Positions 1-64,000 of a DNA stretch of 64,000 nt are shown here, one piece after another. Each line of letters opens with the position of its first letter. Positions within the stretch are counted from its first letter, which is position 1. This DNA is from Bacillota bacterium. Its GTDB lineage: Bacteria; Bacillota; Clostridia; Acetivibrionales; DTU013. Below the pieces are notes generated by a model, which saw only the letters and a program-made list of their open reading frames with translations, had not been told where the DNA came from and searched no databases. The stretch is from NCBI GenBank assembly GCA_023426125.1, contig JAFABI010000029.1, positions 5,701 through 69,700 of the forward strand, in the 5' to 3' direction. A program made the translations under genes and the position numbers.

Positions 1-4
1 AGCA

Positions 5-60
5 GGGGACATCCCTCATCTTAAAAGGGAATATTCCTGCCAGGGAGAGGTTTGTCCCTT
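5..60. repeat. Dispersed GGGGACA...TGTCCC inverted-repeat element (family B), copy at window start
   Basis: GGGGACATCCCTCATC (5-20) faces GAGAGGTTTGTCCCTT (45-60). A perfect GGAATATTCC palindrome (28-37) lies between them. The same arm motif recurs at 14787-14865, 48712-48778 and 49811-49909. Confidence 0.5.
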
Positions 61-76
61 ATCATTATTTTATGAG

Positions 77-1723
77 GTGTATTTTGTGAGAAAAAAATAT
101 CTGTTAAAGATAACATCCGTCCTTTGTGCCGTTGTACTGGGTTCTTCATTTTTATTTACGCAGGAGGCTACTGCCGGGTCGGATAAATTCAGCATGAGCT
201 ATGTTTATTTCGGCAATAACAGCCTATATGGCGATATGGTCGCCAGTACGGGAGGGTCGCTGGATGATATATCTCCCAGCTATTTCGATCTTAATGCGGA
301 CGGGAGCCTGAAGCTGACTCAGGCTCTGGATACTGCCTTCATAAACAAAATGCACCAGGAAGGAGTAAAGGTAACTCCATTTTTAAGCAACCATTGGGAC
401 AGACAGTTAGGAATCAGCGCCTTAAACAACAGGTATGCCCTGGCGGATCAAATTGCCGATGCGGTTTCGAGATACAATCTTGATGGAGTCAATGTCGACC
501 TTGAAAACCTTACGGGAAATGAGCGTGACAGCTATTCCGATTTCGTCAGAATCCTGAGGGAAGCGCTGCCCGCAGAAAAAAGCCTTTCCATCGCGGTTGC
601 TCCCAAACCTTACGCTGTTGAGGCAGGCTGGCAGAAATCCTATGATTATGCCGCGCTTGCCCAATATTGCGACTACCTTATGCTGATGACCTATGACCAG
701 AGCTACCAGGGCGGCCCTGAAGGACCTGTCGCTCCGGCGCAGTTTGTGGAGGACTCTATAAAAAGTGCCCTCAAGGAGGTACCAGCTGAAAAAATCGTGT
801 TGGGGCTGGCATTCTACGGGAGGTACTGGAAACAGGGTTCATCCTACGGGGGCTATGGAGTAAGCGCAGATTATGTTGAGGATCTGATAAAACAATACAG
901 GGGCGTAGTAACCTACGATAAAGTATATCAGTCTCCGAAAGCAGTAATAACAATAAAAAGCGGCGATGTGAAGCCATACGTTTTCGGGTCCGCACTGTCG
1001 GCGGGGAAATATACTATCTGGTATGAGAATGAGCAATCGATAAAATACAAGCTTACGCTGGTGCAGAAATACAACCTGAAAGGCGCCGGCAGTTGGAGCC
1101 TGGGACAGGAATCCCTGAAAACCTGGAACTATTACAAGCTATGGCTGAACGGATTTTATTTTAAGGATGCCGAAGGGCACTGGGCCGTGGATTCCATTAT
1201 CAATGTTGCCAGATTGGAATGGATGAAGGGTGTCTCAGACGCTTCCTTCATGCCCGAAGCATCTCTCAACAGGGCCCAGGCAGCGGTGATACTCGTAAGG
1301 TCACTGGGACTTGAAAATTCAGGGAATAATGGGAATGCCGGCTTCAGCGATATATCCGGCCATTGGGCGGAACAGGAAATTAAAATTGCGAAGCAGTATA
1401 ACATCATCCAAGGGATCGGAAACGGAAAATTCGGTCCGGATCTGCCGGTGACAAGAGAACAGATAGCTACGATGCTGGGCAGGCTGCCGCTGCAACTCCA
1501 GGGTAACTATAACGGTGCATTGGAATTTGGTGATGTAACGGAATCGGGGAATCAATGGTCCTACAATTTCATAAAGAAAATGGCAGGCTACGGAATACTT
1601 CAGGGCTATCCCGACGGGTTATTCCATCCTGCCGATAACATAACCCGCGCCCAGATGGCCGTAATTATGGATAGAACCTCGTCTTATATCGGTGATGGGA
1701 TTATACAATACATTTTTCGATAA
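77..1723 (+). CDS. Secreted glycoside hydrolase family 18 (chitinase/YaaH-like) with three C-terminal SLH cell-wall anchoring domains
   Basis: N-terminal signal peptide (KITSVLCAVVLGSSFLF..ATA). GH18 catalytic motif LDGVNVDLE. Three SLH-like repeats (FKDAEGHWAVDSI.., FSDISGHWAEQEI.., FGDVTESGNQWSYNFI..). GTG start at 77, with an alternative at 86. Confidence 0.85.
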   Translation: MYFVRKKYLLKITSVLCAVVLGSSFLFTQEATAGSDKFSMSYVYFGNNSLYGDMVASTGGSLDDISPSYFDLNADGSLKLTQALDTAFINKMHQEGVKVTPFLSNHWDRQLGISALNNRYALADQIADAVSRYNLDGVNVDLENLTGNERDSYSDFVRILREALPAEKSLSIAVAPKPYAVEAGWQKSYDYAALAQYCDYLMLMTYDQSYQGGPEGPVAPAQFVEDSIKSALKEVPAEKIVLGLAFYGRYWKQGSSYGGYGVSADYVEDLIKQYRGVVTYDKVYQSPKAVITIKSGDVKPYVFGSALSAGKYTIWYENEQSIKYKLTLVQKYNLKGAGSWSLGQESLKTWNYYKLWLNGFYFKDAEGHWAVDSIINVARLEWMKGVSDASFMPEASLNRAQAAVILVRSLGLENSGNNGNAGFSDISGHWAEQEIKIAKQYNIIQGIGNGKFGPDLPVTREQIATMLGRLPLQLQGNYNGALEFGDVTESGNQWSYNFIKKMAGYGILQGYPDGLFHPADNITRAQMAVIMDRTSSYIGDGIIQYIFR

Positions 1724-1825
1724 GTCTATCTTGTAGTCTGATAAAAATACAGTTACTCCCAACCGATATTTATGCTAAAATAGGGATAGATTTGCTTGCA
1801 TAATTTTGTGAGGGGGAAGCAGAAA

Positions 1826-3298
1826 ATGAAAGATGCCGATGTCTCCATCAAGATAGGAAAAAAGACATTTCTCACAGCCGTGGCCATACTGGCCGTCCTG
1901 ATGCTCATCGCAGGAATTCTTACACAGGTGGTTCCTGCCGGCAGCTATCAGAGGGTTGTAGACGGCGGCCGGGAAATCATCGATCCGGATTCATTCAGCT
2001 ATATGCCCAGAGCGGATTATCCTGCATGGAGGTGGCTGACGGCCCCTGTGGAGGTGCTGGGCGGACCGGACGGCCCGATGGTCATTGTCATCATCCTGTT
2101 CATCCTGTCGGTGGCCGGGGCCTTTTCTCTGTTGGAGGGCAGCGGTGTGCTTGCGGCAGTCATCTTAAAAATCGTCCGGCGGTTTGAAAAGCGGAAATAC
2201 ATTCTGATGTCCGTCATTGTGCTGCTGTTTATGTTTTTGGGAGCCGTACTGGGGACTTTTGAAGAAAACATCGCCCTGGTGCCCATTATCATCGCACTGG
2301 CCTGTTTTCTCGGATGGGACTCGCTGACCGGCCTCGGGATGAGTATTCTGGCTTCCTGCTTCGGCTTTGCGGCCGCCATTACAAACCCTTTTTCCATTGC
2401 CATTACACAGAAGCTTGCCGGGCTTCCGCTATATTCCGGTATGGGCTTCCGCGTGCTCATTTTTATTACCTTCTTTCTTATGCTTGAACTATTTCTTATC
2501 CGTTATGCAAAAAAAATCGAGAAAAATCCCGGGCTTTCACTGGTCTACAAGGAAGATGCGCCCCTTCGGGCCAAATACTCCCGGCCGGACGGCATGGACG
2601 CCGGTGTTTCGGGCTCATCCGGAGTGGATCAACGCAGGCTTAACTGTTCCATCCTCTGTTTTTCCGGCATTTTGGCCCTGATTTTGCTTTTTGTGGTCTT
2701 TTCCTCCGTTACACAGATTTTGTCGGACCTGGTGCTGCCGGTCATCGGCCTTCTCTTCCTGGCAGGCGGGATCATTTCTTCCGCCCTTGCGGGCACTGGC
2801 CTGAAAACCGGGTGGGTGACCTTCAGGAAAGCCATTGGCGGCATTCTTCCGGGAGCGGTCCTTATCCTGATGGCCATGAGTGTAAAATTCATCATCAGCC
2901 AGGGCGGGATCATGGATACCATTCTCAACCGGGCTGCGTCGCTGATATCCGGTACGACGCCCTATGCTGCAGTATTTTTGCTCTACCTGCTGGTTCTTTT
3001 GCTGGAAGTATTCATCGGCTCGTCCTCGGCAAAGGCATTTCTTGTCATGCCCATCATCGCCCCGCTTTCCGATCTGACCGGAATTACAAGGCAGACCTCC
3101 GTCCTTGCGTTCTGCTTCGGGGACGGGTTTTCCAACGTGCTGTATCCGACCAATCCGGTTTTGCTGATCTGCCTGGGGCTTACGGTGGTCAGCTATACGC
3201 GGTGGCTGAAGTGGACAATCAAGCTGCAGCTGGTTGTCTTTGCAGTTTCGCTGGCGTTTCTTGCCCTTGCGACGGCCATCGGTTTTGGACCTTATTAA
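1826..3298 (+). CDS. YfcC/DcuC-type multi-pass membrane transporter
   Basis: About 490 aa and highly hydrophobic. The N-terminus (KKTFLTAVAILAVLMLIAGILTQVVPAGSYQR) is typical of YfcC family proteins. Start trimmed to the ATG at 1826, behind a GAGGGGGAAG RBS. Adjacent to an M20 peptidase, as is common for this family. Confidence 0.75.
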   Translation: MKDADVSIKIGKKTFLTAVAILAVLMLIAGILTQVVPAGSYQRVVDGGREIIDPDSFSYMPRADYPAWRWLTAPVEVLGGPDGPMVIVIILFILSVAGAFSLLEGSGVLAAVILKIVRRFEKRKYILMSVIVLLFMFLGAVLGTFEENIALVPIIIALACFLGWDSLTGLGMSILASCFGFAAAITNPFSIAITQKLAGLPLYSGMGFRVLIFITFFLMLELFLIRYAKKIEKNPGLSLVYKEDAPLRAKYSRPDGMDAGVSGSSGVDQRRLNCSILCFSGILALILLFVVFSSVTQILSDLVLPVIGLLFLAGGIISSALAGTGLKTGWVTFRKAIGGILPGAVLILMAMSVKFIISQGGIMDTILNRAASLISGTTPYAAVFLLYLLVLLLEVFIGSSSAKAFLVMPIIAPLSDLTGITRQTSVLAFCFGDGFSNVLYPTNPVLLICLGLTVVSYTRWLKWTIKLQLVVFAVSLAFLALATAIGFGPY

Positions 3299-3339
3299 TT
3301 GGACCTTATTAAATAGAGGATGAGGAGAAGTGAAGGATC

Positions 3340-4737
3340 ATGGAGGCTACGTTTACGGCTGGAGCAAAAAAACTCTCGGAAGCGGTGAAAATAAGGACGG
3401 TTTCAAACATTGACCCCACGAAAACCCAATGGGATCAATTTATACAGCTGCATCACCTTCTGGAGCAGCTTTTTCCCCTGGTGCACCGGAATATGGAGAA
3501 AACGGTTGTCAACACCTACAGTCTGATATTTCACTGGAAAAGCACAACCGGCGGCAAGGGCGGCAGCAGCTCCGGCGCATGCAAAAAGCCCATCCTGTTT
3601 ACTGCGCACATGGATGTGGTGCCGGTGGAAGAGGGGACCGGGCAGGACTGGAAATACGGCCCCTTCAGCGGTGAAATCGCAGATGGCCGCGTATGGGGCA
3701 GGGGAACGCTGGATACCAAGATCCATATGATCGCGGCATTGGAAGCGGCGGAGCGGCTCCTGGCGGAAGGCTATGCCCCTGAAAGGGATGTTTATTTTGC
3801 ATTCGGCCATGATGAGGAAGTAGGAGGGCTGGAAGGCGCTTTCCAGATCGCGGAGCACTTTAAAAAAATAGGAGTGGAATTTGAATTCGTCCTTGATGAA
3901 GGCGGATGCGTGACCGACGAGATCATACCGCAGGTTAAAAGGCCGCTTGCGCTGATTGGTGTGGGGGAAAAGGGGTATGCTAACATCCGGCTGACTGCTT
4001 CGGGAGACGGCGGGCATAGCTCCATGCCGCCCGTGCATTCGGCGCTGGGCATGGTTTCACAGGCGATTTGCCGCCTTGAGAGACGCCGCTGCAAAACCAG
4101 GCTTATCAAGCCTGTAAAGGAGTTCCTTCAAAAAACCGCTCCTTACATGGTCGGGGTGAACCGCTTGATTTTATCCAATTTGTGGCTTTTCAAACCGGTT
4201 TTTCTTGCTGTCTTTTCCAGGACCAAAAGCGGGAGCGCGATGCTTCGGACCACTACTGCCGCCACCATGGCGGAAGCCAGTACGGCGCCGAATGTTCTGC
4301 CGCAAAAGGCTTCGGCCGTCATCAACTTCAGGATTCTGCCGGGAGAAACCGGCCAGGATCTGATCCGCCATATCCGGAAGGTTACCGATGGAATTCCCCT
4401 TGACCTGGAACCTCTGGTACTGGATGAACCTTCGCGTATATCTTCTACGGATACGGAGGGGTATGTGACCATTGAACGATTAACGAAAAGGCTATACCCC
4501 GATGCAGTGGTCGTGCCGTATATTGCGCTGGCCAGCACCGATGCAAGAAAATATGAGCCGGTCTGCCGCAACATCTACAGATTCACACCCTACAGGATCC
4601 ATAATTCGGAAATGGGCATGATGCATGGCACCAATGAGAACATATCCGTTGAAAATGTGGACCGCTGCATTGAGTTTTTTTATCTGGCAATTCAAGGAGT
4701 CTTGACAAGAAAAAAGCTTGATGCAAGGCGGCATTGA
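3340..4737 (+). CDS. M20/M25/M40 family metallopeptidase (carboxypeptidase-like)
   Basis: Metal-ligand motifs HMDVVPV, GRGTLDTK and FGHDEEVGG, with the length expected of an M20 dimerisation-domain enzyme. Confidence 0.85.
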   Translation: MEATFTAGAKKLSEAVKIRTVSNIDPTKTQWDQFIQLHHLLEQLFPLVHRNMEKTVVNTYSLIFHWKSTTGGKGGSSSGACKKPILFTAHMDVVPVEEGTGQDWKYGPFSGEIADGRVWGRGTLDTKIHMIAALEAAERLLAEGYAPERDVYFAFGHDEEVGGLEGAFQIAEHFKKIGVEFEFVLDEGGCVTDEIIPQVKRPLALIGVGEKGYANIRLTASGDGGHSSMPPVHSALGMVSQAICRLERRRCKTRLIKPVKEFLQKTAPYMVGVNRLILSNLWLFKPVFLAVFSRTKSGSAMLRTTTAATMAEASTAPNVLPQKASAVINFRILPGETGQDLIRHIRKVTDGIPLDLEPLVLDEPSRISSTDTEGYVTIERLTKRLYPDAVVVPYIALASTDARKYEPVCRNIYRFTPYRIHNSEMGMMHGTNENISVENVDRCIEFFYLAIQGVLTRKKLDARRH

Positions 4738-4752
4738 CCGGAAGGCATTCAA

Positions 4753-4900
4753 TGTAGGGGCGGCCATTGGCCGTCCGTCCGTGACAATAAGCACAAACCA
4801 TAGTGAACGGTATAGAGTGGCGGAAAAGAAGCATCCCTTGGTGAATAGGATTTTGCTATCATAGATTGCATTCCGCGGACGCGCAATGCGCGCCCCTACA
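4753..4900. repeat. Intergenic GC-rich double-hairpin repeat (family A), long copy
   Basis: Bounded by the 10-bp inverted termini TGTAGGGGCG / CGCCCCTACA. Contains hairpin H1 GGCGGCCATTGGCCGTCC (4759-4776) and hairpin H2 GCGGACGCGCAATGCGCGCCCC (4875-4896). Related copies lie at 31399-31483 and 17638-17692. Confidence 0.6.
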
Positions 4901-4970
4901 CTTCTACAAATACATGTGTCCACTTGGAGGTATGGGTGTTGATTCGAAGGAATGGCGTGGGATAACCCTG

Positions 4971-5510
4971 CTATTCCCTTTGCTTTGTAAGAATGTTGAT
5001 GATTTCCGCATAGATATCCTGGGTGTGGTTTTTCCAGTTGCTGCAGATCGTCCGCGCGTCATTTCTGGTTCCTACCGTCACATTGATTTCCATCAAAGTA
5101 AAATTGTCTTCGCCAACCTTGCAGCGGGCGGTAAACTCATTTTCGCTTTCAGGCATAAAATCCGCCGTTATCAGTGTCTCGTTCCGGATATTCTTGCGAA
5201 TAGCCGCGATGGAATTGTCGATTCTTCCTTTGATCCCGGGGGGAATCAGCCCTGAAAAGTAGCCAAGGCTTTGTTTCCCTGCCTGTGTGATTTTATACGG
5301 CGCTTTGTCGTCCGAAGCCTCCGTTTCCAGGAATTTCCCTTCAAGAAGCTCGTTCAGAAACTGCTGCTGCAGGAAATAATTCATAAATTTGTTTTCCTGG
5401 ATCAATTTCGTTAGCTGCAGGTTGCTTACCGGAACGCTTATTTTATCGATAAGGTATAGCAGAATCAGCTTGTTTTCCACTACTTCCCTGTTGCTTCCCA
5501 GCGAATTCAT
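4971..5510 (-). CDS. DUF4364-family protein (PadR-like putative regulator common in Clostridia)
   Basis: The N-terminus ENKLILLYLIDKISVPVSNLQLTKLIQENKFMNYFLQQQFLNELLEGKFL matches my recollection of the DUF4364 family. Confidence 0.6.
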   Translation of the reverse strand: MNSLGSNREVVENKLILLYLIDKISVPVSNLQLTKLIQENKFMNYFLQQQFLNELLEGKFLETEASDDKAPYKITQAGKQSLGYFSGLIPPGIKGRIDNSIAAIRKNIRNETLITADFMPESENEFTARCKVGEDNFTLMEINVTVGTRNDARTICSNWKNHTQDIYAEIINILTKQRE

Positions 5511-5612
5511 TAAAAAGTCTTCCTTTCATCGGAGCGATATCACCTTAGCGGCGGATGCCATTGCCGGTAAGATGCTTTTCATTATAGCACAAGTAGTGGA
5601 TATATTCCAATA

Positions 5613-5936
5613 TTACCTGTTTGTTTTGGGTTTTACAAGAAATTTGGGATCAATCCCGGCATTCCCCGGTATTAGCATTTTGGGATCACAATTGTATTTT
5701 GGGTTAACAAGAATTCCGCTGTCGTTTGAATTGGAAGTTGCCGCGTTCTTGGTTTCCGGGTCTGTTTTGCCATAGGCTCCGGTGTTTTCCGCATTTGCAT
5801 TATTTACGCCGGAGGTTCCGGAAACATTGGCCGGCTTAACTGCAGCATCCTGCGACTCGCCCATGCTTATTGTTGATGAACAGGTGCCGATGGCTATTGT
5901 ACAGACGACGCATAAAATTATTTTATAGATTTTCAT
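5613..5936 (-). CDS. Small lipoprotein, unknown function
   Basis: Signal peptide with lipobox (VVCTIAIGTC), followed by a low-complexity Asn/Ala/Gly-rich mature part. Confidence 0.5.
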   Translation of the reverse strand: MKIYKIILCVVCTIAIGTCSSTISMGESQDAAVKPANVSGTSGVNNANAENTGAYGKTDPETKNAATSNSNDSGILVNPKYNCDPKMLIPGNAGIDPKFLVKPKTNR

Positions 5937-5995
5937 GAAATCACCTCAAACCTTAGACCGGGTAAATCTGGAAAAAGTTCCGGGCACCCCGGGTG

Positions 5996-7072
5996 CTACA
6001 AAAAATGTGTTTTGATAAAATTATAGAGTTTTGCGCCGGGAGAGCCCTGTGATACTCTAAATAAGGGATTTTTATAGATCATGGTTTTATATGCCGGCAT
6101 ATCCAGAAGGGTCAGTATATTGTCGAAATCCTCATTTTTCATGCCATTCATTGCGATCCTGTATTCATGAAGCACGGCCATTTTTTTAAGGAACGGCTTC
6201 ATCGCTTTATTATAATCCAGCTTCATCGCGATGGATTTTCCTGCCAGCAGTCCGCTGATAACGCAATTAATGGTGCCGAAACCGATGAAATCATCCATAA
6301 ATCCCCCTGCCAGACCGCAAAAATACAAATTGCCGATCTGGACGGGACTAACCCTTCCGATCTTATGCGGGATATCCAGTGTTTTGTTTATCGTATAACT
6401 TATATTTTCCATCATCAGAAAGTTGTTCCAGAAACTGTCCACCTGGTAAGGGTTGATGCCGTTCACAAGCAGGACAAGCTTTGCCTGCTCCTGTGTATCC
6501 GGCACAAAATAAGCGTAGGAAGCTTTTGCATATTCCGTGTTCAGCCACACTTTTATAGAGTCCGTTTTAAATTTCCCGGTAAGTGTGGCCATACGTGAGC
6601 AGGCAGAGTATTTCGTGGTTAAAATCCCCATATCTTCCGCTTCACTCAAGGAGCCGGAAGCAATAACAACATGGTCGAATTTATTTTTTATATCGCGATA
6701 GTATATGTCTGTATTCAGATGGATGGGAGAAGTTAACAATCTTCTGATCTGATTGGTCATAGAGTCGCTGAAGCTCCCCCGTCTAAATACCCATCCCAGA
6801 TTTCCCTTTACGGTGGTGGTTTTGTTGGGCGATTTCATAATTAATTCATTCAATCGGTAGTGGGGAGTGAGATCAAGGTGATGATTCTTTTTCATATAAT
6901 GATAAGGATCGCTAATGGGAATATTGAACATTCTCAGCTGGATTGCCGGGAGTTCAATGTTCTCTCCAATGAGGCTGGACCTTTCGAAAATTTGCGGAAA
7001 TATTCCGTTTCTTTCCAATTCATAAGCGCATGCCAGCCCTGCCAGCCCTGCGCCGATAATAGCCACATTCAT
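5996..7072 (-). CDS. NAD(P)/FAD-dependent oxidoreductase (geranylgeranyl-reductase-like fold), paralogue 1
   Basis: Rossmann dinucleotide motif VAIIGAGLAGLACAYELERNG at the N-terminus and an AGGAGG RBS. Full-length similarity to the ORF at 30312-31391. Confidence 0.8.
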   Translation of the reverse strand: MNVAIIGAGLAGLACAYELERNGIFPQIFERSSLIGENIELPAIQLRMFNIPISDPYHYMKKNHHLDLTPHYRLNELIMKSPNKTTTVKGNLGWVFRRGSFSDSMTNQIRRLLTSPIHLNTDIYYRDIKNKFDHVVIASGSLSEAEDMGILTTKYSACSRMATLTGKFKTDSIKVWLNTEYAKASYAYFVPDTQEQAKLVLLVNGINPYQVDSFWNNFLMMENISYTINKTLDIPHKIGRVSPVQIGNLYFCGLAGGFMDDFIGFGTINCVISGLLAGKSIAMKLDYNKAMKPFLKKMAVLHEYRIAMNGMKNEDFDNILTLLDMPAYKTMIYKNPLFRVSQGSPGAKLYNFIKTHFL

Positions 7073-7399
7073 TGCTTGTCCTCCTGAAATACTGAGTACT
7101 GCAAATTAAAGTACGCGTACCAGTTTTATACTCAACCGGAGTTATTAATACTGTAGCAAAACAAACCTTGACCTATCGGCATTTATGCGCCTTCCGGAAA
7201 TGGTGCGGACGCTTCGTAAGTACTATTTCCGGAAGGATAAATAAAAATGCTTCACTGTAGTATTATATGAAAAAAATCAATAATCATTAAATTCTTTACA
7301 GCATAATTTGTTGGCCCCTCGCAATAATTATTTTGATATGCTATAATCGGATTGGTAATATGCAGGAAAGCATATCAAAGAGGTGGAATTTTGGATCTT

Positions 7400-8074
7400 A
7401 TGCTCAGGCTGGAAGAAAAACTGAAGGAATGGGGAGCTTCCCTCGTTGGGTTTTCCAATGTGCGGGAGAAGCTGGCTCCGGCGCTGAACAAGTATCCGTA
7501 TGCCGTATCCGTCGGCGTCAGGCTTTCGGACGCCATCATTGACGAAATTACGGACAAACCGACATTTACCTATTTCCATCATTATCGTACCGTAAACGCC
7601 CTGATCGATCAGATAACCCTCCGTGGGATGCTGTTGATCCAGGAGTCGGGCTTTAAAGCGCTGGCAGTCCCGGCGTCTCAAACGGTCAATGATGCGGAGG
7701 ACGCCCACTTTGGACTGTTTCAGCATAAGACCGCCGCAGTCATGGCAGGCCTTGGATGGATAGGCAGAAGCGGTCTTTTTATAAGTCGTCTTTACGGGCC
7801 CAGAATAAGGCTGGGGACGCTTCTGACCAATATGCCCGCAGCTTACGCCGGGGAAACCGTGCAACAGAATTGCGGTGATTGCAGGCTTTGCGTGCAAAGC
7901 TGCCCGGCAATGGCATTGACGGGCAACTGCTGGGAGGCCGGCTGCGACAGGAGCAGACTTGTTGATGTAAACGCCTGCAGCAATTATATGACGTCCCGGT
8001 TCAAGCATATTGGCAGAGGAGCGGTATGCGGCATATGCGTACGGGTATGTCCCTGGGGCGCTAAAAACCGCTGA
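7400..8074 (+). CDS. QueG-like / reductive-dehalogenase-like 4Fe-4S double-cluster protein (short form)
   Basis: Two ferredoxin-type cysteine motifs (CGDCRLCVQSCP and CGICVRVCPWG) lie behind a DUF1730-like N-terminal half. Start trimmed to the ATG at 7400. The overlapping antisense 252-aa ORF has no motifs. Confidence 0.7.
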   Translation: MLRLEEKLKEWGASLVGFSNVREKLAPALNKYPYAVSVGVRLSDAIIDEITDKPTFTYFHHYRTVNALIDQITLRGMLLIQESGFKALAVPASQTVNDAEDAHFGLFQHKTAAVMAGLGWIGRSGLFISRLYGPRIRLGTLLTNMPAAYAGETVQQNCGDCRLCVQSCPAMALTGNCWEAGCDRSRLVDVNACSNYMTSRFKHIGRGAVCGICVRVCPWGAKNR

Positions 8075-8282
8075 GGACAATGGCAATACTTTAACAGCGA
8101 TTGTATTACAGCAAAAATTTCATTTATTCGCCCTGCGGATGCATCGCCGACGTCCTGATGCAGTATTTCCTCATGGATAGATTGGTGTTTTTGCCGGTGT
8201 ATTTGTGGTAATAAGTGTAGTAAATGTTACATAAAATATAACTTGCACGGAATTGTACGGATGGACCAATGGGGGTGGACAA

Positions 8283-9563
8283 ATGATAAAAAAGGAAATA
8301 ATCGCCCTTCTGCTGGCGGGAGGGCAGGGGAGCAGGCTGGGAGTACTTACCAAGAAGATAGCCAAGCCTGCCGTGCTTTATGGGGGCAAGTACAGGATCA
8401 TTGATTTTGCGTTGAGCAATTGCGTTAATTCCCGGATCGATACGGTCGGCGTGCTGACCCAATATCAGCCGCTGAAACTGAATTCCCACATAGGCATTGG
8501 AAAGCCATGGGATATGGACCGGATGAACGGCGGTGTGACCATACTTTCGCCATACCTGAAGGAAGAAAGCGGCGACTGGTACAAGGGTACTGCCAATGCG
8601 GTGTTTCAGAACATCGACTATGTGGATAAGCTTGCTCCTCACTATGTCATCATCCTATCCGGAGATCATATTTACAAGATGAATTATTCCGCCATGCTGG
8701 AATTCCATAAGAAATCCGATGCGGACGCCACCATTTCGGTGATCGACGTACCCATGGAAGAGGCATCAAGATATGGGATTATGAATACCTATGAAAACGG
8801 AAAGATCTATGAATTTGAAGAAAAGCCCGCAGCCCCCAAAAGTAGGCTGGCATCCATGGGCGTATATATATTTACCTGGAAGGTGCTGAGGGAATATCTT
8901 GTCAGGGATGACGCCCTCAAGGGCTCGGAGCATGATTTCGGCAAGAACATTATTCCCATGATGCTGTTTGAAGGCCGCAGCATGTGGGCTTATAATTACA
9001 AGGGCTACTGGCGGGATGTAGGGACCATTCAGGCATACTGGGAATCCAATATGGATCTGATAAAGAGAGTTCCCGAATTCAATTTATACGATCCCTCGTG
9101 GAAGATATACACGCCCAACCCTGTAAAGCCTGCGCATTATATCGGACCCGGCGGCAGCGTCAAGACCTCCCTGGTGGCGGAAGGCTGCATGATTTATGGG
9201 AAGGTCCGGAATTCCATACTGTTTCCGGGAGTGTTTGTGGAGGAAGGCGTTGAAATAGAGGATTCCATCATCATGTCCAATTCCAGGATCGGCGCCGGGA
9301 GCAAAATCACGCAGTGCATCTTAAGTGAAAATGTGGAAATCGGAGCCAATGTGGTCGTGGGCAAAGGCGAAAACAGAATCAATGCAAACAAACCGAATAT
9401 CTATAATTCCGGAATAACCGTCATCGGAGAAAGAGCGGTTGTGCCTGACGGAACGGAAATCGGACGGAACGTGATGGTGGATAACAATGCCCTGCCGGAG
9501 GACTTCTGCGGCTTAAGGGTGTCTTCAGGGGAGAATGTCTTCAGGGGGAGTGAATGCGAATGA
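8283..9563 (+). CDS. glgC: Glucose-1-phosphate adenylyltransferase
   Basis: The N-terminus [37 protein letters not shown] and a C-terminal left-handed beta-helix repeat region are classic GlgC. ATG at 8283 lies behind a GGGGGTGG RBS. Confidence 0.95.
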
Positions 9564-10681
9564 CAAATACCATGGGCCTGATACTGACAGGCTGGAAAAA
9601 ACATAAGCTGAAAGACCTTTCAACCATCCGGTCAAGCTCGGCGATCCCGGTAGGAGGGAAATACAGAGCAATCGATTTCGTGCTTTCCAACATGGTCAAT
9701 TCCGGAATAACCAATGTGGGAGTAATGACGCAGTACAGCTTCCGCTCCCTGATGGATCACCTTGGCTCGGGCAAGGAATGGGATCTGGACAGAAGATACG
9801 ACGGACTTTTCATCTTTCCGCCTTCTCTGGCAGGAGATGATACGGGATGGTACAAAGGCAGCGCCGACGCCATGTATAACAATCTTTCCTTCCTGAAACG
9901 CAGCAATGAGGATTATGTAGTTATCGCCCAGGGGAATGGGATCTATAAAGTGCTTTTTGACGATATGCTGAATTTCCATATGGAAAGCAATGCGGATATT
10001 ACGTTGGCATACAGAGACATGGGCGACCTGCCCAGGGATGAACTATCCCAGCTGGGAGTGGTGAAAGTTTCGGAGGACCACCGTATCACCGATTTACAGG
10101 AAAAACCGCAAAATCCGGAGACAGTTTTTGGCTCCATGGGAATCTATATTATTAAGCGGGAGCTTTTGATTTCCCTGCTGGAAGAGTGCATTGCCCATGG
10201 AAATTATGATTTTGTAAAGGATATCCTGATCCGGAAGCTGGATAAGCTCGGCATATACGGCTACAAGTTCAACGGCTACTGGAGAGGCTTCTCTACCATA
10301 CAGATGTACTACAGGTGCAATATGGAACTGCTTGACCCTGAAATCAGAAGGCAGCTTTTTATTGAAAACGGGAAAATCTATACCAAGGTAAAGGACGAAG
10401 CTCCTACAAAATACAACGAAGAAGCTGCTGCCGTCAATTCCATTATTGCCGATGGGTGCATCATCGAAGGGACAGTTGAGAACAGTGTACTTTTCCGGGG
10501 TGTGACCGTATGCAAAGGTGCGGTGATCAGAAACAGTATCGTCATGCAGGGCTCTCTGATCGGCGAGAATTCCCAGCTGGATTATGCCATCCTCGACAAG
10601 AACGTTGTGATGTCCAGAGGCAGAAACCTGAAGGGAGAACCCAGCTGGCCCATTGTCATCGGCAAGAATGCGGTTGTCTGA
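9554..10681 (+). CDS. glgD: Glucose-1-phosphate adenylyltransferase regulatory subunit
   Basis: GlgC paralogue lacking the GGxGxRL motif ([35 protein letters not shown]). Translationally coupled to glgC, with an alternative ATG at 9560 forming an ATGA overlap. Confidence 0.9.
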
Positions 10682-10779
10682 TGTGCCGGCGTTGATATGG
10701 AAAATAATACTGCTGTTGAGCATAAAGTATAACATTGGTATAATGGTATAGAATTTGGTGGGAAAGAAGGAGTGCGGAC

Positions 10780-11163
10780 ATGTTAAGTGAATCCAACTTC
10801 ATTGCTAGAATGTCGGGGAGGAAGGCAGGAAGCTACTATATCGACTATACGGGCGCTTACAAAATCATTGAAATAGCCAAAGTGGCGGGCATGGAGCCCT
10901 CTGCAGTCAAGGAGATCTATCAGAAAAACGGCGGAGTTTATGACGATTCCCAGGATGTGTATTACTTCAATAGCCTTGATGCGGCCAATAAGGTCATTTC
11001 CGAAATCTGCGGCAATGTCCGAATCGACCGGAAAGGCAGGCTGATTTTCCTTACGGAAGCGGAAATCGAGTACTTGAGAAAAGCGCTGATCAATGAAGGA
11101 GGCAACAACATACATATCAGCAGCAAGGTGAAAGACGCCATATTCAAGAAATTGAACGGATAG
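10780..11163 (+). CDS. Hypothetical protein (127 aa)
   Basis: Clean ORF behind a GGAG RBS. No motif recognised. Confidence 0.45.
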   Translation: MLSESNFIARMSGRKAGSYYIDYTGAYKIIEIAKVAGMEPSAVKEIYQKNGGVYDDSQDVYYFNSLDAANKVISEICGNVRIDRKGRLIFLTEAEIEYLRKALINEGGNNIHISSKVKDAIFKKLNG

Positions 11164-11308
11164 ATGCCATCCTGTTGGACCATGTAAAATTATTAAATTT
11201 TATATAATATTCAATATTGTAAATGGACAGGTTTTAATATAATATAGTTTTTATAAATACCACTTTACCAGAATGAAGTGGAAGAAACTACAAGGAGGAT
11301 GAAAAGGA

Positions 11309-12109
11309 ATGAGAATATTAATGAAAAAGAATCTTTTTGCACTGGCTGCTCTGGCAGTTCTTGCCGCATTTGTTTTCACCAGCTGTAACGCAAGCAATTC
11401 CAATGTACTGCGCGTAGGTGTGGATGATAGTTATCCGCCTATGGAGTATAAGGATGCGGATGGAAAAACCACAATAGGCTTCGACGTTGATGTGGCAAAT
11501 GAATTGGCGAAACGACTCGGGAAAACAAAAGTAGAGTTTGTATCAAATGATTGGACCGGTATTTTTGCAGCGCTGGAAACAGATAAGTTCGACGTAATTA
11601 TTTCTTCAGTAAGTATAAATGAAGAAAGGTTGGCAGAGCACTCCCTGACAGATCCGTATATAGCAAATAAGCTTGTTATTGTCACCAACAAGACAAATAC
11701 TGAAATTAAAGCGCCTGAAGATTTGAAAGAAAAGAAAGTCGGAGTTCAGGCAGGTACGACCTCCGAAGATTTTTGTACAGAGCTGATTGAAAAAGGGAAT
11801 ATGGCGGAAGCAAATCTTGGCACCTATCCTTTGGTGACACAGCCCTTCCTTGATCTTGATGCGGGTCGTATTGATGCAATTGTTGTCGATGTAGTGGTTG
11901 CAAAATATTATATAGCTAACAACAAGGATAAATACACTCTTGCATGGGAAAGCCCGGAAGCCGAGCCAATGGCATTCTGCTTCAAGAAGAAGGATACGGA
12001 ATTACGTGACAAGGCCAATGGGATATTAGTTGATATGCAAAATGACGGGACCATGAAAAAGATTTCCGAAAAATGGTTTGGTGAAGATGTTACAGCAAAT
12101 TTGAAGTAG
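11309..12109 (+). CDS. Polar amino-acid ABC transporter substrate-binding lipoprotein (family 3)
   Basis: Lipoprotein signal (LAAFVFTSC). Family-3 SBP hallmarks: VGVDDSYPPMEYKD, GFDVDVANELAKRLG and WTGIFAALETDKFDVIISS. Confidence 0.9.
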   Translation: MRILMKKNLFALAALAVLAAFVFTSCNASNSNVLRVGVDDSYPPMEYKDADGKTTIGFDVDVANELAKRLGKTKVEFVSNDWTGIFAALETDKFDVIISSVSINEERLAEHSLTDPYIANKLVIVTNKTNTEIKAPEDLKEKKVGVQAGTTSEDFCTELIEKGNMAEANLGTYPLVTQPFLDLDAGRIDAIVVDVVVAKYYIANNKDKYTLAWESPEAEPMAFCFKKKDTELRDKANGILVDMQNDGTMKKISEKWFGEDVTANLK

Positions 12110-12209
12110 AAGAAATTGATTTTGTGATATGTCTGATGTGCCGGGCGACCTGGGGTTTCCCGGCACATTGGAAGATAAAGATATAATATAGCAGCAAATA
12201 TATGGGGAG

Positions 12210-12875
12210 TTGTTAAGCTTGGATTTTATCAACAGATTATTGGGTTATATGCCTGCACTACTTGAGGGTGCAATGTTTACTGTTTTACTTACAATAATTT
12301 CTGTATTTTTTGGAGCTATATTAGGCTTATTTTTGGCACTCGGCCGATTGGCAAAAAATCAGATTTTGGATCGAATTTGTTGGTTCTACATTTGGCTTTT
12401 CAGAGGGACACCGCTTTTAATGCAGTTGTTTTTTATTTATTACGCTTTGCCAATGATCTATCCGCCTTTAACCATGGCAAAATTTCCAGCTGCATTAGTA
12501 GCATTAAGTCTTAATTCTGCGGCATACCTTGCAGAAATAATCAGAGCCGCCATACAATCGATAGATAAAGGTCAGATGGAAGCAGCCAAAGCACTTGGTA
12601 TGAGTTATGGACAAGCTATGAAGCGAATTGTAATTCCGCAATCATACAGGCGGTTGATACCTCCTGTCGGCAATGAGCTTATCGCATTGCTTAAAGATTC
12701 TTCACTGGTTGCAATGATTGCTATGACAGAATTAATGAAAGTCACAAATCAAATTTCAACAAGGGAGTCCAATGCGGTGATTTATATTCCTGCCGCGGTA
12801 ATATATCTTTGCTTGACAACTTTGTTTACTTATATCTTTGATAAGCTTGAAAAGAAATATTCCATATATGAATAG
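12210..12875 (+). CDS. Amino-acid ABC transporter permease (His/Glu/Gln/Arg/opine family)
   Basis: EAA-loop region ([21 protein letters not shown]) and five or more TM segments. TTG start behind a GGGGAG RBS. Confidence 0.9.
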
Positions 12876-12891
12876 GGAGGTGCGTCCTGAG

Positions 12892-13647
12892 ATGATGGTA
12901 AAAATGGAAAACGTGTGCAAATCCTTCGGAGCCCTCCAGGTGTTGAAAGGGATAAACTTTGAGGTTGCCAGGGGCGAGGTGGTGTGTATCATCGGACCCA
13001 GCGGTTCAGGAAAAAGCACCCTGCTCAGGTGTCTGAACCATCTTGAAAGGATTACCAGCGGCAGAGTGTTTATCGATGGTGAAATGATTGATGAAAGAGC
13101 TGACGGTAAAGACCAGCTCAAAATATCGCAAAAAAAGATTTCCGAGATTTGTACCGAACTGGGGATGGTGTTCCAGCGGTTCAACCTGTTTCCCCACATG
13201 ACGGCGCTTCAAAACGTCATGGAAGCGCCTGTTACGGTTAAAAAGGTGCCGAAGCAGGAGGCGATGGAATATGCCGTCGGGCTTCTTAAGAAGGTAGGTC
13301 TGGAAGATAAGAAGGACGAATTCCCCTCCAGGCTTTCCGGCGGGCAGCAGCAGAGGGTGGCGATCGCCAGGGCTCTTGCAATGAAGCCCCAGATAATGCT
13401 TTTTGACGAGCCTACTTCAGCCCTTGACCCCGAGCTTGTGGGTGAAGTGCTTGAAGTTATGAAGGATCTTGCCAGAGAGGGTATGACCATGCTGGTGGTT
13501 ACGCATGAGATGGGCTTTGCCCGCGAAGTGGGCAGCAGGGTCATCTTTATGGACAACGGCGAGATCAAGGAAGAAGGCACGCCGGACGCAATATTTACAA
13601 ATCCGAAAAACGAAAGAACCAGGTCGTTCCTGCAAAAAGTGCTGTGA
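12892..13647 (+). CDS. Amino-acid ABC transporter ATP-binding protein
   Basis: Walker [10 protein letters not shown], signature [15 protein letters not shown] and Walker [13 protein letters not shown]. Start trimmed to the ATG at 12892, after the AGGGAGG RBS that follows the permease stop. Confidence 0.95.
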
Positions 13648-13696
13648 CCGGCATGGGGACAACTTCGCCTGGCGCAACGGGTACAGGGCGGATAAA

Positions 13697-14590
13697 ATGA
13701 CAAGGAAACTTAAGGCAGATTTGCTGCTTTTGATTATAACAATCGTTTGGGGATTATCTTTTCCATTAATGAAAATTATCCTCGATTTTATGCCGTCGTT
13801 TGCATATCTTTCTTTGCGGTTTCTATTGGCGGCTTTTTTTCTGGCTGTGATTTTTCACAGGAACTTCAGGCATTTCAGCAAAAGAACCCTGCTGTTTGGC
13901 TGCATTATCGGAATTTTTATGTTTGCCGGTATGGCTTTGCAGGTAAATGGACTGTACACCACAAGCGCCTCCAATTCGGGGTTCATTACAGGCCTTAATG
14001 TTGTTATTGTACCTTTGATTTCTGCGGTGCTTTTGAAAAAGAAGCCGGACAGAGCTTCATTTATCGGCATCATTGTTGCATTTGCCGGGTTGTTTTTCCT
14101 TTCCGGCGGTCTAAACATGAATTTCAACCTGGGCGACTTTCTGACGTTCTTATGCTCTATATGCTGGGCTTTTCAGATTATTTTCATCGACAAATTCACT
14201 GCAAGCGAAGATGCGCCATTGTTGGCAATTATCCAGATTGGCTTCACTGGGATTGTAAGCACGGGCGTCTGGATGAGTACCGGTTTTCAACCGTTTGAGT
14301 TCAATTCAACCGTTATCATTGTAATAGCGGTAACCGCAGTGTTGGGGACCGCACTGGCCTTCGGTGGACAGACCATCGCTCAGAAGGACACTTCACCTAC
14401 GCACACGGCTTTGATTTTTACAGCCGAGCCGGTATTTGCAGCCATATTTGCCATGATTATACCCAACATGGCTGGTGAAACCGAAAAGTTGGGCGTAACA
14501 ACAATCATAGGGTGCGTTTTGATTCTAGCCGGTATGCTGGTATCGGAATTTAAACTGGGACAGCGGAGGAAATATGAAACCGCGCTGTAG
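13697..14590 (+). CDS. DMT-superfamily (EamA) transporter
   Basis: Ten predicted TM helices and two EamA-like halves. Start trimmed to the ATG at 13697, because the upstream part of the ORF overlaps the ABC ATPase. Confidence 0.85.
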   Translation: MTRKLKADLLLLIITIVWGLSFPLMKIILDFMPSFAYLSLRFLLAAFFLAVIFHRNFRHFSKRTLLFGCIIGIFMFAGMALQVNGLYTTSASNSGFITGLNVVIVPLISAVLLKKKPDRASFIGIIVAFAGLFFLSGGLNMNFNLGDFLTFLCSICWAFQIIFIDKFTASEDAPLLAIIQIGFTGIVSTGVWMSTGFQPFEFNSTVIIVIAVTAVLGTALAFGGQTIAQKDTSPTHTALIFTAEPVFAAIFAMIIPNMAGETEKLGVTTIIGCVLILAGMLVSEFKLGQRRKYETAL

Positions 14591-14604
14591 GGGCTTTAAA
14601 AAGA

Positions 14605-14632
14605 CATGGACGCGCATCGCCGCGCGTCCATG
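14605..14632. terminator. Perfect 11-bp GC-rich hairpin between convergent genes
   Basis: CATGGACGCGC-atcgcc-GCGCGTCCATG. The GGACGCGC stem is related to hairpin H2 of repeat family A. There is no strong T-run. Confidence 0.45.
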
Positions 14633-14786
14633 CAATTGTTGGGATACCAACCTGTACCGCCTTTAGGCAGCCCAGCTTCATAAGAAGTGGCCCCCGCAGT
14701 TTCAACGAGGCTGGTCGCAGATGCATCCCGGGTGGGAGATATGCTCGCTGTCTGAAAACCAAATCGGTACCCTGCCTATTCAAAAA

Positions 14787-14865
14787 GGGACATTCCTCAT
14801 CCTCAGAGCCCCGCTATTTGCAGAGGTGTGTCCCTTTACCTCAGAGGAGGTGGGGGACATTTGCC
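14787..14865. repeat. Family B GGGACA...TGTCCC repeat, composite copy
   Basis: GGGACATTCCTCATCCTCAGAG (14787-14808), GAGGTGTGTCCC (14823-14834) and CCTCAGAGGAGGTGGGGGACAT (14839-14860). It lies between convergent stop codons. Confidence 0.5.
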
Positions 14866-14871
14866 GCCTCG

Positions 14872-15954
14872 TTATATTGCCAGGTCAATGTGCTGTATTG
14901 TACCTGCGGTGCCGTTTTCCCTTAAATATACGCCTGTTTTTGCAATTTCACCCTGCAGCTGGTTGCTGTTGTTCTTCAGGCTGAATGCGGTGTCCACATT
15001 TCCCAGGTAAATAGCTCCTACACCCACCTGTCCCAGCGCCAGAAGCTTATCTGTACCGTTTTCGTCTTTTGTCCAGATGCGCAGCTTGTCGTAAACCGGA
15101 TCATTTTCATCAATCCAGCCGTTGCTGTCGGAATCGTATTTGGCCAATTCATCAAAGCCGTTGCCGCTTTGGGGTCCAAAAAGCTCCGAGCCGTTATTGA
15201 TAACCGCATCATTGTTGAGATCCAGTGCAAGAAAACCGCTTCCACCCGTGACAAAGGAAATCTGGTCCGCTGTCCCGTCGTTGTCCAGATCAAAGCTGTA
15301 TTTCCGTTCGGTGAGGCCGGGCGCCGAGTTATTCAGGTTTATAACCAACGGGTCTACTGTGACTGCATCTCCCGCCCGCAAGGATATATCGGTGCGGGAA
15401 GCGAATTCCCTGCTCATGTTCAAATTCACCGAAAAGTTAATTTCCCTGCCGTCTGAAGTTTTAACCACGCCCTGAGCAGCAAAGGACATTTGCTGCTTTT
15501 CGTAGCGAGCCTCGTGCAGTTCGTACTCGAGCCCCCACCCCTGTCTTTGCAACGGCTGTGCACGGATAATCTGGACATTACTGTCCTTAAATGTTTTTTC
15601 CAGCTTCGCAGTGTCCGCCAGGATAAACTTGAATTTTTTGCCCGTCAGCGCTTCCAGCATTTTCTGGAGCATCAGGATTTTTCGTTTGTCACTTTCACCG
15701 GGTTCGAAGGAAATACCGGCTTCCTCTTCTGCGGCGCCGGTCTGGAGCTGCCCCTGCTTTTCCAGCCAGGCTTTGCCTTCTTCGGAGAGCTGAAGGGTAT
15801 CTGCAGGAACGTCAAACAGACCGGATTTGTTTTCCTTTCCCTCAAAATCAGGCCTTCTGTCGCCGACCCACGTTTTAAGGGATTCTTCCCTATAGCTCCG
15901 CTCGATCTGAGAGCTGGATGCAGCCATCGCTATGGTTGAACTATCGATTCTCAT
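14872..15954 (-). CDS. Conserved hypothetical protein with EF-hand/dockerin-like Asp-rich calcium-binding loops
   Basis: Loops DLDNDGTADQISF, DLNNDAVINNGSELF and DSDSNGWIDENDPVY in the C-terminal half. No signal peptide. Start trimmed to the ATG at 15954, behind an AAGGAGG RBS. Confidence 0.6.
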   Translation of the reverse strand: MRIDSSTIAMAASSSQIERSYREESLKTWVGDRRPDFEGKENKSGLFDVPADTLQLSEEGKAWLEKQGQLQTGAAEEEAGISFEPGESDKRKILMLQKMLEALTGKKFKFILADTAKLEKTFKDSNVQIIRAQPLQRQGWGLEYELHEARYEKQQMSFAAQGVVKTSDGREINFSVNLNMSREFASRTDISLRAGDAVTVDPLVINLNNSAPGLTERKYSFDLDNDGTADQISFVTGGSGFLALDLNNDAVINNGSELFGPQSGNGFDELAKYDSDSNGWIDENDPVYDKLRIWTKDENGTDKLLALGQVGVGAIYLGNVDTAFSLKNNSNQLQGEIAKTGVYLRENGTAGTIQHIDLAI

Positions 15955-16199
15955 AGGATACGCCTCCTTGCATAGTATGAGATAAAAATGTTTGATCCCG
16001 GCAGACGCCGCCGTCCGTAGCTTAGATCCGCCGTGAGACACACCTCTTTAAAATTGTGCACATCTCAATTTTTATATCGGCTTCCTCAAGATGAAACTTG
16101 ACAGGAAATAACCGATTTAAGACATTTCTTCGAATTTGTTCACATACCGCGGCATTGTGAAATACTGTAGTAACAGAAGAAAAAATGGAGTGACTGCTA

Positions 16200-17612
16200 A
16201 TGCTTATCCATGTAGTCAAGCCGGGGGAAACACTCTGGCAAATCGCCGCTTCTTACCGTGTTCCGGTGAATCGGATGATGGACGTCAATCAGTTGCCGAA
16301 TCCCAATGTGATACTGGTTGGCCAGTCGTTGGTCATACCCACGGAGGACTTCTATTATACCGTAAAGCAAGGCGATACCTTATGGAGGATCGCGCAGGCC
16401 AATGGTACGACTGTTCAAGTTATCCAGCAGGCGAATCAAATCACAGACCCTTCAAGGATTTACCCCGGACAGGTGTTGTATATCCCTGCTGTCAGGCACA
16501 CGGTGGAGAGGGGCCAGACACTCTGGCAGATAGCGCAAAGATATGGTGTTTCCCTGGACAGACTGCTAAAGGTGAACTTTATTGAGAACCCAAATCTTAT
16601 CTATCCGGGTACAGTGCTGGTAATTCCGCGAAAAACCAGACCGGCCATCGAGGTGAACGGGTATATCTATCAACTGGGAGCGGATGCAGTCCCTATCGTT
16701 AACGAGGATGGCAGATATTTAACGTATCTGAGCCCATTTGCATATAGAATCCGGGAGAATGGCGGGCTGCAGGCCATACCGGATGGGCCTGCCGTAAATG
16801 CGGCCCTTGCGAACAATGTCATCCCCATGATGTGCATAACGAACTTTACCGTAACGGAGCTGGGGGAAAATCTGGCGCATATCATCCTTGCAAATCCGGC
16901 GGTTCAAGACAACCTCCTTAGAAACATATCGGGCGTGATGAACGAAAGACGCTACCGGGGGCTCAACATTGATTTTGAGAATGTGCTTCCGGCTGACCGC
17001 GAGCTTTATAACCGGTTTTTGCAGCGTGCGACAGACGCCATGCATTCCCAGGGCTTCTTTATTTCAACGGCGCTGGCTCCAAAAACCAGTGCGCAGCAAA
17101 TGGGGCTGTTATATGAAGCCCATGACTATGCGGCTCATGGAAGAATTGTCGATTTTGTAATTTTGATGACCTATGAATGGGGGTATCGGCGTGGCCCGCC
17201 ACAAGCCATTTCACCATTGAATGAAATCATCCGGGTGCTGAATTACGCCGTTTCGGTCATACCTGCAAATAAGATATTCTTCGGATTCCAATTGTATGCC
17301 CGTGATTGGCTGCTTCCCCACGTCCAGGGACAGGAAGCCGAGACCTTCGACATGCAGGAGGCTGTTGCCCGTGCTGTGGCGCATGGTGTGGCCATCCAAT
17401 ACAATAAAACAAGCGAGTCGCCGTTTTTCCGCTATACCGATGCACAGGGAAGAATGCATGAGGTATGGTTTGAAGACGCGCGCAGCGCCCAGGCAAAATT
17501 CGATGTAGTCAAGGCTTATAATTTAAGAGGCATCAGCTATTGGGCATTGGGCTATCCGTTTCCGCAAAATTGGGTTTTGCTGGATGATAATTTTACCATC
17601 CGGAAGCTTTAA
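16200..17612 (+). CDS. yaaH: Spore cortex-lytic type GH18 with three N-terminal LysM domains (YaaH/SleL-like)
   Basis: Three LysM repeats (VKPGETLWQIA.., VKQGDTLWRIA.., VERGQTLWQIA..) followed by a GH18 domain with GLNIDFE. Confidence 0.85.
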   Translation: MLIHVVKPGETLWQIAASYRVPVNRMMDVNQLPNPNVILVGQSLVIPTEDFYYTVKQGDTLWRIAQANGTTVQVIQQANQITDPSRIYPGQVLYIPAVRHTVERGQTLWQIAQRYGVSLDRLLKVNFIENPNLIYPGTVLVIPRKTRPAIEVNGYIYQLGADAVPIVNEDGRYLTYLSPFAYRIRENGGLQAIPDGPAVNAALANNVIPMMCITNFTVTELGENLAHIILANPAVQDNLLRNISGVMNERRYRGLNIDFENVLPADRELYNRFLQRATDAMHSQGFFISTALAPKTSAQQMGLLYEAHDYAAHGRIVDFVILMTYEWGYRRGPPQAISPLNEIIRVLNYAVSVIPANKIFFGFQLYARDWLLPHVQGQEAETFDMQEAVARAVAHGVAIQYNKTSESPFFRYTDAQGRMHEVWFEDARSAQAKFDVVKAYNLRGISYWALGYPFPQNWVLLDDNFTIRKL

Positions 17613-17637
17613 TAGGGAAGAGCGGGCAAGAGTGTCC

Positions 17638-17692
17638 TATAGGGTCGCGCATTGCGCGTCCGCATATGTGGGGATGGCCGATGGCCATCTCC
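17638..17692. repeat. Family A double-hairpin repeat, minimal copy in inverted orientation
   Basis: TATAGGGTCGCGCATTGCGCGTCCGC (17638-17663) is the reverse complement of H2. GGGGATGGCCGATGGCCATCTCC (17670-17692) is the reverse complement of H1. It sits just after the yaaH stop codon. Confidence 0.55.
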
Positions 17693-17799
17693 ATAAAATT
17701 GTACTGGCATAATTCAATTCTGAAGTTGGCATAATGTAATTTTGCGAAATCGCCGTCCGTATGGTAGAATTTATGTATTATTGAATTAAGGGGTGGCCT

Positions 17800-20700
17800 A
17801 TGAGCCTGAGGCTGATATACGGACGGGCCGGCAGCGGGAAAACGCACTATTGCCTGGAAAGCATAAAAGACAGCCTGAAAAATAAGCAAAACAAAATCCT
17901 TTTGATTGTGCCGGAGCAGTTTTCCCTGCAGGCGGAGCGAAGCTTGAGCAAGGTTGCCGGAAAAGGAGGCATGCTGCGGGCGGAGGTCCTTAGCTTCCGC
18001 CGTATGGCTTACAGGGTTTTCAACGAAGTCGGGGGCATTGCGCGCCGCCACATCAATACTGCAGGAAAAAGCATGATCCTTTTCCGGATTATGGACAGGC
18101 TTAAGGACGAGCTGTGCGTATTTTCGGGAGCCGCAAGGCAAAAGGGCTTTGCCGGCGCCATGTCCAAAATGATTGCCGAATTCAAACGATATGATCTGAC
18201 CCCCGAAATGCTGAAGGAGTCTTTGGACGGACTTAACGAAGCCGGGAGCCTGAAGCACAAGCTGCAGGACCTGAGCCTGATTTACTCCGGCTTTGAAGCT
18301 GCAATTCATCAAAGATACATGGATTCTGACGATGATCTCACAGAGCTGTTTAAAAAGCTGGATAAATCCATACAGTTTGATCATGCCGAAATCTGGATCG
18401 ACGAGTTCTCCGGGTTTACGCCCCAGGAATTCAAGGTGATCCAGAAGCTTCTGGTCAAAGCGGAAAGCGTCAACATATGCCTGTGCACTGACTGCCTTGA
18501 GACCGACCTGGATACAATCCCCGGAATGGTTTTCGTACCTGTAAGGAACACAGCGGACAGGCTTAAACGGCTGGCGCAGCAGGCAAATGTAAAAATTGAC
18601 CTCCCGCTCAGGCTTGGACAAAGCGGCGGCAATAGGCAGGCCACTCCGGGCAGGTTCAGTTCAAACCCTGCACTGGGGCATCTTGAGCGCAGCCTGTTTT
18701 CTTACCCGTACCGCAAATATGCCGACACCACGGAGAGCATTTCCATTTTTGCCGCCGCCAATATGTTTTCAGAAGTGGAGGCCGCAGCCAGGGAAGCGAT
18801 AAAGCTGTGCAGGGAGAGCGGTTTGCGTTACAGGGATATCGCAGTGACCTGCAGGGATCTCGACAATTATGAAAAAGTGATTTCGGTCATATTCAAAGAA
18901 TATGGTATTCCCTGCTTTATTGATAAGAAGAGGGATATTACGGGCCATCCGTTGATTATACTTATCCTTTCCGTATTTGAGATTTTTAAGACCAGCTGGT
19001 CCTATGAAGCGGTTTTCCGTTATATCAAGTCGGGACTGTCCAACATTGACCGTGAGAACTCCGATGTTCTGGAGAACTATGTCCTGGCCTGCGGCATAAA
19101 AGGAAGCAGATGGATACAGGAGCAGGAATGGCCTGTCCGGCTGGAATTCGGCAGAAATAAAAAAGAAAGCGGCAGCTATGAACAGCAGTCCATGGAAGCG
19201 GTCAACAGGGCAAGAATGCAATTGGCCGGTCCCCTGGCGGAATTCCGCCGGAAAACCAGAGGCCGCAGGAATGCAACCGAGATATGCACTGCCCTGTACG
19301 ACCTTTTGTGCGAAATTGAGGCGCCTCAGAGGATAGACGGCCTGATCTGCTATTTCTCAGCCTCCGGAGAGCTGGATAAGGCAAACGAATACAGGCAGGT
19401 ATGGAATATTGCCATGGAGGTGCTTACGCAGATTGTTGAAGTCTCCGGCGATGATCTGATGGGAATCGGCCGGTTCAGCGATATCCTTGCCGCAGGTTTC
19501 GAAGAATATTCCATCGGGCTTATCCCCCCGGCGCTGGACCAGGTGCTGGTGGGGAGTGTCGAAAGGTCCAAGAGCCATGAAATCAAGGCGTTATTCATTC
19601 TCGGGGTAAATGAGGGAGTTTTTCCTGCGGCGGTAAATGAGGAAGGGATACTGACCGACGCAGAGAGAGGAAGGCTGGAAAGCCTGGGGATCCAGTTGGC
19701 GAAGGATTCCAGATACAGGCTGCTGGAGGAAAGATTCCTTGTATATACCTCCCTTGCCACGCCTTCCGGATATTTACGGTTGAGCTTCCCGGCTGCGGAC
19801 AGGGATGGGAGAGCCTTACGGCCGTCAAGGCTGATTTCGGACATAAAAAGGATTTTTCCGGCAATCCGTGAGACAAGCGATATATCCGGCATAAAAACGG
19901 AGGAGGATGAAATCGGGCTTATTGCCGCGCCCGTACCCGCCTTCAACGAGCTTGTGGCCAGCGTCAGAAGACGGTTTGAAGGCTTTGAGACAAGCCCGTT
20001 ATGGCAGGAGGTTTTCCAATGGTTTCAAAACCATGGCGCCTGGCGGGAGCGATGCGGTACAATGCTGGCAGGCCTGGGATATTCCAACCAGCCGGAACGG
20101 ATGAATACCGCCAGAGCGGCAAGTCTGTATGGGAATCCGCTGAATACAAGCATTTCAAGGCTGGAAACCTATGCTTCCTGTCCTTTTTCCTACTATGTCC
20201 GGTATGGTCTGAAAGCGGAGGAGAGAAGCATATTCCGGCTGAATCCTGTGGATGTGGGGACTTTCATGCATAACGTCCTGGATGAGTTTTCACGGCTGGT
20301 GGCCGCAAAGGGAATAAGCTGGCGTACTCTTGAAAAGGATTGGTGCGGCTCGCAGGTTTCGGCCATTATCGACGGGATGCTGGAAAAAACCTCGGGGACG
20401 ATTTTTAACAGCTCCAAACGCTATGTCTATCTTTCCGCACGACTGAAACGGATCGTGACAAGGGCCGTGCTTACAATTTCCGAGCACATGAAGCGCAGCG
20501 GCTTTGAGCCTGTCGGCTATGAGGTGGAATTTTCAGAATACGGACAGTATCCTCCCATCGTTATCCGGCTGCCTTCCGGTGATAGCTTAAGCCTTACAGG
20601 CAGAATTGACAGGATCGACTCCATGACTAACGGAGACGGTACCTACCTTCGGATCATTGATTACAAATCCGGCAGCAAAGCCTTAAAGCTGGCCGATGTA

Positions 20701-21282
20701 TATTACGGGCTTCAGCTTCAGCTTCTTACCTATATGGATGCGGTGCTGGGGAATGAAAAAGGGAAGAATCTCCTCCCCGGCGGCGTACTCTATTTCAGAC
20801 TTGATGATCCCGTGGTGAGGGGAGACCGGCTGAGTACCGAAGAGGACATCGAAAGGGCCATCATGAAGCAGCTCAAAATGAAAGGCTTGCTGCTGGCAGA
20901 CGTCAGGCTTGTCAAGGAAATGGACAGGCAGATTGACGGCGACTCGCTGATCATTCCGGCAAGGCTCAACAAAGGCGGCGTTCTTGGGAAATCGTCGGCT
21001 GCCACCGAAGAGCAGTTCAGCCATTTGCGGAAGCATGTCAGAACGACGCTGATGCGTATCGGGGAGGAAATATTGCGGGGGAATGCAAAAATAAGCCCTT
21101 ATAAAAAAAGAGCAGGTACGGCATGCGCCTATTGCAGCTATTCTTCCGTATGCCAGTTTGACCCTGCCGTAGCAGATAACAATTATAGATTTCTTAATGA
21201 CATCAAGGATGAAGACGTTTGGCGGCTCATACGCAGCGAAACGGAGGAAGGGAAGAACCGCGGGGAGGGAACGGGAGCATGA
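17800..21282 (+). CDS. addB: Helicase-exonuclease AddAB, subunit B
   Basis: N-terminal GRAGSGKT Walker A, about 1160 aa, and a C-terminal Fe-S/nuclease cysteine cluster (CAYCSYSSVCQFD). ATGA overlap with addA. Confidence 0.95.
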   Translation: MSLRLIYGRAGSGKTHYCLESIKDSLKNKQNKILLIVPEQFSLQAERSLSKVAGKGGMLRAEVLSFRRMAYRVFNEVGGIARRHINTAGKSMILFRIMDRLKDELCVFSGAARQKGFAGAMSKMIAEFKRYDLTPEMLKESLDGLNEAGSLKHKLQDLSLIYSGFEAAIHQRYMDSDDDLTELFKKLDKSIQFDHAEIWIDEFSGFTPQEFKVIQKLLVKAESVNICLCTDCLETDLDTIPGMVFVPVRNTADRLKRLAQQANVKIDLPLRLGQSGGNRQATPGRFSSNPALGHLERSLFSYPYRKYADTTESISIFAAANMFSEVEAAAREAIKLCRESGLRYRDIAVTCRDLDNYEKVISVIFKEYGIPCFIDKKRDITGHPLIILILSVFEIFKTSWSYEAVFRYIKSGLSNIDRENSDVLENYVLACGIKGSRWIQEQEWPVRLEFGRNKKESGSYEQQSMEAVNRARMQLAGPLAEFRRKTRGRRNATEICTALYDLLCEIEAPQRIDGLICYFSASGELDKANEYRQVWNIAMEVLTQIVEVSGDDLMGIGRFSDILAAGFEEYSIGLIPPALDQVLVGSVERSKSHEIKALFILGVNEGVFPAAVNEEGILTDAERGRLESLGIQLAKDSRYRLLEERFLVYTSLATPSGYLRLSFPAADRDGRALRPSRLISDIKRIFPAIRETSDISGIKTEEDEIGLIAAPVPAFNELVASVRRRFEGFETSPLWQEVFQWFQNHGAWRERCGTMLAGLGYSNQPERMNTARAASLYGNPLNTSISRLETYASCPFSYYVRYGLKAEERSIFRLNPVDVGTFMHNVLDEFSRLVAAKGISWRTLEKDWCGSQVSAIIDGMLEKTSGTIFNSSKRYVYLSARLKRIVTRAVLTISEHMKRSGFEPVGYEVEFSEYGQYPPIVIRLPSGDSLSLTGRIDRIDSMTNGDGTYLRIIDYKSGSKALKLADVYYGLQLQLLTYMDAVLGNEKGKNLLPGGVLYFRLDDPVVRGDRLSTEEDIERAIMKQLKMKGLLLADVRLVKEMDRQIDGDSLIIPARLNKGGVLGKSSAATEEQFSHLRKHVRTTLMRIGEEILRGNAKISPYKKRAGTACAYCSYSSVCQFDPAVADNNYRFLNDIKDEDVWRLIRSETEEGKNRGEGTGA

Positions 21283-24200
21283 GTGGGGCGCAGTGGACGA
21301 GAGAACAGCTGGAAGCAATCACCAGGAAAGGATGCAATCTGCTGGTGGCAGCCGCGGCCGGCGCAGGGAAAACAGCCGTGCTTGTGGAAAGGATCATACG
21401 GAAGATTTCGGATCCGGCAAACCCCATCGATCTGGATACGCTGCTGGTCGTCACCTTTACCAATGCCGCTGCCGCCGAAATGAGGGAAAGAATAGGACTT
21501 GCACTGGAAGACGCCCTGGAGGCTAATCCCTCCTCGGAGCACCTGCAAAGGCAGCTGACCCTTCTGGGAAAGGCCAGCATAACCACCCTTCACTCCTTCT
21601 GCCTGGAGGTTGTCCGCGGCAATTTCCACCGGATCGGGCTGGATCCGGTGTTCAGGATTGCGGATGATACCGAAACCATGCTGCTGAAGCTGGACATCCT
21701 GGAAGCGCTGTTTGAGGACAAATATGAGGATGAAAATACCGGCAGGGATTTTTACAGGCTTGTGGAATGTTATGGGGGTGCAAAGAGCGATGAAGCGCTG
21801 CAGGAAATTGTCCTGGCGCTCCATGAATTTGTCCAGAGCCATCCCTGGCCTTTGCAATGGCTGGAGGAGCATACCGAAGAATTCAATCTTCCCGAGGATA
21901 CCGATCTGTGTGAAACGGCATGGGGAAAAGTTATCATAAAGAGTGTGTCGGCCGAAATAAAAGGATTGCTGGGAATTTCCGAGGGCGCCCTGTCGGCCGC
22001 CAACAGGGCAAATGGACTGGAACCTTATGCAGGCTGCCTTGATGAGGATGTCAGGCAGCTCAAAGCGCTGCTTAAGCGATTGTCCGAAGCCGAAGCTTCA
22101 GCTTCCGGCTGGGACGATTTATACCGGGCCTTCAACGCATTTGAACCCGGCAGGCTGCCCCGGTGCGGCAAAGACGCCGATGCGGAAGCCCAGGAGCAGG
22201 TGAAGGCGGCCAGGAAGGAAGTAAAGGACAGGCTGTCCAAGATAATTGAAGGTACATTCAATGTAGCCTCGGATGAAGCAATAAGGGAATTCCGGAGGAT
22301 TTACCCTGTGTTTAAAGCCCTTGCCCGGCTCACTGCCGAATTCGGTGAGAGATTCAAGGCGAAAAAGAGGGAAAAGGCGTTGCTGGACTTCAACGACCTG
22401 GAGCACCTGTGCCTGGAAATATTGCTCCCGGACGGCGAGCCTTCCGGGGTCGCATTGGAGCTGAGGGAGAAATATGAAGAAATCCTGGTGGACGAATACC
22501 AGGACAGCAATCTTATCCAGGAAGTGATCATCAATACGATATCCCGGGCGAGGGCGGGACAGCCCAACATCTTTATGGTGGGGGACGTCAAACAAAGCAT
22601 ATACAGGTTCAGGCAGGCCAGGCCCCAGCTTTTTCTATCCAAGTACAACAGCTATCCTTCCGAACCGGGCTCGGAAAATATGCGCATTCTTCTCTATAAA
22701 AATTTCCGCAGCCGCCATGAAGTCATCAACGGCGCCAATTTCATCTTCAAACGCATCATGTCGGAACTGGTAGGAGAACTGGACTATACCGACGAGGAAG
22801 CATTAAACCCGGGAGCTGTTTTCCCTGCAACACAGGGGGACGGTTCCCCTGTGTCCCTCAGCCAGCCCGGCAGGCAATCAATGATAACCTCTGTGGAAAC
22901 ACCCGGGGACGCTTCTGTTGAATTCTCTGAGACAGGAGAAACGTCTCCATGTATTATCGGAGAACCATCCCCATGGACTGTGGAGGTTAATATAATTGAT
23001 CTGGCGGACAGCGGAGCTAATCAGGACGAGAACGGCGGCGGCCCTGAACCTGAGGATGGGGATGAAGGTACGGCGCAGCAGGATGAAAATGAACGTCCGG
23101 ATGCCATTCAAGCGGAGGCTGCGGCGGTTGCGGGAAGGATAAGGCAGCTGATGGGAGCTTCGCCGGACCATCCCGCTTTCAAAGTATATGATAAAAAGCT
23201 GAACGGGTACAGAAATGTAGAGTATAGAGACATTGTAATACTTCTTCGGACTACCCGGAACTGGTCGGGAATTTTTTCGGAAGAGCTTGGCCTGCAAGGG
23301 ATTCCGGCATATGCCGATACAGGCACCGGATATTTCAAAACAGTGGAGATCCAGACGGTTATATCCTTGCTGCGTATCATCGATAATCCGCTGCAGGACA
23401 TACCTTTCCTCGCCGTCCTGCGGTCCCCCGTCTGTTCGTTTTCGGCGGATGAGCTGGCGGATATTCGATTAGCGGACCGGGACATGCCCTTTTATGAAGC
23501 GATGAAAAAATACTCGGCCGGCTGTCCTGGAAGCACTGCGGATAGAGCTGCAAAATTCCTTAATGATCTTGGCGAATGGCGCAGCAAAGCAATGTACATG
23601 TCTACTGACGAGCTGATCTGGTACCTATATACGCAAACCTCGTACTACAGCTATGCGGGAATCCTTCCCGGAGGCCCGCAGCGCCAGGCAAACCTGAGGA
23701 TGCTGTTTGAAAGAGCACGGCAGTATGAAGAGACCAGCTACAAAGGCCTGTTCAATTTCATCAGCTACATTGAACGTTTGAAAAGCGGCGGCGGAGATAT
23801 GGGCAGTGCAAAGATCCTGGGTGAGAATGAAAATGTCGTAAGGATTATGAGCATTCACAAAAGCAAGGGTCTGGAATTTCCGGTGGTGTTTGTGTCAGGC
23901 TGCGGAAAGAGATTCAATCTTCAGGATTTGAACGGTAAAATACTGATGCATCAGGAGCTTGGCTTCGGACCTGATCTTGTGGATACGGAAAAAAGGATCA
24001 CCTGGCCGCTGATCAGCAAGCAGGCCATTAAATATAAAATCCGGCAGGAGACACTTTCTGAAGAAATGCGGATTTTGTATGTAGCCTTCACAAGGGCGAG
24101 AGAAAAGCTCATAATCACGGGCGCAGTCAAGGATTATGCAAAAGCGGCCGCCGGCTGGCTGAAATGTGCGGGAAAAGCCGGAACCCGGCTAAAGGAATTC

Positions 24201-25184
24201 GACATGCTGAAGGCGGCAACATACCTGGATTGGATTGGTCCCGCCCTGTCCGGCCTGGGAAAAGAGGAACATGGTTTGGTTGAATTTTCGGATACAAAAG
24301 AACCGTCCCTCTGCTTTGCGGTCCGGGTTTCAAGCATCAATGACGCAAGCGCAGGAAAAGGAAGGGAGCAGAAATCTGCAGAAGAGCTGTTTCAATGGCT
24401 TTCGGGGCAAACGCCGGACAAGGACGGTGCAGGTGGTTTTGAAGATGTGAAAAAAAGGCTGGAATGGCGGTATACCTACGAAAAATCGGGTGAAATACCT
24501 GCCAAACTATCGGTTACGGAGCTGAAAAGGCTTTTTAATCTTGTGTCCTCCGATGAAAAGCCTGCCATCGAGCTGCAGCTGCCTCCCATCGCAGCCAGGC
24601 CTCAATTCATGGAGGCGGCCAAAGGCTTGAGCCCGAGTGAGAAGGGGTCTGTAATGCATTTCGTCATGCAGCACCTGGAATTAGGAGAAATGAAACGTTT
24701 ACTTAAGGAAGGCGCCAGCAGTGCAGAAATTGCCGACGAGATCCGCAGCCAGGCGTCCCGCATGGTGGAGGAAGAATTCCTGACGCCGCAGGAGGCAGAG
24801 GCTGTTAATGAAAGGCGGATTGCCGGCTTTTTCCTTTCCGGTTTGGGTCAGAGGCTGCTGGCGTCTAGAGCAGTTAATCGTGAGACGCCTTTCAATATTG
24901 AGCTTGAGTGTACGGAAGTATACCGTGACATGCCTTCGGACCTGTATGCCGGCGAAACGGTACTGCTGCAGGGAGTAATCGATTGTTTTTTTGAAGAACA
25001 GGAAGGGCTTATCCTGGTGGACTATAAAACGGATTATGTACCTGCTTCGGGGATCAACCGGATCAAGGAGCTTTACGGCATACAGATCGATTACTATGTT
25101 AAAGCCCTTGAATCCATCACAGGGAAAAAGGTACAGGAAAAATTTATCTATTTGTTTTACAACGGAGAAATCGTTCCATTCTGA
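21279..25184 (+). CDS. addA: Helicase-exonuclease AddAB, subunit A (UvrD-type helicase plus RecB nuclease)
   Basis: WTREQLEAI..AAAGAGKTAVLVERI, DEYQDSN, a VGDVKQSIYRFRQA motif and a C-terminal GVIDCFFEE..LVDYKTD nuclease motif. Start at the ATG at 21279. Confidence 0.95.
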   Translation: MSGAQWTREQLEAITRKGCNLLVAAAAGAGKTAVLVERIIRKISDPANPIDLDTLLVVTFTNAAAAEMRERIGLALEDALEANPSSEHLQRQLTLLGKASITTLHSFCLEVVRGNFHRIGLDPVFRIADDTETMLLKLDILEALFEDKYEDENTGRDFYRLVECYGGAKSDEALQEIVLALHEFVQSHPWPLQWLEEHTEEFNLPEDTDLCETAWGKVIIKSVSAEIKGLLGISEGALSAANRANGLEPYAGCLDEDVRQLKALLKRLSEAEASASGWDDLYRAFNAFEPGRLPRCGKDADAEAQEQVKAARKEVKDRLSKIIEGTFNVASDEAIREFRRIYPVFKALARLTAEFGERFKAKKREKALLDFNDLEHLCLEILLPDGEPSGVALELREKYEEILVDEYQDSNLIQEVIINTISRARAGQPNIFMVGDVKQSIYRFRQARPQLFLSKYNSYPSEPGSENMRILLYKNFRSRHEVINGANFIFKRIMSELVGELDYTDEEALNPGAVFPATQGDGSPVSLSQPGRQSMITSVETPGDASVEFSETGETSPCIIGEPSPWTVEVNIIDLADSGANQDENGGGPEPEDGDEGTAQQDENERPDAIQAEAAAVAGRIRQLMGASPDHPAFKVYDKKLNGYRNVEYRDIVILLRTTRNWSGIFSEELGLQGIPAYADTGTGYFKTVEIQTVISLLRIIDNPLQDIPFLAVLRSPVCSFSADELADIRLADRDMPFYEAMKKYSAGCPGSTADRAAKFLNDLGEWRSKAMYMSTDELIWYLYTQTSYYSYAGILPGGPQRQANLRMLFERARQYEETSYKGLFNFISYIERLKSGGGDMGSAKILGENENVVRIMSIHKSKGLEFPVVFVSGCGKRFNLQDLNGKILMHQELGFGPDLVDTEKRITWPLISKQAIKYKIRQETLSEEMRILYVAFTRAREKLIITGAVKDYAKAAAGWLKCAGKAGTRLKEFDMLKAATYLDWIGPALSGLGKEEHGLVEFSDTKEPSLCFAVRVSSINDASAGKGREQKSAEELFQWLSGQTPDKDGAGGFEDVKKRLEWRYTYEKSGEIPAKLSVTELKRLFNLVSSDEKPAIELQLPPIAARPQFMEAAKGLSPSEKGSVMHFVMQHLELGEMKRLLKEGASSAEIADEIRSQASRMVEEEFLTPQEAEAVNERRIAGFFLSGLGQRLLASRAVNRETPFNIELECTEVYRDMPSDLYAGETVLLQGVIDCFFEEQEGLILVDYKTDYVPASGINRIKELYGIQIDYYVKALESITGKKVQEKFIYLFYNGEIVPF

Positions 25185-25246
25185 ATATTATCCTTGCCTT
25201 GTTGGCAAACTTAATAGTAAATAAAGGAGCGCCTTCAGCGGAAAAT

Positions 25247-26893
25247 ATGAAAAAATTCAGGGTAATCCGATATCCTACACAGGTAGGGGACATTGCAAAA
25301 AACAAGAAAAAAGGCGGTAACAGACTTCAAAAAAAGCTGGAGCAGATAGAGAAACAAAGTGAGCAGGCATATTCCAGCGCGGAAATATCCGGCTGCATGG
25401 ATTCCGATATGCAGTATATCAGCGATTTGTTCAAGAAATGTTCCGATTTCATCATCAGAAGACTGGAGCTGGGCGAGGGCAAGACTCCTTGCTTTGCCGT
25501 TTATCTGGGCAGTCTGATCAAAAAGGAATCTGTAAATGAATATTTTCTTAAACCCTTAATGGCAGACTTAAGGATAACCGGTGCAGATAGCCGTTTCCAA
25601 GGAGAAATCCGGATTCCTGAGTTGGCGGCCGCGTCCATTTATTCCTATCAGACCCAGGAATTCCATCTTTTTAAGGATGTGGTCAATAAGCTCCTTATCG
25701 GCTATTGCGCACTTTTTATCGATGGCAGCAACACAGCGTTGGTAGCGGATTTAAAGAGTGAAGTGGGGAGAGCGGTGTCGGAGTCCCGGGTTGAAACAGT
25801 GGTAAAAGGACCCCATGAGGCGTTTGTGGAGGACATGAGAACCAATGCTTCCCTGGTAAGAAAAAGAATAAAATCACCCGATCTGAAGCTGGAAATGCTT
25901 GAAGTAGGCAGATTGAGCAGCACATCGGTTGTTATTTCCTACATAAGCGGAATCGTGGATGAAAAAATTGTCGATGAAGTAAGAACAAGAATCAGCAGGA
26001 TTGATGTCGATATCATACAGGACAGCAGCTATATCGAGAAATACATTGAGGATAGCGCATTTTCACCTTTTCCGCTAATGGTGCTGACGGAAAGGCCGGA
26101 CAAGTGTTCCGCCGCTCTGGCGGAAGGGCGGGTTGTCGTTATCATTGACGGTTCCCCAAATGCTTTGATATTGCCTGTGACCTTCGCCGATTTTCTTGTT
26201 GCCGCCGAGGACTACTATTATATCTTCTATTTTTCCACTTTGCTCAGGATCCTCAGATATCTTGCGTTTGGAATTTCCTTGCTTGGCCCTTCGTTTTATA
26301 TAGCGATGACCACCTTTCATCAGGAAATGATTCCGCTTTCCTTGCTCGTTACGTTTACGCGTTCCCGGGCGGAAATACCTTTTCCGGCAATCATTGAGGC
26401 CCTACTGATGGAATTCACCTTTGAACTGCTGAGGGAAGCCGGAATAAGGCTGCCACAGCCGGTAGGATCTGCCGTAAGCATCGTGGGAGGACTTGTCATA
26501 GGACAGGGAGTCGTACAGGCCGGAATTGTATCCCAGACGATGGTTATTGTCGTTGCCCTTACCGGGATTGCCTCATTTGCAATACCCACTTACAATTCAG
26601 CCATAACATTCAGGCTCCTGAGATTCCCCTTCATGCTGATGGCAGCAGTGTTTGGCATCTATGGGATTATCATGGGACTGCTTGTTATGCTGATTCATCT
26701 GGCAAGCCTGAGGTCCTTCGGCGTTCCTTACCTTGCCCCATTTACTTCCTCTTCGTTTAGCGATTTGAAGGATTCTGCAATTATGGCTCCTATCTGGACG
26801 ATGACAAAGCGTCCATCCTTCATTCAAAAGAACAATCCCCACAGAATGAAAAAGGATATCCGGCCGGAGTCCCGGAAAACCGGAGGAGGTTAA
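25247..26893 (+). CDS. Spore germination protein, GerA/KA (A subunit) family
   Basis: Typical length, a soluble N-terminal part and a C-terminal 4-5 TM region. Followed by a Ger(x)C gene. The start is uncertain (25199 or 25247). Confidence 0.85.
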   Translation: MKKFRVIRYPTQVGDIAKNKKKGGNRLQKKLEQIEKQSEQAYSSAEISGCMDSDMQYISDLFKKCSDFIIRRLELGEGKTPCFAVYLGSLIKKESVNEYFLKPLMADLRITGADSRFQGEIRIPELAAASIYSYQTQEFHLFKDVVNKLLIGYCALFIDGSNTALVADLKSEVGRAVSESRVETVVKGPHEAFVEDMRTNASLVRKRIKSPDLKLEMLEVGRLSSTSVVISYISGIVDEKIVDEVRTRISRIDVDIIQDSSYIEKYIEDSAFSPFPLMVLTERPDKCSAALAEGRVVVIIDGSPNALILPVTFADFLVAAEDYYYIFYFSTLLRILRYLAFGISLLGPSFYIAMTTFHQEMIPLSLLVTFTRSRAEIPFPAIIEALLMEFTFELLREAGIRLPQPVGSAVSIVGGLVIGQGVVQAGIVSQTMVIVVALTGIASFAIPTYNSAITFRLLRFPFMLMAAVFGIYGIIMGLLVMLIHLASLRSFGVPYLAPFTSSSFSDLKDSAIMAPIWTMTKRPSFIQKNNPHRMKKDIRPESRKTGGG

Positions 26894-26898
26894 AGGGT

Positions 26899-28101
26899 AT
26901 GACCGGAAAAAAACCTCTCGCAGGTTTGCTTGTATTCGCAATGCTGTCACTGCTGACCGGCTGCTGGGGAAAAACAGAGCTTAATGAAATAGGCATTGTC
27001 ACAATGACCGGCGTTGACCTGGAGTCTGACGGAAATATCCGTATCACCGTAATGTCAATACAGCCTGAAGGCTCTGCCGTTGCAACGCCCACTCGCTCTT
27101 TTGCCTGGATAGGCACAGCGGTGGGGAAAAATCTAATGGATGCCTCCAAAAATCTCAGAGCTGTCTCCATGAAACATTTGACCTGGATTCATAATACCGT
27201 TATCATCATCGGACAGAAAGCAGCCAGGGGAAAAATGGATGAAGTCATTGATTTCTTTTCAAGAAACAGGGAGGTGCGTTTCAACAGTTATGTCCTTGTA
27301 GCCCAGGATACGGCTTTTGCCATATTACAGGCACCGGCCAACATACAAAACGACCTTTCCAGGGAAATTATCGGAATTATCAACAGCGCGCCTGACTGGT
27401 CCAAAACCTATGTGGCCGATGCCAAGGATTTTCTGGTATCCCATGCGGAAGAATACGGCAATTACGTCACAGGGAAAATCGCTGAAACTTATGAAAAAAG
27501 AACGACCTTTTCCGCGCCGAGGCAGGAGTACGAGAAAATGGGACTTGTAGGCCAGGAGATACCGATTGTGAATCTGGAAGGCTGCGCTGTTTTCCGAGGG
27601 GGCAAAATGCAAGGGTGGATCGATGCCAAGGAGACGAGGGGATATTTATGGATCACCGGAGATATTGAGGTAGGGACAATCATTACCGACGTGGCGGAAG
27701 GAGATTTGTCCTACGAGAACAATTTCAGCAAGACTTCGGTTGAAGTGAGCGTAAAGGACGAAGATATCATTTTTCTTGTTAAAGTGGATACAAGAGGGAC
27801 CCTGGTGGAACAAACATCGGAACATGATGTAAGGCAGCAGGACGTCATTGAGCAAATTGAAGAGGAATTTTCAGAGGATATAAAGAGGGAGATGGAGGCT
27901 TCCGCAGAAAAAATCCAAAAAGAATATAAAGCGGATGTATTTGGTTTTGGAAACCTTCTTCACAAAAAGCATCCGAAGGTCTGGAAAAAAATAGGGGCGG
28001 ATAATTGGGATGAAAAATATTTTCCCGATGTAAAAATCCAGTATGAGGTAGATGTGACCATTGAAAGAACAGGCAAGCTATTAAAGAGTATATACAAATA
28101 A
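26899..28101 (+). CDS. Ger(x)C family germination lipoprotein
   Basis: Lipobox LSLLTGCWG followed by the conserved WGKTELNEIGIVTMTGVD start of GerAC-type proteins. Confidence 0.85.
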   Translation: MTGKKPLAGLLVFAMLSLLTGCWGKTELNEIGIVTMTGVDLESDGNIRITVMSIQPEGSAVATPTRSFAWIGTAVGKNLMDASKNLRAVSMKHLTWIHNTVIIIGQKAARGKMDEVIDFFSRNREVRFNSYVLVAQDTAFAILQAPANIQNDLSREIIGIINSAPDWSKTYVADAKDFLVSHAEEYGNYVTGKIAETYEKRTTFSAPRQEYEKMGLVGQEIPIVNLEGCAVFRGGKMQGWIDAKETRGYLWITGDIEVGTIITDVAEGDLSYENNFSKTSVEVSVKDEDIIFLVKVDTRGTLVEQTSEHDVRQQDVIEQIEEEFSEDIKREMEASAEKIQKEYKADVFGFGNLLHKKHPKVWKKIGADNWDEKYFPDVKIQYEVDVTIERTGKLLKSIYK

Positions 28102-28151
28102 ACGTATCGCAGAATTGTGGAGGATATAGCTAGGGGATAGGAGGCTATCGT

Positions 28152-28385
28152 ATGGTCGCGCTTCTGGTCATTGGATTTGTTGCTGTGGCTGTGTTGCAAA
28201 TCGTATATTTTATTAAAAAAAAGCAGTATAAGGAGATTCCGGTCTATTCTGTGCTAATGGCCTTTGCAATGATTTACGCCATCAGCGGATTAACAGACTG
28301 GGACTTTCCTGCTCCCGGCGAAATCATCGAAAAGGTCTTTGAACCCTTGTCAAATTTTGTATTTAACGCCCATTTAAGAAAATAA
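28152..28385 (+). CDS. Small two-TM membrane protein, unknown function
   Basis: 77 aa with two hydrophobic segments and an AGGAGG RBS. It sits between the gerC-type and gerB-type genes. Confidence 0.45.
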   Translation: MVALLVIGFVAVAVLQIVYFIKKKQYKEIPVYSVLMAFAMIYAISGLTDWDFPAPGEIIEKVFEPLSNFVFNAHLRK

Positions 28386-28404
28386 AAAGCGCCTCGGACG
28401 GGTT

Positions 28405-29514
28405 TCACGACTTCTTCCTTCTGACAAGGGATACTAAAAAAAGCAGCAGCGGAAGAAAGAAGGCCATAAAAAAGCTGAGGAAGGGAAATGTAAAATGACC
28501 GAAATTGAAAACCGTGATTACCCTTTCGGAAGCGGATACCGACAGAGTGATGAAAAGAAGACCCACGGGAACGATCATCGGCTTATAGGATTTGAAACCG
28601 AAAAGCTGTGAAATGCCTAGTACTACCCCGTAATACAGTATGGTGACCTTTATGAAGAGACCGATAATCCATACCCCCATAATTGTAATATCCAGATTCT
28701 TAACGTACTCTCCGATCGTTGCATACCGTACATATTCCAGCGCAGGATAGATCAATTGGGAAGTGAGCTTCCCGAATACTGCGATTGTTAATGTGCCGAG
28801 CAGCATGCTGAAACCTAATACAAGGTTGGTCAGTGTAAAGCTTTTGCCTATATTTTTCTTATCTTGTACAAAGGGTACAAACTGCAATAAAATAACGAGT
28901 TCCAGCAGCCAGGCCTGTATAAGGACGGCACCCTTCAGCGGCGGGACAATTCCGTTTTCCAGAATGGGAAGGTAATTGGTCAGATCGGTTTCGGTGATAT
29001 TTACCAGTGAGATAAAGCCAAGGATCCCCAGTCCGAAGGGAAGGATGAGCTGATTTACCCTGACGATGACCTCCAGACCGTTATGTACTGCGTATGCAGC
29101 AACCAGAGTAGTTATTACGCTGTAGATAATCAAGGGGCCATCCGGATTGAAGGAAGTTACGAAAATGTCGCCCAACTGTCTTATAACAGAGTATCCAAGC
29201 ACCAGCATGTAAAGGATGAAAAGGGAAGCGACAAGCTTTCCCGCCACTTTTCCAAGTAGTTCGACGGAATACTCCACCAGCGTCTTGCCGGGAAATTTTT
29301 TTGCCAGCAGGATGAAAAGTATTGAGATAATCAGCGAGGACGCCGTGCCGAAGAGTACCGACAGCCAGGAATCCTGCTGCGCCTCTTGCGCAACATAGGC
29401 AGGGAGGAAAACGTCTGCGGTTGAGATAACCATGGTGATTCCCAGCAAACCGAACTGAAATGCGGAGATTCTGCCCTTTTCCAGGGGCTGGTTGACTTTT
29501 TGAGAGGACGGCAT
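28405..29514 (-). CDS. Spore germination permease, GerAB (B subunit, APC-type) family
   Basis: 369 aa, about 10 TM helices, and an N-terminus (ISAFQFGLLGITMVISTADVFLPAYVAQ) typical of GerAB/endospore germination permeases. Confidence 0.85.
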   Translation of the reverse strand: MPSSQKVNQPLEKGRISAFQFGLLGITMVISTADVFLPAYVAQEAQQDSWLSVLFGTASSLIISILFILLAKKFPGKTLVEYSVELLGKVAGKLVASLFILYMLVLGYSVIRQLGDIFVTSFNPDGPLIIYSVITTLVAAYAVHNGLEVIVRVNQLILPFGLGILGFISLVNITETDLTNYLPILENGIVPPLKGAVLIQAWLLELVILLQFVPFVQDKKNIGKSFTLTNLVLGFSMLLGTLTIAVFGKLTSQLIYPALEYVRYATIGEYVKNLDITIMGVWIIGLFIKVTILYYGVVLGISQLFGFKSYKPMIVPVGLLFITLSVSASERVITVFNFGHFTFPFLSFFMAFFLPLLLFLVSLVRRKKS

Positions 29515-29697
29515 ATATACTCCTTTATTCGTACCGCAAACCTTCGTTGCAGTATTCGATTCTATGTGTAATATTTACATCTTTCAAGAAAAATATGAAA
29601 GCTTTGCGGAAAACCAAAAGAATAAATCCGCCGCAGAAATGGAAAGATAAGTATGATGTATGATGCCGTATATTCGTACGGAATATGGGAGGCGTAA

Positions 29698-29919
29698 ATG
29701 GAAAAGCTAAGGCAGGAGTATGTTTTAAGCATCATTTTCTATCATTCCGTCGAAAGGGAAGAATTGATGCTGACGAAATACCGCGGATATGTCGAAGCGA
29801 TTGAGGGAAAGAAGAAAAAACCTGAGATTTATTCGATGCTGAAGGAATTTGAAAATGATGCAAGGGAGCATATAGCTCTATTGAAGGATAAAATGATTAA
29901 ATTGAACATCCAGGGCTAG
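29698..29919 (+). CDS. Small helical protein, possibly spore-coat associated (partner of the CotF-like gene)
   Basis: 73 aa with a GGGAGG RBS, 16 nt upstream of the CotF-like ORF. No firm motif. Confidence 0.4.
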   Translation: MEKLRQEYVLSIIFYHSVEREELMLTKYRGYVEAIEGKKKKPEIYSMLKEFENDAREHIALLKDKMIKLNIQG

Positions 29920-29935
29920 GTTTTCGGGAGAGGTT

Positions 29936-30172
29936 ATGAAGGATATTGATATTTACAAGGATTTGCTCTATTGCAGGATATCCAGCCAGGATTATTACAA
30001 CCGGAATATTATTGAGATAAGGAACCCGGAAATAAGGCAGCTTTTCACACAGCTGAGGGATGATGAAATGCGCGCCGTGGTCAAGCTTCAGCAAAAAATA
30101 GAAAAGCTGGAGGTAACGCCGTGGATCGTCACAAAAATAATGCCGACAAAACCCAAATTCCAGGAACGGTAG
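29936..30172 (+). CDS. Spore coat protein F (Coat_F)-like protein
   Basis: DIDIYKDLLYCRISSQDYYNRNIIEIRNPEIRQLFTQLRDDEMRAVVKLQQKI resembles the Coat_F helical domain pattern. Confidence 0.55.
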   Translation: MKDIDIYKDLLYCRISSQDYYNRNIIEIRNPEIRQLFTQLRDDEMRAVVKLQQKIEKLEVTPWIVTKIMPTKPKFQER

Positions 30173-30216
30173 CTCCGGGGCAGCAGATGTAATTTTACGA
30201 AAAGGGAGTTGAACGG

Positions 30217-30315
30217 ATGAGCCTGGTTGTATATGGCTTGCTAGCGAGTCTGATAGCGGTCCTGCTTTATATATGGTTTAAAGTTCTGGACAAATACGGG
30301 GGAAAGGATTCATGA
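30217..30315 (+). CDS. 32-aa single-TM micropeptide translationally coupled to the oxidoreductase
   Basis: Not in the ORF track because it is under 60 aa. ATG at 30217 lies 8 nt after an AAGGGAG RBS. Sequence MSLVVYGLLASLIAVLLYIWFKVLDKYGGKDS. Its TGA overlaps the next ATG (tcATGA at 30312-30315). Confidence 0.4.
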   Translation: MSLVVYGLLASLIAVLLYIWFKVLDKYGGKDS

Positions 30316-31391
30316 AGGTTGCAATCATCGGCGGCGGTCTTTCAGGACTGTGCTGCGCCCATGAACTGGAGCGGTATGGAATACGGCCGGTGATTTATGA
30401 ACGGAACCCTTATATCGGCGAGCCGATAAATCATGTAACTGCAATTATCAATATCAGCCACCGGCCGGTATATGATTCCCTGAAATATTTTAAAAAGTAT
30501 TTAAATATAGAGATTAAACCTCTGGGAATAATACGTAATCTCATCCACCATTCTCCCAATGTGACAACGGAAATCAAAGGCACGCATGGCTATTTTCTGA
30601 AGAATACGGCGGATGACGACAGCACAAAGGTGCAATTGCTGAACAAACTGAACAATACGGAGATAAGGCTTAGCGAACTGGGTGACTACAAAAAGCTTTC
30701 ACAGGAATATGACTATGTAGCCGTTGCCAGCGGTAATTATTCTGAAGCCCAGGAACTGGGTATCTGGCAGGAATGGTTCAAAGGAATCGTCAGAGGCGCC
30801 GTGGTACACGGGGATTTTGACCCTGAAGCGCTCACCATGTGGGTCAACAAGGATTATCTTAAGAACGGATATGCTTATCTGACTCCCTTCAGCCGGAGCA
30901 AAGCATCCTTGATTCTGATTGCCGACGAAATCAATGAGCGGGAAGTCGATCACTACTGGGAACTTTTCCTTGATACCGAGAATATAAGGTATACGATTGT
31001 TGAAGAATTCAAGATGGAGCACAGGGCGGGATATGTATATCCGCTGCGCCTGGACAATATTTTCTTCATAGGCAATTCCGCAGGCGGTCTGGATCCGTTT
31101 TTAGGCTTCGGCCATTTCAACGGGGCCGTCACCGGAGTCGCCGCCGCACGGTCCATCGCTGAGGGACTGCCTTATGACAGGCAAATAAAACAAATCATTA
31201 AAAGAAATCTTGAAATGCGGCAGTTCAGAAAAGCATTTGACAGCATGACCAATAAGGATTATGACAAGGTAGTTGCCGCAATTGGCCTACCGGGGATAAA
31301 GCAGTTGCTGTATCACTCGCCTGTAAATATATCAAAAATCGGCGCACTTTTCAGCAGGTTCATTATAAAACCCGAGAAGCTGGGAAGATAG
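30312..31391 (+). CDS. NAD(P)/FAD-dependent oxidoreductase, paralogue 2
   Basis: VAIIGGGLSGLCCAHELERYG Rossmann motif. Collinear similarity to the ORF at 5996-7072, including the C-terminal F(F/Y)xGxxAGGxDxFxGFG motif. Confidence 0.8.
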   Translation: MKVAIIGGGLSGLCCAHELERYGIRPVIYERNPYIGEPINHVTAIINISHRPVYDSLKYFKKYLNIEIKPLGIIRNLIHHSPNVTTEIKGTHGYFLKNTADDDSTKVQLLNKLNNTEIRLSELGDYKKLSQEYDYVAVASGNYSEAQELGIWQEWFKGIVRGAVVHGDFDPEALTMWVNKDYLKNGYAYLTPFSRSKASLILIADEINEREVDHYWELFLDTENIRYTIVEEFKMEHRAGYVYPLRLDNIFFIGNSAGGLDPFLGFGHFNGAVTGVAAARSIAEGLPYDRQIKQIIKRNLEMRQFRKAFDSMTNKDYDKVVAAIGLPGIKQLLYHSPVNISKIGALFSRFIIKPEKLGR

Positions 31392-31398
31392 GCGATGC

Positions 31399-31483
31399 AG
31401 GAGGGCGGCCATCGGCCGTCCGCCTGTAACAGCAAATGCAAACATGGAATGGTAAAGGTGGACACGCAATGTGCGCCTCTACT
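31399..31483. repeat. Family A double-hairpin repeat, medium copy
   Basis: AGGAGGGCGGCCATCGGCCGTCCGCC ... GGACACGCAATGTGCGCCTCTACT, collinear with 4753-4900 but lacking about 60 nt of its centre. It lies between convergent genes. Confidence 0.55.
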
Positions 31484-31503
31484 CTTTCAAAGTTCTGCGG
31501 ACG

Positions 31504-31977
31504 TCATCGCGAGGAGCCGAAGTGGCGCAATGATCTAGAAAGATACCTGTAAAATAATAGGACCCATGCATAGGTAATGGCATAAGTTACGACGGACCAG
31601 GGCAGGGGTTTCCACCTGACCAGTACTACTGTCCGTGTCAGCAGGCTTGCATATTCAAACACCAGCATGGCTGCAATCCAGATGGCAGTATAAATGAGGG
31701 CTTTTCGAAGGCTTTCCGGCAAAAAAACCGCATAAACGATGTTCAGCGGCGGATAAATGAATAGCGCACCCAGAAGTATATACAGTGTTGATTTTTCCGG
31801 GCTTATATAATAATATAGCCCGAGCCTGTCTCCGAGGGCGATTTCGAAAACCATGGAATAGGCGACGGATGCAATTCCGATGATCCATGCCGGCAGTCTG
31901 ATCCCTTTGAAAATTGCAACGGCTGTAAGCAGCAGTATGGCTGCCGCGGCCGATATCCAGAAAAAAATATATTCCAT
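31504..31977 (-). CDS. Integral membrane protein, unknown function
   Basis: About 157 aa with 4-5 TM helices. Start trimmed to the ATG at 31977, behind an AGAGGA RBS. Confidence 0.5.
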   Translation of the reverse strand: MEYIFFWISAAAAILLLTAVAIFKGIRLPAWIIGIASVAYSMVFEIALGDRLGLYYYISPEKSTLYILLGALFIYPPLNIVYAVFLPESLRKALIYTAIWIAAMLVFEYASLLTRTVVLVRWKPLPWSVVTYAITYAWVLLFYRYLSRSLRHFGSSR

Positions 31978-32408
31978 AAAACATCCTCTGTTTCTCAATG
32001 GTATTGTTTATTTTGCTACGAAATAAAAGGAATATTCAGATACCGATGATTTATTGGAACTTAAAATGAAGGATAGAAGGCATGCAATTTCGCAAACAAA
32101 TTGTCGAAATATGGAATATACAATTAGGGGAATTGCAGTAAACATGATCATATAGGGAGTTACAGCATAATGTACATTAAATGGAAATATAAACAAGATA
32201 AATAAATTATAAAAAAATGAAAGTTTTACTTGTCAAACTGGCAAATAGTATTATATAATAATTTCTATCACATTACATAAAATAAGATAAGCTGAGAATG
32301 AAGAGTTTAGATGAGAAACCGGGCAACGACGCTTGTAGACCAGTTTACTCGTCTTTGTTTTTTTTATTTGACGAATATCTGATTTTATGAATTTAAGGAG
32401 GATGTAAA

Positions 32409-33551
32409 ATGAAGAGATTATTAGCTTTGGCAGTAGTTGTCGTTATGGCGGTTTCACTGTTCTCCGGCTGCGGCGCAGGTGCGGGTGGCGACACCATAAA
32501 GATCGGTTCTGTTCAGCCCATAAGCGGTGATGTCTCCGCCTATGGAACCCAATCCAGAGATGCCATACAGATGGCGGTGGATGAAATCAATGCTGCCGGC
32601 GGTATCCTGGGCAAAAAGGTAGAAGTATTTATCGAGGATGACGAAAACAATCCTGAAAAAACGGTAACCGCATTCAAAATGCTTGCCACCCAGAGAAAGA
32701 TTGTGGGGCTGATCGGCGCACTTACCAGCAAATGCTCCCTTGCAATAACCGAGGAAGCCCAGCAGCGCAAAATCATCATGATTTCTCCTTCGTCAACCAA
32801 CGATACGGTGACAGACGCTGGTGATTACATTTTCAAGGCCTGCTACAACGACAGCTTCCAGGGACCTGTTGTAGCCCAGTACGCCATCGAAACACTTAAG
32901 GCAAAAACCGCCGCTATCATGTTCGACAATACCAACGACTATTCAGTTGGCCTCAAGAACAGCTTTGGAGATGAATTCAAGAAGCTGGGCGGGACTGTAG
33001 TTGAAGAATCCTATGCAAAAGGCGATAAGGACTTCACAGCGCAGCTCACCAAACTGAAAGCCTCCAACCCTGATGTGTTGTTCATCTCGGATTATTACAA
33101 TACGGTTGCGCTTATGGCCAAACAGGTTAAGCAGCTTGAAATCAACGCTACCATGATTGGCGCCGACGGTTGGGATGAAATTGCAAATAACGCAGGTGAC
33201 GAGGTTGTAGGCTCCATATACAGCAATCACTATGCTGCAGATGCCGATGACCCGGAAGTACAGGCGTTTGTTGCCAAATATCAGGAGAAATACAAGATTA
33301 TACCGAATGCTCTTGCCGCCCTTGCGTATGACTCCACTTATATCCTGTGTGATGCTATAGCAAAAGCGGGCACGGCAACAGATCCTGAGAAAATAAAGGC
33401 TGCCATGATGGAAACCAATAAGAAACTGGTAACCGGAAATATCAAGTTCGGTGAAAACAGGGTACCCATCAAAGCCATCGTTATGACCAAGGTTATTAAG
33501 AAAGAGGACGGCAAGCTGGACATAAGCTTTGCAGGAAAAGTTGAACCATAG
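32409..33551 (+). CDS. Branched-chain amino-acid ABC transporter substrate-binding lipoprotein (LivJ/K-like)
   Basis: Lipobox LFSGCGA, the type-1 periplasmic binding fold pattern IKIGSVQPISGDVSAYG and an AAGGAGG RBS. Confidence 0.9.
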   Translation: MKRLLALAVVVVMAVSLFSGCGAGAGGDTIKIGSVQPISGDVSAYGTQSRDAIQMAVDEINAAGGILGKKVEVFIEDDENNPEKTVTAFKMLATQRKIVGLIGALTSKCSLAITEEAQQRKIIMISPSSTNDTVTDAGDYIFKACYNDSFQGPVVAQYAIETLKAKTAAIMFDNTNDYSVGLKNSFGDEFKKLGGTVVEESYAKGDKDFTAQLTKLKASNPDVLFISDYYNTVALMAKQVKQLEINATMIGADGWDEIANNAGDEVVGSIYSNHYAADADDPEVQAFVAKYQEKYKIIPNALAALAYDSTYILCDAIAKAGTATDPEKIKAAMMETNKKLVTGNIKFGENRVPIKAIVMTKVIKKEDGKLDISFAGKVEP

Positions 33552-33665
33552 CATGCATGAATTACCAAAAACGCGTAATATTTCAGGTATAATGTTAAGC
33601 AGAAAACAGGTTAAAATAATGGGAGAGTAAACTCTCCCATTATTAATGTTATGAGGGGTGATGTG

Positions 33666-34553
33666 ATGGAATTTTTGCAGCAAATGTTCAACGGTATCTC
33701 GCTTGGAAGCGTGTATGCCCTGATTGCGCTTGGGTATACCATGGTGTACGGCATCGTTAAGCTGATTAATTTTGCCCATGGCGATATCTTAATGCTGGGT
33801 GCTTTTGCCGGCTATTTTATTCTTGGAGCAATGGGAGTAAGCCCGGTTACCCTTTTGATTGCCTTTGCGATTTCGATGGCCGTCTGCGCTCTCACCGGGG
33901 TGTTTATTGAAAAGACCTGCTACAAGCCTTTAAGAAGCGCTCCTCGTATCAACGCGTTAATCACGGCAATCGGCGTTTCAATTGTCCTTGAAAACGGAGC
34001 CAGGGTCGTACCCTTTATGGGTCCTAATCCAAGACTGTTCCCTACCATGAACTTAAACAGGCTGGAGCTCTTCGGCGTAAGGATCAATATGATGCAGGTC
34101 ATTGTTTTCGGTGTTTCAGTAACGCTGATGATCATTCTGAATTACATCATTAAAAATACAAAAATAGGGAAAGCCATGAGGGCGGTATCCTTTGATATGG
34201 ATGCTTCTCTTTTGATGGGTATAAACATAAACAGGGTTATATCCTTTACTTTTGCAATCGGGGCGTCTCTGGGCGCTGCCGCCGGCATCCTTTTTGCCAG
34301 TGCCTACCCGCAGGTGGAGCCCCTGATGGGGATGATTCCGGGCTTGAAAGCCTTTGTTGCGGCGGTGCTTGGAGGCATAGGCAGTATACCCGGCGCTGTC
34401 CTGGGAGGTTTTATCCTGGGCATTGCCGAAACCCTGACAAAGGGGTATATTACTTCTACCTTGGCTGATGCGGTAGCTTTTGGGATACTTATCATTATCT
34501 TGATTATTAAACCCTCCGGCCTTCTTGGGCGCAATATCAGAGAGAAAGTGTAG
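33666..34553 (+). CDS. livH: Branched-chain amino-acid ABC permease
   Basis: MEFLQQMFNGISLGSVYALIALGYTMVYGI..INFAHGD is the canonical LivH N-terminus. Confidence 0.9.
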   Translation: MEFLQQMFNGISLGSVYALIALGYTMVYGIVKLINFAHGDILMLGAFAGYFILGAMGVSPVTLLIAFAISMAVCALTGVFIEKTCYKPLRSAPRINALITAIGVSIVLENGARVVPFMGPNPRLFPTMNLNRLELFGVRINMMQVIVFGVSVTLMIILNYIIKNTKIGKAMRAVSFDMDASLLMGININRVISFTFAIGASLGAAAGILFASAYPQVEPLMGMIPGLKAFVAAVLGGIGSIPGAVLGGFILGIAETLTKGYITSTLADAVAFGILIIILIIKPSGLLGRNIREKV

Positions 34554-34564
34554 GTAGCGGCGAT

Positions 34565-35659
34565 ATGAATAAAATGGTTAAAAATCTAATAATATTATCG
34601 GCTACCTCACTGATCATCTTTGCAATTTTAAGCCTGTTAATCCTTTTCGGGATTATCGATGAATATAATGCCCAGATATTGACAGTAGCCGGCATGTATT
34701 GCATCGTTGCTCTGAGTTTGAACCTTATTACCGGCTTTACAGGCCAGCTTGCGCTGGGACAAGCCGGTTTCATGTGCGTCGGCGCGTACACTACCGCAAT
34801 AGCCATGATGAAGCTGGGTATACCGCTGTTCGCCGCAATTATTTTCGGGGGGCTTGTAGCGGCGGTTTTTGGCATCATTATCGGGTTTCCAACCTTGAGA
34901 ATGCGTGGGGATTACCTGGCAATAGCTACGCTGGCCTTTGGTGAAATTATCCGGGTCTTGATGGTGAATCTCGGGGATTTGACGGGAGGAGCGTCCGGAC
35001 TCAAGGGTATACCTTCGTTTTCCAATACCGGCAATTTTATCTACGACGCCATCATCAAATTTGCCTGGGTATTTGGATTTGTCATCATTACTTTATTTAT
35101 TATCAGCAATTTGATTAAGTCTTCCCACGGAAGAGCCATCATTTCCATTAGGGAAGACGAAATCGCCTCTAATTCAATGGGAGTCAACGGAGCATATTTT
35201 AAAATGTTTTCGTTTACCATCTCCTCATTCCTTGCAGGAATGGGAGGAGGGCTGTATGCCATCTATTTCGGCTATCTGAATCCGGATATGTTCAGGTTTA
35301 TGAATTCCGTCAATTTCGTTGTCATTGTGGTGCTGGGAGGAATGGGCAGTATAACGGGTACGGTAATTTCAGCCGTCGGTTTCACCTATATACAGGAGTG
35401 GCTGAGGGTATTCAAGGATTTCAGGCTGGTAATTTTCGGGCTTGCCCTGATAGCGGTCATGCTGTTCTGGCCGCGGGGTCTTATGGGAACCAGGGAATTT
35501 TCCATTGTCGGGTTTGTCGGCAAGGTGCGCAGCGGAGAAATTACTGTGAAAACAATAGCCCAATCCATAAATAGATTCCTTCTATCGATTGGCAGATTAT
35601 TTACCGGAATATTTAAAAAGAAAGGCAATTCGCCTGATAACGGCGGGGAGGTGAGATAA
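34565..35659 (+). CDS. livM: Branched-chain amino-acid ABC permease
   Basis: LSLNLITGFTGQLALGQAGFMCVGAYT motif and multiple TM helices. Has a roughly 40-aa basic C-terminal tail. Confidence 0.9.
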   Translation: MNKMVKNLIILSATSLIIFAILSLLILFGIIDEYNAQILTVAGMYCIVALSLNLITGFTGQLALGQAGFMCVGAYTTAIAMMKLGIPLFAAIIFGGLVAAVFGIIIGFPTLRMRGDYLAIATLAFGEIIRVLMVNLGDLTGGASGLKGIPSFSNTGNFIYDAIIKFAWVFGFVIITLFIISNLIKSSHGRAIISIREDEIASNSMGVNGAYFKMFSFTISSFLAGMGGGLYAIYFGYLNPDMFRFMNSVNFVVIVVLGGMGSITGTVISAVGFTYIQEWLRVFKDFRLVIFGLALIAVMLFWPRGLMGTREFSIVGFVGKVRSGEITVKTIAQSINRFLLSIGRLFTGIFKKKGNSPDNGGEVR

Positions 35660-36457
35660 ATGGCGGTATTGGATATTAAGAACATTTCTATCGTTTTCGG
35701 AGGACTTAAAGCAGTTACCAATTTCAGCCTCAAGCTTGAAAAAAATGAGCTGGTTGGCCTCATTGGTCCCAATGGAGCAGGGAAGACCACGGTTTTTAAT
35801 ATGCTGACCGGTGTTTATAATCCCACAAGCGGCAATATTTTATTGAGCCGATCGGAAAAAGACAATGATTATACGGGCCTGGTTGGAAAAAAACCTCATC
35901 AGATCACCCAGTTGGGCATAGGCAGAACCTTTCAGAACATCAGGCTGTTCAAGAACCTGTCGGTACTGGACAACGTCAGGATCGCCTTCCATTTCAATGC
36001 CGGCTACAATGCTTTACAGGCCATTTTCAGAACTCCCAGGTATTACCGGAAGGAAGAGGAGATCCGTCAAAGATCCCTGGAGCTGTTGAAAATATTCAAC
36101 ATACAGAATAAGGCCGAGGAACTGGCTATGAACCTGCCTTATGGAGAGCAGAGGAAGCTGGAGATCACAAGGGCCCTTGCTACAAATCCAAAGCTGCTGC
36201 TGCTTGACGAACCGGCTGCAGGGATGAATCCCCAGGAGACACACGACCTGATGAACCTGATTCGTTTCATCCGGGAGAAATTCAACCTGACGATATTGCT
36301 GATAGAGCATGACATGAACCTTGTCATGGGGATCTGCGAAAGGATAACCGTCCTGGACTACGGACAGACCATCGCCATGGGCACGCCGGCGGAAATAAGC
36401 CGGGATCCCAAGGTTATCAAGGCATATCTGGGGGACGGAGGTGAGTTGGGTGCTTAA
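35660..36457 (+). CDS. livG: Branched-chain amino-acid ABC ATPase
   Basis: Walker A GPNGAGKTT, signature YGEQRKLEITRAL and Walker B LLLLDEPAAGM. Confidence 0.9.
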   Translation: MAVLDIKNISIVFGGLKAVTNFSLKLEKNELVGLIGPNGAGKTTVFNMLTGVYNPTSGNILLSRSEKDNDYTGLVGKKPHQITQLGIGRTFQNIRLFKNLSVLDNVRIAFHFNAGYNALQAIFRTPRYYRKEEEIRQRSLELLKIFNIQNKAEELAMNLPYGEQRKLEITRALATNPKLLLLDEPAAGMNPQETHDLMNLIRFIREKFNLTILLIEHDMNLVMGICERITVLDYGQTIAMGTPAEISRDPKVIKAYLGDGGELGA

Positions 36458-37157
36458 GGTAAAGGGTTTAAATGTTTTTTACGGAACCATTCATGCATTG
36501 CATGATTTGAGCTTTGAAGTGACGGAAGGCGAAATCGTGACGCTGATAGGAGCAAACGGCGCCGGTAAATCAACCACGCTTAGAACGATTTCAGGAATTA
36601 TTCCCGCCAAAAGCGGCGAAATTGCTTTCATGGGGAAACAGATCGCCAACATTCCCGGGAACAGGATCGTTGAAATGGGGATCGGCCAGGTGCCCGAGGG
36701 CAGAAGGATCTTTGCCAACATGACGGTGATGGAGAACCTTGAAATGGGCGCCTATACCCGAAAGGACAAAAACAATCTGAAAGCTGATTATGAAATGGTA
36801 TTCACCCGGTTTCCCCGGTTGAAGGAAAGAATCCGGCAAATCGCCGGCACGCTCAGCGGAGGCGAACAGCAGATGCTTTCCATGGGGCGTACGCTTATGT
36901 CCAGGCCCAGGCTCCTGCTTCTGGACGAGCCGTCCATGGGCCTGGCGCCGCTGCTTGTAAAAGAGATATTCTCTATTATCGCAGACATTAACAAATCCGG
37001 TACGACGGTACTGCTGGTTGAGCAGAACGCCAATATGGCTTTGTCCATCGCAAACCGGGCTTATGTTCTTGAAACGGGAAGAATCGTTTCGTCAGGAGAT
37101 GCCAGGCAGCTTGCTCAGAGCGAGGAAGTCAGGAAGGCATATCTGGGCGGGAAATAG
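36450..37157 (+). CDS. livF: Branched-chain amino-acid ABC ATPase
   Basis: Walker A GANGAGKST, signature LSGGEQQMLSMGRTL and LLLLDEPSMGLAP. GTG at 36450, 8 nt after GGAGG, is preferred over the GTG at 36441. Confidence 0.9.
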   Translation: MLKVKGLNVFYGTIHALHDLSFEVTEGEIVTLIGANGAGKSTTLRTISGIIPAKSGEIAFMGKQIANIPGNRIVEMGIGQVPEGRRIFANMTVMENLEMGAYTRKDKNNLKADYEMVFTRFPRLKERIRQIAGTLSGGEQQMLSMGRTLMSRPRLLLLDEPSMGLAPLLVKEIFSIIADINKSGTTVLLVEQNANMALSIANRAYVLETGRIVSSGDARQLAQSEEVRKAYLGGK

Positions 37158-37175
37158 TGAAAGGGAGGATGATTT

Positions 37176-37805
37176 ATGTACGTTAAGCTTTTTATGACGG
37201 CAAACCCCTATACTGTTGCACCGGATACCACCGTCGCCGACGCCATGGTGATCTTGCGGGAAAAGAATATCCGGCGCATGCCGGTTGTCAAAAACGGCAA
37301 GCTGGTGGGTATGATCTCCGAAAAGAAGCTGCTTGAAGTTTCTCCTTCACCGGCGACATCCCTCAGTGTTTTTGAAATCAACTACCTGCTGTCAAAAACG
37401 AAAATCGAATCGGTAATGATTAAAAATGTCGTAACCATAACCTCCAACAGCCTGCTGGAGGAAGCTGCAACAAAGATGAGGGACAATCAGGTAGGCAGCC
37501 TGCCTGTTGTAGATGAAGGCAAACTGGTCGGCATCATCACCGAGTCCAACGTATTCGACGCATTTATCGAGATGCTGGGCGCGAGGGATCATGGCAGCAG
37601 AATCGCAATCGAAATCACGGACAACATCCCCGGAGTTATTGCCAGGATTGCCGGCATAATTGCAGGCTTTGACGTAAATATTTCGCATCTGGTGATTTCA
37701 CAGAATGAGATCATGGCAAGAGTGAATACCCTGAACATTGAAAATATACTTAAAGCTCTTGTAGAAAATGGGTTCAGGGTTATATCGGTGATGAAAAACC
37801 AGTGA
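37176..37805 (+). CDS. CBS-pair plus ACT domain protein (AcuB-like)
   Basis: Two CBS motifs (IRRMPVV.NGKLVGMISEKKL and VGSLPVVDEGKLVGIITESNV) and a C-terminal ACT-like segment (SRIAIEITDNIPGVIARIAGIIAGFDVNISHL). Confidence 0.8.
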   Translation: MYVKLFMTANPYTVAPDTTVADAMVILREKNIRRMPVVKNGKLVGMISEKKLLEVSPSPATSLSVFEINYLLSKTKIESVMIKNVVTITSNSLLEEAATKMRDNQVGSLPVVDEGKLVGIITESNVFDAFIEMLGARDHGSRIAIEITDNIPGVIARIAGIIAGFDVNISHLVISQNEIMARVNTLNIENILKALVENGFRVISVMKNQ

Positions 37806-37879
37806 TTGCTCCGATGAACCTGAAGTAAATGAAAGAAGGCCGGTAAAGAATATATACTTTCTCTGGCTGATAAGACACC

Positions 37880-38922
37880 ATGGAGGTTTCTATGCATTAT
37901 CCCGGGGCTTCAATCCAACTGATCAATGACGTTTTCAAAAAAGCCGTCGACGATGACAGGGAAGTCCTGTACGAGCATGAGATTTATCGGATTCTTGACA
38001 TTATCGGGCTGGATGTTCCGAAGTTTGAATTCGTTGCAGAGATAAACCATGTCGATGAGAAGCTGCTGGAAAAATTCGGACAGGATCTTATTGTAAAGGT
38101 GGTATCTCCTGATATCGCTCACAAACAGAAGCTGGGTGGCGTAAAGAAAATTAAAAAGGTTGAGCCTCTCTTCGTTCAGTTTGTACTGAATAAAATGAAG
38201 GAGGAGGTCCTTTCCCATTTTTCGGAGAAAGAAAAGCCGGATATCCGGGGTTTTTTGATCACCGAATTTGTTCCGCACAGCCAGGGCATCGGATATGAGG
38301 TCCTTATCGGCTTCAGGGAGGATCCAGCCTTCGGGCCGGTACTGACTTTCAGCAAAGGCGGAGATGACGCCGAGTTTTTTGCAAAATACTATGACCCTGC
38401 CAACCTCTTCCTGCTTCCCCTCGATCGTGAGGCAGCCGTTAAAATGGTCAATACCATGAACATCCGGCATAAATTCCAGCAGATAGAAAAATTGGACTAT
38501 CTGGAGCTCTATGCAGGCGCCGTGACCCGGATAAGCAATTTTGCCTATAATTACTCGTTTATTGCTGCTGAAAAACCGGGATTTATTGTAAAGGCCATGG
38601 ACATCAACCCTCTTGCCATAACCGAAGACAACAGAATGGTAGCGACAATGTGGATTGCGTCTTTGTGGCCATCGTGCCGCATTCCGTCAACCTCAAGACA
38701 ACACCCGAAACCTGCCGTGATGCCGACAGCCTCGCAAACCTTATTGTTGAGCTGGGAAGGCAGTATGACAAGCCAATGGCTGTTTCCGTAAATGCAGGAA
38801 GGTATTATCAGGAGTTTGTTTCCATCATGGAGGGCAACGGCCTGCCGGTTTATAATGACATCCGGTCCGCAATCAAGTCATTGGATGCTTTTGTGAGCTT
38901 TCATACGCATGGCCGGGCCTAA
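37880..38922 (+). pseudogene. ADP-forming acyl-CoA synthetase-like ATP-grasp protein with a broken reading frame (ORFs 37880-38791 and 38650-38922)
   Basis: The first frame reads a complete ATP-grasp_5-like domain up to ..DINPLAITEDNRMVA, then becomes Trp/Ser/Pro-rich nonsense. The -1 frame, open from 38572, continues with a ligase-CoA-like segment: VDCVFVAIVPH..KPMAVSVNAG..GLPVYNDIRSAIKSLDAF. One missing base near 38645 would join the two. Confidence 0.6.
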
Positions 38923-39554
38923 AGCAGATATTTAAAGCCCCCGGCGATGAAGCTGATTCCAAAGCCGCACAAGCACAGACCCAAAGCTATAATAACAACC
39001 TTATAGATTTTCAGGTTTATAAAGCGTCGCGTTTTGCTGATCAAATAGGAAATAAAGCTGTACCAGGTCAGGTCTGCCAGCGTATGCCCCAAATAGAAAA
39101 TTACGACACCGGCGATACCGAAGGCCTTATATGCGCTTAATATGAGGCCAAGGCCTATCACGGCCCACCAGAAGATAAAGTATGGATTTGCGGCGCTTAT
39201 TATGGCGCCGGCTGCGATCATGCTGCTTTTTACGTGCTCCGGCCTGCTTTCCGTGTTTATCGTTAATCGATTCAGCAGGGCATCCCTGATCATGCCTATC
39301 CCCATGAGATTCAGCACCAGACCGCCTGCAAATCCTATGATCATCTGAGCCGTATCCGTGGCAAGCACCCTGCCGGCTCCTGCAAAGATCAGGACCACGA
39401 TGACAAGCTCCAGCAGCGAGTGGCCTATGACAATGAGCGGGCCTGACTTTGCGCCGGCTTTGATGCTCCTGTCTATGGTGTAAGTCAGCAGTGAACCGGG
39501 CATCATAGCGCCGGAATAACCTATAAGCAGTGACTGTAAAAAAATACTTACCAT
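38919..39554 (-). CDS. LysE/RhtB family amino-acid exporter
   Basis: MVSIFLQSLLIGYSGAMMPGSLLTYTI N-terminus, six TM helices and about 211 aa. Start trimmed to the ATG at 39554. Confidence 0.8.
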   Translation of the reverse strand: MVSIFLQSLLIGYSGAMMPGSLLTYTIDRSIKAGAKSGPLIVIGHSLLELVIVVLIFAGAGRVLATDTAQMIIGFAGGLVLNLMGIGMIRDALLNRLTINTESRPEHVKSSMIAAGAIISAANPYFIFWWAVIGLGLILSAYKAFGIAGVVIFYLGHTLADLTWYSFISYLISKTRRFINLKIYKVVIIALGLCLCGFGISFIAGGFKYLL

Positions 39555-39748
39555 GTCGACCTCGTTATTTTTTCTATGGTTGTGATTTATTATACAACAA
39601 CGGGCGATTACCGGCAACGATTGTAAAAAGAAGAAGAGCCTCCGGAAAATAAATTACCAAAAATATTCAATAGAGGGCTTTTGCTTGGAAAACAATCGTT
39701 GTATAATAAATTGACAACATTTTTAGAAAAAAGTCGTTAATTGTCATA

Positions 39749-41254
39749 TTGCAGTTTGTGGGGGAGAAGCGCTTGGATACAAGGAAGATGCCTGTTTTAG
39801 GACCGGTAAGAAAAATGATCATGATGATGGTGATAGCTATATTTTCTATTTCCCTTAGCCTTGCATTCATGCTTCACCAGTCAAGGCAGGGACAAAGCGT
39901 TTCCATAGGCTGGGTCATCCTGTTCGTTTTGATTGCCGTCGCAGCATTATACGTTTTATCGAAATATATCATCCTCCCGCTGAATGAGCTTTACAAAGGC
40001 ATTTCGGAGAATGGCCTGAACAAGCTGAAATTGGAGTCCTCCATCCCGACGAAGCAGGAACTGGTTCCCGTAGTTTCAGAGATAAAGGGAATGTTTCAAA
40101 AGATCGAAGATCTAATTTCCTTGATGGAGAACATGAACAAGAACTCGTCCTTCACCGAAATACTGGAATATATTAAAAGTACCTTTGCAGCGTTCATCCC
40201 CTTTGTATATATTGGAATAGCCCTGATCACCCCTGACAAAAAACAGCTGGTTGCTTCCTACGGGGCGTCTGACGGCACTATTAAAGGGCTGCCGCAGAAT
40301 CTGGTGGGAAAGCCGTATGATGTTGAAGAAACAAGCCTTTCAGTTCTGATATCCTCCGGGAAATCCAGGATAATCAATGATCTTGAGAAATACACCGAAG
40401 GTAAACCCTTGTCCGATTATAACGGCATTATTCTTGAAGCAGGCATCAGAGCATCCATTGCAGTGCCGCTGAAAGTGTCCGATGAACCGGTTGGGGTAAT
40501 TTTCTTTTCCAGCAACAAAAAGGACGTGTATAACGACGAGCACATAAGGCTGCTGGAAACATTGGCCAACAGCATCGCCATAAGCCTGGATAAAAATATT
40601 TTTGTTAACGAGCTGCTCTATAGCAGCATTCTGGCGCTTGCAAAATTGGCCGAAGCGCGGGATGAAGATACGGGAGACCATCTTGACAGAATGAAATCCT
40701 ATGCAAAAGCAATCGCCGGCTTCCTGCTTGAGAGAAGGATCTATGAGGATCAAATAACGCAGGAGTATGTGGACAATATAGAGAGGTTCAGTCCCATGCA
40801 CGATATAGGCAAGGTGGGAATCCGCGACGGTATTTTGCTTAAGCCGGGAAAATTGAAACATGAAGAATTTGAGGAAATGAAGAAGCATACCACCAACGGT
40901 GCGGAAGTCTTGAAAGCGGCGGAGTCAAATATTGCGAAAAGAGGCCGAAGCCTGTTCAGAATGGGAATTGAAATCGCGGAATGCCATCATGAGAAATGGG
41001 ATGGTTCCGGATATCCCCGGGGCATCAAAGGGACGGATATTCCGTTGAGTGCCCGAATCGTAGCGGTGGCGGATGTTTTTGATGCATTAACCAGCAAGAG
41101 GCCCTATAAGGAACCGTTTTCCTTTGAAGAATCGTTTAAAACCGTAGAAGAAGGAAGCGGAAGTCACTTTGACCCGGAGATTGTCAAGGCCTTTTCGGCC
41201 AATAAGGACGAGATTGCCCGTATTTATGAGGGTTTCAGGTTAAACAGGCAATAG
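39749..41254 (+). CDS. Membrane-anchored GAF plus HD-GYP domain protein (putative c-di-GMP phosphodiesterase)
   Basis: Two N-terminal TM helices and a GAF-like centre. HD-GYP signatures HDIGKVGI and HHEKWDGSGYPRG. The start is uncertain (39749 or 39788). Confidence 0.85.
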   Translation: MQFVGEKRLDTRKMPVLGPVRKMIMMMVIAIFSISLSLAFMLHQSRQGQSVSIGWVILFVLIAVAALYVLSKYIILPLNELYKGISENGLNKLKLESSIPTKQELVPVVSEIKGMFQKIEDLISLMENMNKNSSFTEILEYIKSTFAAFIPFVYIGIALITPDKKQLVASYGASDGTIKGLPQNLVGKPYDVEETSLSVLISSGKSRIINDLEKYTEGKPLSDYNGIILEAGIRASIAVPLKVSDEPVGVIFFSSNKKDVYNDEHIRLLETLANSIAISLDKNIFVNELLYSSILALAKLAEARDEDTGDHLDRMKSYAKAIAGFLLERRIYEDQITQEYVDNIERFSPMHDIGKVGIRDGILLKPGKLKHEEFEEMKKHTTNGAEVLKAAESNIAKRGRSLFRMGIEIAECHHEKWDGSGYPRGIKGTDIPLSARIVAVADVFDALTSKRPYKEPFSFEESFKTVEEGSGSHFDPEIVKAFSANKDEIARIYEGFRLNRQ

Positions 41255-41450
41255 CCGGCAGACTTTGGATTTCTTTCAACATTTTAACCAAATTTTCATT
41301 TGTATGTGACAGAATGTGAGTATAATGGGTTGTATACCCCGTATTTTATAGGATTGACTTGACTATCCTAATACTGCGGCGAAAATGTAGCGGCAAATAC
41401 GGTAAAAGTAAATTACGATGGAAAAAACTCTAAAAACGAGGTGCAGGTAC

Positions 41451-42716
41451 ATGAGAAAGCTGAAATATTCCTATGAATCAAGCTCTGGTGAAAATACAAC
41501 TTCCCGTAGAAATCTCCGTAAATACGATCCATTGCGGCAGGAGCCGGTCGCAGGCTTTGCCTGTTGCTCGCCTATGCAGCCTACATTTCCCGGACTACGG
41601 AAAGTTATCCTTCCCGTAGTCCTAAGTACATGGTTCCTGGTCATAGCATTCTTGCTGTCAGGCTGCGGAGGGGACAAGGTGAATAACGGGGACAATCCGG
41701 GAAATGGCGGCATTCAGCCCTCAACCTCCGGGACTTCTTCAACGGAGGAGGCCGGCACTCCTCAAGCAACGCCGGACCCTACGCCAAGCCCGGCGCCGGA
41801 AATTGACCTGTCCGTCGTCAAACCCAATGAAGCGGGGAAAATAATGGTAGTGATGTTCCATAACTTTGTTGAAGCCTACAAATCCGGCGACAAGGAGTAT
41901 ACCACCACCTTTGGGGAATTTGAAAAGCTTCTGGGCACGCTTTACGATTCAGGGTATAGGCTGATCAGCTTCAGCGATTATCTGAACAACGATATCAATG
42001 TGCCGGCAGGATGTATCCCGATGGTGTTTACCTTTGACGACGGCACTGCCGGCCAGTTCAATCTGGTGGCGGAAAACGGGAAATTGGGGCCGAATCCTCA
42101 GTCTGCCGTTGGCATCATGGAGAAATTTAACAGGGAGCATCCGGATTTCGGGCTCAAAGGAACGTTTTTCGTAAATCTGGGCAATAGCACCTTCCCGGGT
42201 GAGGGAACCGTGCAGGAAAGGCTTAAATATCTCATTGACAAAGGCTTTGAAATAGGGAACCATACCTATACCCATATAAACCTGAAAAAAACCACAGATG
42301 CGGATAAGGTCCAGGAGGAAATCGGCGGGAACCAAAAAAAGATGTATGAGTTAATTCCCGGATATAAGTTTACGGCGTTCTCTTTGCCGTATGGCCTGCC
42401 CTCGAAGGATCTGCAGCAATATGTTGTGAAAGGCGCCTTTGAAGGCGTGGAATATGAGAACCCCGCAATCGTGGAAGTAGGATGGGATCCTGCGCTGTCA
42501 CCAGTGAATCCCAAATACAACCCTTTGTCGATCCATCGTGTAAGAGCTTCAGGCATTGAGCCGGTTGATGCCGACCTTGCCTGGTGGCTGGAGAAGCAAA
42601 AAAGGGAATCCCAGTATATCAGCGACGGAAATCCGGAGACGGTTACCGTTCCAAAGGACAAGGAAGCTTCGCTTGACACCTCGAAATTGAACGGCAGGAA
42701 ATTGGTTGTATATTAA
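41451..42716 (+). CDS. Polysaccharide deacetylase (NodB homology) lipoprotein
   Basis: Lipobox LLSGCGG and a Pro/Thr-rich linker. NodB motifs FTFDDG and GNHTYTH. Start taken at the ATG at 41451, after GAGGTG. Confidence 0.8.
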   Translation: MRKLKYSYESSSGENTTSRRNLRKYDPLRQEPVAGFACCSPMQPTFPGLRKVILPVVLSTWFLVIAFLLSGCGGDKVNNGDNPGNGGIQPSTSGTSSTEEAGTPQATPDPTPSPAPEIDLSVVKPNEAGKIMVVMFHNFVEAYKSGDKEYTTTFGEFEKLLGTLYDSGYRLISFSDYLNNDINVPAGCIPMVFTFDDGTAGQFNLVAENGKLGPNPQSAVGIMEKFNREHPDFGLKGTFFVNLGNSTFPGEGTVQERLKYLIDKGFEIGNHTYTHINLKKTTDADKVQEEIGGNQKKMYELIPGYKFTAFSLPYGLPSKDLQQYVVKGAFEGVEYENPAIVEVGWDPALSPVNPKYNPLSIHRVRASGIEPVDADLAWWLEKQKRESQYISDGNPETVTVPKDKEASLDTSKLNGRKLVVY

Positions 42717-42928
42717 TTTACTTTTTGTAAAATTTATGCTATAGTATTAGTATAGTTGGATTTTGCCATGGAGAAAATCCGGCTGCGCATAAAGTTTGCA
42801 ATAAAAACCATATTATTATATAATTGTAAAAGAGTTCAGTAATGAAAATTGCATTGTTTTTATGATGTGATTTTTATTATATAAGAGATTGCAGGTGAAA
42901 TGATTATTCCTCCGAAGGAGTGTTGGAT

Positions 42929-43240
42929 ATGGCAAAAGGTGTAGCGAAAAAAGTGCAGACCGATATCGATGTAAAGAGAAAAGCTGTCAAGCTTGTCATT
43001 GCGCATCTCAAAAAGAAGATCACGGGAGAATTCATTGGCTCGGACCATATAAACGACTGGATTTCGGATATGGAGAAGCTTTTGGAAAAGCCTGAATTTG
43101 TCATGATCGAATACCATGAAATGAGGCGCAACCTGAATGATGTGATTGAACGCACCGTGGATGAGGAAATGCGGTTCAAATTAAGAGATTCGTGGTACAG
43201 CCTGGGGAAAGCGCTGGATAAGAAAGTGAAGCAGAAATAG
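42929..43240 (+). CDS. Hypothetical protein (103 aa, helical, Lys/Glu-rich)
   Basis: ATG 10 nt after an AAGGAG RBS, followed by a strong terminator. Confidence 0.45.
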   Translation: MAKGVAKKVQTDIDVKRKAVKLVIAHLKKKITGEFIGSDHINDWISDMEKLLEKPEFVMIEYHEMRRNLNDVIERTVDEEMRFKLRDSWYSLGKALDKKVKQK

Positions 43241-43251
43241 CGATGAAAATC

Positions 43252-43275
43252 AAAACCCGGAGCTTCCGGGTTTTT
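43252..43275 (+). terminator. Rho-independent terminator
   Basis: AAAACCCGGAGCTTCCGGGTTTTT: a GC stem followed by a T-run, 12 nt after the stop codon. Confidence 0.8.
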
Positions 43276-43357
43276 GCATTTAATTACAATATTTACAAAT
43301 CCCAGGAAATGGTATATTATTTTTCTATACTATTTTTGCTTCAGGGGTGACGTAGTT

Positions 43358-43525
43358 ATGTTTTTCAGGCGCGGTACGGTTGAAAATCCTTATGACAGGC
43401 TGGCGGACAAGATAAGGAAGGAGCTTCTGGAGACACTGCAAAAAAAGGGCGTGGTCATTTCCAGGATCAAAGTCGACATGGACATGGATAAAATGAATGT
43501 CAGCATGAATTTGAAAGAACGATAG
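43358..43525 (+). CDS. Hypothetical small protein (55 aa)
   Basis: ATG at 43358 lies 7 nt after an AGGGGTGA RBS. Followed by a terminator. No motif. Confidence 0.35.
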   Translation: MFFRRGTVENPYDRLADKIRKELLETLQKKGVVISRIKVDMDMDKMNVSMNLKER

Positions 43526-43537
43526 GCGCATTTATGC

Positions 43538-43572
43538 AAAAAACTGCTCTGAACAGGGCAGTTTTTGTTTTT
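43538..43572. terminator. Rho-independent terminator, A-run/T-run flanked (possibly bidirectional)
   Basis: AAAAAACTGCTCTGAACAGGGCAGTTTTTGTTTTT. Confidence 0.7.
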
Positions 43573-43678
43573 GACTCGAAGTTTCACTTTTTATGTGAAG
43601 CGGCGGGGAATTTATGCAGTAACCTCCGGTTTTTAAGGGAAAATGCATTCCCCTTTTGTCCGTGCGGGCGGCACAATC

Positions 43679-44473
43679 TCAAACGGCGAGGTTCAACAAG
43701 CGCAAAGCATTCTTGCTTAAGATTAAATCAAATTCTTCCCCGGTCAGGCTCAGAGACTTGATATTGGCAACCTCCCGGGATTGGTCTGTCCAGGGGGAGT
43801 CGGTGCCGAAGAGGACTTTTTCGGCACCATGGCCTTTAATCAAGGCTCCCATGGATTCCGCGCCCATGTCGTTAAATGCGAAGGAAGAATCCAGATAGAC
43901 CTCCCTGCCCAGCAAATATTTTTCAACATCCTCCCAGTACCGGTATCCTCCCATGTGGGCGGCAATTATCTTTGCACCCGGGAAGGCGTCAAGTACTTTG
44001 GAGAGCCTGGAAGGAGTGCAGTGGCAGGGCGGTGAAAAACCCAGATCTACACCGGCATGAAAGAGTATCACCAGCCCGGCTTCGCATAAAGCGTCATAAA
44101 TCGGAAAAAGCTTTTGATCATCCACGTAAAAGTCCTGGTATTCGGGGTGAAACTTTACACCCTTGATTCCTGAAGCGGCCAGCCATTGGATTTCTTTCTT
44201 CCAATCGGGGAAATCCGGGTGTATGGAGCCGAAGCTGAGGATGTTCCCGTCCTGGATTTCCACTGCCCACCGGTTTACATTCACCGTTTGCTCCGGCTTT
44301 GTAGCTATATGCTGAAGGACGCAGAGATCAATGCCTGCCGAATCCATCGATCTTTTAAGATCCTTTGCGGTTCCATCGGTATATGCCGGGATTGCCGCCT
44401 TTTCCGTCAGTGCGGCAATTGCCCTTGCTGCAAGGCCATCGGGGAAAGCATGGGTATGTATATCGATAATCAT
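43679..44473 (-). CDS. Amidohydrolase-family metal-dependent hydrolase (TIM barrel)
   Basis: MIIDIHTHAFP N-terminal HxH motif and later conserved His/Asp residues (KFHPEYQ, LFHAGVD, FGTDSPW). Confidence 0.8.
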   Translation of the reverse strand: MIIDIHTHAFPDGLAARAIAALTEKAAIPAYTDGTAKDLKRSMDSAGIDLCVLQHIATKPEQTVNVNRWAVEIQDGNILSFGSIHPDFPDWKKEIQWLAASGIKGVKFHPEYQDFYVDDQKLFPIYDALCEAGLVILFHAGVDLGFSPPCHCTPSRLSKVLDAFPGAKIIAAHMGGYRYWEDVEKYLLGREVYLDSSFAFNDMGAESMGALIKGHGAEKVLFGTDSPWTDQSREVANIKSLSLTGEEFDLILSKNALRLLNLAV

Positions 44474-44565
44474 AATCTAATGCACCTCCTGAATCTGCAA
44501 TGATTGCTTTTAGTCCCGCGTGATCCTGCCAGGATACGGTTCGTGGGACAACGAGAATAAAATAG

Positions 44566-44695
44566 GTTAAAAAGGCAGATCAGGACCTTGAAGTTGATGT
44601 AGCTTAACTTCGGCTGGATGGCCAGACAGCTGGCAGCCACCAGAAGAAGCGAAGCTGAAAGCACGATGTCTTCAGCATAGCTGCGGTCCTGCCCG
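44566..44695 (-). terminator. Long compound GC-rich stem-loop plus T-run downstream of argH
   Basis: On the minus strand, GGGCAGGACC (reverse complement of 44686-44695) pairs with GGTCCTGATCTGCC (reverse complement of 44573-44586). This encloses nested hairpins, for example GCTGAA/TTCAGC at 44654-44676. It is followed by TTTTTAA. Confidence 0.45.
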
Positions 44696-44697
44696 AT

Positions 44698-46089
44698 TTA
44701 TGGGCCGGTGTTGTTTAACCTGTCCAAAAATGCTCTGCCGCTTGCGATGGAAGCCATGACGCTTTCCTTCGCCGGTCCTCCCGGCAATTTGCGCCCGGAG
44801 ACACATTTTTCAAGGCTGATTTCGCTGTAGACGTCGGCTTCGATCTTATCCGAGAAGCTTTTAAACTCCTCCATGGTCAGCATTTCAATGGCTTTATTGT
44901 TCGTGATGCAGTAAAGCACCATCTTTCCTATGATTTCATGGGCATTCCGGAAAGGGATACCCTTTTTGACAAGATAATCGGCTACATCCGTAGCGTTTGT
45001 AAAACCGCCCTGGGCAGCCCGGTACATGTTTTCCTTCCTGATTTTCATGGTGGCTGTCATCTTTGTAAATACCGGAAGGCACATTTTCACCGTATCAACG
45101 GCGTCAAAAATGGCTTCCTTGTCTTCCTGCATGTCCTTGTTATACGCCAGGGGCAGTGCTTTCATCACCGTCAGCAGGGACATGAGGCTTCCGTAAACCC
45201 TTCCTGTTTTGCCGCGGACAAGCTCGGCCACATCGGGATTCTTTTTCTGCGGCATAATGCTGCTGCCTGTACTGTAGGCATCATCCATCTCAATGAAGGA
45301 AAATTCCCCTGAAGACCACAAGACCAGTTCTTCACAAAGCCTGCTGAGATGCATCATGGTGATGGAGAGGCAGGAGGCCAGCTCAATGACAAAATCCCTG
45401 TCGCTTACGCCATCCAGACTGTTTTCCGTAATTGCGTCAAAGCCAAGCTTATCGGCCACCATATGTCTGTCCAGCGGATACGTTGTACCTGCCAGCGCAC
45501 CGGAGCCTAGGGGCATTACATTTGTTCTCTTGTAACAGTCCTGCAGCCTTTCCACATCCCGCCTGAACATCTGGAAATACGCCATCATGTGATGTGCCAG
45601 CGTTATGGGCTGCGCGCGCTGCAAATGGGTGTAGCCCGGGAGAATGGTGTCCGGGTTTGCCTCGGCAATATCGGCCAGTATGCTGAGAAGCTCGGACAGC
45701 ATCCCTTTTATTTCCGATATTTCATCTTTCAGGTACATCCTTATGTCAAGCGCTACCTGGTCGTTCCTGCTTCTTCCGGTGTGCAGCCTTTTTCCGGTAT
45801 CACCGATGCGGGATATAAGTATTTTTTCAACATTCATATGAATGTCTTCGGCGTCGGTTTCAAATTCGACAAGACCTTTTTCGATATCTGTCAATATCTC
45901 CTTCAGAGTTTTACAGATCAGCGCTGAGTCCTCTTCCGGGATGATCCCGCATTTGCCCAGCATTTCCGCGTGGGCGGTACTGCCCTTGATATCCTGCCTG
46001 TACATTCTGCTGTCAAAGCGGATGGACGAATTGAAATCGTCCACCGCCCTGTCTGTATTTTTTGAAAACCGCCCACCCCAGAGCTTCAT
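44698..46089 (-). CDS. argH: Argininosuccinate lyase
   Basis: MKLWGGRF start, [12 protein letters not shown] signature and about 463 aa. The second ATG is preferred on RBS spacing. Confidence 0.95.
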
Positions 46090-46103
46090 ATGCATATACC
46101 TCG

Positions 46104-47315
46104 TTATTTTTTATCTTTCATCATAAGGGACCTGACCTTCAACGGCAACCCAAACAGGTTTATGAAGCCTTCGGCATCCTTCTGGTTATATACCGCATCC
46201 CTTCCGAAGGTGGAAAGCTCCTCACTGTAAAGCGAGTATTCCGATTTGGCTCCGGCCGGCATGCAATTTCCTTTGTAAAGCTTCATCCTTACGGTTCCGG
46301 TCACTGTCTGCTGCGTGTGGTCGACAAAAGCCGAAAGAGCTTCCCGGAGCGGAGTGTACCATTGGCCGAAGTATACCAGCTCTGCAAACCGCTGTGCAAC
46401 GGTATCCTTGTAATGCAAGGTGTCTCTGTCGAGGCAGAGCAGCTCAAGTTCCTTGTGAGCGGCATACAATATTGTTCCGCCGGGAGTTTCATAGACGCCT
46501 CTGGATTTCATGCCCACCAGCCTGTTTTCGACCATATCTACAATACCGATGCCGTTTTCGGCGCCCGCCTTGTTCAGCACCTCAATCATCTGGACAGGGG
46601 AATATTCCACGCCATTCACTTTCTTCGGGATCCCCTGTTCAAACTCGATTTCCACATAGGAAGCCTTATCGGGGGCTTTTTCCGGAGAGACCATCAGCTT
46701 CAGCAGCTTTTCATACTGCGGCTCGTTCCAGGGACTTTCGAGATCCGAGCCTTCATGGCTCAAGTGCCAGAGATTCCTGTCCATGCTGTAGTTATCCTTC
46801 TTGGATACGGGAATGGGAATATTCCTGGCTATCGCATAATCGATGGCGTCTTCCCTGGATTTGATGTCCCAGATCCTCCAGGGCGCAATGATCTTCAAAT
46901 GTGGAGCAAGGGCCTTTACGGTAAGCTCAAAGCGGACCTGGTCGTTGCCTTTGCCGGTTGCGCCGTGGGCGACTGCGGTAGCGCCTTCCTTTTCGGCGAT
47001 CTCCACCATCCGTTTGGCAATGATGGGTCTGGCAAAGGAGGTGCCCAACAGGTATTTTCCTTCATAAACCGCTCCGGCCTTAAGGGTGGGATAAATGAAA
47101 TCCGTGATGAATTCCTCTTTCAGGTCCTCAATGTAGATCTTGCTTGCGCCCGTCTTTATCGCTTTTTCGTTCAAGGGCTCAAGCTCTTCGCCCTGGCCTA
47201 CGTCAGCCGCCATGGCGATGACTTCGCAGTCGTAGTTTTCCTTCAGCCAGGGTATGATGATGGAAGTATCCAGACCTCCCGAATATGCCAGTACCACTTT
47301 TTCCTTCTGACTCAT
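46104..47315 (-). CDS. argG: Argininosuccinate synthase
   Basis: [12 protein letters not shown] and [15 protein letters not shown] signatures. Confidence 0.95.
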
Positions 47316-47368
47316 ATCTTTTCCTCCATAACTGTGCTAAAATTAGTTAGTATTATTTTACTCAATTA

Positions 47369-47402
47369 AAAATAATTATACAATAGAATGTATAATTATT
47401 CA
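47369..47402. promoter_or_regulatory. Putative tandem ARG boxes (ArgR/AhrC operator) in the argG promoter region
   Basis: AAAATAATTATACA-atagaa-TGTATAATTATTCA contains a perfect 11-bp inverted repeat, ATAATTATACA / TGTATAATTAT. The right half resembles the TGAATAATTATTCA ARG-box core. Confidence 0.4.
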
Positions 47403-47435
47403 ATAAATTTTATAAATATTCATGGGCGGTCAAGA

Positions 47436-47939
47436 ATGATTATTATGGGAATAGACCCTGGATTTGCAATTACCGGTTATGGTATAGTAAAATATGAGGG
47501 GAACAAATTTTCGGTCATCGATTACGGCGCGGTTATGACAAAAGCGGCTGTGCCCTTTGCCGAAAGGCTTTTACAACTGGATGTGCGTCTGGATGAGCTG
47601 ATAAAGGCAAACAGACCCGATGCAATTTCGGTGGAGGAGCTTTTTTTCAATAAGAATATAAAAACGGCAATTATGGCGGCGCATGGAAGGGGTACCGCAT
47701 TGGTTGCGGCAGCCAGGTCGGGGGCGGAAGTTTACGAGTATACGCCTCTCCAGGTAAAACAAGCGGTTGTAGGCTACGGAAGGGCTGAGAAAGCACAGAT
47801 CCAGCAGATGGTGAAAGCGATACTGAAGCTCCCGGAAATACCTAAACCGGACGACGTAGCGGACGCTCTGGCAGTGGCCATTTGCCACGGCCATTCCCAT
47901 AAGATGGGGATGCTGCAAAGCCTGGGCGGGAAAAGATAG
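47436..47939 (+). CDS. ruvC: Holliday junction resolvase
   Basis: [18 protein letters not shown] start, EELFFNKN, and a C-terminal [12 protein letters not shown]. Confidence 0.95.
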
Positions 47940-48100
47940 CCTGAGGCAGTTTCAGGCGCAAGTGGGCTGATCCGGAAGGTAAATTTCGGCCATGCCGGAC
48001 TGGAAAGGCAAGACAGGCTTTTCGCGATTTGGAGGAACTACCGCGGAATTGCCGGGATCCTGAAAGGGATAGGGGATACGAATTCAGGGGGTATTTGGAA

Positions 48101-48709
48101 ATGTATGCATACATAAAAGGTACGCTTGCTTATAAACATAACGATTCCATCGTTGTCGAAGCAAACGGGGTAGGTTATAAAATCAATACGTCACTAAGCA
48201 CCATAGAATCGGCAGGTCCGGAGGGATCGGAAGTAAAGGTTTTTACCCACCTCTATGTCCGGGAGGACATACTGAGCCTTTATGGCTTTGTTTCACAGGA
48301 GGAGCTTGGCATGTTCGAGCTCCTCATCACCGTATCCGGAGTCGGCCCCAAAGCGGCCGTTTCAATGATATCGGCCATATTGCCTTCCAAATTCGGGCTC
48401 GCCGTAATTACCGATGATGCGAAAACACTCACAAGAGCCCAGGGAATAGGCAGCAAGATGGCACAGAGGATCATCCTCGAATTGAAGGATAAGATAAAAA
48501 AGGAGCAGCTGGCGGCTGTTTCCGGGGTGCTGAAAGAGCAGACGGTATCGGATGCGCGCAGTGGTTCAAAGTCCTCGGAGGCAGTAAGCGCCTTGATGGT
48601 ATTGGGCTATACGGCTGTGGAAGCCAGCAGGGCCGTGTCGGCAGTGTATTCCGATGATATGGATATTGAGTCCATTATAAGGAACTCGTTGAAAAACCTG
48701 GTGAGATAA
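48101..48709 (+). CDS. ruvA: Holliday junction DNA helicase subunit A
   Basis: MYAYIKGTL.., LYGF....E..MFELLITVSGVGPKAA and a C-terminal domain III. Confidence 0.95.
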   Translation: MYAYIKGTLAYKHNDSIVVEANGVGYKINTSLSTIESAGPEGSEVKVFTHLYVREDILSLYGFVSQEELGMFELLITVSGVGPKAAVSMISAILPSKFGLAVITDDAKTLTRAQGIGSKMAQRIILELKDKIKKEQLAAVSGVLKEQTVSDARSGSKSSEAVSALMVLGYTAVEASRAVSAVYSDDMDIESIIRNSLKNLVR

Positions 48710-48711
48710 GA

Positions 48712-48778
48712 GGGACATGGGACAGGTTTTTTGCCCTACTCTGCAAATGGAGAGAGGAGACAGAGCAGCACCGTCCCC
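48712..48778. repeat. Family B GGGACA...GTCCCC repeat copy
   Basis: GGGACATGGGACAGG (48712-48726) faces CGTCCCC (48772-48778). It starts 3 nt after the ruvA stop codon. Confidence 0.4.
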
Positions 48779-48817
48779 TGTTGCATTGATAAATACGTAT
48801 TACGGAGGAAGAAGCCT

Positions 48818-49810
48818 ATGGAAGAGGAAAGGCTTGTGTGCAGTGAGATAGGCCTGGAGGATATTGATGAATCCAGCCTGCGGCCGAGAAAGTTCAATGA
48901 ATACATCGGCCAGATGAAGGTGAAGGAAAACCTTTCTGTGTTCATAGAGGCGGCCAAAAAGCGAAAGGAAGCCCTTGACCATGTGCTCCTTTACGGACCG
49001 CCCGGTCTTGGAAAAACTACGCTGGCCGGAATCATTGCCTCCGAACTGGGAGTGAACTTAAGGGTGACTTCCGGGCCTGCCATTGAAAAGCCCGGGGACC
49101 TTGCGGCCATATTGACCAACCTTGGGAGCTTTGACGTGCTTTTCATTGATGAGATACACCGCCTCAACCGCAGTGTGGAAGAAATATTATATCCTGCCAT
49201 GGAGGATTACGCCCTTGACATTATCATAGGAAAAGGTCCAAGCGCCCGGTCCATAAGGCTTGACCTTCCAAAATTCACCCTCATAGGCGCAACGACGAGG
49301 GCCGGTCTGCTGACTTCACCTCTCAGAGACAGGTTTGGCGTTATAAACAGACTGGAAATGTATACCGATGATGAGCTTAAGCTAATAGTAAAAAGATCTT
49401 CGGGAATTCTAAATATTGAAATCGACGAGGAAGGGGCGGAGGAGATTGCGAGGCGTTCCCGCGGTACGCCAAGGATTGCAAACAGGCTGCTGAAGCGCGT
49501 GCGGGATTTTGCCCAGGTCAGAGCTAAGGGAAGAATCGATATGGGTGTTGCCAAAATGGCCCTGGATGCTCTTGAAATCGATCATATCGGCCTGGACGGC
49601 GTAGACAGGAATATGCTTTTAAGCATCATCGACAAGTTTGCCGGGGGTCCTGTGGGGCTTGATACGCTTGCAGCCTGCATCGGGGAGGAAACGGAGACCA
49701 TCGAGGATGTGTATGAGCCTTATCTCCTGCAGTTGGGCTTTATAAACAAGACGCCCCGCGGCAGGATGGCTACCAAGCTGGCGTATGACCACTTTGGACT
49801 GAAAATGTGA
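48818..49810 (+). CDS. ruvB: Holliday junction DNA helicase subunit B
   Basis: [12 protein letters not shown], Walker [12 protein letters not shown], Walker [10 protein letters not shown] and [11 protein letters not shown]. Confidence 0.95.
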
Positions 49811-49909
49811 GGGGACACACCTTTTGCTATAATAGGCTCAGTCTCATGGATGGCATGGAAAGAGAGATATGCCTGTTTCTCCAGTAGGTTGAGTGCGAGG
49901 AATGTCCCC
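49811..49909. repeat. Family B repeat copy bounded by GGGGACA / TGTCCCC
   Basis: GGGGACACACC (49811-49821) faces GAGGAATGTCCCC (49897-49909). It begins at the first base after the ruvB stop codon. Confidence 0.5.
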
Positions 49910-50004
49910 TTTGAACATGCAAGGGGAAGCGGAAGAACAGAGGCGTGAAAGCAGGCCGCAGTTTTTGGTTAATAGCATGGGGAAGGTTGGATCGTGGAGT
50001 ATTT

Positions 50005-50517
50005 ATGAATGTTTTAATGCATATGTGCTGCGCACCGTGTTCCGTATATCCGGTGGACCGGCTGACAGCAGAAGGCTGCCGGTTGGAGGGACTGTTCTAC
50101 AATCCCAATATTCATCCGAGGGAAGAGTATGAAAAGCGCAGGGAGAATGTACGGATCTATTCCGGTATCAAAAACTTGAAGGTTAACTATATCGAGGATT
50201 TCAGGCAAAAGGAATGGGAACGCTTCAGCGGACAGGAAGCTGCAAGGTGTACCATGTGCTACGATATCCGGATGGACAGAGCGGCTTCCTTTGCAGCTGA
50301 AAACGGCTTTGACGCCTTTACCACTTCGCTTCTTGTAAGTCCTTACCAGAAGCATGATCTGATCAGGGAACTGGGTGAAAAATATGTGGAAAAGTACGGA
50401 GTGGATTTTCTGTACATGGATTTCCGACCCGGCTTCAGACAGGGACAGCAGCAGGCAAAAGAACTGGGGCTTTACAGACAGAAATACTGCGGCTGCATCA
50501 AATCGTTAAGGCAATAG
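50005..50517 (+). CDS. queH: Epoxyqueuosine reductase QueH (DUF208)
   Basis: MNVLMHMCCAPCS start, a CxxC (CTMC) in the middle and a C-terminal YRQKYCGC. Confidence 0.9.
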   Translation: MNVLMHMCCAPCSVYPVDRLTAEGCRLEGLFYNPNIHPREEYEKRRENVRIYSGIKNLKVNYIEDFRQKEWERFSGQEAARCTMCYDIRMDRAASFAAENGFDAFTTSLLVSPYQKHDLIRELGEKYVEKYGVDFLYMDFRPGFRQGQQQAKELGLYRQKYCGCIKSLRQ

Positions 50518-50578
50518 CCTTACATTTCGCATTTGTTACAAATTGGTTAAGAAAGAATAAAAAGAGTTTAAAATGTCG

Positions 50579-50613
50579 AAAAAATACTATACGATATACT
50601 ATAGTATTTTTTT
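50579..50613. terminator. Bidirectional AT-rich terminator palindrome
   Basis: AAAAAATACTATA-cgatatac-TATAGTATTTTTTT: stem ATACTATA/TATAGTAT flanked by an A-run and a T-run. Confidence 0.6.
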
Positions 50614-50756
50614 ACTTTGTGCTACGGCAAAACTTCATTATTTTATCGGCATTCCTGCGTCCTGGAAATATAATTGTGAACGCTTGAGCAGGTTATTTTC
50701 AGCGTAAATCCGGTAGTTGCCGCTGTAGCATCAGGATAAATTTTCTGTGAGGGAGC

Positions 50757-52496
50757 ATGATGAAAAGAGTATTCGCAGCAATACTGGTAGTTATAGTATT
50801 TACTGCATCGGCAGGAAGTACGTTTGCACAGCCGAATGCATCGGGAGAAAACAGACAGGCAACCGGCTTTTTAAATAACGTTGCTTATAAGATCCAAAAT
50901 TCATCTGAAATTGTGGATATGACAATCGTCAATTATACGGATTACAGCATTATGAGGCTATCAAACCCGGAAAGGATCGTAATCGACATATTCAATGCCG
51001 CAGCACCGGGAAAGCAGCAGTATGTTGCCGCCGGCGGTACGGTAATCAAATCGATAAGGTATGCCCAGTTTGACACTTACACTGCACGTGTGGTCCTGGA
51101 GGTCAACGGTCAGGCGGAATATGGAATAGAAGCTACGGAGTATGGCTTGCAATTATACATAGGTGATAAGCCCGGAAAAAATGAAGAAACGGAAGAAATC
51201 TCCGAAATCCCGGATGAAAAAGATATCCCGGAGGATGTAGATGCTCCCGCCGGCACTGCAGCCGCAGCCCAAAAATTATCTGTAAACAAGAACTTCAATA
51301 TTGAGTATACTCCAAAGGAAAATTCCGAGGAGGTTGCCATACTGTTAAGCAGTTACAGCAAGTATACCATCATGAGGATGACAGGCCATGACAGGCTGGT
51401 AATAGATATACCAAATACGAAGGATACCGGCAAGCAGCAGCAGATAGTTACTGGCGGAGCTCTGGTGAAATCTGTAAGATATTCCCAATACACCACCTCG
51501 CTGTCCAGAGTTGTGCTTGACTTGAACAATCAGTCCAAATATACCGTGAAGGAATCCAAAGGTAAGCTTTTGCTGATACTGGAAAAGCCTGATTACAAGA
51601 ATATGTTGTATCATAATAACGGCGACCGCGTGTACGTGACGTTGCAAGGTGCAAAGCTCACTTCCGGCGATGAATTCCTCAAAAAAATGTATACCGAGAA
51701 ACAGGATAATCAGGGCAAGAGATGTGTTATCACGTTCCCATCCGCACAGGCCGACCTGGGAGTCGGGAAACTGGAAATAAACGACGGCTATCTGAAATCC
51801 ATTGAAATAAAAACCGATGCGGCGGCCGGTACGACTTCCATCACGTTTCTGGCGGCTAAAAAATTCTCCTATATGGTATTTACAAGGACCAATCCCAAGG
51901 ACACTGCAATAACCCTCTTAAGTCCCGCAGCCAAATCCGACAAGCTGGTGGTGATCGATCCGGGACATGGAGGACAGATGCCGGGAGCGATATACAAAGG
52001 CCTTTATGAAAAAGAGCTCAACCTTGATATTGCAATCAGACTGAACCAGCTTTTGGAAAAGAAGAAGGTCAAAACCTATATGCTGAGGGAGGATGACAGC
52101 GATATAGCCAATTACGAAAGGGCATACATCGCAAACAAGCTGAATGCTTCATTGTATCTGAGCATACATAACAATGCCATGGATGATTCCACTTTCGGCG
52201 GAACCATGACGCTCTACTATCCGCAGAAAGCCAGCGCCAAAGGCTTTACCGGCAAGACCTTCGCGGGGATAATACAAAGCAGGCTTTTAAAGAGCCTGGG
52301 AACAACAGACCGGAAGATACAGGAAAGGCCCAACCTTGTCGTGCTGAAGGCAACCGCAATGCCGTCTGCCCTTGCCGAAGTCGCCTTTATGACCAACAGC
52401 AGGGACAGGAACAATCTGACAAGCGACGCTTTCAGGCAAAAAGCGGCGCAGGCCTTATGCGATTCCATTATTGAGGCATTAAGCAAAATTAAGTAG
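50757..52496 (+). CDS. N-acetylmuramoyl-L-alanine amidase (Amidase_3) with two AMIN domains
   Basis: Signal peptide. Duplicated AMIN-like modules (RIVIDIFNA...VKSIRYAQF..ARVVLEV and RLVIDIPNT..VKSVRYSQY..SRVVLDL). Catalytic region VVIDPGHGGQMPGA. Confidence 0.9.
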   Translation: MMKRVFAAILVVIVFTASAGSTFAQPNASGENRQATGFLNNVAYKIQNSSEIVDMTIVNYTDYSIMRLSNPERIVIDIFNAAAPGKQQYVAAGGTVIKSIRYAQFDTYTARVVLEVNGQAEYGIEATEYGLQLYIGDKPGKNEETEEISEIPDEKDIPEDVDAPAGTAAAAQKLSVNKNFNIEYTPKENSEEVAILLSSYSKYTIMRMTGHDRLVIDIPNTKDTGKQQQIVTGGALVKSVRYSQYTTSLSRVVLDLNNQSKYTVKESKGKLLLILEKPDYKNMLYHNNGDRVYVTLQGAKLTSGDEFLKKMYTEKQDNQGKRCVITFPSAQADLGVGKLEINDGYLKSIEIKTDAAAGTTSITFLAAKKFSYMVFTRTNPKDTAITLLSPAAKSDKLVVIDPGHGGQMPGAIYKGLYEKELNLDIAIRLNQLLEKKKVKTYMLREDDSDIANYERAYIANKLNASLYLSIHNNAMDDSTFGGTMTLYYPQKASAKGFTGKTFAGIIQSRLLKSLGTTDRKIQERPNLVVLKATAMPSALAEVAFMTNSRDRNNLTSDAFRQKAAQALCDSIIEALSKIK

Positions 52497-52828
52497 AATA
52501 AACCCAGGGCGAAATGTAATTTCCCGTATGAGTTTTTGGAAACGCAGCTCCATTGCGGCCTGCTTTTCCGAAAAGACGGAGAGATATGGTTTCAGTGCTC
52601 TTAAAACAGCCGATGGCACCACGGCCGAACATCATTAATTAATAAAAATTTATAAAAAAAACCGGTGGAATTTATATATTCTACTGATTTTTTTTATACC
52701 GGGCTTATGATAACATAAAAAGGCGGGAAATAATAAATACCTTCAATGTTGTCCATAATTATAAAGGAAAGAGGACACGCCGGAAAGGCCCTCTTTTACA
52801 GGATGAATTGATAATTATGGAGGATAAC

Positions 52829-53902
52829 ATGAAGAGGTGTTTGGCTTTAACGGCAGTACTGGCCTTGTTGATGCTTTTCGCGGGTTGCGCTCTTCCCACG
52901 GGCAAGGACGAGGTGATACCGGATACTACAAGTCGTATCGGCGAAGCTGAAAATACTGTGGCATCCGATGAAAATACCAGCGATAAAACAACGGGATCGG
53001 AGAGCGACAGCAAGGAAAACGGTATCGATGTTTCGGAAAATGCTTTAATGACGCCTGTTACATTATATTATCAGGATGTCGACGGATATCTGATACCTAT
53101 GACAAGGTGGGTGGACAAACAGCCTGGAATTGCCAGAGCGGCTTTGAATGGTTTGACCGACAGTGCGATAACCCGGGAGGAACTGCAGTATTATGGCGTC
53201 TATCCCATATTGCCGGTTGATACGGAAGTCCGTGGTATCAATATCAAGGATGGAATTGCAACCGTGGACTTTAACGGCAGGCTGCTGGATTATGGAAATG
53301 AGGACATTGAAAAAAGCATAGTAGCATCTGTGGTATATACCCTGACGGAATTTTCCACCATAAGCAGCGTAAAGCTTCAGGTGAACGGGAAGGTTCTTGA
53401 TACCATGAAATACGGTACAGAGATCTCGGGGCTGCTTAGCAGAAGCAACGTTCCCATAAACAACAGACTGGATAAGGGTGCGAAAAAAGCGGATATTTTT
53501 TATTTTAAACGGTCAAACGAAGGATTTACTTTTCTTTTGCCTGTTTCGGTAAAAATAAAGGATTCTGAGGAAATAACGCCGAATCTACTGGTAAAGCAGC
53601 TGCTGCTGGAAAAGACAGATACAAAGCTGATTTCTGAAATGCCGGCGGGAGCGGAGCTCCTAAACTGTACCAACAACAGCGGGGTGCTGCTTGTGGATTT
53701 TGATGAAAAATTCCTTGATTACGGGGGAAATGCCCGTGAGGAAGGCTTGCTGAAGCAGTTGGTTTACACGGTGAGGCAAAGCGGCGGAATCAGCAAGGTG
53801 AAAATAAACATAAACGGGGAGGCAGCCCAATTGCCCGAGGGAACCTATATATCTTCGGGAATTGCCATTCCCAGGACAATCAACGATATCATCGACAGGT
53901 GA
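52829..53902 (+). CDS. gerM: GerM-type germination/sporulation lipoprotein (two GerMN domains)
   Basis: Lipobox LFAGCALP. Two repeats with the GerMN pattern (..GIATVDFN.. and ..GVLLVDFDEKF..). Sits upstream of rph, as in Bacillus. Confidence 0.8.
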   Translation: MKRCLALTAVLALLMLFAGCALPTGKDEVIPDTTSRIGEAENTVASDENTSDKTTGSESDSKENGIDVSENALMTPVTLYYQDVDGYLIPMTRWVDKQPGIARAALNGLTDSAITREELQYYGVYPILPVDTEVRGINIKDGIATVDFNGRLLDYGNEDIEKSIVASVVYTLTEFSTISSVKLQVNGKVLDTMKYGTEISGLLSRSNVPINNRLDKGAKKADIFYFKRSNEGFTFLLPVSVKIKDSEEITPNLLVKQLLLEKTDTKLISEMPAGAELLNCTNNSGVLLVDFDEKFLDYGGNAREEGLLKQLVYTVRQSGGISKVKININGEAAQLPEGTYISSGIAIPRTINDIIDR

Positions 53903-53939
53903 CAGATGCTGCAAGAAAGCTTTGCAGATACAATAAAGG

Positions 53940-54674
53940 ATGGTTTATAACTTGAGATCCGATTTGAGAGAAAACAGTGAATTGAGACCGTTTAAAATGA
54001 CCAGGAATTATATCAGGCACGCGGAAGGGTCCGTTCTGATGGAAATGGGTGGTACAAAGGTTATCTGTACCGCATCCGTTGACGAGAGTGTGCCTCTTTT
54101 TAAGAAGAACACCGGAGAGGGCTGGGTAACTGCGGAATATGCCATGCTGCCCAGAGCTACCGCCACCAGAAACAGCAGGGACATCAGCAAGCTGAAGCTC
54201 AATGGCAGAAGCCAGGAAATTCAAAGGCTGATAGGGCGTTCCTTAAGATCGGTAACGAATATGAAGCTGCTGGGTGAAAGACAGATCATCATCGACTGTG
54301 ACGTCATCCAGGCAGACGGAGGAACGAGGACCGCTTCCATTACAGGCGCTTTTGTGGCCCTGGCGGATGCATGCCGGTATCTGATGGAAAAAGGTCTGAT
54401 AGAAAAATTTCCTGTTTCAGACTTTTTAGCTGCGGTCAGCGTAGGTATCGTAGGAAAGGATGAAATGCTGGATCTGAGTTATGAAGAGGATTCCAATGCC
54501 GTTGTCGATATGAATGTGGTAATGTCCGGCGACGGCAGATTTATTGAAATACAGGCGACGGGTGAGCAATCGCCTTACAGCAGGCAAAAGTTCGATCGAC
54601 TGCTTGACCTGGCATGTACAGGGATAGAGGAGCTTATCGGCTTACAAAAAAGCCTGGTAGGCGAATTGATATGA
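53940..54674 (+). CDS. rph: Ribonuclease PH
   Basis: [33 protein letters not shown] and [18 protein letters not shown]. Confidence 0.95.
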
Positions 54675-54698
54675 AATGCGGGGGGAGAAAAACAGGGG

Positions 54699-55319
54699 AT
54701 GATGAGGTTTGTTGCAGCAACCGGAAACAAGGGCAAACTCAAGGAGATAAAAGAAATTCTGGCTTCTTTCCCGCTGGAGGTTTTATCCATGGGAGAAGCC
54801 GGAATACATCAGGATATAGAGGAAACGGGGAAGACCTTCGAAGAAAACGCAGTGATTAAAGCAAGCCATATCGCCGGGATAACAAAGGACATTGTGATGG
54901 CGGACGATTCCGGACTTGAGGTTGATTATCTGAATGGAGAGCCGGGCATCTATTCGTCAAGATTTGCCGGCGAAGGCGCCAGTGATGAGGATAAAAACAG
55001 GAAGCTTCTAGGGCTGCTGCAGGGTGTGCCCTTCGAAAAAAGGAGCGCCAGGTTTGTTTGTGCCGTTGCGGTAGTTTTCCCTGACGGAAGCAGCTTCACT
55101 GTAAAGGGAACCTGTGAAGGATATATTGGTGAAGAGCCTGCAGGTCATAATGGTTTCGGCTATGACCCGCTTTTTTATATGCCGGAATATGAAAAGACAA
55201 TAGCAGAAATGGATGCAGAGACGAAAAACAGGATAAGTCACAGAGGGAAAGCGCTGAGAAAGATGGTTGAAGAACTGAAAAAAAGAAATATTGAAGAACT
55301 TGCCTGCAGCAGGTTGTGA
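54699..55319 (+). CDS. rdgB: XTP/dITP diphosphatase (RdgB/HAM1 family)
   Basis: FVAATGNKGKLKEI, DDSGLEVDYLNGEPGIYSSRF, GFGYDPLF and ISHRGKAL. Confidence 0.95.
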   Translation: MMRFVAATGNKGKLKEIKEILASFPLEVLSMGEAGIHQDIEETGKTFEENAVIKASHIAGITKDIVMADDSGLEVDYLNGEPGIYSSRFAGEGASDEDKNRKLLGLLQGVPFEKRSARFVCAVAVVFPDGSSFTVKGTCEGYIGEEPAGHNGFGYDPLFYMPEYEKTIAEMDAETKNRISHRGKALRKMVEELKKRNIEELACSRL

Positions 55320-55342
55320 CGGGGAGACTAACGGGGGTTTTA

Positions 55343-55822
55343 ATGAAAATTTTGGTTATAAGCGATACGCATGGCGATACCAACAAAGCGGAGGAAGCGA
55401 TAAGAAATAACAGGGAAGTAGATTTGATCATTCATCTTGGTGATTATTTCAGGGATGCACAGAAGTTGTCCGGTATTTTTCCCGAGATTCCCATGGAATA
55501 TATTTATGGAAACAGCGACTTTATGATTGAAGACGTACCTGCTGAAAAAGTGCTGGAGGTGTGCGGAAAACGCATCTTCATAACCCATGGACACAGGTAT
55601 TCGGTAAAATGGGACTACGAAAAGCTTTACAGAAAAGCCGAGGAAATGAATGTGGATTTGCTGCTCTTCGGACATACACATGTCGCCGACCTTATTGAAA
55701 GGGGAAGCTACTGCATATTAAATCCCGGCAGTACCAGTGATCCCAGGGATGATTCCAATGAATCCTATGCAATCATTGAAATCGATAACGGCAAGATTGT
55801 ACCCAGACTGTGCTATTTCTGA
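55343..55822 (+). CDS. YfcE/MJ0936-family metallophosphoesterase (YsnB-like)
   Basis: MKILVISDTHGD, HLGD, GNSD, FITHGH and FGHTH motifs. Confidence 0.9.
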   Translation: MKILVISDTHGDTNKAEEAIRNNREVDLIIHLGDYFRDAQKLSGIFPEIPMEYIYGNSDFMIEDVPAEKVLEVCGKRIFITHGHRYSVKWDYEKLYRKAEEMNVDLLLFGHTHVADLIERGSYCILNPGSTSDPRDDSNESYAIIEIDNGKIVPRLCYF

Positions 55823-55894
55823 AGTCTGTGTATTTAGACTGCGGAGGGAAACGGTTTACCGGATATTTACAGTAAAATGTCATACATATCGGGA

Positions 55895-55923
55895 TTGACA
55901 AACATGAGGACCCATTGTATAAT
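55895..55923 (+). promoter_or_regulatory. Consensus sigma-A promoter for the tRNA pair
   Basis: TTGACA (55895-55900), a 17-nt spacer, then TATAAT (55918-55923), about 19 nt upstream of tRNA-Gly. Confidence 0.7.
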
Positions 55924-55941
55924 ATTCAAGCAGGTAAACGT

Positions 55942-56015
55942 GCGGGTGTAGTTCAATGGTAGAACATCAGCCTTCCAAGCTGATTGCGTGGGTCCGATTC
56001 CCATCACCCGCTCCA
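55942..56015 (+). tRNA. tRNA-Gly (anticodon UCC), CCA encoded
   Basis: Folded by hand. Acceptor GCGGGTG/CACCCGC, D arm GTTC..GAAC, anticodon stem TCAGC/GCTGA with loop CTTCCAA, and T arm GTGGG/CCCAT. Confidence 0.9.
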
Positions 56016-56048
56016 TAAATACAGATGGAATACGTTTCTGTGTTTTAT

Positions 56049-56125
56049 GTGCCCATAGCTCAGCTGGATAGAGCAACGGATTTCTAATCCGTTGGCCGGG
56101 GGTTCGAATCCCTCTGGGCACGCCA
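56049..56125 (+). tRNA. tRNA-Arg (anticodon UCU), CCA encoded
   Basis: Acceptor GTGCCCA/TGGGCAC, D arm GCTC..GAGC, anticodon stem ACGGA/TCCGT with loop TTTCTAA, and T loop GGTTCGAATCC. Confidence 0.9.
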
Positions 56126-56127
56126 GT

Positions 56128-56158
56128 AATACCAAGCCTTTCGGGGTTTGGTATTTTT
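56128..56158 (+). terminator. Rho-independent terminator after the tRNA pair
   Basis: AATACCAAGCC-tttc-GGGGTTTGGTATTTTT. Confidence 0.7.
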
Positions 56159-56249
56159 CATTGTATAGGCCAATACCGACACTTCACCGACAATTTGAAT
56201 AGACACAAAAAAGTGTCGTTTTCACCGACACTACACAAAGGAACTTCCA

Positions 56250-57509
56250 TTAATTAGCTTTGTTGTCTTCCATTTTCTCTTGATTTTTCGAAGGATACAG
56301 CTTGGACATTTTATCGACAGATGATTGATCTCCTCTTCTAAACTTATGGCCATATCTTCGCATTAGCATTGTTGTGTCGGCATGCCCCAAGCGCTCAGCA
56401 ACATTTACAAGGTTTTCGCCAGCATCTATCAAGTAGGAAGCGGAGGTATGCCGCAAACCGTGCAGGGGCAGAGGAGGCAGTTTATGTTTTTTTAAGAATT
56501 TATTGAGCCTTGCGGAATAACTATAAGTGTACATTTGTGAACCGTCCGGATCTATGAACACTAAACCGGTGTTTACCCAAATGTTTGCACATTCCGCCTT
56601 CTGGATCTTCTGCTTATGTTGTAGATCGGAAAGCATATCCATAACGGCCTCAGGAAGCCCTATGAAACGTATAGATGTCTCATTCTTCGGATACTCCTTT
56701 ATAAATGATCCTTTATGAGGCAGGTATTGGGATACTTGATTAATAAATATTGTTCCTTCTTCAAAGTCCACATTGCACCAAGGCAATCCCATTGCTTCAC
56801 CGAGTCTGCATCCAGATGCTAACAATAAATGAATAGCTGTCTTGAATTGAAAATCCTTTTCCTCTTCAAGGGCAGCTTTAAGGGATTCGATTTCATCATC
56901 TGTATAAGATATCGCTTCCTGTTTATCTGGTGAAGGCACGTCCGCGCCTAACAAGGGGTTTACTTTTATGTTACCTTTTTTCAATGCTCTGTTTATCAAT
57001 ATACTTATTACCCTGTGGCAATGGTAAACTGTGGCCTCCGTTAAAGTGTATTCTTTTGTCCGAGTAGTTCCGTCCTTCTTAGTATAGGTTTTTTTCTGGG
57101 GCTTCCTGAATTCGTTATAGGCTTCGTCTAAAATATCTGAGGTTATATCTTCCAGTTTATAATTGCCGATAGCAGGAATGATGTGGAGCTTCAATAATTC
57201 TTCATATCGATATACTGTCTTGGGCGCCAGCTTTTTGTATTCAGGGCTTTCCCTCCACTTCTCCACAAGGTTGATAAAGCTGGTATGTGTGGGTTTTTTG
57301 ACTTCGCCTTTTTTGACTTCGGATTCAAAAACTGCCAACTGCTTTTCAGCCAACTTGTCTATATCTTCGGGTGTGGCGTCTTTTTTGTGCTTGATCACGA
57401 CTGTCTTATAAAACTTCCGGCGCTTCCCTTTGCCGTCAAAGCCATGGGAAACCTCAAATTGGTATTTATCTATTGTCCCTGGAATCAGTTTCTTGTAGCC
57501 GCCTGCCAT
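56250..57509 (-). CDS. Tyrosine site-specific integrase (phage integrase family)
   Basis: C-terminal catalytic residues in ASGCRLGEAMGL (Arg), HGLRHTSASY (His-x-x-Arg) and LGHADTTMLMRRYGH (His..Tyr). N-terminal SAM-like arm/core-binding region. Confidence 0.9.
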   Translation of the reverse strand: MAGGYKKLIPGTIDKYQFEVSHGFDGKGKRRKFYKTVVIKHKKDATPEDIDKLAEKQLAVFESEVKKGEVKKPTHTSFINLVEKWRESPEYKKLAPKTVYRYEELLKLHIIPAIGNYKLEDITSDILDEAYNEFRKPQKKTYTKKDGTTRTKEYTLTEATVYHCHRVISILINRALKKGNIKVNPLLGADVPSPDKQEAISYTDDEIESLKAALEEEKDFQFKTAIHLLLASGCRLGEAMGLPWCNVDFEEGTIFINQVSQYLPHKGSFIKEYPKNETSIRFIGLPEAVMDMLSDLQHKQKIQKAECANIWVNTGLVFIDPDGSQMYTYSYSARLNKFLKKHKLPPLPLHGLRHTSASYLIDAGENLVNVAERLGHADTTMLMRRYGHKFRRGDQSSVDKMSKLYPSKNQEKMEDNKAN

Positions 57510-57525
57510 TATTATTCACTCCTTC

Positions 57526-58494
57526 TCATTTATTCCTTTTAATAGATTCTAGCCAGTTAATATATTCTTCTTCGCTTTTAACACCGTTTTTTATGTCTGA
57601 TTTCCATTGTTTTGAATGGGTTTTAAAACTTTCAAAGTCATTTTTATACTGTATGATATCTGGATTTCTCCTTAGTAACATTTGTTTTTGCATATAGATA
57701 GCTCGATACAAACCAGAAGCTTCATCGTTTTTTAGTTTCTTTCTATATGCATATAATGCTCCAGCTTCCTTGCAGGTCTTAGAAGTATCTTGAGGGCTTG
57801 TTCTATCACAATAAATTGCATCCACTCTGTTGAAAGGTATAAAGTAATTTCCACAATTATCGCACTTTTTTATTATGTACCCTTCATTAAAAATGCATTG
57901 TAATGAAGCCATGCATAACTCAAGTAAATTACTATAATCGCTCGAATAAAAGAAGGCTGAATTTTCCCTGTTTTTTTCATAGGTATTAAATAAATCCTTA
58001 ATATTATCTTCGCTTTTAGTTTTGAAGGAATTACCCTTTTGCGCATTAAACCCTATTGACTGTGCCAATGGCTTTACTTCTATAAGTTCATACGATGACA
58101 AAACAATTAGGTATTCTATTGAGCAATATTTAGAATTCTTTGAACAAAGATCAAGGAAATACTTAATAGACCAAAGGCTATTATAGTTGAGATCGGTAAT
58201 TAGTGCTGTTGAATATTCATTATAAAGAAAACTTTTATAAAATTCGGCATCTTCATAATATTTATTGCCAATTTCTTCAACCGAATTCTTTTTAAGATTT
58301 CTTTTGTAATCCCCCATAATATCCAGCGTTTCCATTATTTTGAATAGTGTATAGCCTAAAGGATATTCCTTTTCAATAGTAGTTGTTTCATGGCTTTTAT
58401 AACGAATTATAGAATAATAGTAATATTCGATGTTTGAATTCTTTGTATGGTTGTATGTTTTAGATTCAATAATTTTTTTGGCGTTATCCATCAA
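57526..58494 (-). CDS. AT-rich orphan protein (322 aa) with a C-terminal Cys-cluster/zinc-ribbon-like helical domain; possibly the family catalogued as DUF6076
   Basis: CDNCGNYFIPFNRVDAIYCDR..TSKTCKEAG followed by a basic helical tail. The Asn/Tyr/Lys-rich N-terminal ~200 aa has no motif. It lies 16 nt upstream of int on the same strand. Confidence 0.6.
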   Translation of the reverse strand: MMDNAKKIIESKTYNHTKNSNIEYYYYSIIRYKSHETTTIEKEYPLGYTLFKIMETLDIMGDYKRNLKKNSVEEIGNKYYEDAEFYKSFLYNEYSTALITDLNYNSLWSIKYFLDLCSKNSKYCSIEYLIVLSSYELIEVKPLAQSIGFNAQKGNSFKTKSEDNIKDLFNTYEKNRENSAFFYSSDYSNLLELCMASLQCIFNEGYIIKKCDNCGNYFIPFNRVDAIYCDRTSPQDTSKTCKEAGALYAYRKKLKNDEASGLYRAIYMQKQMLLRRNPDIIQYKNDFESFKTHSKQWKSDIKNGVKSEEEYINWLESIKRNK

Positions 58495-58506
58495 TGCACC
58501 TCGGTG

Positions 58507-58587
58507 TTATCAATTGATAAAATAATTAATAATGATCTACATGTTATCAATAAAATAGAAATGATATTGCGTGATAACATGTTATCA
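58507..58587. promoter_or_regulatory. Divergent control region with TTATCA/TGATAA palindromic operator candidates
   Basis: Perfect 14-bp palindrome TTATCAATTGATAA (58507-58520), a half-site ACATGTTATCA (58539-58549), and a perfect 16-bp palindrome TGATAACATGTTATCA (58572-58587). Confidence 0.5.
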
Positions 58588-58646
58588 TTTATAATTTTAT
58601 TATAGTCATTATTAACATTAAAATCAATAGAGGGGAGGAAATTATT

Positions 58647-58841
58647 TTGAGGAATCAAGAGACACGGATAGAAATTAAGGAGAGCGGCATACGTTACTGG
58701 ATGATAGCGGAAAAACTAGGTATCTCCGATGTAACATTTAGCCGCAGGTTGAGAAAAGAGCTTCCTACCGTTGAAAAGTTAAAGATAAGGCAGGTAATAT
58801 CTGAAATCAAGGAGGCTTCAAAGCATGCCACAGTTGTTTGA
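58647..58841 (+). CDS. Small helix-turn-helix DNA-binding protein (Cro/Str-like position)
   Basis: 64 aa. IRYWMIAEKLGISDVTFSRRLRK looks like an HTH. TTG start 8 nt after a GGGGAGG RBS. Confidence 0.55.
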   Translation: MRNQETRIEIKESGIRYWMIAEKLGISDVTFSRRLRKELPTVEKLKIRQVISEIKEASKHATVV

Positions 58842-59049
58842 CAAAAAAGAGCTCATAGAATACATGGGCGGCAAACTAACAAATGACACAGCTGGCAGAT
58901 TAACCCGAGAAGGTAAAATTCCAGTAGTGAAATTTCCAGGAATCCGCCGGTACTTCTATGAGAAGGAAGCAATAGACAGGTGGCTAGAAGGTCTTCAGCA
59001 TGGCACACAGGATAAAACACTACGACTTGCAAAGTTAGGGGAAAAATGA
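58825..59049 (+). CDS. Excisionase-type (MerR-superfamily) HTH protein
   Basis: ELIEYMG..TAGRLTREGKIPVVKFPGIRRYFYEKEAIDRWL matches the Xis/AlpA-like HTH_17 pattern. Overlaps both neighbouring genes. Confidence 0.65.
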   Translation: MPQLFDKKELIEYMGGKLTNDTAGRLTREGKIPVVKFPGIRRYFYEKEAIDRWLEGLQHGTQDKTLRLAKLGEK

Positions 59050-59603
59050 GGACAGAGGAAGCAAAGGAACTTTTAAAAAATTCCATAGAAATGAAGGACG
59101 TTCTTCTGGCACTGAATATAAACCTTCAGGGCCGTGGGAATAAAATAAGATGCTTTGTACATAACGACAACCACCCTTCTATGAAAATATTCCGTAACCG
59201 GGTATGCTGCTTTAGCTGCCAGTACAACGAGGATATATTCGGTGTCACGGCAAAGTTCCTGAACCTATCTTTTCCTGATTCTGTAAAATGGCTGGCTTCA
59301 AACTTTATGCCAGGCTTGCAGCTTGACAGCCATGTTGACCATGAAGCCATAAAGCAGGCAAAGCTTCAAAGGGCCATAGCGGAAGGGCTGCAAATATGGC
59401 GCAATAATGCATATGACCGGCTTTGCACTCTATACAGGGCAACGCAGGAAGCAAAAAGGAAATTAAGTCCTGGATCCGTGGGGTATTTTGTAGCCTGCCA
59501 GTTTGAAGGGCCACTTGACTATTTGACAGACATTTTGATCTATGGAAAAGAATCAGATTGGCTTCAGGTTTACCGACAGCTGGGGGAGGCGTGGGGCTTA
59601 TGA
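59046..59603 (+). CDS. CHC2 (DnaG-type) zinc-finger protein
   Basis: KIRCFVHNDNHPSMKIFRNRVCCFSCQYNEDIFG is a CHC2 zinc-finger motif. ATGA overlap with the next gene. Confidence 0.75.
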   Translation: MRTEEAKELLKNSIEMKDVLLALNINLQGRGNKIRCFVHNDNHPSMKIFRNRVCCFSCQYNEDIFGVTAKFLNLSFPDSVKWLASNFMPGLQLDSHVDHEAIKQAKLQRAIAEGLQIWRNNAYDRLCTLYRATQEAKRKLSPGSVGYFVACQFEGPLDYLTDILIYGKESDWLQVYRQLGEAWGL

Positions 59604-61066
59604 GTAAGGTATATGAAGCATTGACAGATGCTGAAATGGAAAGTTTTGCAGAGATCGGGGAGCGCCAATTGGCTCCGCCTACGAAGCAATTCAAATTATC
59701 CGAACTTGGCAACGCCGAAAGACTTGTTGCAAGACATGGTAACGATATTCGATATTGTCACACTTGGAATAAATGGTTGGTATGGACGGGGATACATTGG
59801 AAAATTGACGATACCGGAGAAGTTGAGCGCAGGGCAAAGGATACGGTTAGGAGTATGTACGCAGAAGCTGCACAGATAGCAGACGAAGATCATAGGGCTG
59901 CACTTGCCAAACATGCAGCGAGAAGCGAAAGCAATAGGGCTATTGCTGCAATGATTGAGCTTGCAAAGTCTGAACCCGGTATTCCGGTAACTTCGGATAC
60001 GATGGATTCTGACGTATGGCTATTAAATTGCAAAAATGGAACCCTGGATCTGAGAACCGGAAAACTGAAAACACATGATAGAAAAGACTTCATAACGAAA
60101 CTTATATCAGTTGAATATGATCCCATAGCTGATTGCGTGGAATGGATGCAGTTCCTTAATAGGATTATGGACGGTAAGCAGGATTTGATTACGTTCCTGC
60201 AGAGGGCCATAGGTTACTCCTTAACAGGCAGTACCAGAGAACAGTGTCTATTTATTTTGTATGGAAACGGTGCGAACGGTAAGTCAGTATTGGTTAATGC
60301 TATTAGCAATTTGCTTTGTGAATATGCTCAGCAAACGCCAACTGATACATTAATGGCAAAGGATACAAGTGGTATAAGTAACGATATTGCCCGATTGAAA
60401 GGTAGTCGGTTTGTTGTGGCTTCTGAGGTTGAGGAAGGAAAGCGCATGGCTGAAAGCCTTATAAAATCTATGACAGGTGGCGAAAAGTTGACGGCACGAT
60501 TTATGAGAGCGGAATACTTTGAGTTTGATCCGACTTTTAAGTTGTGGATTTCAAGTAATCACAAGCCTGTAATAAAAGGGACCGATACGGGGATCTGGAG
60601 AAGGATTAAATTGATACCATTCACAGTGACTATACCGCCAGAGGAAAGAGATAAAAGCTTATCAGAAAAGCTAAGAGCTAAATTACCCGGTATACTTGCC
60701 TGGGCTGTAGAAGGCTGCCAGGAATGGCTTAGAGGTGGACTTGGGGAACCGGAAGAGGTAAAGGCTGCAACGGACGGTTACAAAAATGAGATGGATGTTA
60801 TATCAAGGTTTATATCTGATTGCTGCACAGTAAATACAAGCCAAACAACCAGATCACAGAAGCTTTATAAGACATATGTGGATTGGTGTAAGCAAAACGG
60901 TGAATATGAATTATCTCAGACAAAATTTAGCCTCAGGTTAGTTGAGAAGGGATTTACAAAGGAATCCACAAGGGCATGTGTCATGTGGCACAATATTGCA
61001 ATATTAGAGGAATCCGAGGAAGATGACAACCCGTTTATCAATAAAAAGTGTGGAGGGTTGGGGTAG
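59600..61066 (+). CDS. Phage/plasmid primase-helicase, P4/D5 family (D5_N plus SF3-type NTPase)
   Basis: Walker A ILYGNGANGKS and Walker B-like RFVVASEVEEG. Also IKSMTGGEKLTARFMRAEYFEF, FKLWISSNHKP and RRIKLIPF, typical of P4-family primase C-terminal domains. Confidence 0.85.
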   Translation: MSKVYEALTDAEMESFAEIGERQLAPPTKQFKLSELGNAERLVARHGNDIRYCHTWNKWLVWTGIHWKIDDTGEVERRAKDTVRSMYAEAAQIADEDHRAALAKHAARSESNRAIAAMIELAKSEPGIPVTSDTMDSDVWLLNCKNGTLDLRTGKLKTHDRKDFITKLISVEYDPIADCVEWMQFLNRIMDGKQDLITFLQRAIGYSLTGSTREQCLFILYGNGANGKSVLVNAISNLLCEYAQQTPTDTLMAKDTSGISNDIARLKGSRFVVASEVEEGKRMAESLIKSMTGGEKLTARFMRAEYFEFDPTFKLWISSNHKPVIKGTDTGIWRRIKLIPFTVTIPPEERDKSLSEKLRAKLPGILAWAVEGCQEWLRGGLGEPEEVKAATDGYKNEMDVISRFISDCCTVNTSQTTRSQKLYKTYVDWCKQNGEYELSQTKFSLRLVEKGFTKESTRACVMWHNIAILEESEEDDNPFINKKCGGLG

Positions 61067-61174
61067 TGTGGAGGGTTGCGGATACTTTTCCGGTATAAGC
61101 TCTTATGTATTTATATTTTAAGTTTATATGGAAAAAGCCTCCACAACCCTCCACAATATATAAACCCTCCACAG
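61047..61174. repeat. Putative replication origin: iterons flanking an AT-rich core
   Basis: AGTGTGGAGGGTTG occurs twice in direct orientation (61047-61060 and 61065-61078). Next comes an AT-rich stretch (TTATGTATTTATATTTTAAGTTTATATGG). Then come inverted copies CAACCCTCCACA (61144-61155) and AAACCCTCCACA (61162-61173), plus a partial CCTCCACA at 61138. Confidence 0.65.
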
Positions 61175-61199
61175 AATCAGAACGAAAAGAGGTATCGAT

Positions 61200-61391
61200 A
61201 TGGACAAAGAAATAATCATCCAGGCTTCAAGGTGTACGATTGTGCTTTACGAGAAGGAATTATTCCAGTTGCTGGCAACGCGACCGGATTTGTTTGAAAA
61301 GGCAATCGGCAGAGGCAAAGGCTATAGACGGGCGCAGGCCTGTGAAAATAGACAAAATAAAAAGGGGAAGGAGGTTGATTTTAATGTTTAG
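61200..61391 (+). CDS. Island orphan ORF (63 aa)
   Basis: ATG preceded by AAGAGG. Overlaps the next ORF by 8 nt. No motif. Confidence 0.4.
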   Translation: MDKEIIIQASRCTIVLYEKELFQLLATRPDLFEKAIGRGKGYRRAQACENRQNKKGKEVDFNV

Positions 61392-61698
61392 TAAAAGCGG
61401 CGCGGTTCATTGCCAGTATTGTATGGCTCCTGTGGAGATTTGGAAACATTCCATGACCACATATGCCGGGGACGAATGTAAACTGTATTCCGATTTCTCG
61501 GATGTAGTATGGGAACTTGAAAATACCGGAAAACCATTTAATGATCAGGACATATTGGAAGCTTGCAGGAAAGGTTTTGAGCATGAATATACCGACATAA
61601 AGGACTTCGAGGCATGTATCAATGAAATGATCGGTATCCATGTTGAATGCGGGGTTTTTTCGAGGGATTACAGACCACTGTCCATAGAAAAAAAATGA
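61384..61698 (+). CDS. Island orphan ORF (104 aa) with an N-terminal CxxC
   Basis: ATG at 61384 follows a GGAAGGAGG RBS. CQYC motif. Acidic C-terminal half. Confidence 0.45.
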   Translation: MFSKSGAVHCQYCMAPVEIWKHSMTTYAGDECKLYSDFSDVVWELENTGKPFNDQDILEACRKGFEHEYTDIKDFEACINEMIGIHVECGVFSRDYRPLSIEKK

Positions 61699-61713
61699 GG
61701 GGGATAAGACAAA

Positions 61714-62097
61714 ATGAGGTTTGAATTAACAAAATGGAACAAGGATAAGGCAGCAAAGGCGCTGGGTGACCTTTCCGGCAAAAGTATTATGATCAGCGAT
61801 ATGCATCTATCGGGGGTTGAATCCATCGAGTTTGAAGATGATGTTTTTTACGATGATGATCCCATCCCGGAAGAAAACTATGATGGCGGGAGATTGGAAT
61901 ATATCAGAATAATCTTCAACATCGGTAACGGCAGGGTGTATCGGCACTTTTGCCCTGACAGGGAAATATGTCACTTCTGGCATGAGACGGATGATCTGAT
62001 ATGCTTCAGGATTGAAAAAATACCTGAGTATGTCCAGCGGGAAAAGGATGCGCTTGATTTTAAGCTGCAGGAGTATGAAAAATTCATGAGCATATAG
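61714..62097 (+). CDS. Island orphan ORF (127 aa)
   Basis: GGGGGA RBS and an acidic protein. No motif. Confidence 0.45.
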   Translation: MRFELTKWNKDKAAKALGDLSGKSIMISDMHLSGVESIEFEDDVFYDDDPIPEENYDGGRLEYIRIIFNIGNGRVYRHFCPDREICHFWHETDDLICFRIEKIPEYVQREKDALDFKLQEYEKFMSI

Positions 62098-62116
62098 AAA
62101 GCGAGGATGATGTGAA

Positions 62117-62458
62117 ATGGATAAGCAAGCGTTTACCATCAAGAATTTAAATGTTAATACGATTTCAGGGCGTATTTCAGGATCGGTATGGAAAAGGAAA
62201 TTATATAAACACGGTGGCGCATTTAATGAATTATGCGGCTGTGGTTATGATGGTGAAGCAGCAAAAAAGATCAAGGATTTGTTACCGGGTGACAAGATTC
62301 TGGCTACAGATTATAAGTCTGAAACGATTACAACCGACAACGGAAGCTATGAAAGGGTTATCATATATGACTTTGAAATAGTCCATCAAAGAGGAAAGCG
62401 AGGTGAGGAAAATGGGAATTATGAGTGCCGAAAATCGGCGCCAGACACAAAGGCCTAA
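62117..62458 (+). CDS. Island orphan ORF (113 aa)
   Basis: GAGGATGATG RBS region. The N-terminal NVNTISGRISG..W.R pattern is faintly OB-fold/SSB-like, which is speculative. Confidence 0.4.
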   Translation: MDKQAFTIKNLNVNTISGRISGSVWKRKLYKHGGAFNELCGCGYDGEAAKKIKDLLPGDKILATDYKSETITTDNGSYERVIIYDFEIVHQRGKRGEENGNYECRKSAPDTKA

Positions 62459-62669
62459 AGTCGAGAGGCTTCGATCGCTTACAAAGGAGGCCAAACAGCT
62501 AAGGGCTAAAGGCCAATATTTGAATGCAGACAAATTGGAGCCTGAGATTAGAAGCTTAAAAAAGGATTTGGGAATAAAAACCGAGCCCAAGAAATCGACT
62601 ACAAGAGCAGGTAATGTAGGGGAGTTCAAAAAGGAATTATTGAAGAGATTGGAGAGGTGCAAAAAATGA
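62412..62669 (+). CDS. Island orphan ORF (85 aa, very basic, coiled-coil-like)
   Basis: ATG after GAGGTGAGG. Overlaps the upstream ORF end. ATGA coupling to the next ORF. Confidence 0.35.
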   Translation: MGIMSAENRRQTQRPKVERLRSLTKEAKQLRAKGQYLNADKLEPEIRSLKKDLGIKTEPKKSTTRAGNVGEFKKELLKRLERCKK

Positions 62670-63337
62670 AATTAATATTCAAAGCCGAAGAGAAGGAAAA
62701 AGTAGCAAGAGAGGAACAAGCTAAAAGGGAAAGCGCAAGAAAGGCATGGTTCAAGCACCAGGAGGAACTGAACAAACCCAAGGAATTCTATATTCCCGGA
62801 GGCGCATGGGCTTCATTTCTGGATGTCTTGAACAATGGGGAAATAACGCGCATATACCAGAGTGATATTCCCGGAGGCGCATGGTTTATACATGAACAGG
62901 TGAAGGCGGCCAATATATTCCTAAAACTGGTGATAAGGGATAGGGGCGCTTTAGAGAATCTGATTGTTGACGAGTTTGAATGGAGTCCTAACAACATTCC
63001 TTTATCCCTTCCGGATGCTGATACAGAAGCAGTATTGAAGAAGGAAGCCGGCAAACTGGGACTTGACTATGAAACATATCTGAGAGCAATATTCCACACC
63101 CGGGTTACTGAGCTTGAACAGGACATGCGACAAAGGGAAGAGAGGCGGCAGGCAGACGCGTGGGATAATCGATCAGAAAAAATTACAGGATATCTCAAAG
63201 CAGATTTAAGAAAAAAGCTTGAGGCTAAGTACGGTCAAGCTGTGTATGATAACTGGTTCGCTCCAGGCCGAAAAATCTTTACGCATTTTGATATGCTTAT
63301 AAAGGCAGCTGAAGAGTATCTTGGCAAGAGGGAATGA
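62666..63337 (+). CDS. Island orphan ORF (223 aa) with a duplicated IPGGAW motif
   Basis: ATG at 62666 follows GGAGAGGTG. Charged helical N- and C-termini flank a region containing two copies of IPGGAW. Confidence 0.5.
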   Translation: MKLIFKAEEKEKVAREEQAKRESARKAWFKHQEELNKPKEFYIPGGAWASFLDVLNNGEITRIYQSDIPGGAWFIHEQVKAANIFLKLVIRDRGALENLIVDEFEWSPNNIPLSLPDADTEAVLKKEAGKLGLDYETYLRAIFHTRVTELEQDMRQREERRQADAWDNRSEKITGYLKADLRKKLEAKYGQAVYDNWFAPGRKIFTHFDMLIKAAEEYLGKRE

Positions 63338-63478
63338 ATTATGTGGGCGAAACATATTAGGGTCTGCAAGACAAAAAATGCAGTGCGGGGAAGTCGGAAG
63401 TCCGAGAAGAACAATATGCTGCGGGATAAAAAGCAACCCCCCCACCCTTCGAAAATTAATTTTAAATAGCTAAGGACC

Positions 63479-63512
63479 GGAGGGGGCAGCCTTTTCCCCC
63501 TCCACCGTTTTT
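63479..63512 (+). terminator. GC hairpin plus T-run upstream of terS
   Basis: GGAGGGGG-cagcctttt-CCCCCTCC followed by ACCGTTTTT. Preceded by a C7 tract (AACCCCCCCACCC). Confidence 0.5.
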
Positions 63513-63534
63513 CTAAAAAAGGGGGTGTTAGAAC

Positions 63535-63906
63535 TTGTCAAAATCAAAAAAAGCTATTGAAAATGAAGTGAAAAAGCAGATGCAGCGGCTTGGAACATAT
63601 AAGCCGGAGTATGATAAGATACTGAAAATTTTTGCAGGAATGCTTTATCAGTACCACAGGCTGGAAGAGCAGTTCGAGGAAAGCGGCTGCAAGCTGACGG
63701 AGTCATACACAAACAAGGCCGGCGCCACAAACGAGAGGAAGGTTCCTCTGTATACGGCCATGGAAAGCTTAAGAAAAGACATAGCCGTTTACTCAGACAA
63801 ACTTTGTTTGAACCCGAAGTCACTTGAGACGGTGACTACTGATCTTCCGAAAAAATCTTCTTTGGTAAAAGCTCTTGAGGAGATTTCCTCTGAATTAGGA
63901 ATGTAA
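63535..63906 (+). CDS. terS: Small terminase subunit, P27 family
   Basis: KPEYDKILKIFAGMLYQYHRLEEQFEESG...NKAGATNERKVPLYTAMESLRKDIAVYSDKLCLNPKS matches the P27-family TerS pattern. TTG start after an AGGGGG RBS. Confidence 0.75.
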   Translation: MSKSKKAIENEVKKQMQRLGTYKPEYDKILKIFAGMLYQYHRLEEQFEESGCKLTESYTNKAGATNERKVPLYTAMESLRKDIAVYSDKLCLNPKSLETVTTDLPKKSSLVKALEEISSELGM

Positions 63907-64000
63907 CTCTTGCCCTGGGTGCGGGGTTTGGAGCACACCCAACCTGTTTCCGGTCAGTGAATGAAAAACCGGGCTTCAAGGTTTTCGAGCATAGGACGTA

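Follow-up and report, generated by a model that had tools for sequence, protein, structure and literature searches.

The final part of the 64,000-nucleotide stretch of DNA analysed here (the window) carries a run of genes that begins with an integrase gene beside tRNA-Arg(UCU) and ends with a small terminase gene. Is this a phage satellite or the left part of a prophage? The host belongs to the Bacillota and is uncultured and spore-former-like. Its side of the junction contains argH, argG, ruvCAB, queH, an amidase gene, a gerM-like gene, and genes for RNase PH, Ham1 and a metallophosphoesterase; housekeeping genes stop at the tRNAs. The gene order from int to terS listed by the first-pass annotation held throughout, with every feature present in its place (Table 1).

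Table 1. Features of the tRNA-Arg island and its left boundary. Positions are those of the window; L001 denotes the same contig in public data.
Feature	Position	Strand	Basis or remark
tRNA-Gly	55942-56015		ARAGORN
tRNA-Arg(UCU), whole gene	56049-56125	+	ARAGORN
attL core, 3′ 49 nt of tRNA-Arg(UCU)	56077-56125	+	ARAGORN and repeat comparison
Terminator-like hairpin	56128-56155 (L001 2594-2621)	+	12-bp stem, then T-run; closes tRNA operon, first bases of island
Tyrosine integrase, 419 aa	56250-57509	-	Phage_integrase 9e-22, Phage_int_SAM_3 1.6e-10, phrog_1 6e-63
DUF6076 protein, 321-322 aa	57526-58494	-	Pfam DUF6076 6e-15; 29.6% GC
Divergent control region, ~150 bp	58495-58646	.	Operator-like palindromes and promoter-like hexamers, both strands
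Small HTH protein, 64 aa	58647-58841	+	Opens rightward operon; phrog_17740 5.5e-10
HTH_17/excisionase-like protein, 74 aa	58825-59049	+	HTH_17 2.4e-6, phrog_66 2.5e-5, TIGR01764 1e-4
CHC2 zinc-finger protein, 185 aa	59046-59603	+	Zn_ribbon_DnaG 1.2e-7, phrog_11992 5.7e-20
SF3 (P4/D5-type) helicase/replication initiator, 488 aa	59600-61066	+	D5_N 6e-42, DUF5906, Pox_D5, TIGR01613 348 bits
Candidate replication origin	61049-61173	.	TGTGGAGGGTT, 2 forward and 3 inverted copies
o63	61200-61391	+	Kept after replication module in several islands
o104	61384-61698	+	Paralogue in adjacent remnant island
o127	61714-62097	+	67% identity to gene after o104 homologue in L022/L023
o113	62117-62458	+	No relatives found
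o85	62412-62669	+	Always paired with o223
o223	62666-63337	+	Small family, 26 representatives
Cos-like region, 110 nt 5′ of terS	63425-63534	.	C7 run, then GGACCGGAGGGGG...TTTCC
Small terminase subunit (terS), P27/Terminase_4, 123 aa	63535-63906	+	Terminase_4 8.5e-14, phrog_361 2.6e-37
Strong terminator, 100 nt 3′ of terS	L001 10471-10493 (window-equivalent 64005-64027)		

The window ends mid-element and contains only the left half of the island. L001 overlaps it by 10,466 bases at 100% identity, and the contig extends 16 kb further. The first-pass annotation had suggested looking for an attR in this direction, and one was found: the 49-nt 3′ end of tRNA-Arg was repeated with 98% identity 14,480 bp downstream, at L001 17023-17071. 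The island, inserted in the 3′ end of the tRNA-Arg(UCU) gene, is 14,480 bp long, from window position 56126 to window-equivalent 70605 (L001 2592-17071). A third copy of the tRNA end (92% identity) was located 2.9 kb beyond attR, at L001 19919-19967. The three copies are in register, and their similarity ends precisely at the CCA-proximal end of the tRNA. Between the second and third copies lies a decayed sister island, which encodes HicAB and occupies the same att site in tandem.

The distance from terS to attR is 6.7 kb. This right arm contains accessory genes only, encoding a DUF3467 protein, a PIN-like protein, a type IV Mrr-like restriction enzyme (mREase_IV 4e-62), and two HTH_17 proteins. 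The cassette after the terminator has its own promoter-like site, GC content falls there from 43% to 27%, and the cassette is followed by ~0.95 kb without ORFs (L001 11950-12927). No terL, portal, capsid, tail, holin or endolysin family was represented among the island genes, and a tblastn search of the 20-kb locus gave no match to the TerL, portal, protease, capsid or head-tail proteins of the phages having the closest terS. No capsid-size-redirection gene (cpmA/B-, ccm- or Sid-like) was recognisable. An unusually compact prophage had been offered as an alternative, and with only the 64 kb of the window to go by, terL and structural genes could indeed have come after the terS at its right edge, with morphogenesis genes further downstream. 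However, the longer contig revealed attR and accessory or defence-type genes in place of virion and lysis genes. An ordinary prophage of 35-45 kb is therefore refuted; we rejected this reading, which we consider extremely improbable.

The divergent control region contains two perfect palindromes, TTATCAATTGATAA (58507-58520) and TGATAACATGTTATCA (58571-58586), and a half-site, TGTTATCA, that recurs about every 37 nt. On its left, the AT-rich ORF previously termed an orphan turned out to belong to a Pfam family, DUF6076, and to have a C-terminal Cys4 zinc ribbon. This gene has the same orientation as int and sits where PICIs have their master repressor; no Stl/cI-type repressor was recognisable in the island. 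In islands L004, L013 and L022, the leftward gene at this position has a zinc-ribbon region in common with it (DUF6076 0.004, blastp 8e-4, zf-CGNR 3e-5). The DUF6076 protein had no match in PADLOC, PHROG or PDB, and its single-sequence AF2 model was unusable (pLDDT 37.6). We regard it as a candidate regulator; given its deviant GC content, the gene might instead be cargo. The N-terminal 148 residues of the integrase are 88% identical to those of the L022 integrase.

On the right side, the 64-aa HTH protein showed weak similarity to HTH_10 and to repressor phrog_4583, and the excisionase-like protein was 49% identical to its counterpart in L017. The CHC2 protein has a DnaG-type zinc ribbon alone, without a Toprim domain. 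The next gene product had been called a P4/D5 primase-helicase. Its helicase/origin-binding part is present, but Pfam, PHROG and NCBIfam revealed no recognisable primase catalytic domain. Its nearest relatives (69-75%) are found in other 13-kb tRNA-integrated islands. Directly 3′ of the helicase gene, 11-nt iterons are arranged in two opposed sets around an AT-rich spacer of ~57 nt. All five copies in the 64 kb are located here (chance expectation, 0.78), and none of 100 shuffles reached five copies.

Six closely packed ORFs (61200-63337) separate the origin from the terS region. Five had no match in Pfam or PHROG, and o85, scanned in Pfam only, had none there. The description of six coupled orphan ORFs was accurate as to number and coupling, but o104/o127 and o85/o223 have relatives in other islands. 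o104 is 77% identical to L001 18858-19154 and 65% identical to its L022 homologue; tblastn with o63 gave weak matches in L013-L017 and L022/L023, at the corresponding position. o85 is 42-61% identical to the gene 5′ of the o223 homologues in L024-L027, and in L024 and L027 the o223 homologue is immediately followed by HNH or terS. An AF2 model of o223 (pLDDT 88.5) predicted repeated beta-alpha-alpha (ribbon-helix-helix-like) units, and its best fold matches were tandem RHH proteins (TraY, AvtR) with weak E-values of 0.04-0.1. These predicted units make o223 a candidate for a DNA-binding accessory role in the packaging module. By analogy, packaging and interference are candidate functions of the o85-o223 pair and of the remaining small genes.

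terS is intact and is the final gene of the rightward operon. Its closest relatives (72-76% identity) lie in phages with the order HNH-terS-terL-portal-capsid; no helper phage with a terS closer than 76% is known, and INPHARED phages gave no DNA match to the island. Homology links the cos-like region to the HNH-terS junction in related phages; the alignment scored z = 7.6 with L008 and 6.4 with L010 (phage versus phage, 8.7). In comparable phages, cos is located in that region upstream of terS.

Three further islands of 13.0-14.7 kb with tRNA-end repeats at both ends have modules in common with the present island, and one more module-sharing island sits on a cut-off contig. L004 and L013 (13.0 kb; repeats of 49 and 45 nt) have a helicase 69-71% identical to ours and a terS-like gene. 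L024 (14.7 kb; 49-nt tRNA-Trp repeats) has o85 and o223 followed by HNH, without terL. In L027, o85 and o223 precede a P27-type terS with no terL after it. L022 has o104/o127 homologues (65-67% identity), a different replication module and a different terS-like gene, and then host genes. The sharing is mosaic, module by module, and does not define a tightly conserved family.

As judged from gene content, the island is most likely a mobile element that has kept phage-type integration, replication and packaging-recognition genes and has no virion or lysis genes. We conclude that it probably works as a PICI-type phage satellite. The PICI-like layout proposed in the first-pass annotation was supported in silico, since attR and the gene inventory past position 64000 both favour a satellite. 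Against this reading, a search turned up neither an attP junction nor an empty attB site, and viral-particle and IMG/VR data contained no copy of the island. The island's presence in every long contig with the flanking host gene, the lack of a known helper with a closer terS, of a recognisable capsid-size-redirection gene and of an Stl/cI-type repressor, and the mosaic sharing also weigh against it. The element could instead be a defective remnant, a former complete temperate phage or functional satellite that lost everything after terS and persists at tRNA-Arg as an immobile relic with cargo genes. The phage origin of terS and its upstream region is clear, the post-terS cassette has a foreign GC content and is followed by the ORF-free stretch, and a decayed sister element adjoins the island. 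The presence of the island in all long contigs with the flanking host gene fits as well. However, the genes from int to terS are all intact and tightly coupled, the operon ends at a genuine terminator and not in a truncated terL, tblastn revealed no relic of terL, portal or capsid, and the att repeats are 98% identical. The three repeat-bounded islands likewise have no recognisable structural genes; their same size and layout make repeated independent decay unlikely. We consider a remnant unlikely.

Somewhat more doubtful still is a phage-independent integrative defence/cargo island relying on int, xis and helicase of its own for excision and replication, in which the terS-like protein would act as a DNA-binding regulator and transfer would occur by transformation, conjugative mobilisation or generalised transduction. 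The defence-like cargo (restriction enzyme and PIN-like protein, with HicAB in the neighbouring remnant) is in keeping with this, as is the lack of any copy in IMG/VR; in one published case, phage satellites are reported to have been moved by natural competence (PMC13376191). Against it, Pfam, PHROGs and NCBIfam revealed no relaxase, coupling protein, oriT-type or T4SS gene, and other islands also contain the o85-o223-terS/HNH module. The strong conservation of terS in comparison with functional phage terminases, together with the retention of the adjacent cos-like DNA, would be hard to explain without packaging.

The layout, size and absence of structural genes are consistent with published PICI criteria. 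Since a computational study has already predicted putative PICIs in Clostridium, Acetivibrio and Tissierellia (PMC10085698), this kind of element is not new; our literature search found no clostridial satellite with experimental characterisation. Judged on layout, size and gene content, the island resembles SaPI-type pac PICIs (SaPI1, SaPIbov1) in its terminal int, a leftward gene between int and the divergent control region, rightward xis, pri-like and rep genes, an iteron/AT-rich ori, a small-gene block ending in terS, accessory genes past terS, a size of ~14-15 kb, and no structural or lysis genes. It differs from them in its host, in having a DUF6076/zinc-ribbon protein instead of an Stl/cI-type HTH repressor, in a P27 (Terminase_4) terS of the HNH/cos-phage family instead of a pac-type SaPI TerS, and in having no recognisable cpmA/cpmB, ppi or pti homologues. 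Cos-type PICIs (SaPIbov5, SaPIbov4; EcCICFT073) carry a copy of the helper cos region and need a cos phage; the staphylococcal helpers are of the HNH-terS-terL type, with genomes of 42-45 kb versus ~14 kb for the PICI (PMC5052747). The present island likewise has a cos-like region and a similar size. However, characterised cos SaPIs have lost terS save a 3′ remnant and encode an HK97-fold Ccm, whereas here an intact terS lies beside the cos-like region and no capsid-fold gene is recognisable.

Four of the five core components of the SatelliteFinder "PICI" class (de Sousa et al. 2023, PMC10085698) are present (integrase, AlpA/MerR-like HTH_17, primase-replicase-type protein, terS); capsid morphogenesis, the fifth, is not recognisable, and none of the forbidden components (tail, holin, portal, head-tail) occurs. 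With profile matches deduced from Pfam and PHROG hits, the island appears to correspond to a "Type B" PICI. P4-like satellites are similar in the SF3 helicase with a P4 alpha C-terminal domain (TIGR01613), the HTH_17/AlpA-like small regulator, tRNA integration and defence cargo. Unlike them, the island has no psu, sid, delta or epsilon genes and no primase domain fused to its helicase, and it has terS, which P4 lacks. The helper of P4-like satellites is a P2-like myovirus, whereas a siphovirus-type HK97 phage is predicted here.

On the model of SaPIs and other PICIs, the operators would keep the island repressed until a helper phage protein lifts repression. Int and Xis would then excise the island, and the helicase would melt the origin at the iterons, allowing replication. 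The island TerS may bind its own cos-like site and recruit the helper TerL, probably together with the helper HNH nuclease, and island DNA would be packaged into HK97-type heads with tails made by the helper. The predicted helper is an HNH-terS-terL-portal-protease-capsid siphophage; 14.5 kb would be about one third of its ~40-kb genome. The restriction enzyme and PIN-like cargo, again by analogy, probably aid the host as anti-phage defence.

A look-up of the small terminase (terS) protein retrieved a public copy of the same contig (ENA ERZ27268955, 80,122 bp; L001), which extends past the end of the window and is identical to it across the 10,466-base overlap; a window coordinate equals the L001 coordinate plus 53,534. 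The first-pass annotation had proposed looking past position 64000 for an attR site and for virion genes. The 3' 49 nt of tRNA-Arg(UCU) recurred twice on L001, with 48/49 and 45/49 matching positions, and similarity among the copies ended exactly where the tRNA ends. Because this tRNA-end repeat recurs downstream, the island measures 14,480 bp from attL to attR. A decayed sister island of 2.9 kb lies in tandem between the second and third att copies and contains a HicA/HicB toxin-antitoxin pair, a truncated paralogue (77%) of the small ORF o104 and a paralogue (70%) of the last ORF of the main island. The third att copy, which is more degenerate, closes this remnant, and a GNAT acetyltransferase gene then follows.

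No terL was found after terS. The terS stop is followed 100 nt on by a strong terminator (a T-run after a 9-bp stem with 7 GC pairs). Directly after it comes a cassette of 27% GC, which has a promoter-like site of its own and encodes DUF3467, a 58-aa protein and a 228-aa PIN-like protein. The cassette had no match in PADLOC and was probably acquired recently, as a toxin-antitoxin-like or defence module. An ORF-poor stretch of ~0.95 kb (~42% GC; no plus-strand ORF above 66 aa, no Rfam match) might be a degenerated gene or encode an RNA not yet annotated. It lies 5' of the gene for a 581-aa Mrr_cat protein in the right arm, which PADLOC assigned to type IV methyl-directed restriction enzymes (4e-62). 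The right arm ends, before attR, with genes for two HTH_17 proteins and with two small ORFs. Virion and lysis genes were absent among all ORFs from attL to attR (Pfam, PHROGs, PADLOC), and tblastn with the TerL, portal, protease, capsid and head-completion proteins of the closest-terS phages gave no match in the whole 20-kb locus. An Rfam search of this locus returned tRNAs, the rest being at chance level. The genes past 64000 are of accessory or defence type. A compact prophage, the other reading first offered, is ruled out: attR is present, there is no tail or lysis module, and the element is 14.5 kb rather than the ~35-45 kb of a temperate prophage with its morphogenesis genes, lysis genes and cI/Cro switch.

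Positions of features in the tRNA-Arg locus and in related islands
Feature	Window position	Position on L001 or other contig	Strand	Remarks
tRNA-Gly	55942-56015
tRNA-Arg(UCU)	56049-56125
attL	56077-56125			49 nt
Tyrosine integrase	56250-57509		minus
DUF6076 gene	57526-58494		minus	low GC
Palindrome 1	58507-58520			perfect
Palindrome 2	58571-58586			perfect
Iteron cluster	61049-61173			3' of helicase gene
20-nt repeat, first copy	62790-62809			in o223 gene
20-nt repeat, second copy	62865-62884			in o223 gene
42-aa ORF	63341-63469			5' of terS
cos-like region	63425-63534			directly upstream of terS
terS	63535-63906			P27 small terminase; Terminase_4 8.5e-14, phrog_361 2.6e-37
27%-GC cassette	64134-65452 (equivalent)	L001 10600-11918
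ORF-poor stretch	65484-66461 (equivalent)	L001 11950-12927
Second att copy		L001 17023-17071
Sister remnant	70606-73501 (equivalent)	L001 17072-19967
Third att copy		L001 19919-19967
L013 island		L013 97-13188		13.0 kb; perfect 45-nt tRNA-end repeats
L004 island (Bacillota MAG)		L004 7185-20210		13.0 kb; perfect 49-nt tRNA-Thr repeats
L024 island		MCHG01000031.1 3720-18458		14.7 kb; 49-nt tRNA-Trp repeats
L027 o85/o223-terS locus		L027 1269-1887

The host genes 5' of the tRNAs are argH, argG, ruvCAB, queH, AMIN-amidase, GerM-like, RNase PH, Ham1 and metallophosphoesterase genes. From 56126 onward, ORF calls and Pfam, PHROG and NCBIfam searches bore out the gene order in the first-pass annotation. 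The leftward integrase and DUF6076 genes face, across a palindrome-rich region of 150 bp, the rightward genes for a 64-aa HTH protein (HTH64), an HTH_17/excisionase-like protein, a CHC2 zinc-finger protein and a D5_N/DUF5906/Pox_D5 helicase. The iterons and six closely packed small ORFs, named by length in aa (o63, o104, o127, o113, o85, o223), precede terS. Several identities changed. The leftward ORF, described as an orphan, matched Pfam DUF6076 (6e-15). The helicase had been called a primase-helicase; its SF3 helicase/origin-binding part was recovered (TIGR01613, 348 bits), and no primase catalytic domain is recognisable in it. Several small ORFs likewise taken for orphans (o63, o104, o127, o85, o223) have relatives in other islands. 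The host part of the window has 47.5% GC and the block from replication genes to terS ~43%, with a dip to 29-31% in the DUF6076 gene and control region (57526-58494 and 58250-58750).

The iteron cluster predicted after the helicase gene is present. Within 125 bp there are five copies of TGTGGAGGGTT, against none in the rest of the 64 kb, and none of 100 shuffles reached five copies. Two forward and three inverted copies are arranged around an AT-rich spacer of ~57 nt, as described for PICI origins (PMC6092414). The helicase comprises the SF3 and origin-binding part only; Prim-Pol or similar domains, which it lacks, are found in longer relatives. In the CHC2 protein, the DnaG-type zinc ribbon is present and the Toprim domain absent. 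The closest helicase relatives (69-75% identity) were overwhelmingly on contigs of 12.5-16 kb; a GTDB scan gave nothing closer than a relative at 69%, from a Bacillota MAG.

The control region contains two perfect palindromes with half-site TGATAA/TTATCA. In PICIs, the master repressor (Stl/Rpr) is encoded left of the divergent region (PMC6092414). The DUF6076 protein occupies this position and has a C-terminal Cys4 zinc ribbon; unlike the repressors of characterised PICIs, it is not Stl/cI-like, and no HTH or cI-type domain was found in it. It had no match among PDB sequences, its single-sequence AlphaFold model was unusable (pLDDT 37.6), and no paper in the literature searched mentions DUF6076. 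The integrase-adjacent leftward genes of our island and of related islands on three other contigs (L004, L013 and L022) have a C-terminal Cys4 zinc-ribbon region in common (L022, zf-CGNR 3e-5; L004, DUF6076 0.004; ours versus L013, blastp 8e-4), which argues for a conserved role of this position rather than random cargo. The DUF6076 gene may itself be cargo, as its GC content of 29.6% would allow.

The full-length island TerS is conserved: 51 columns of a nine-sequence alignment are invariant, and divergence is confined to the last ~20 residues. Its nearest relatives (72-76% identity) belong to HK97-like phages with canonical HNH-terS-terL-portal-protease-capsid-tail arrays, in which terS overlaps the terL start. 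The 110 nt 5' of the island terS aligned with the HNH-terS junction of these phages (z against shuffles, 7.6 and 6.4 for island-phage pairs and 8.7 for phage-phage). Common to island and phage junctions are a C6-7 run, which in the phages closes the HNH gene, followed by GGA(A/C)CGG...GGGG...TTTCC and a ribosome-binding site; the terS-upstream motif of this type is C7...GGACCGGAGGGGG. In staphylococcal HNH/cos phages, the cos site is located at this HNH-terS junction, a placement for which PMC5052747 gives partial support. On the basis of the terS relatives, the junction alignment and this cos position, the island appears to have captured terS and the adjacent packaging-recognition DNA without HNH or terL. 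The 42-aa ORF 5' of terS was rejected as an HNH remnant: it gave no convincing alignment with HNH proteins, and island and phages have only the C-run and the DNA 3' of it in common.

The o223 family is small (26 representatives among 1.84 billion proteins), and o223 was preceded by an o85 homologue wherever context was available. A confident AlphaFold model from the family alignment (pLDDT 88.5) consisted of repeated strand-helix-helix units, whose best folds in PDB and BFVD were tandem ribbon-helix-helix (RHH) DNA-binding proteins (TraY of the F relaxosome, AvtR). Because the fold E-values are weak (0.04-0.1), this is only a hint that o223 may be a tandem RHH-like DNA-binding protein. The o223 gene also contains a perfect 20-nt direct repeat, ATATTCCCGGAGGCGCATGG, with copies 75 nt apart. 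Both encode IPGGAW, and family homologues keep the second motif only; the first copy could be a DNA site (e.g. a terminase or regulator binding repeat) or a recent conversion. The small ORFs scanned had no match to any Pfam or PHROG family (Pfam for o85), no capsid-morphogenesis gene was recognised among them, and the o223 model was not capsid- or scaffold-like.

Related islands were found on other contigs. The L013 and L004 helicases are 69-71% identical to ours, and each island encodes an integrase, a leftward gene product of ~350 aa, HTH and CHC2-like proteins, a terS-like protein (phrog_24579/2538) and also a 601-aa protein that is conserved but matched no Pfam or PHROG family. No capsid or tail gene was recognised in either, and only helicase, xis and o63 are in common with our island. 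The contig collection has the L013 helicase in 36 of its index blocks; this type may be an abundant, undescribed satellite-like lineage. The L022 contig breaks off after the first 148 integrase residues, which are 88% identical to ours. The L022 o104 and o127 show 65-67% identity and its o63 only ~30%, its replication module differs (Phage_rep_org_N plus DnaG/DnaB), and the island ends with a different terS-like gene followed by host genes. A pattern scan with the six-sequence o223 alignment gave one metagenome locus, L024, with int, a cI-like repressor, a DnaD-like replication module, a sigma-like activator and o85/o223 homologues just 5' of a stand-alone HNH gene. Because HNH is present and terS and terL are absent (as is a capsid gene), L024 may be a satellite whose contribution is HNH rather than TerS. 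In L027, where the o85-o223-terS module is only distantly related to ours, an o85/o223 pair is followed by a P27-type terS (36% identity) and a second, shorter terS-like ORF (81 aa), not terL. Module sharing among these relatives is that of a mosaic, not a tight family.

The contigs retrieved for the tRNA-Arg locus were all from this strain. In a look-up of the flanking metallophosphoesterase, all long contigs carried the island and short Logan contigs broke at the 49-nt repeat. No empty attB, attP junction or virion-associated copy was found among the locus contigs, IMG/VR and INPHARED. In IMG/VR, nothing relevant came up with int, the DUF6076 protein or o223, and the helicase scan gave only a 6.1-kb fragment of an L013-type element. 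A megablast search of INPHARED phages with the whole island as query was negative.

Taken together, the island is probably a PICI-type phage satellite, judged from its 49-nt core integration at the tRNA 3' end, palindrome-bearing divergent switch, iteron origin beside the SF3 helicase, intact terS gene that, with its cos-like DNA, closes a terminated operon, defence-type cargo and lack of virion and lysis genes. It resembles PICIs in organisation, origin type, size (around 12-15 kb, att-delimited) and absence of structural and lytic genes (PMC6092414). PICI att sites are island-specific and never occupied by prophages (PMC6092414); in this strain's contigs, the tRNA-Arg site holds two related islands in tandem. 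By Pfam and PHROG matches rather than SatelliteFinder itself, four of the five core components of a PICI are present and every forbidden one is missing, so that the island corresponds to a 'Type B' PICI, a class in which the capsid-morphogenesis component may be absent (PMC10085698). That component is not recognisable here, in contrast to characterised PICIs. The small terminase component (PMC10085698) is present and intact relative to its phage homologues. Of the two main rival readings, that the island is a defective relic seems unlikely. A cargo island independent of phages is also improbable for an element with this terS-cos arrangement, even with its defence-type genes.

Other element classes agreed less well. 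A cfPICI carries its own terL, portal, capsid and head-tail adaptor/connector, often with HNH, and was rejected since the island has no terL, portal or capsid gene. P4-like satellites (psu, delta, sid, epsilon, alpA and alpha primase-helicase) were rejected because psu, sid and delta are absent and terS is present; in the Pfam/PHROG scan, P4 features were limited to the helicase C-terminal domain and an HTH_17 protein. An ICE or IME was rejected, as no island ORF matched a relaxase or T4SS family (Pfam, PHROG, NCBIfam). The island also differs from characterised PICIs in joining a cos-phage-type (P27) TerS with cos-like DNA. The terS gene has been lost from characterised cos SaPIs, which copy only the helper cos site, whereas the island keeps both; pac SaPIs carry a pac-type TerS (PMC5052747).

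PICIs show helper-dependent induction, specific packaging into phage particles and helper interference (PMC6092414). By analogy with such elements (PMC6092414, PMC5052747, PMC10085698), a helper-phage protein would relieve repression of the island, Int and Xis would excise it, and the helicase would fire the origin. The island TerS, acting on the cos-like site, would recruit helper TerL and probably also helper HNH nuclease, and the 14.5-kb genome, about one-third of a ~40-kb helper genome, would be packaged into particles made by the helper. The small ORFs are candidate packaging or interference genes.

Computational work has already pointed to putative PICIs in Clostridium and Acetivibrio (PMC10085698); no experimentally characterised clostridial satellite was found in the literature searched. 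The PICI kind is already known, and the island adds a probable instance in uncultured spore-former-like Bacillota. We tentatively consider a further reading, in which it represents an uncharacterised satellite clade of uncultured Bacillota that parasitises HNH/cos HK97-type phages by an experimentally undescribed route. On the same reading, TerS and cos-like DNA with o85/o223 might conceivably form a new packaging-redirection module, and the DUF6076/CGNR-like zinc-ribbon protein a new induction switch; o85 and the tandem-RHH-like o223 would be a conserved satellite-specific pair. That the packaging and regulatory modules are mechanistically new is less likely than not.

If functional, the island would be a concrete, delimited satellite from anaerobic spore-former-like Bacillota, a group for which no studied satellite-helper pair is known. 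Its predicted helper is an HNH-terS-terL HK97-like cos phage, its predicted packaging signal is the 110 nt 5' of terS, and o85/o223 and the DUF6076 zinc-ribbon protein are candidate new hijacking parts. The related islands of 13.0-14.7 kb suggest a sizeable unannotated pool in metagenomes. The type IV restriction enzyme and PIN-like cargo lie where PICIs usually hold accessory genes, which bears on the spread of defence genes.

Follow-up and report, generated by a model that had tools for sequence, protein, structure and literature searches.

To our knowledge, the repressors that silence satellites, integrative elements (ICE and IME) and prophages are nearly always helix-turn-helix (HTH) proteins. 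Stl, the repressor of the SaPI/PICI islands, binds operators in the stl-str intergenic region, represses the rightward operon and is released by a helper-phage protein. NrdR is a bacterial repressor of another build, with a C4 zinc ribbon in place of an HTH, a separate ATP-cone sensor and regularly spaced tandem boxes as its sites. The gene considered here lies in a mobile element on a Clostridial contig (the 64,000-nt stretch that was analysed is called the window) and encodes a protein of DUF6076, a large family that has no assigned function and is found, in mobile elements of gut Clostridia, at the place normally taken by the cI-type repressor. The DUF6076 protein occupies that slot and has operator-like repeats of its own; it is therefore probably a new zinc-binding, non-HTH mobile-element switch regulator.

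The resemblance to Stl is one of layout. The DUF6076 gene adjoins int and is divergent from genes for a Cro/Str-like HTH, xis and a primase-replicase (Table 1), the element that carries it measures roughly 15 kb and has TerS but not capsid genes, and the protein is bipartite, with one conserved and one fast-diverging module. On the other hand, DUF6076 lacks an N-terminal HTH and resembles Stl detectably neither in sequence nor in fold. Its polarity is also reversed: the variable module comes first, at the N-terminus, and the presumed binding module last.

The host element (14,480 bp, inserted in tRNA-Arg) comprises int, the DUF6076 gene, the divergent small-HTH/xis/primase operon and TerS. The second copy of its 46-bp att repeat is outside the window, at a distance of 14,480 bp (positions 17026-17071 of locus L042). 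No capsid, portal, tail or large-terminase family was recognised among the scannable ORFs of the element, which also has many small ORFs without assignment. Judged by its genes, the element appears satellite-like, with the content that defines PICI-like elements: an integrase, att repeats, its own primase-replicase, a small terminase, a length of about 10-20 kb and no structural genes.

Table 1. Features of the switch region and its surroundings (window coordinates; positions relative to the ATG refer to the DUF6076 start codon)
Feature	Position	Strand	Remarks
attL	56080..56125	+	46-bp direct repeat, 3' end of tRNA-Arg(TCT)
Tyrosine integrase (int)	56250..57509	-	16-nt gap to DUF6076, own Shine-Dalgarno sequence, no terminator between
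DUF6076 gene, candidate switch regulator	57526..58491	-	321 aa from ATG 58491; stop codon counted in
C-terminal conserved domain, residues 201-321	57529..57891	-	C4 zinc knuckles, then three basic helices
N-terminal part, residues 1-200	57892..58491	-	acidic, pI 5.6; poorly conserved
Site 3, GATAAC	58506..58511	-	about -20 from ATG, directly 5' of the DUF6076 Shine-Dalgarno sequence
Site 2, GATAAC	58543..58548	-	about -57 from ATG
Site 1, GATAAC	58581..58586	-	about -95 from ATG; inside perfect 16-nt palindrome TGATAACATGTTATCA (58572-58587)
Putative rightward small-HTH/xis/primase promoter	58567..58595	+	-35 TTGCGT, 17-nt spacer containing site 1, -10 TATAAT
Predicted leftward DUF6076-int promoter	58599..58627	-	-35 TTGATT, 17 nt, -10 TATAAT; 10/12 consensus matches
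Small HTH protein, Cro/Str-like	58647..58841	+	64 aa, phrog_17740; opens divergent operon
HTH_17 excisionase-like protein	58825..59049	+
Replication module	59046..61066	+	CHC2 zinc-ribbon protein and primase-helicase
CHC2 zinc-ribbon protein	59046-59603	+
D5-type primase-helicase	59600-61066 (as called)	+	D5_N/DUF5906/Pox_D5

The ORF of the candidate regulator (57526..58494, minus strand) is real, as the initial annotation had proposed, but the 322 residues given to it there become 321, ATG 58491 being the better start: GAGGTG stands 5 nt upstream, public gene calls begin at the same codon, and an identical protein with this start (P0001) is encoded on 4-7 public contigs. The location beside int and opposite the HTH-xis-primase operon was also correctly described. 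The Shine-Dalgarno sequence of int (GAAGGAG) directly follows the DUF6076 stop codon, and a terminator-like hairpin is found past int (56232-56212); int is probably co-transcribed with DUF6076.

The position of DUF6076 is a general property of the elements that carry it. In about 20 distinct elements it comes first among the genes on the int side, divergent from an operon of HTH/xis/replication or relaxase genes, and this synteny holds though the DUF6076 proteins are as low as about 25-35% identical. Genes for the small HTH and HTH_17 are often found nearby. What fills the place of DUF6076 when it is missing is seen in 65 sister loci, fetched through the small HTH, lacking DUF6076 and having a divergent ORF, whose slot proteins were typed by Pfam: 52 have an HTH_3/cI-type protein in the slot, which in 12 cases matches Phage_CI_repr too. 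(The small HTHs of DUF6076-negative loci are 42-56% identical to that of the window; a search of phages with the small HTH returned a single record.) The surmise that this is a master-repressor slot, made from one sequence, is thus borne out across related elements.

Comparison with cI/XRE (HTH_3) repressors, including ImmR of ICEBs1, accordingly starts from the equivalence of slots and extends to back-to-back promoters, repeated operators and apparent autoregulation. DUF6076 differs in having no HTH_3 domain, and its putative operators, instead of forming paired palindromes, repeat in one orientation every 37-38 bp. It also differs from the ImmR-ImmA pair, in that no adjacent ImmA/Peptidase_M78 partner is encoded in the window (no such gene lies between 56250 and 58646); an HTH_3 and M78 pair is found downstream of DUF6076 only in the phage contig L019.

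The DUF6076 protein matches Pfam DUF6076 (PF19553) over residues 175-269 with 55.8 bits (E = 6e-15; gathering threshold 23.5 bits), so that a family assignment originally offered as a possibility is correct. The Pfam model covers the C-terminal half only, and most homologues align to 35-49% of the query, at its C-terminal end. Designation of the gene as an orphan does not stand: the domain is matched by all 35 close homologues and by 27 of 27 aligned relatives, and a profile search collects 3,500 clusters (50% identity, E <= 1e-3). Scans with the DUF6076 alignment yielded 6 loci in genomes and 1 in viral sequences. A search of the literature for DUF6076/PF19553 and for zinc master repressors of Clostridia satellites turned up nothing relevant.

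The division of the protein into two parts is evident in both charge and conservation. The C-terminal 120 residues have a pI of 9.0-9.8 and the N-terminal part a pI of 4.4-5.8 in 27 of 27 members; column identity is 0.53-0.73 in the C-terminal domain and averages 0.22-0.34 in the N-terminal part. The Cys cluster singled out in the initial annotation is real, C210, C213, C228 and C240 being invariant in 27 homologues, in which the only other invariant residues are N212, F217, R275 and W313 and no catalytic motif is conserved. Structure models are confident (pLDDT 82, and 91 for the C-terminal domain), and the AF2 model predicts a three-stranded sheet and helices for the N-terminal part. The C-terminal domain may be the nucleic-acid-binding module, and the N-terminal part a sensor or oligomerisation module.

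That the protein has no recognisable HTH was rightly noted: no Pfam HTH family is matched at E <= 1 by the DUF6076 protein or 27 relatives, and no known DNA-binding fold was found for it. The profile and Foldseek searches suggested with the first description identified the Pfam family but no fold in the PDB (the lowest E was 0.4 with the whole model and 1.5 with the C-terminal model). A marginal match of the whole model in BFVD (E = 3e-3), to an entry labelled 'Rrn7 zinc finger', is probably to a mislabelled member of the DUF6076 family. For the DUF6076 protein, no PDB entry was matched by profile at E <= 10, and PHROGs and NCBIfam gave no meaningful match; no solved structure was found for the family.

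NrdR is a precedent for a zinc-ribbon repressor paired with a separate sensor domain, but it has no sequence or Pfam similarity to DUF6076, its domain order is reversed, and it is chromosomal and housekeeping, unlike DUF6076, which resides in a mobile element. The zf-CGNR/ABATE proteins and P2 Ogr/P4 Delta are predicted or known transcription regulators in which C4 zinc modules are likewise followed by basic residues. Two slot-equivalents (L060 and L070) end in CGNR-like tails, and their alignment with DUF6076, over the helix and the first zinc knuckle, is weak. However, hhalign gives these pairs probabilities of no more than 38% and 5%, the third and fourth Cys are spaced differently, and none of 27 DUF6076 members has a Pfam match to zf-CGNR (PF11706), Ogr_Delta or DksA/TraR; the zf-CGNR resemblance is a lead, not a relationship.

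The sequence upstream of DUF6076 contains two predicted promoters, back to back, and three GATAAC sites. An equivalent strong leftward promoter is present in all related loci. The rightward promoter was missed by a consensus scan because its -35 element matches only 3/6, and is postulated from an arrangement, TGTCAA...GATAAC...ATTATA, that is kept in 12 aligned loci. Site 1 falls within its 17-nt spacer and about at the leftward transcription start. TTGATAACA at site 2 is invariant in 12 aligned leaders, site 3 is part of the palindrome TTATCAATTGATAA (58507-58520), and a copy of the repeat proximal to the Shine-Dalgarno sequence is found in 16 of 27 loci. The sequence TGTTATCA occurs four times in 152 nt and six times in the 64-kb window, as against 2.05 expected.

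The repeats travel with the gene. In 14 upstream regions no hexamer is more enriched than GATAAC (23 observed, 1.27 expected), and the positions -95/-57/-20 and the 37-38-nt spacing recur among loci. Same-orientation GATAAC/GTTAAC sites are present at 18 of 27 DUF6076 loci and at 0 of 71 DUF6076-negative small-HTH loci (Fisher p = 2e-13, presence being scored as two or more copies of G[AT]TAAC, of which 9 of the 27 fall short), although such statistics overstate independence because the loci are phylogenetically related and chosen by similarity. A clear array is missing from the plasmid homologue (L025), L041 and L005rc. Variants of the motif (GATAAC, GTTAAC, GACAAC, GACGAC and TGTCTAC) track DUF6076 subfamilies in the same layout; TGTCTAC belongs to a distant subfamily, where the layout is equivalent. 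This operator-like array lends some circumstantial weight to the initial suggestion that the repressor is of a new type.

Whether the small HTH protein, which opens the divergent operon, or HTH_17 or a host protein might be what binds the repeats needs to be considered, since binding by DUF6076 is inferred and both HTH proteins so often neighbour it. DUF6076 would then have another core role, as an antirepressor or sensor, an integrase accessory, or a modulator that, like DksA/TraR or Ogr/Delta, binds RNA polymerase (the zinc-finger proteins Ogr of phage P2 and Delta of satellite P4 are regulators that act on the polymerase rather than on DNA). This is unlikely: the array is present at loci without the small HTH (L003, L018, L023 and L028) and in two phage contexts that have no divergent operon and neither HTH (L019 and L020), and motif variants follow the subfamilies of DUF6076, in which Ogr_Delta and DksA/TraR are not matched. 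The survey of 71 DUF6076-negative loci, whose close homologues of the small HTH come without the array, specifically disfavours the small HTH as its binder.

The repeats are strongly biased in orientation (21 sense, 4 antisense; p = 0.0009), and this bias, together with their position in a transcribed leader, would also fit recognition of RNA. On that account DUF6076 would be an autoregulator that binds three sense UUGAUAACA repeats of its leader mRNA and blocks the ribosome-binding site, leaving the divergent promoter to the small HTH. Proteins that combine zinc knuckles with basic helices are often RNA binders, every site is downstream of the predicted leftward promoter, with the last abutting the Shine-Dalgarno sequence at the 16 loci counted above, and the array persists in phage contexts that lack the divergent promoter. 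Against this, 12 aligned loci place site 1 exactly between the -35 and -10 elements of the divergent promoter, a position that is meaningful only in DNA, and the GTTAAC variant and site 1 of the window are palindromic. A structured leader RNA is ruled out (RNAalifold gives 0 pairs, Rfam no match). We regard RNA-level autoregulation as distinctly unlikely.

Sequence does not give the direction of regulation, and direct repeats upstream of or overlapping promoters also serve some activators; AlpA of Gram-negative PICIs is an activator on induction. DUF6076 might correspondingly act at the same sites to activate int or cargo, or the divergent operon on induction. However, a promoter spacer (site 1) and a Shine-Dalgarno sequence (site 3) are typical positions for occlusion, the leftward promoter should need no activation because it is already near consensus, and the equivalence of slots is with cI-type repressors. 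Activation is accordingly a very unlikely alternative to repression.

On balance we lean, with modest confidence, to the DUF6076 protein being a sequence-specific, non-HTH, zinc-ribbon repressor and autoregulator of the element's switch, which is of the lysogeny type. We infer the identity of the binder (DUF6076 itself), the nature of its target (DNA, not RNA), its repressive effect and the identity of its inducer. The basic C-terminal domain, with its C4 zinc knuckles and three helices, would recognise asymmetric WTTGATAACA sites, three of which lie in one orientation, 37-38 bp apart, between the back-to-back promoters and the DUF6076 ribosome-binding site. Occupation of site 1 would turn off the rightward promoter and silence the small-HTH/xis/primase operon; occupation of sites 1-3 in its own leader would hold down expression of DUF6076 and int. 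The acidic, fast-diverging N-terminal part may serve oligomerisation across sites, reception of an inducing signal, or both. That DUF6076 senses a helper-phage protein, as was conjectured at the outset, is speculation. A wider generalisation, which we consider doubtful, would see in DUF6076 a new class of master repressor, zinc-dependent and without an HTH, that serves Clostridial satellites, integrative mobilisable elements and some phages. The operator variants GATAAC/GTTAAC/GACAAC/TGTCTAC would then define immunity groups, and the N-terminal domain would be a Stl-like sensor whose capture by specific proteins of a helper phage or the host sets off excision and replication.

In gut and rumen Clostridia the work of a repressor appears to be done by a family of unmatched fold that numbers more than 3,000 sequence clusters. 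If so, it would provide a new DNA-recognition module, a function for a widespread DUF, a marker by which annotation could locate the switch region and the place between regulator and int where cargo is inserted, and a route to the inducers and helper phages of the hardly studied satellites of Clostridia.

DUF6076 could instead be cargo of the integrated element, a single-gene anti-phage or abortive-infection effector or some other accessory, as was also proposed at the outset; its AT-richness, third codon positions included, would fit such a role. Defence-type genes do neighbour it in some contexts (ApeA HEPN in L003-6, McrBC in phage NatCom_38182, Eco57I-type R-M and GIY-YIG in L019), and in two phages it stands beside restriction-type genes, not in a divergent switch. 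One phage homologue has a HEPN_Swt1 match (E about 1e-3), but an identity with HEPN_Swt1 is ruled out, the match being below threshold and the family lacking the R-x4-6-H motif. Defence genes vary and sit downstream, while DUF6076 is conserved as first gene beside the switch; the real cargo (ApeA HEPN, GATase, IS110, acetyltransferase) is found between DUF6076 and int and does not replace DUF6076, which is for these reasons core and not cargo. PADLOC-DB has 0 families matching the protein at E <= 1, no catalytic motif is conserved, and elsewhere the slot belongs to cI-type repressors. A role as defence cargo is disfavoured and, in our estimation, highly improbable.

The low G+C on which separate acquisition had been argued is real, though the figures required correction: the gene has 0.296 (about 30%, not 32-33%), and the chromosomal flank 0.44-0.54 (flank genes 0.46-0.48), not about 57%. 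Sliding windows give 0.26-0.31 in the gene, and the other genes of the element have 0.41-0.45. Amino-acid composition as sole cause is ruled out, GC3 being truly depressed as well (0.27, against 0.39-0.49). As proof of separate acquisition, low G+C is ruled out, and even as evidence it is weak because it is a trait of the DUF6076 family: the gene has a lower G+C than its own locus at 10 of 10 loci tested.

The DUF6076 gene lies between int and a divergent operon whose first product is a 64-aa HTH protein (the small HTH; 58647..58841, plus strand). Other occupants of this slot were surveyed in 80 genomic loci, for which the small HTH served as the only query, without reference to DUF6076. A DUF6076 match is found divergently upstream in nine; among the other loci whose divergent ORF is 90 aa or longer, the slot protein matches HTH_3 in 52 of 65 (and Phage_CI_repr too in 12 of these 52). 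The repressor-slot position assigned to the gene by the initial annotation is thus upheld, and DUF6076 therefore takes the place of the classical cI/XRE repressor in the same backbone. This is a non-orthologous replacement: the slot is the same, but DUF6076 has a predicted zinc-binding fold instead of an HTH. Two slot proteins of 280 and 364 aa (loci L060 1531-2370, L070 1271-2362 (minus strand)) match neither HTH_3 nor, clearly, DUF6076, and carry at the C-terminus a zinc tail of the form CxxC...(F/Y)C. A zf-CGNR match is seen for one of the 65 slot proteins, probably that of L060 or L070. Both proteins, with their CGNR-like tails, align weakly with the helix and first zinc knuckle of DUF6076; this is no more than a lead, and they may represent other slot occupants without an HTH, or very remote relatives of DUF6076.

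ATG 58491, with GAGGTG 5 nt 5' of it, is a likelier start than the TTG of the mechanical call and yields a 321-aa protein; several public contigs carry the identical protein as a called gene. DUF6076 (PF19553) is the only significant family match (55.8 bits; cut-off 23.5), as the initial annotation had suggested, and the absence of a recognisable HTH is confirmed. The protein is not, as first described, an orphan: a word-indexed search yields 35 homologues at E <= 1e-3, and an exhaustive profile search yields 3,500 clusters at 50% identity (2,222 of them at E <= 1e-10). The family is already catalogued in Pfam; literature searches found neither a function nor a publication for it, and a PDB search no structure.

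The C-terminal Cys cluster singled out at the outset is genuine, its four residues (C210, C213, C228 and C240, 321-aa numbering) being invariant in 27 homologues, as are N212, F217, R275 and W313. Conservation per column rises from 0.22-0.34 in residues 1-200 to 0.53-0.73 in residues 201-320. Most BLAST alignments, with identities of 50-65%, are confined to the C-terminal 35-49% of the query. Each of the 27 members combines an acidic N-terminal part (pI 4.4-5.8) with a basic C-terminal stretch of 120 residues (pI 9.0-9.8). AF2 models the whole protein at pLDDT 82 and pTM 0.71, and residues 186-321 at pLDDT 91; neither model finds a relative in a PDB fold search, a PDB sequence search with the protein is empty, and sub-threshold Pfam matches are to generic zinc-ribbon families only.

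Features of the DUF6076 protein, the divergent region and the host element (window coordinates unless contig L042 is named)
Feature	Position	Strand	Remarks
DUF6076 ORF, mechanical call	57526..58494	minus	TTG start, 322 aa
Three-stranded sheet	residues 7-44		AF2 model
Helical region	residues 47-202		AF2 model
Short strands bearing four Cys	residues 205-240		AF2 model
C-terminal helices after Cys strands			36-residue, 22-residue, then final helix; AF2 model
TGTTATCA copies	58505, 58542, 58580	plus	
TGTTATCA copy	58572	minus	
Predicted promoter facing DUF6076	-35 TTGATT 58627-22, -10 TATAAT 58604-599	minus	near-consensus
Predicted rightward promoter	-35 TTGCGT 58567-72, -10 TATAAT 58590-95	plus	
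tRNA-Gly and tRNA-Arg(TCT)	just left of int		
att repeats	56080-56125 and L042 17026-17071		46-bp exact direct repeat, 3' end of tRNA-Arg(TCT)
Leftward genes			int, DUF6076
Rightward genes, start			64-aa HTH (phrog_17740), excisionase-type HTH_17, CHC2 zinc-ribbon protein, D5_N/DUF5906/Pox_D5 primase-helicase
Next in order			six small ORFs without assignment, P27-family small terminase, DUF3467, PIN-like protein
Element right part			Mrr_cat/NA-iREase1 nuclease, two further HTH_17 genes, two small ORFs
HicA/HicB toxin-antitoxin pair	L042 17152-17748		just outside attR

The 152-nt divergent region holds four copies of TGTTATCA (the whole 64 kb has six, against 2.05 expected), and among them a perfect 16-nt palindrome, TGATAACATGTTATCA. 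In an unbiased count over 14 upstream regions GATAAC is the top hexamer (23 observed, 1.27 expected), present in 10 of them. The layout is conserved across loci: a near-consensus promoter is followed by sites 1, 2 and 3 near positions -95, -57 and -20 relative to the ATG, spaced 37-38 nt apart. On its other strand site 1 falls within the 17-nt spacer that separates a TTGACA-like -35 from a TATAAT -10. The predicted rightward -35/-10 pair must be what drives the small-HTH/xis/replication operon; only a few bases separate the -10 boxes of the two promoters, making this a compact back-to-back switch. The hexamer is predominantly in the sense orientation (21 against 4, p = 0.0009) and the last site abuts the Shine-Dalgarno sequence ('aattGATAACaaggagg'). 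Both features favor RNA-level autoregulation by DUF6076, which may occur, although the location of site 1 in a promoter spacer and the palindromic variants speak against it.

The array goes with DUF6076. It is found in DUF6076 loci that have no small HTH (L003, L018, L023, L028) and in two phage contexts that have neither of the HTHs nor a divergent operon; L019 retains 'aattGATAACgattggagg' at its Shine-Dalgarno sequence. It is present in 18 of 27 DUF6076 loci and in none of 71 small-HTH loci without DUF6076, whose small HTH proteins share 42-56% identity with that of the window (Fisher p = 2e-13, for loci that are not phylogenetically independent). Site variants follow DUF6076 subfamilies: GATAAC accompanies '...LYRxIYMQKQM...', GTTAAC '...LYRKTLSAKKM...', and GACAAC/GCAAAC '...LSRKIASAKGM...'; GACGAC occurs in a 450-aa subgroup and TGTCTAC in a distant one (L092 and L099 carry a copy at the Shine-Dalgarno sequence), with the same layout throughout. 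This is the pattern that co-evolution of regulator and operators would predict, confounded as it is by phylogeny. Alternatively, another factor may bind the sites, DUF6076 then having a different core role.

The most economical reading, which we favor with modest confidence, makes DUF6076 the regulator/repressor of the element's switch. The basic zinc-ribbon/helical C-domain would bind the repeated asymmetric sites; occupancy of site 1 would occlude the rightward promoter, and binding at sites 1-3 would limit expression of DUF6076 itself and of int. The divergent acidic N-terminal part might serve oligomerisation and/or signal reception. We infer binding from co-occurrence with the array, repression from binding and, likewise, the link to a helper phage; DUF6076 may activate instead of repress. 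What is new for DUF6076, as read from sequence and models, is that it systematically occupies the cI/Stl slot, comes with putatively cognate operator-like arrays and has a bipartite design. We lean slightly towards classing it among the master regulators of mobile elements, with a predicted non-HTH, zinc-binding fold. That it is an Stl-like sensor-repressor defining immunity groups of Clostridial satellites is a good deal more doubtful.

Contexts were gathered via exact-protein look-ups, scans of genomes, viruses and metagenomes, and annotated collections, followed by a local HMM survey. A tyrosine integrase directly adjoins DUF6076 downstream in 14 loci (L001, L007, L010, L013, L015, L016, L017, L018, L021, L029, L031, L032, L035, L040); L003-6 have an ApeA HEPN gene in between, and L023 a GATase-like gene, an IS110 transposase, an acetyltransferase and a methyltransferase. 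Divergently upstream, a small HTH and/or HTH_17 is present without exception, heading a replication operon (D5 primase, Phage_rep_org_N + IstB-like, or Phage_rep_O + DnaB), after which some loci (L005b, L023/24) have a NikA/relaxase mobilisation module. DUF6076 is thus the conserved first gene beside the switch, with variable cargo between it and int, which contradicts the initial annotation's suggestion that DUF6076 is cargo; that it is defence cargo is the least likely reading. Two phage contexts depart from this pattern: in Ruminococcus phage NatCom_38182 and on an IMG/VR contig the gene points the same way as neighbouring restriction-type genes, and on the IMG/VR contig it is followed by an HTH_3 + Peptidase_M78 pair. 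On a 5.7-kb Subdoligranulum plasmid a homologue is divergent from a MobV-like relaxase.

The gene is indeed AT-rich, down to synonymous sites (G+C 0.296; GC1/2/3 0.32/0.29/0.27), compared with the genes of the element (int 0.413, primase 0.430, others 0.41-0.45) and of the flanking chromosome (0.46-0.48, not the approximately 57% first estimated). At this locus G+C falls abruptly at either end of the gene, GC3 included, and G+C is below that of the surrounding locus in 10 of 10 loci examined, by 1-15 points. A second AT-rich patch of similar composition (0.27-0.30; L042 10500-12000, just past window position 64000) spans DUF3467, a 58-aa ORF and the PIN-like 228-aa ORF. The element is compositionally mosaic. 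Exchange of a regulator-plus-operator module between elements is plausible; it would be a shuffling of core function, not acquisition of accessory cargo.

The att copies lie 14,480 bp apart on one metagenomic contig; the repeat pair at tRNA-Arg therefore delimits an integrated element of that length, inside which the window ends (64000). None of its genes was recognised as coding for a capsid, portal, tail or large-terminase protein, and in size and content it resembles a PICI-like phage satellite. A 581-aa Mrr_cat/NA-iREase1 nuclease-like protein followed by two HTH_17 genes (L042 12928-14673, beyond the end of the window) is probably the element's real defence-type cargo. Origin-like iterons lie straight 3' of the primase-helicase stop codon (61066), at 61047-61173: two copies of TGTGGAGGGTT (61049, 61067) and three of the inverse, AACCCTCCACA-like (61135, 61145, 61163), bracket an AT-rich spacer, together forming a 53-nt imperfect inverted repeat. 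This region is probably the satellite's replication origin.

The L003-L006 element (1-13754) has four different right-hand chromosomal flanks and has therefore been recently mobile; its further genes include an Anti-Pycsar Apyc1-like gene, NUDIX and MazG-like genes, one for a Schlafen-like helicase, and a cI + Peptidase_M78 pair. In L005 a second, divergent DUF6076 gene (16695-17921, minus strand) adjoins this element, facing an HTH_17, a 641-aa ORF and a NikA/MobC/relaxase operon, with a Peptidase_C14 gene downstream; no GATAAC array is found in this tandem element. P0177, a small-HTH homologue of 57 aa, is called 'ribosomal protein L20' in one source, almost certainly wrongly. Within a 226-aa ORF (62657-63337) an exact 20-nt direct repeat, CCATGCGCCTCCGGGAATAT (minus strand; 62790-62809 and 62865-62884, 75 nt apart), encodes a repeated 'IPGGAW' peptide.
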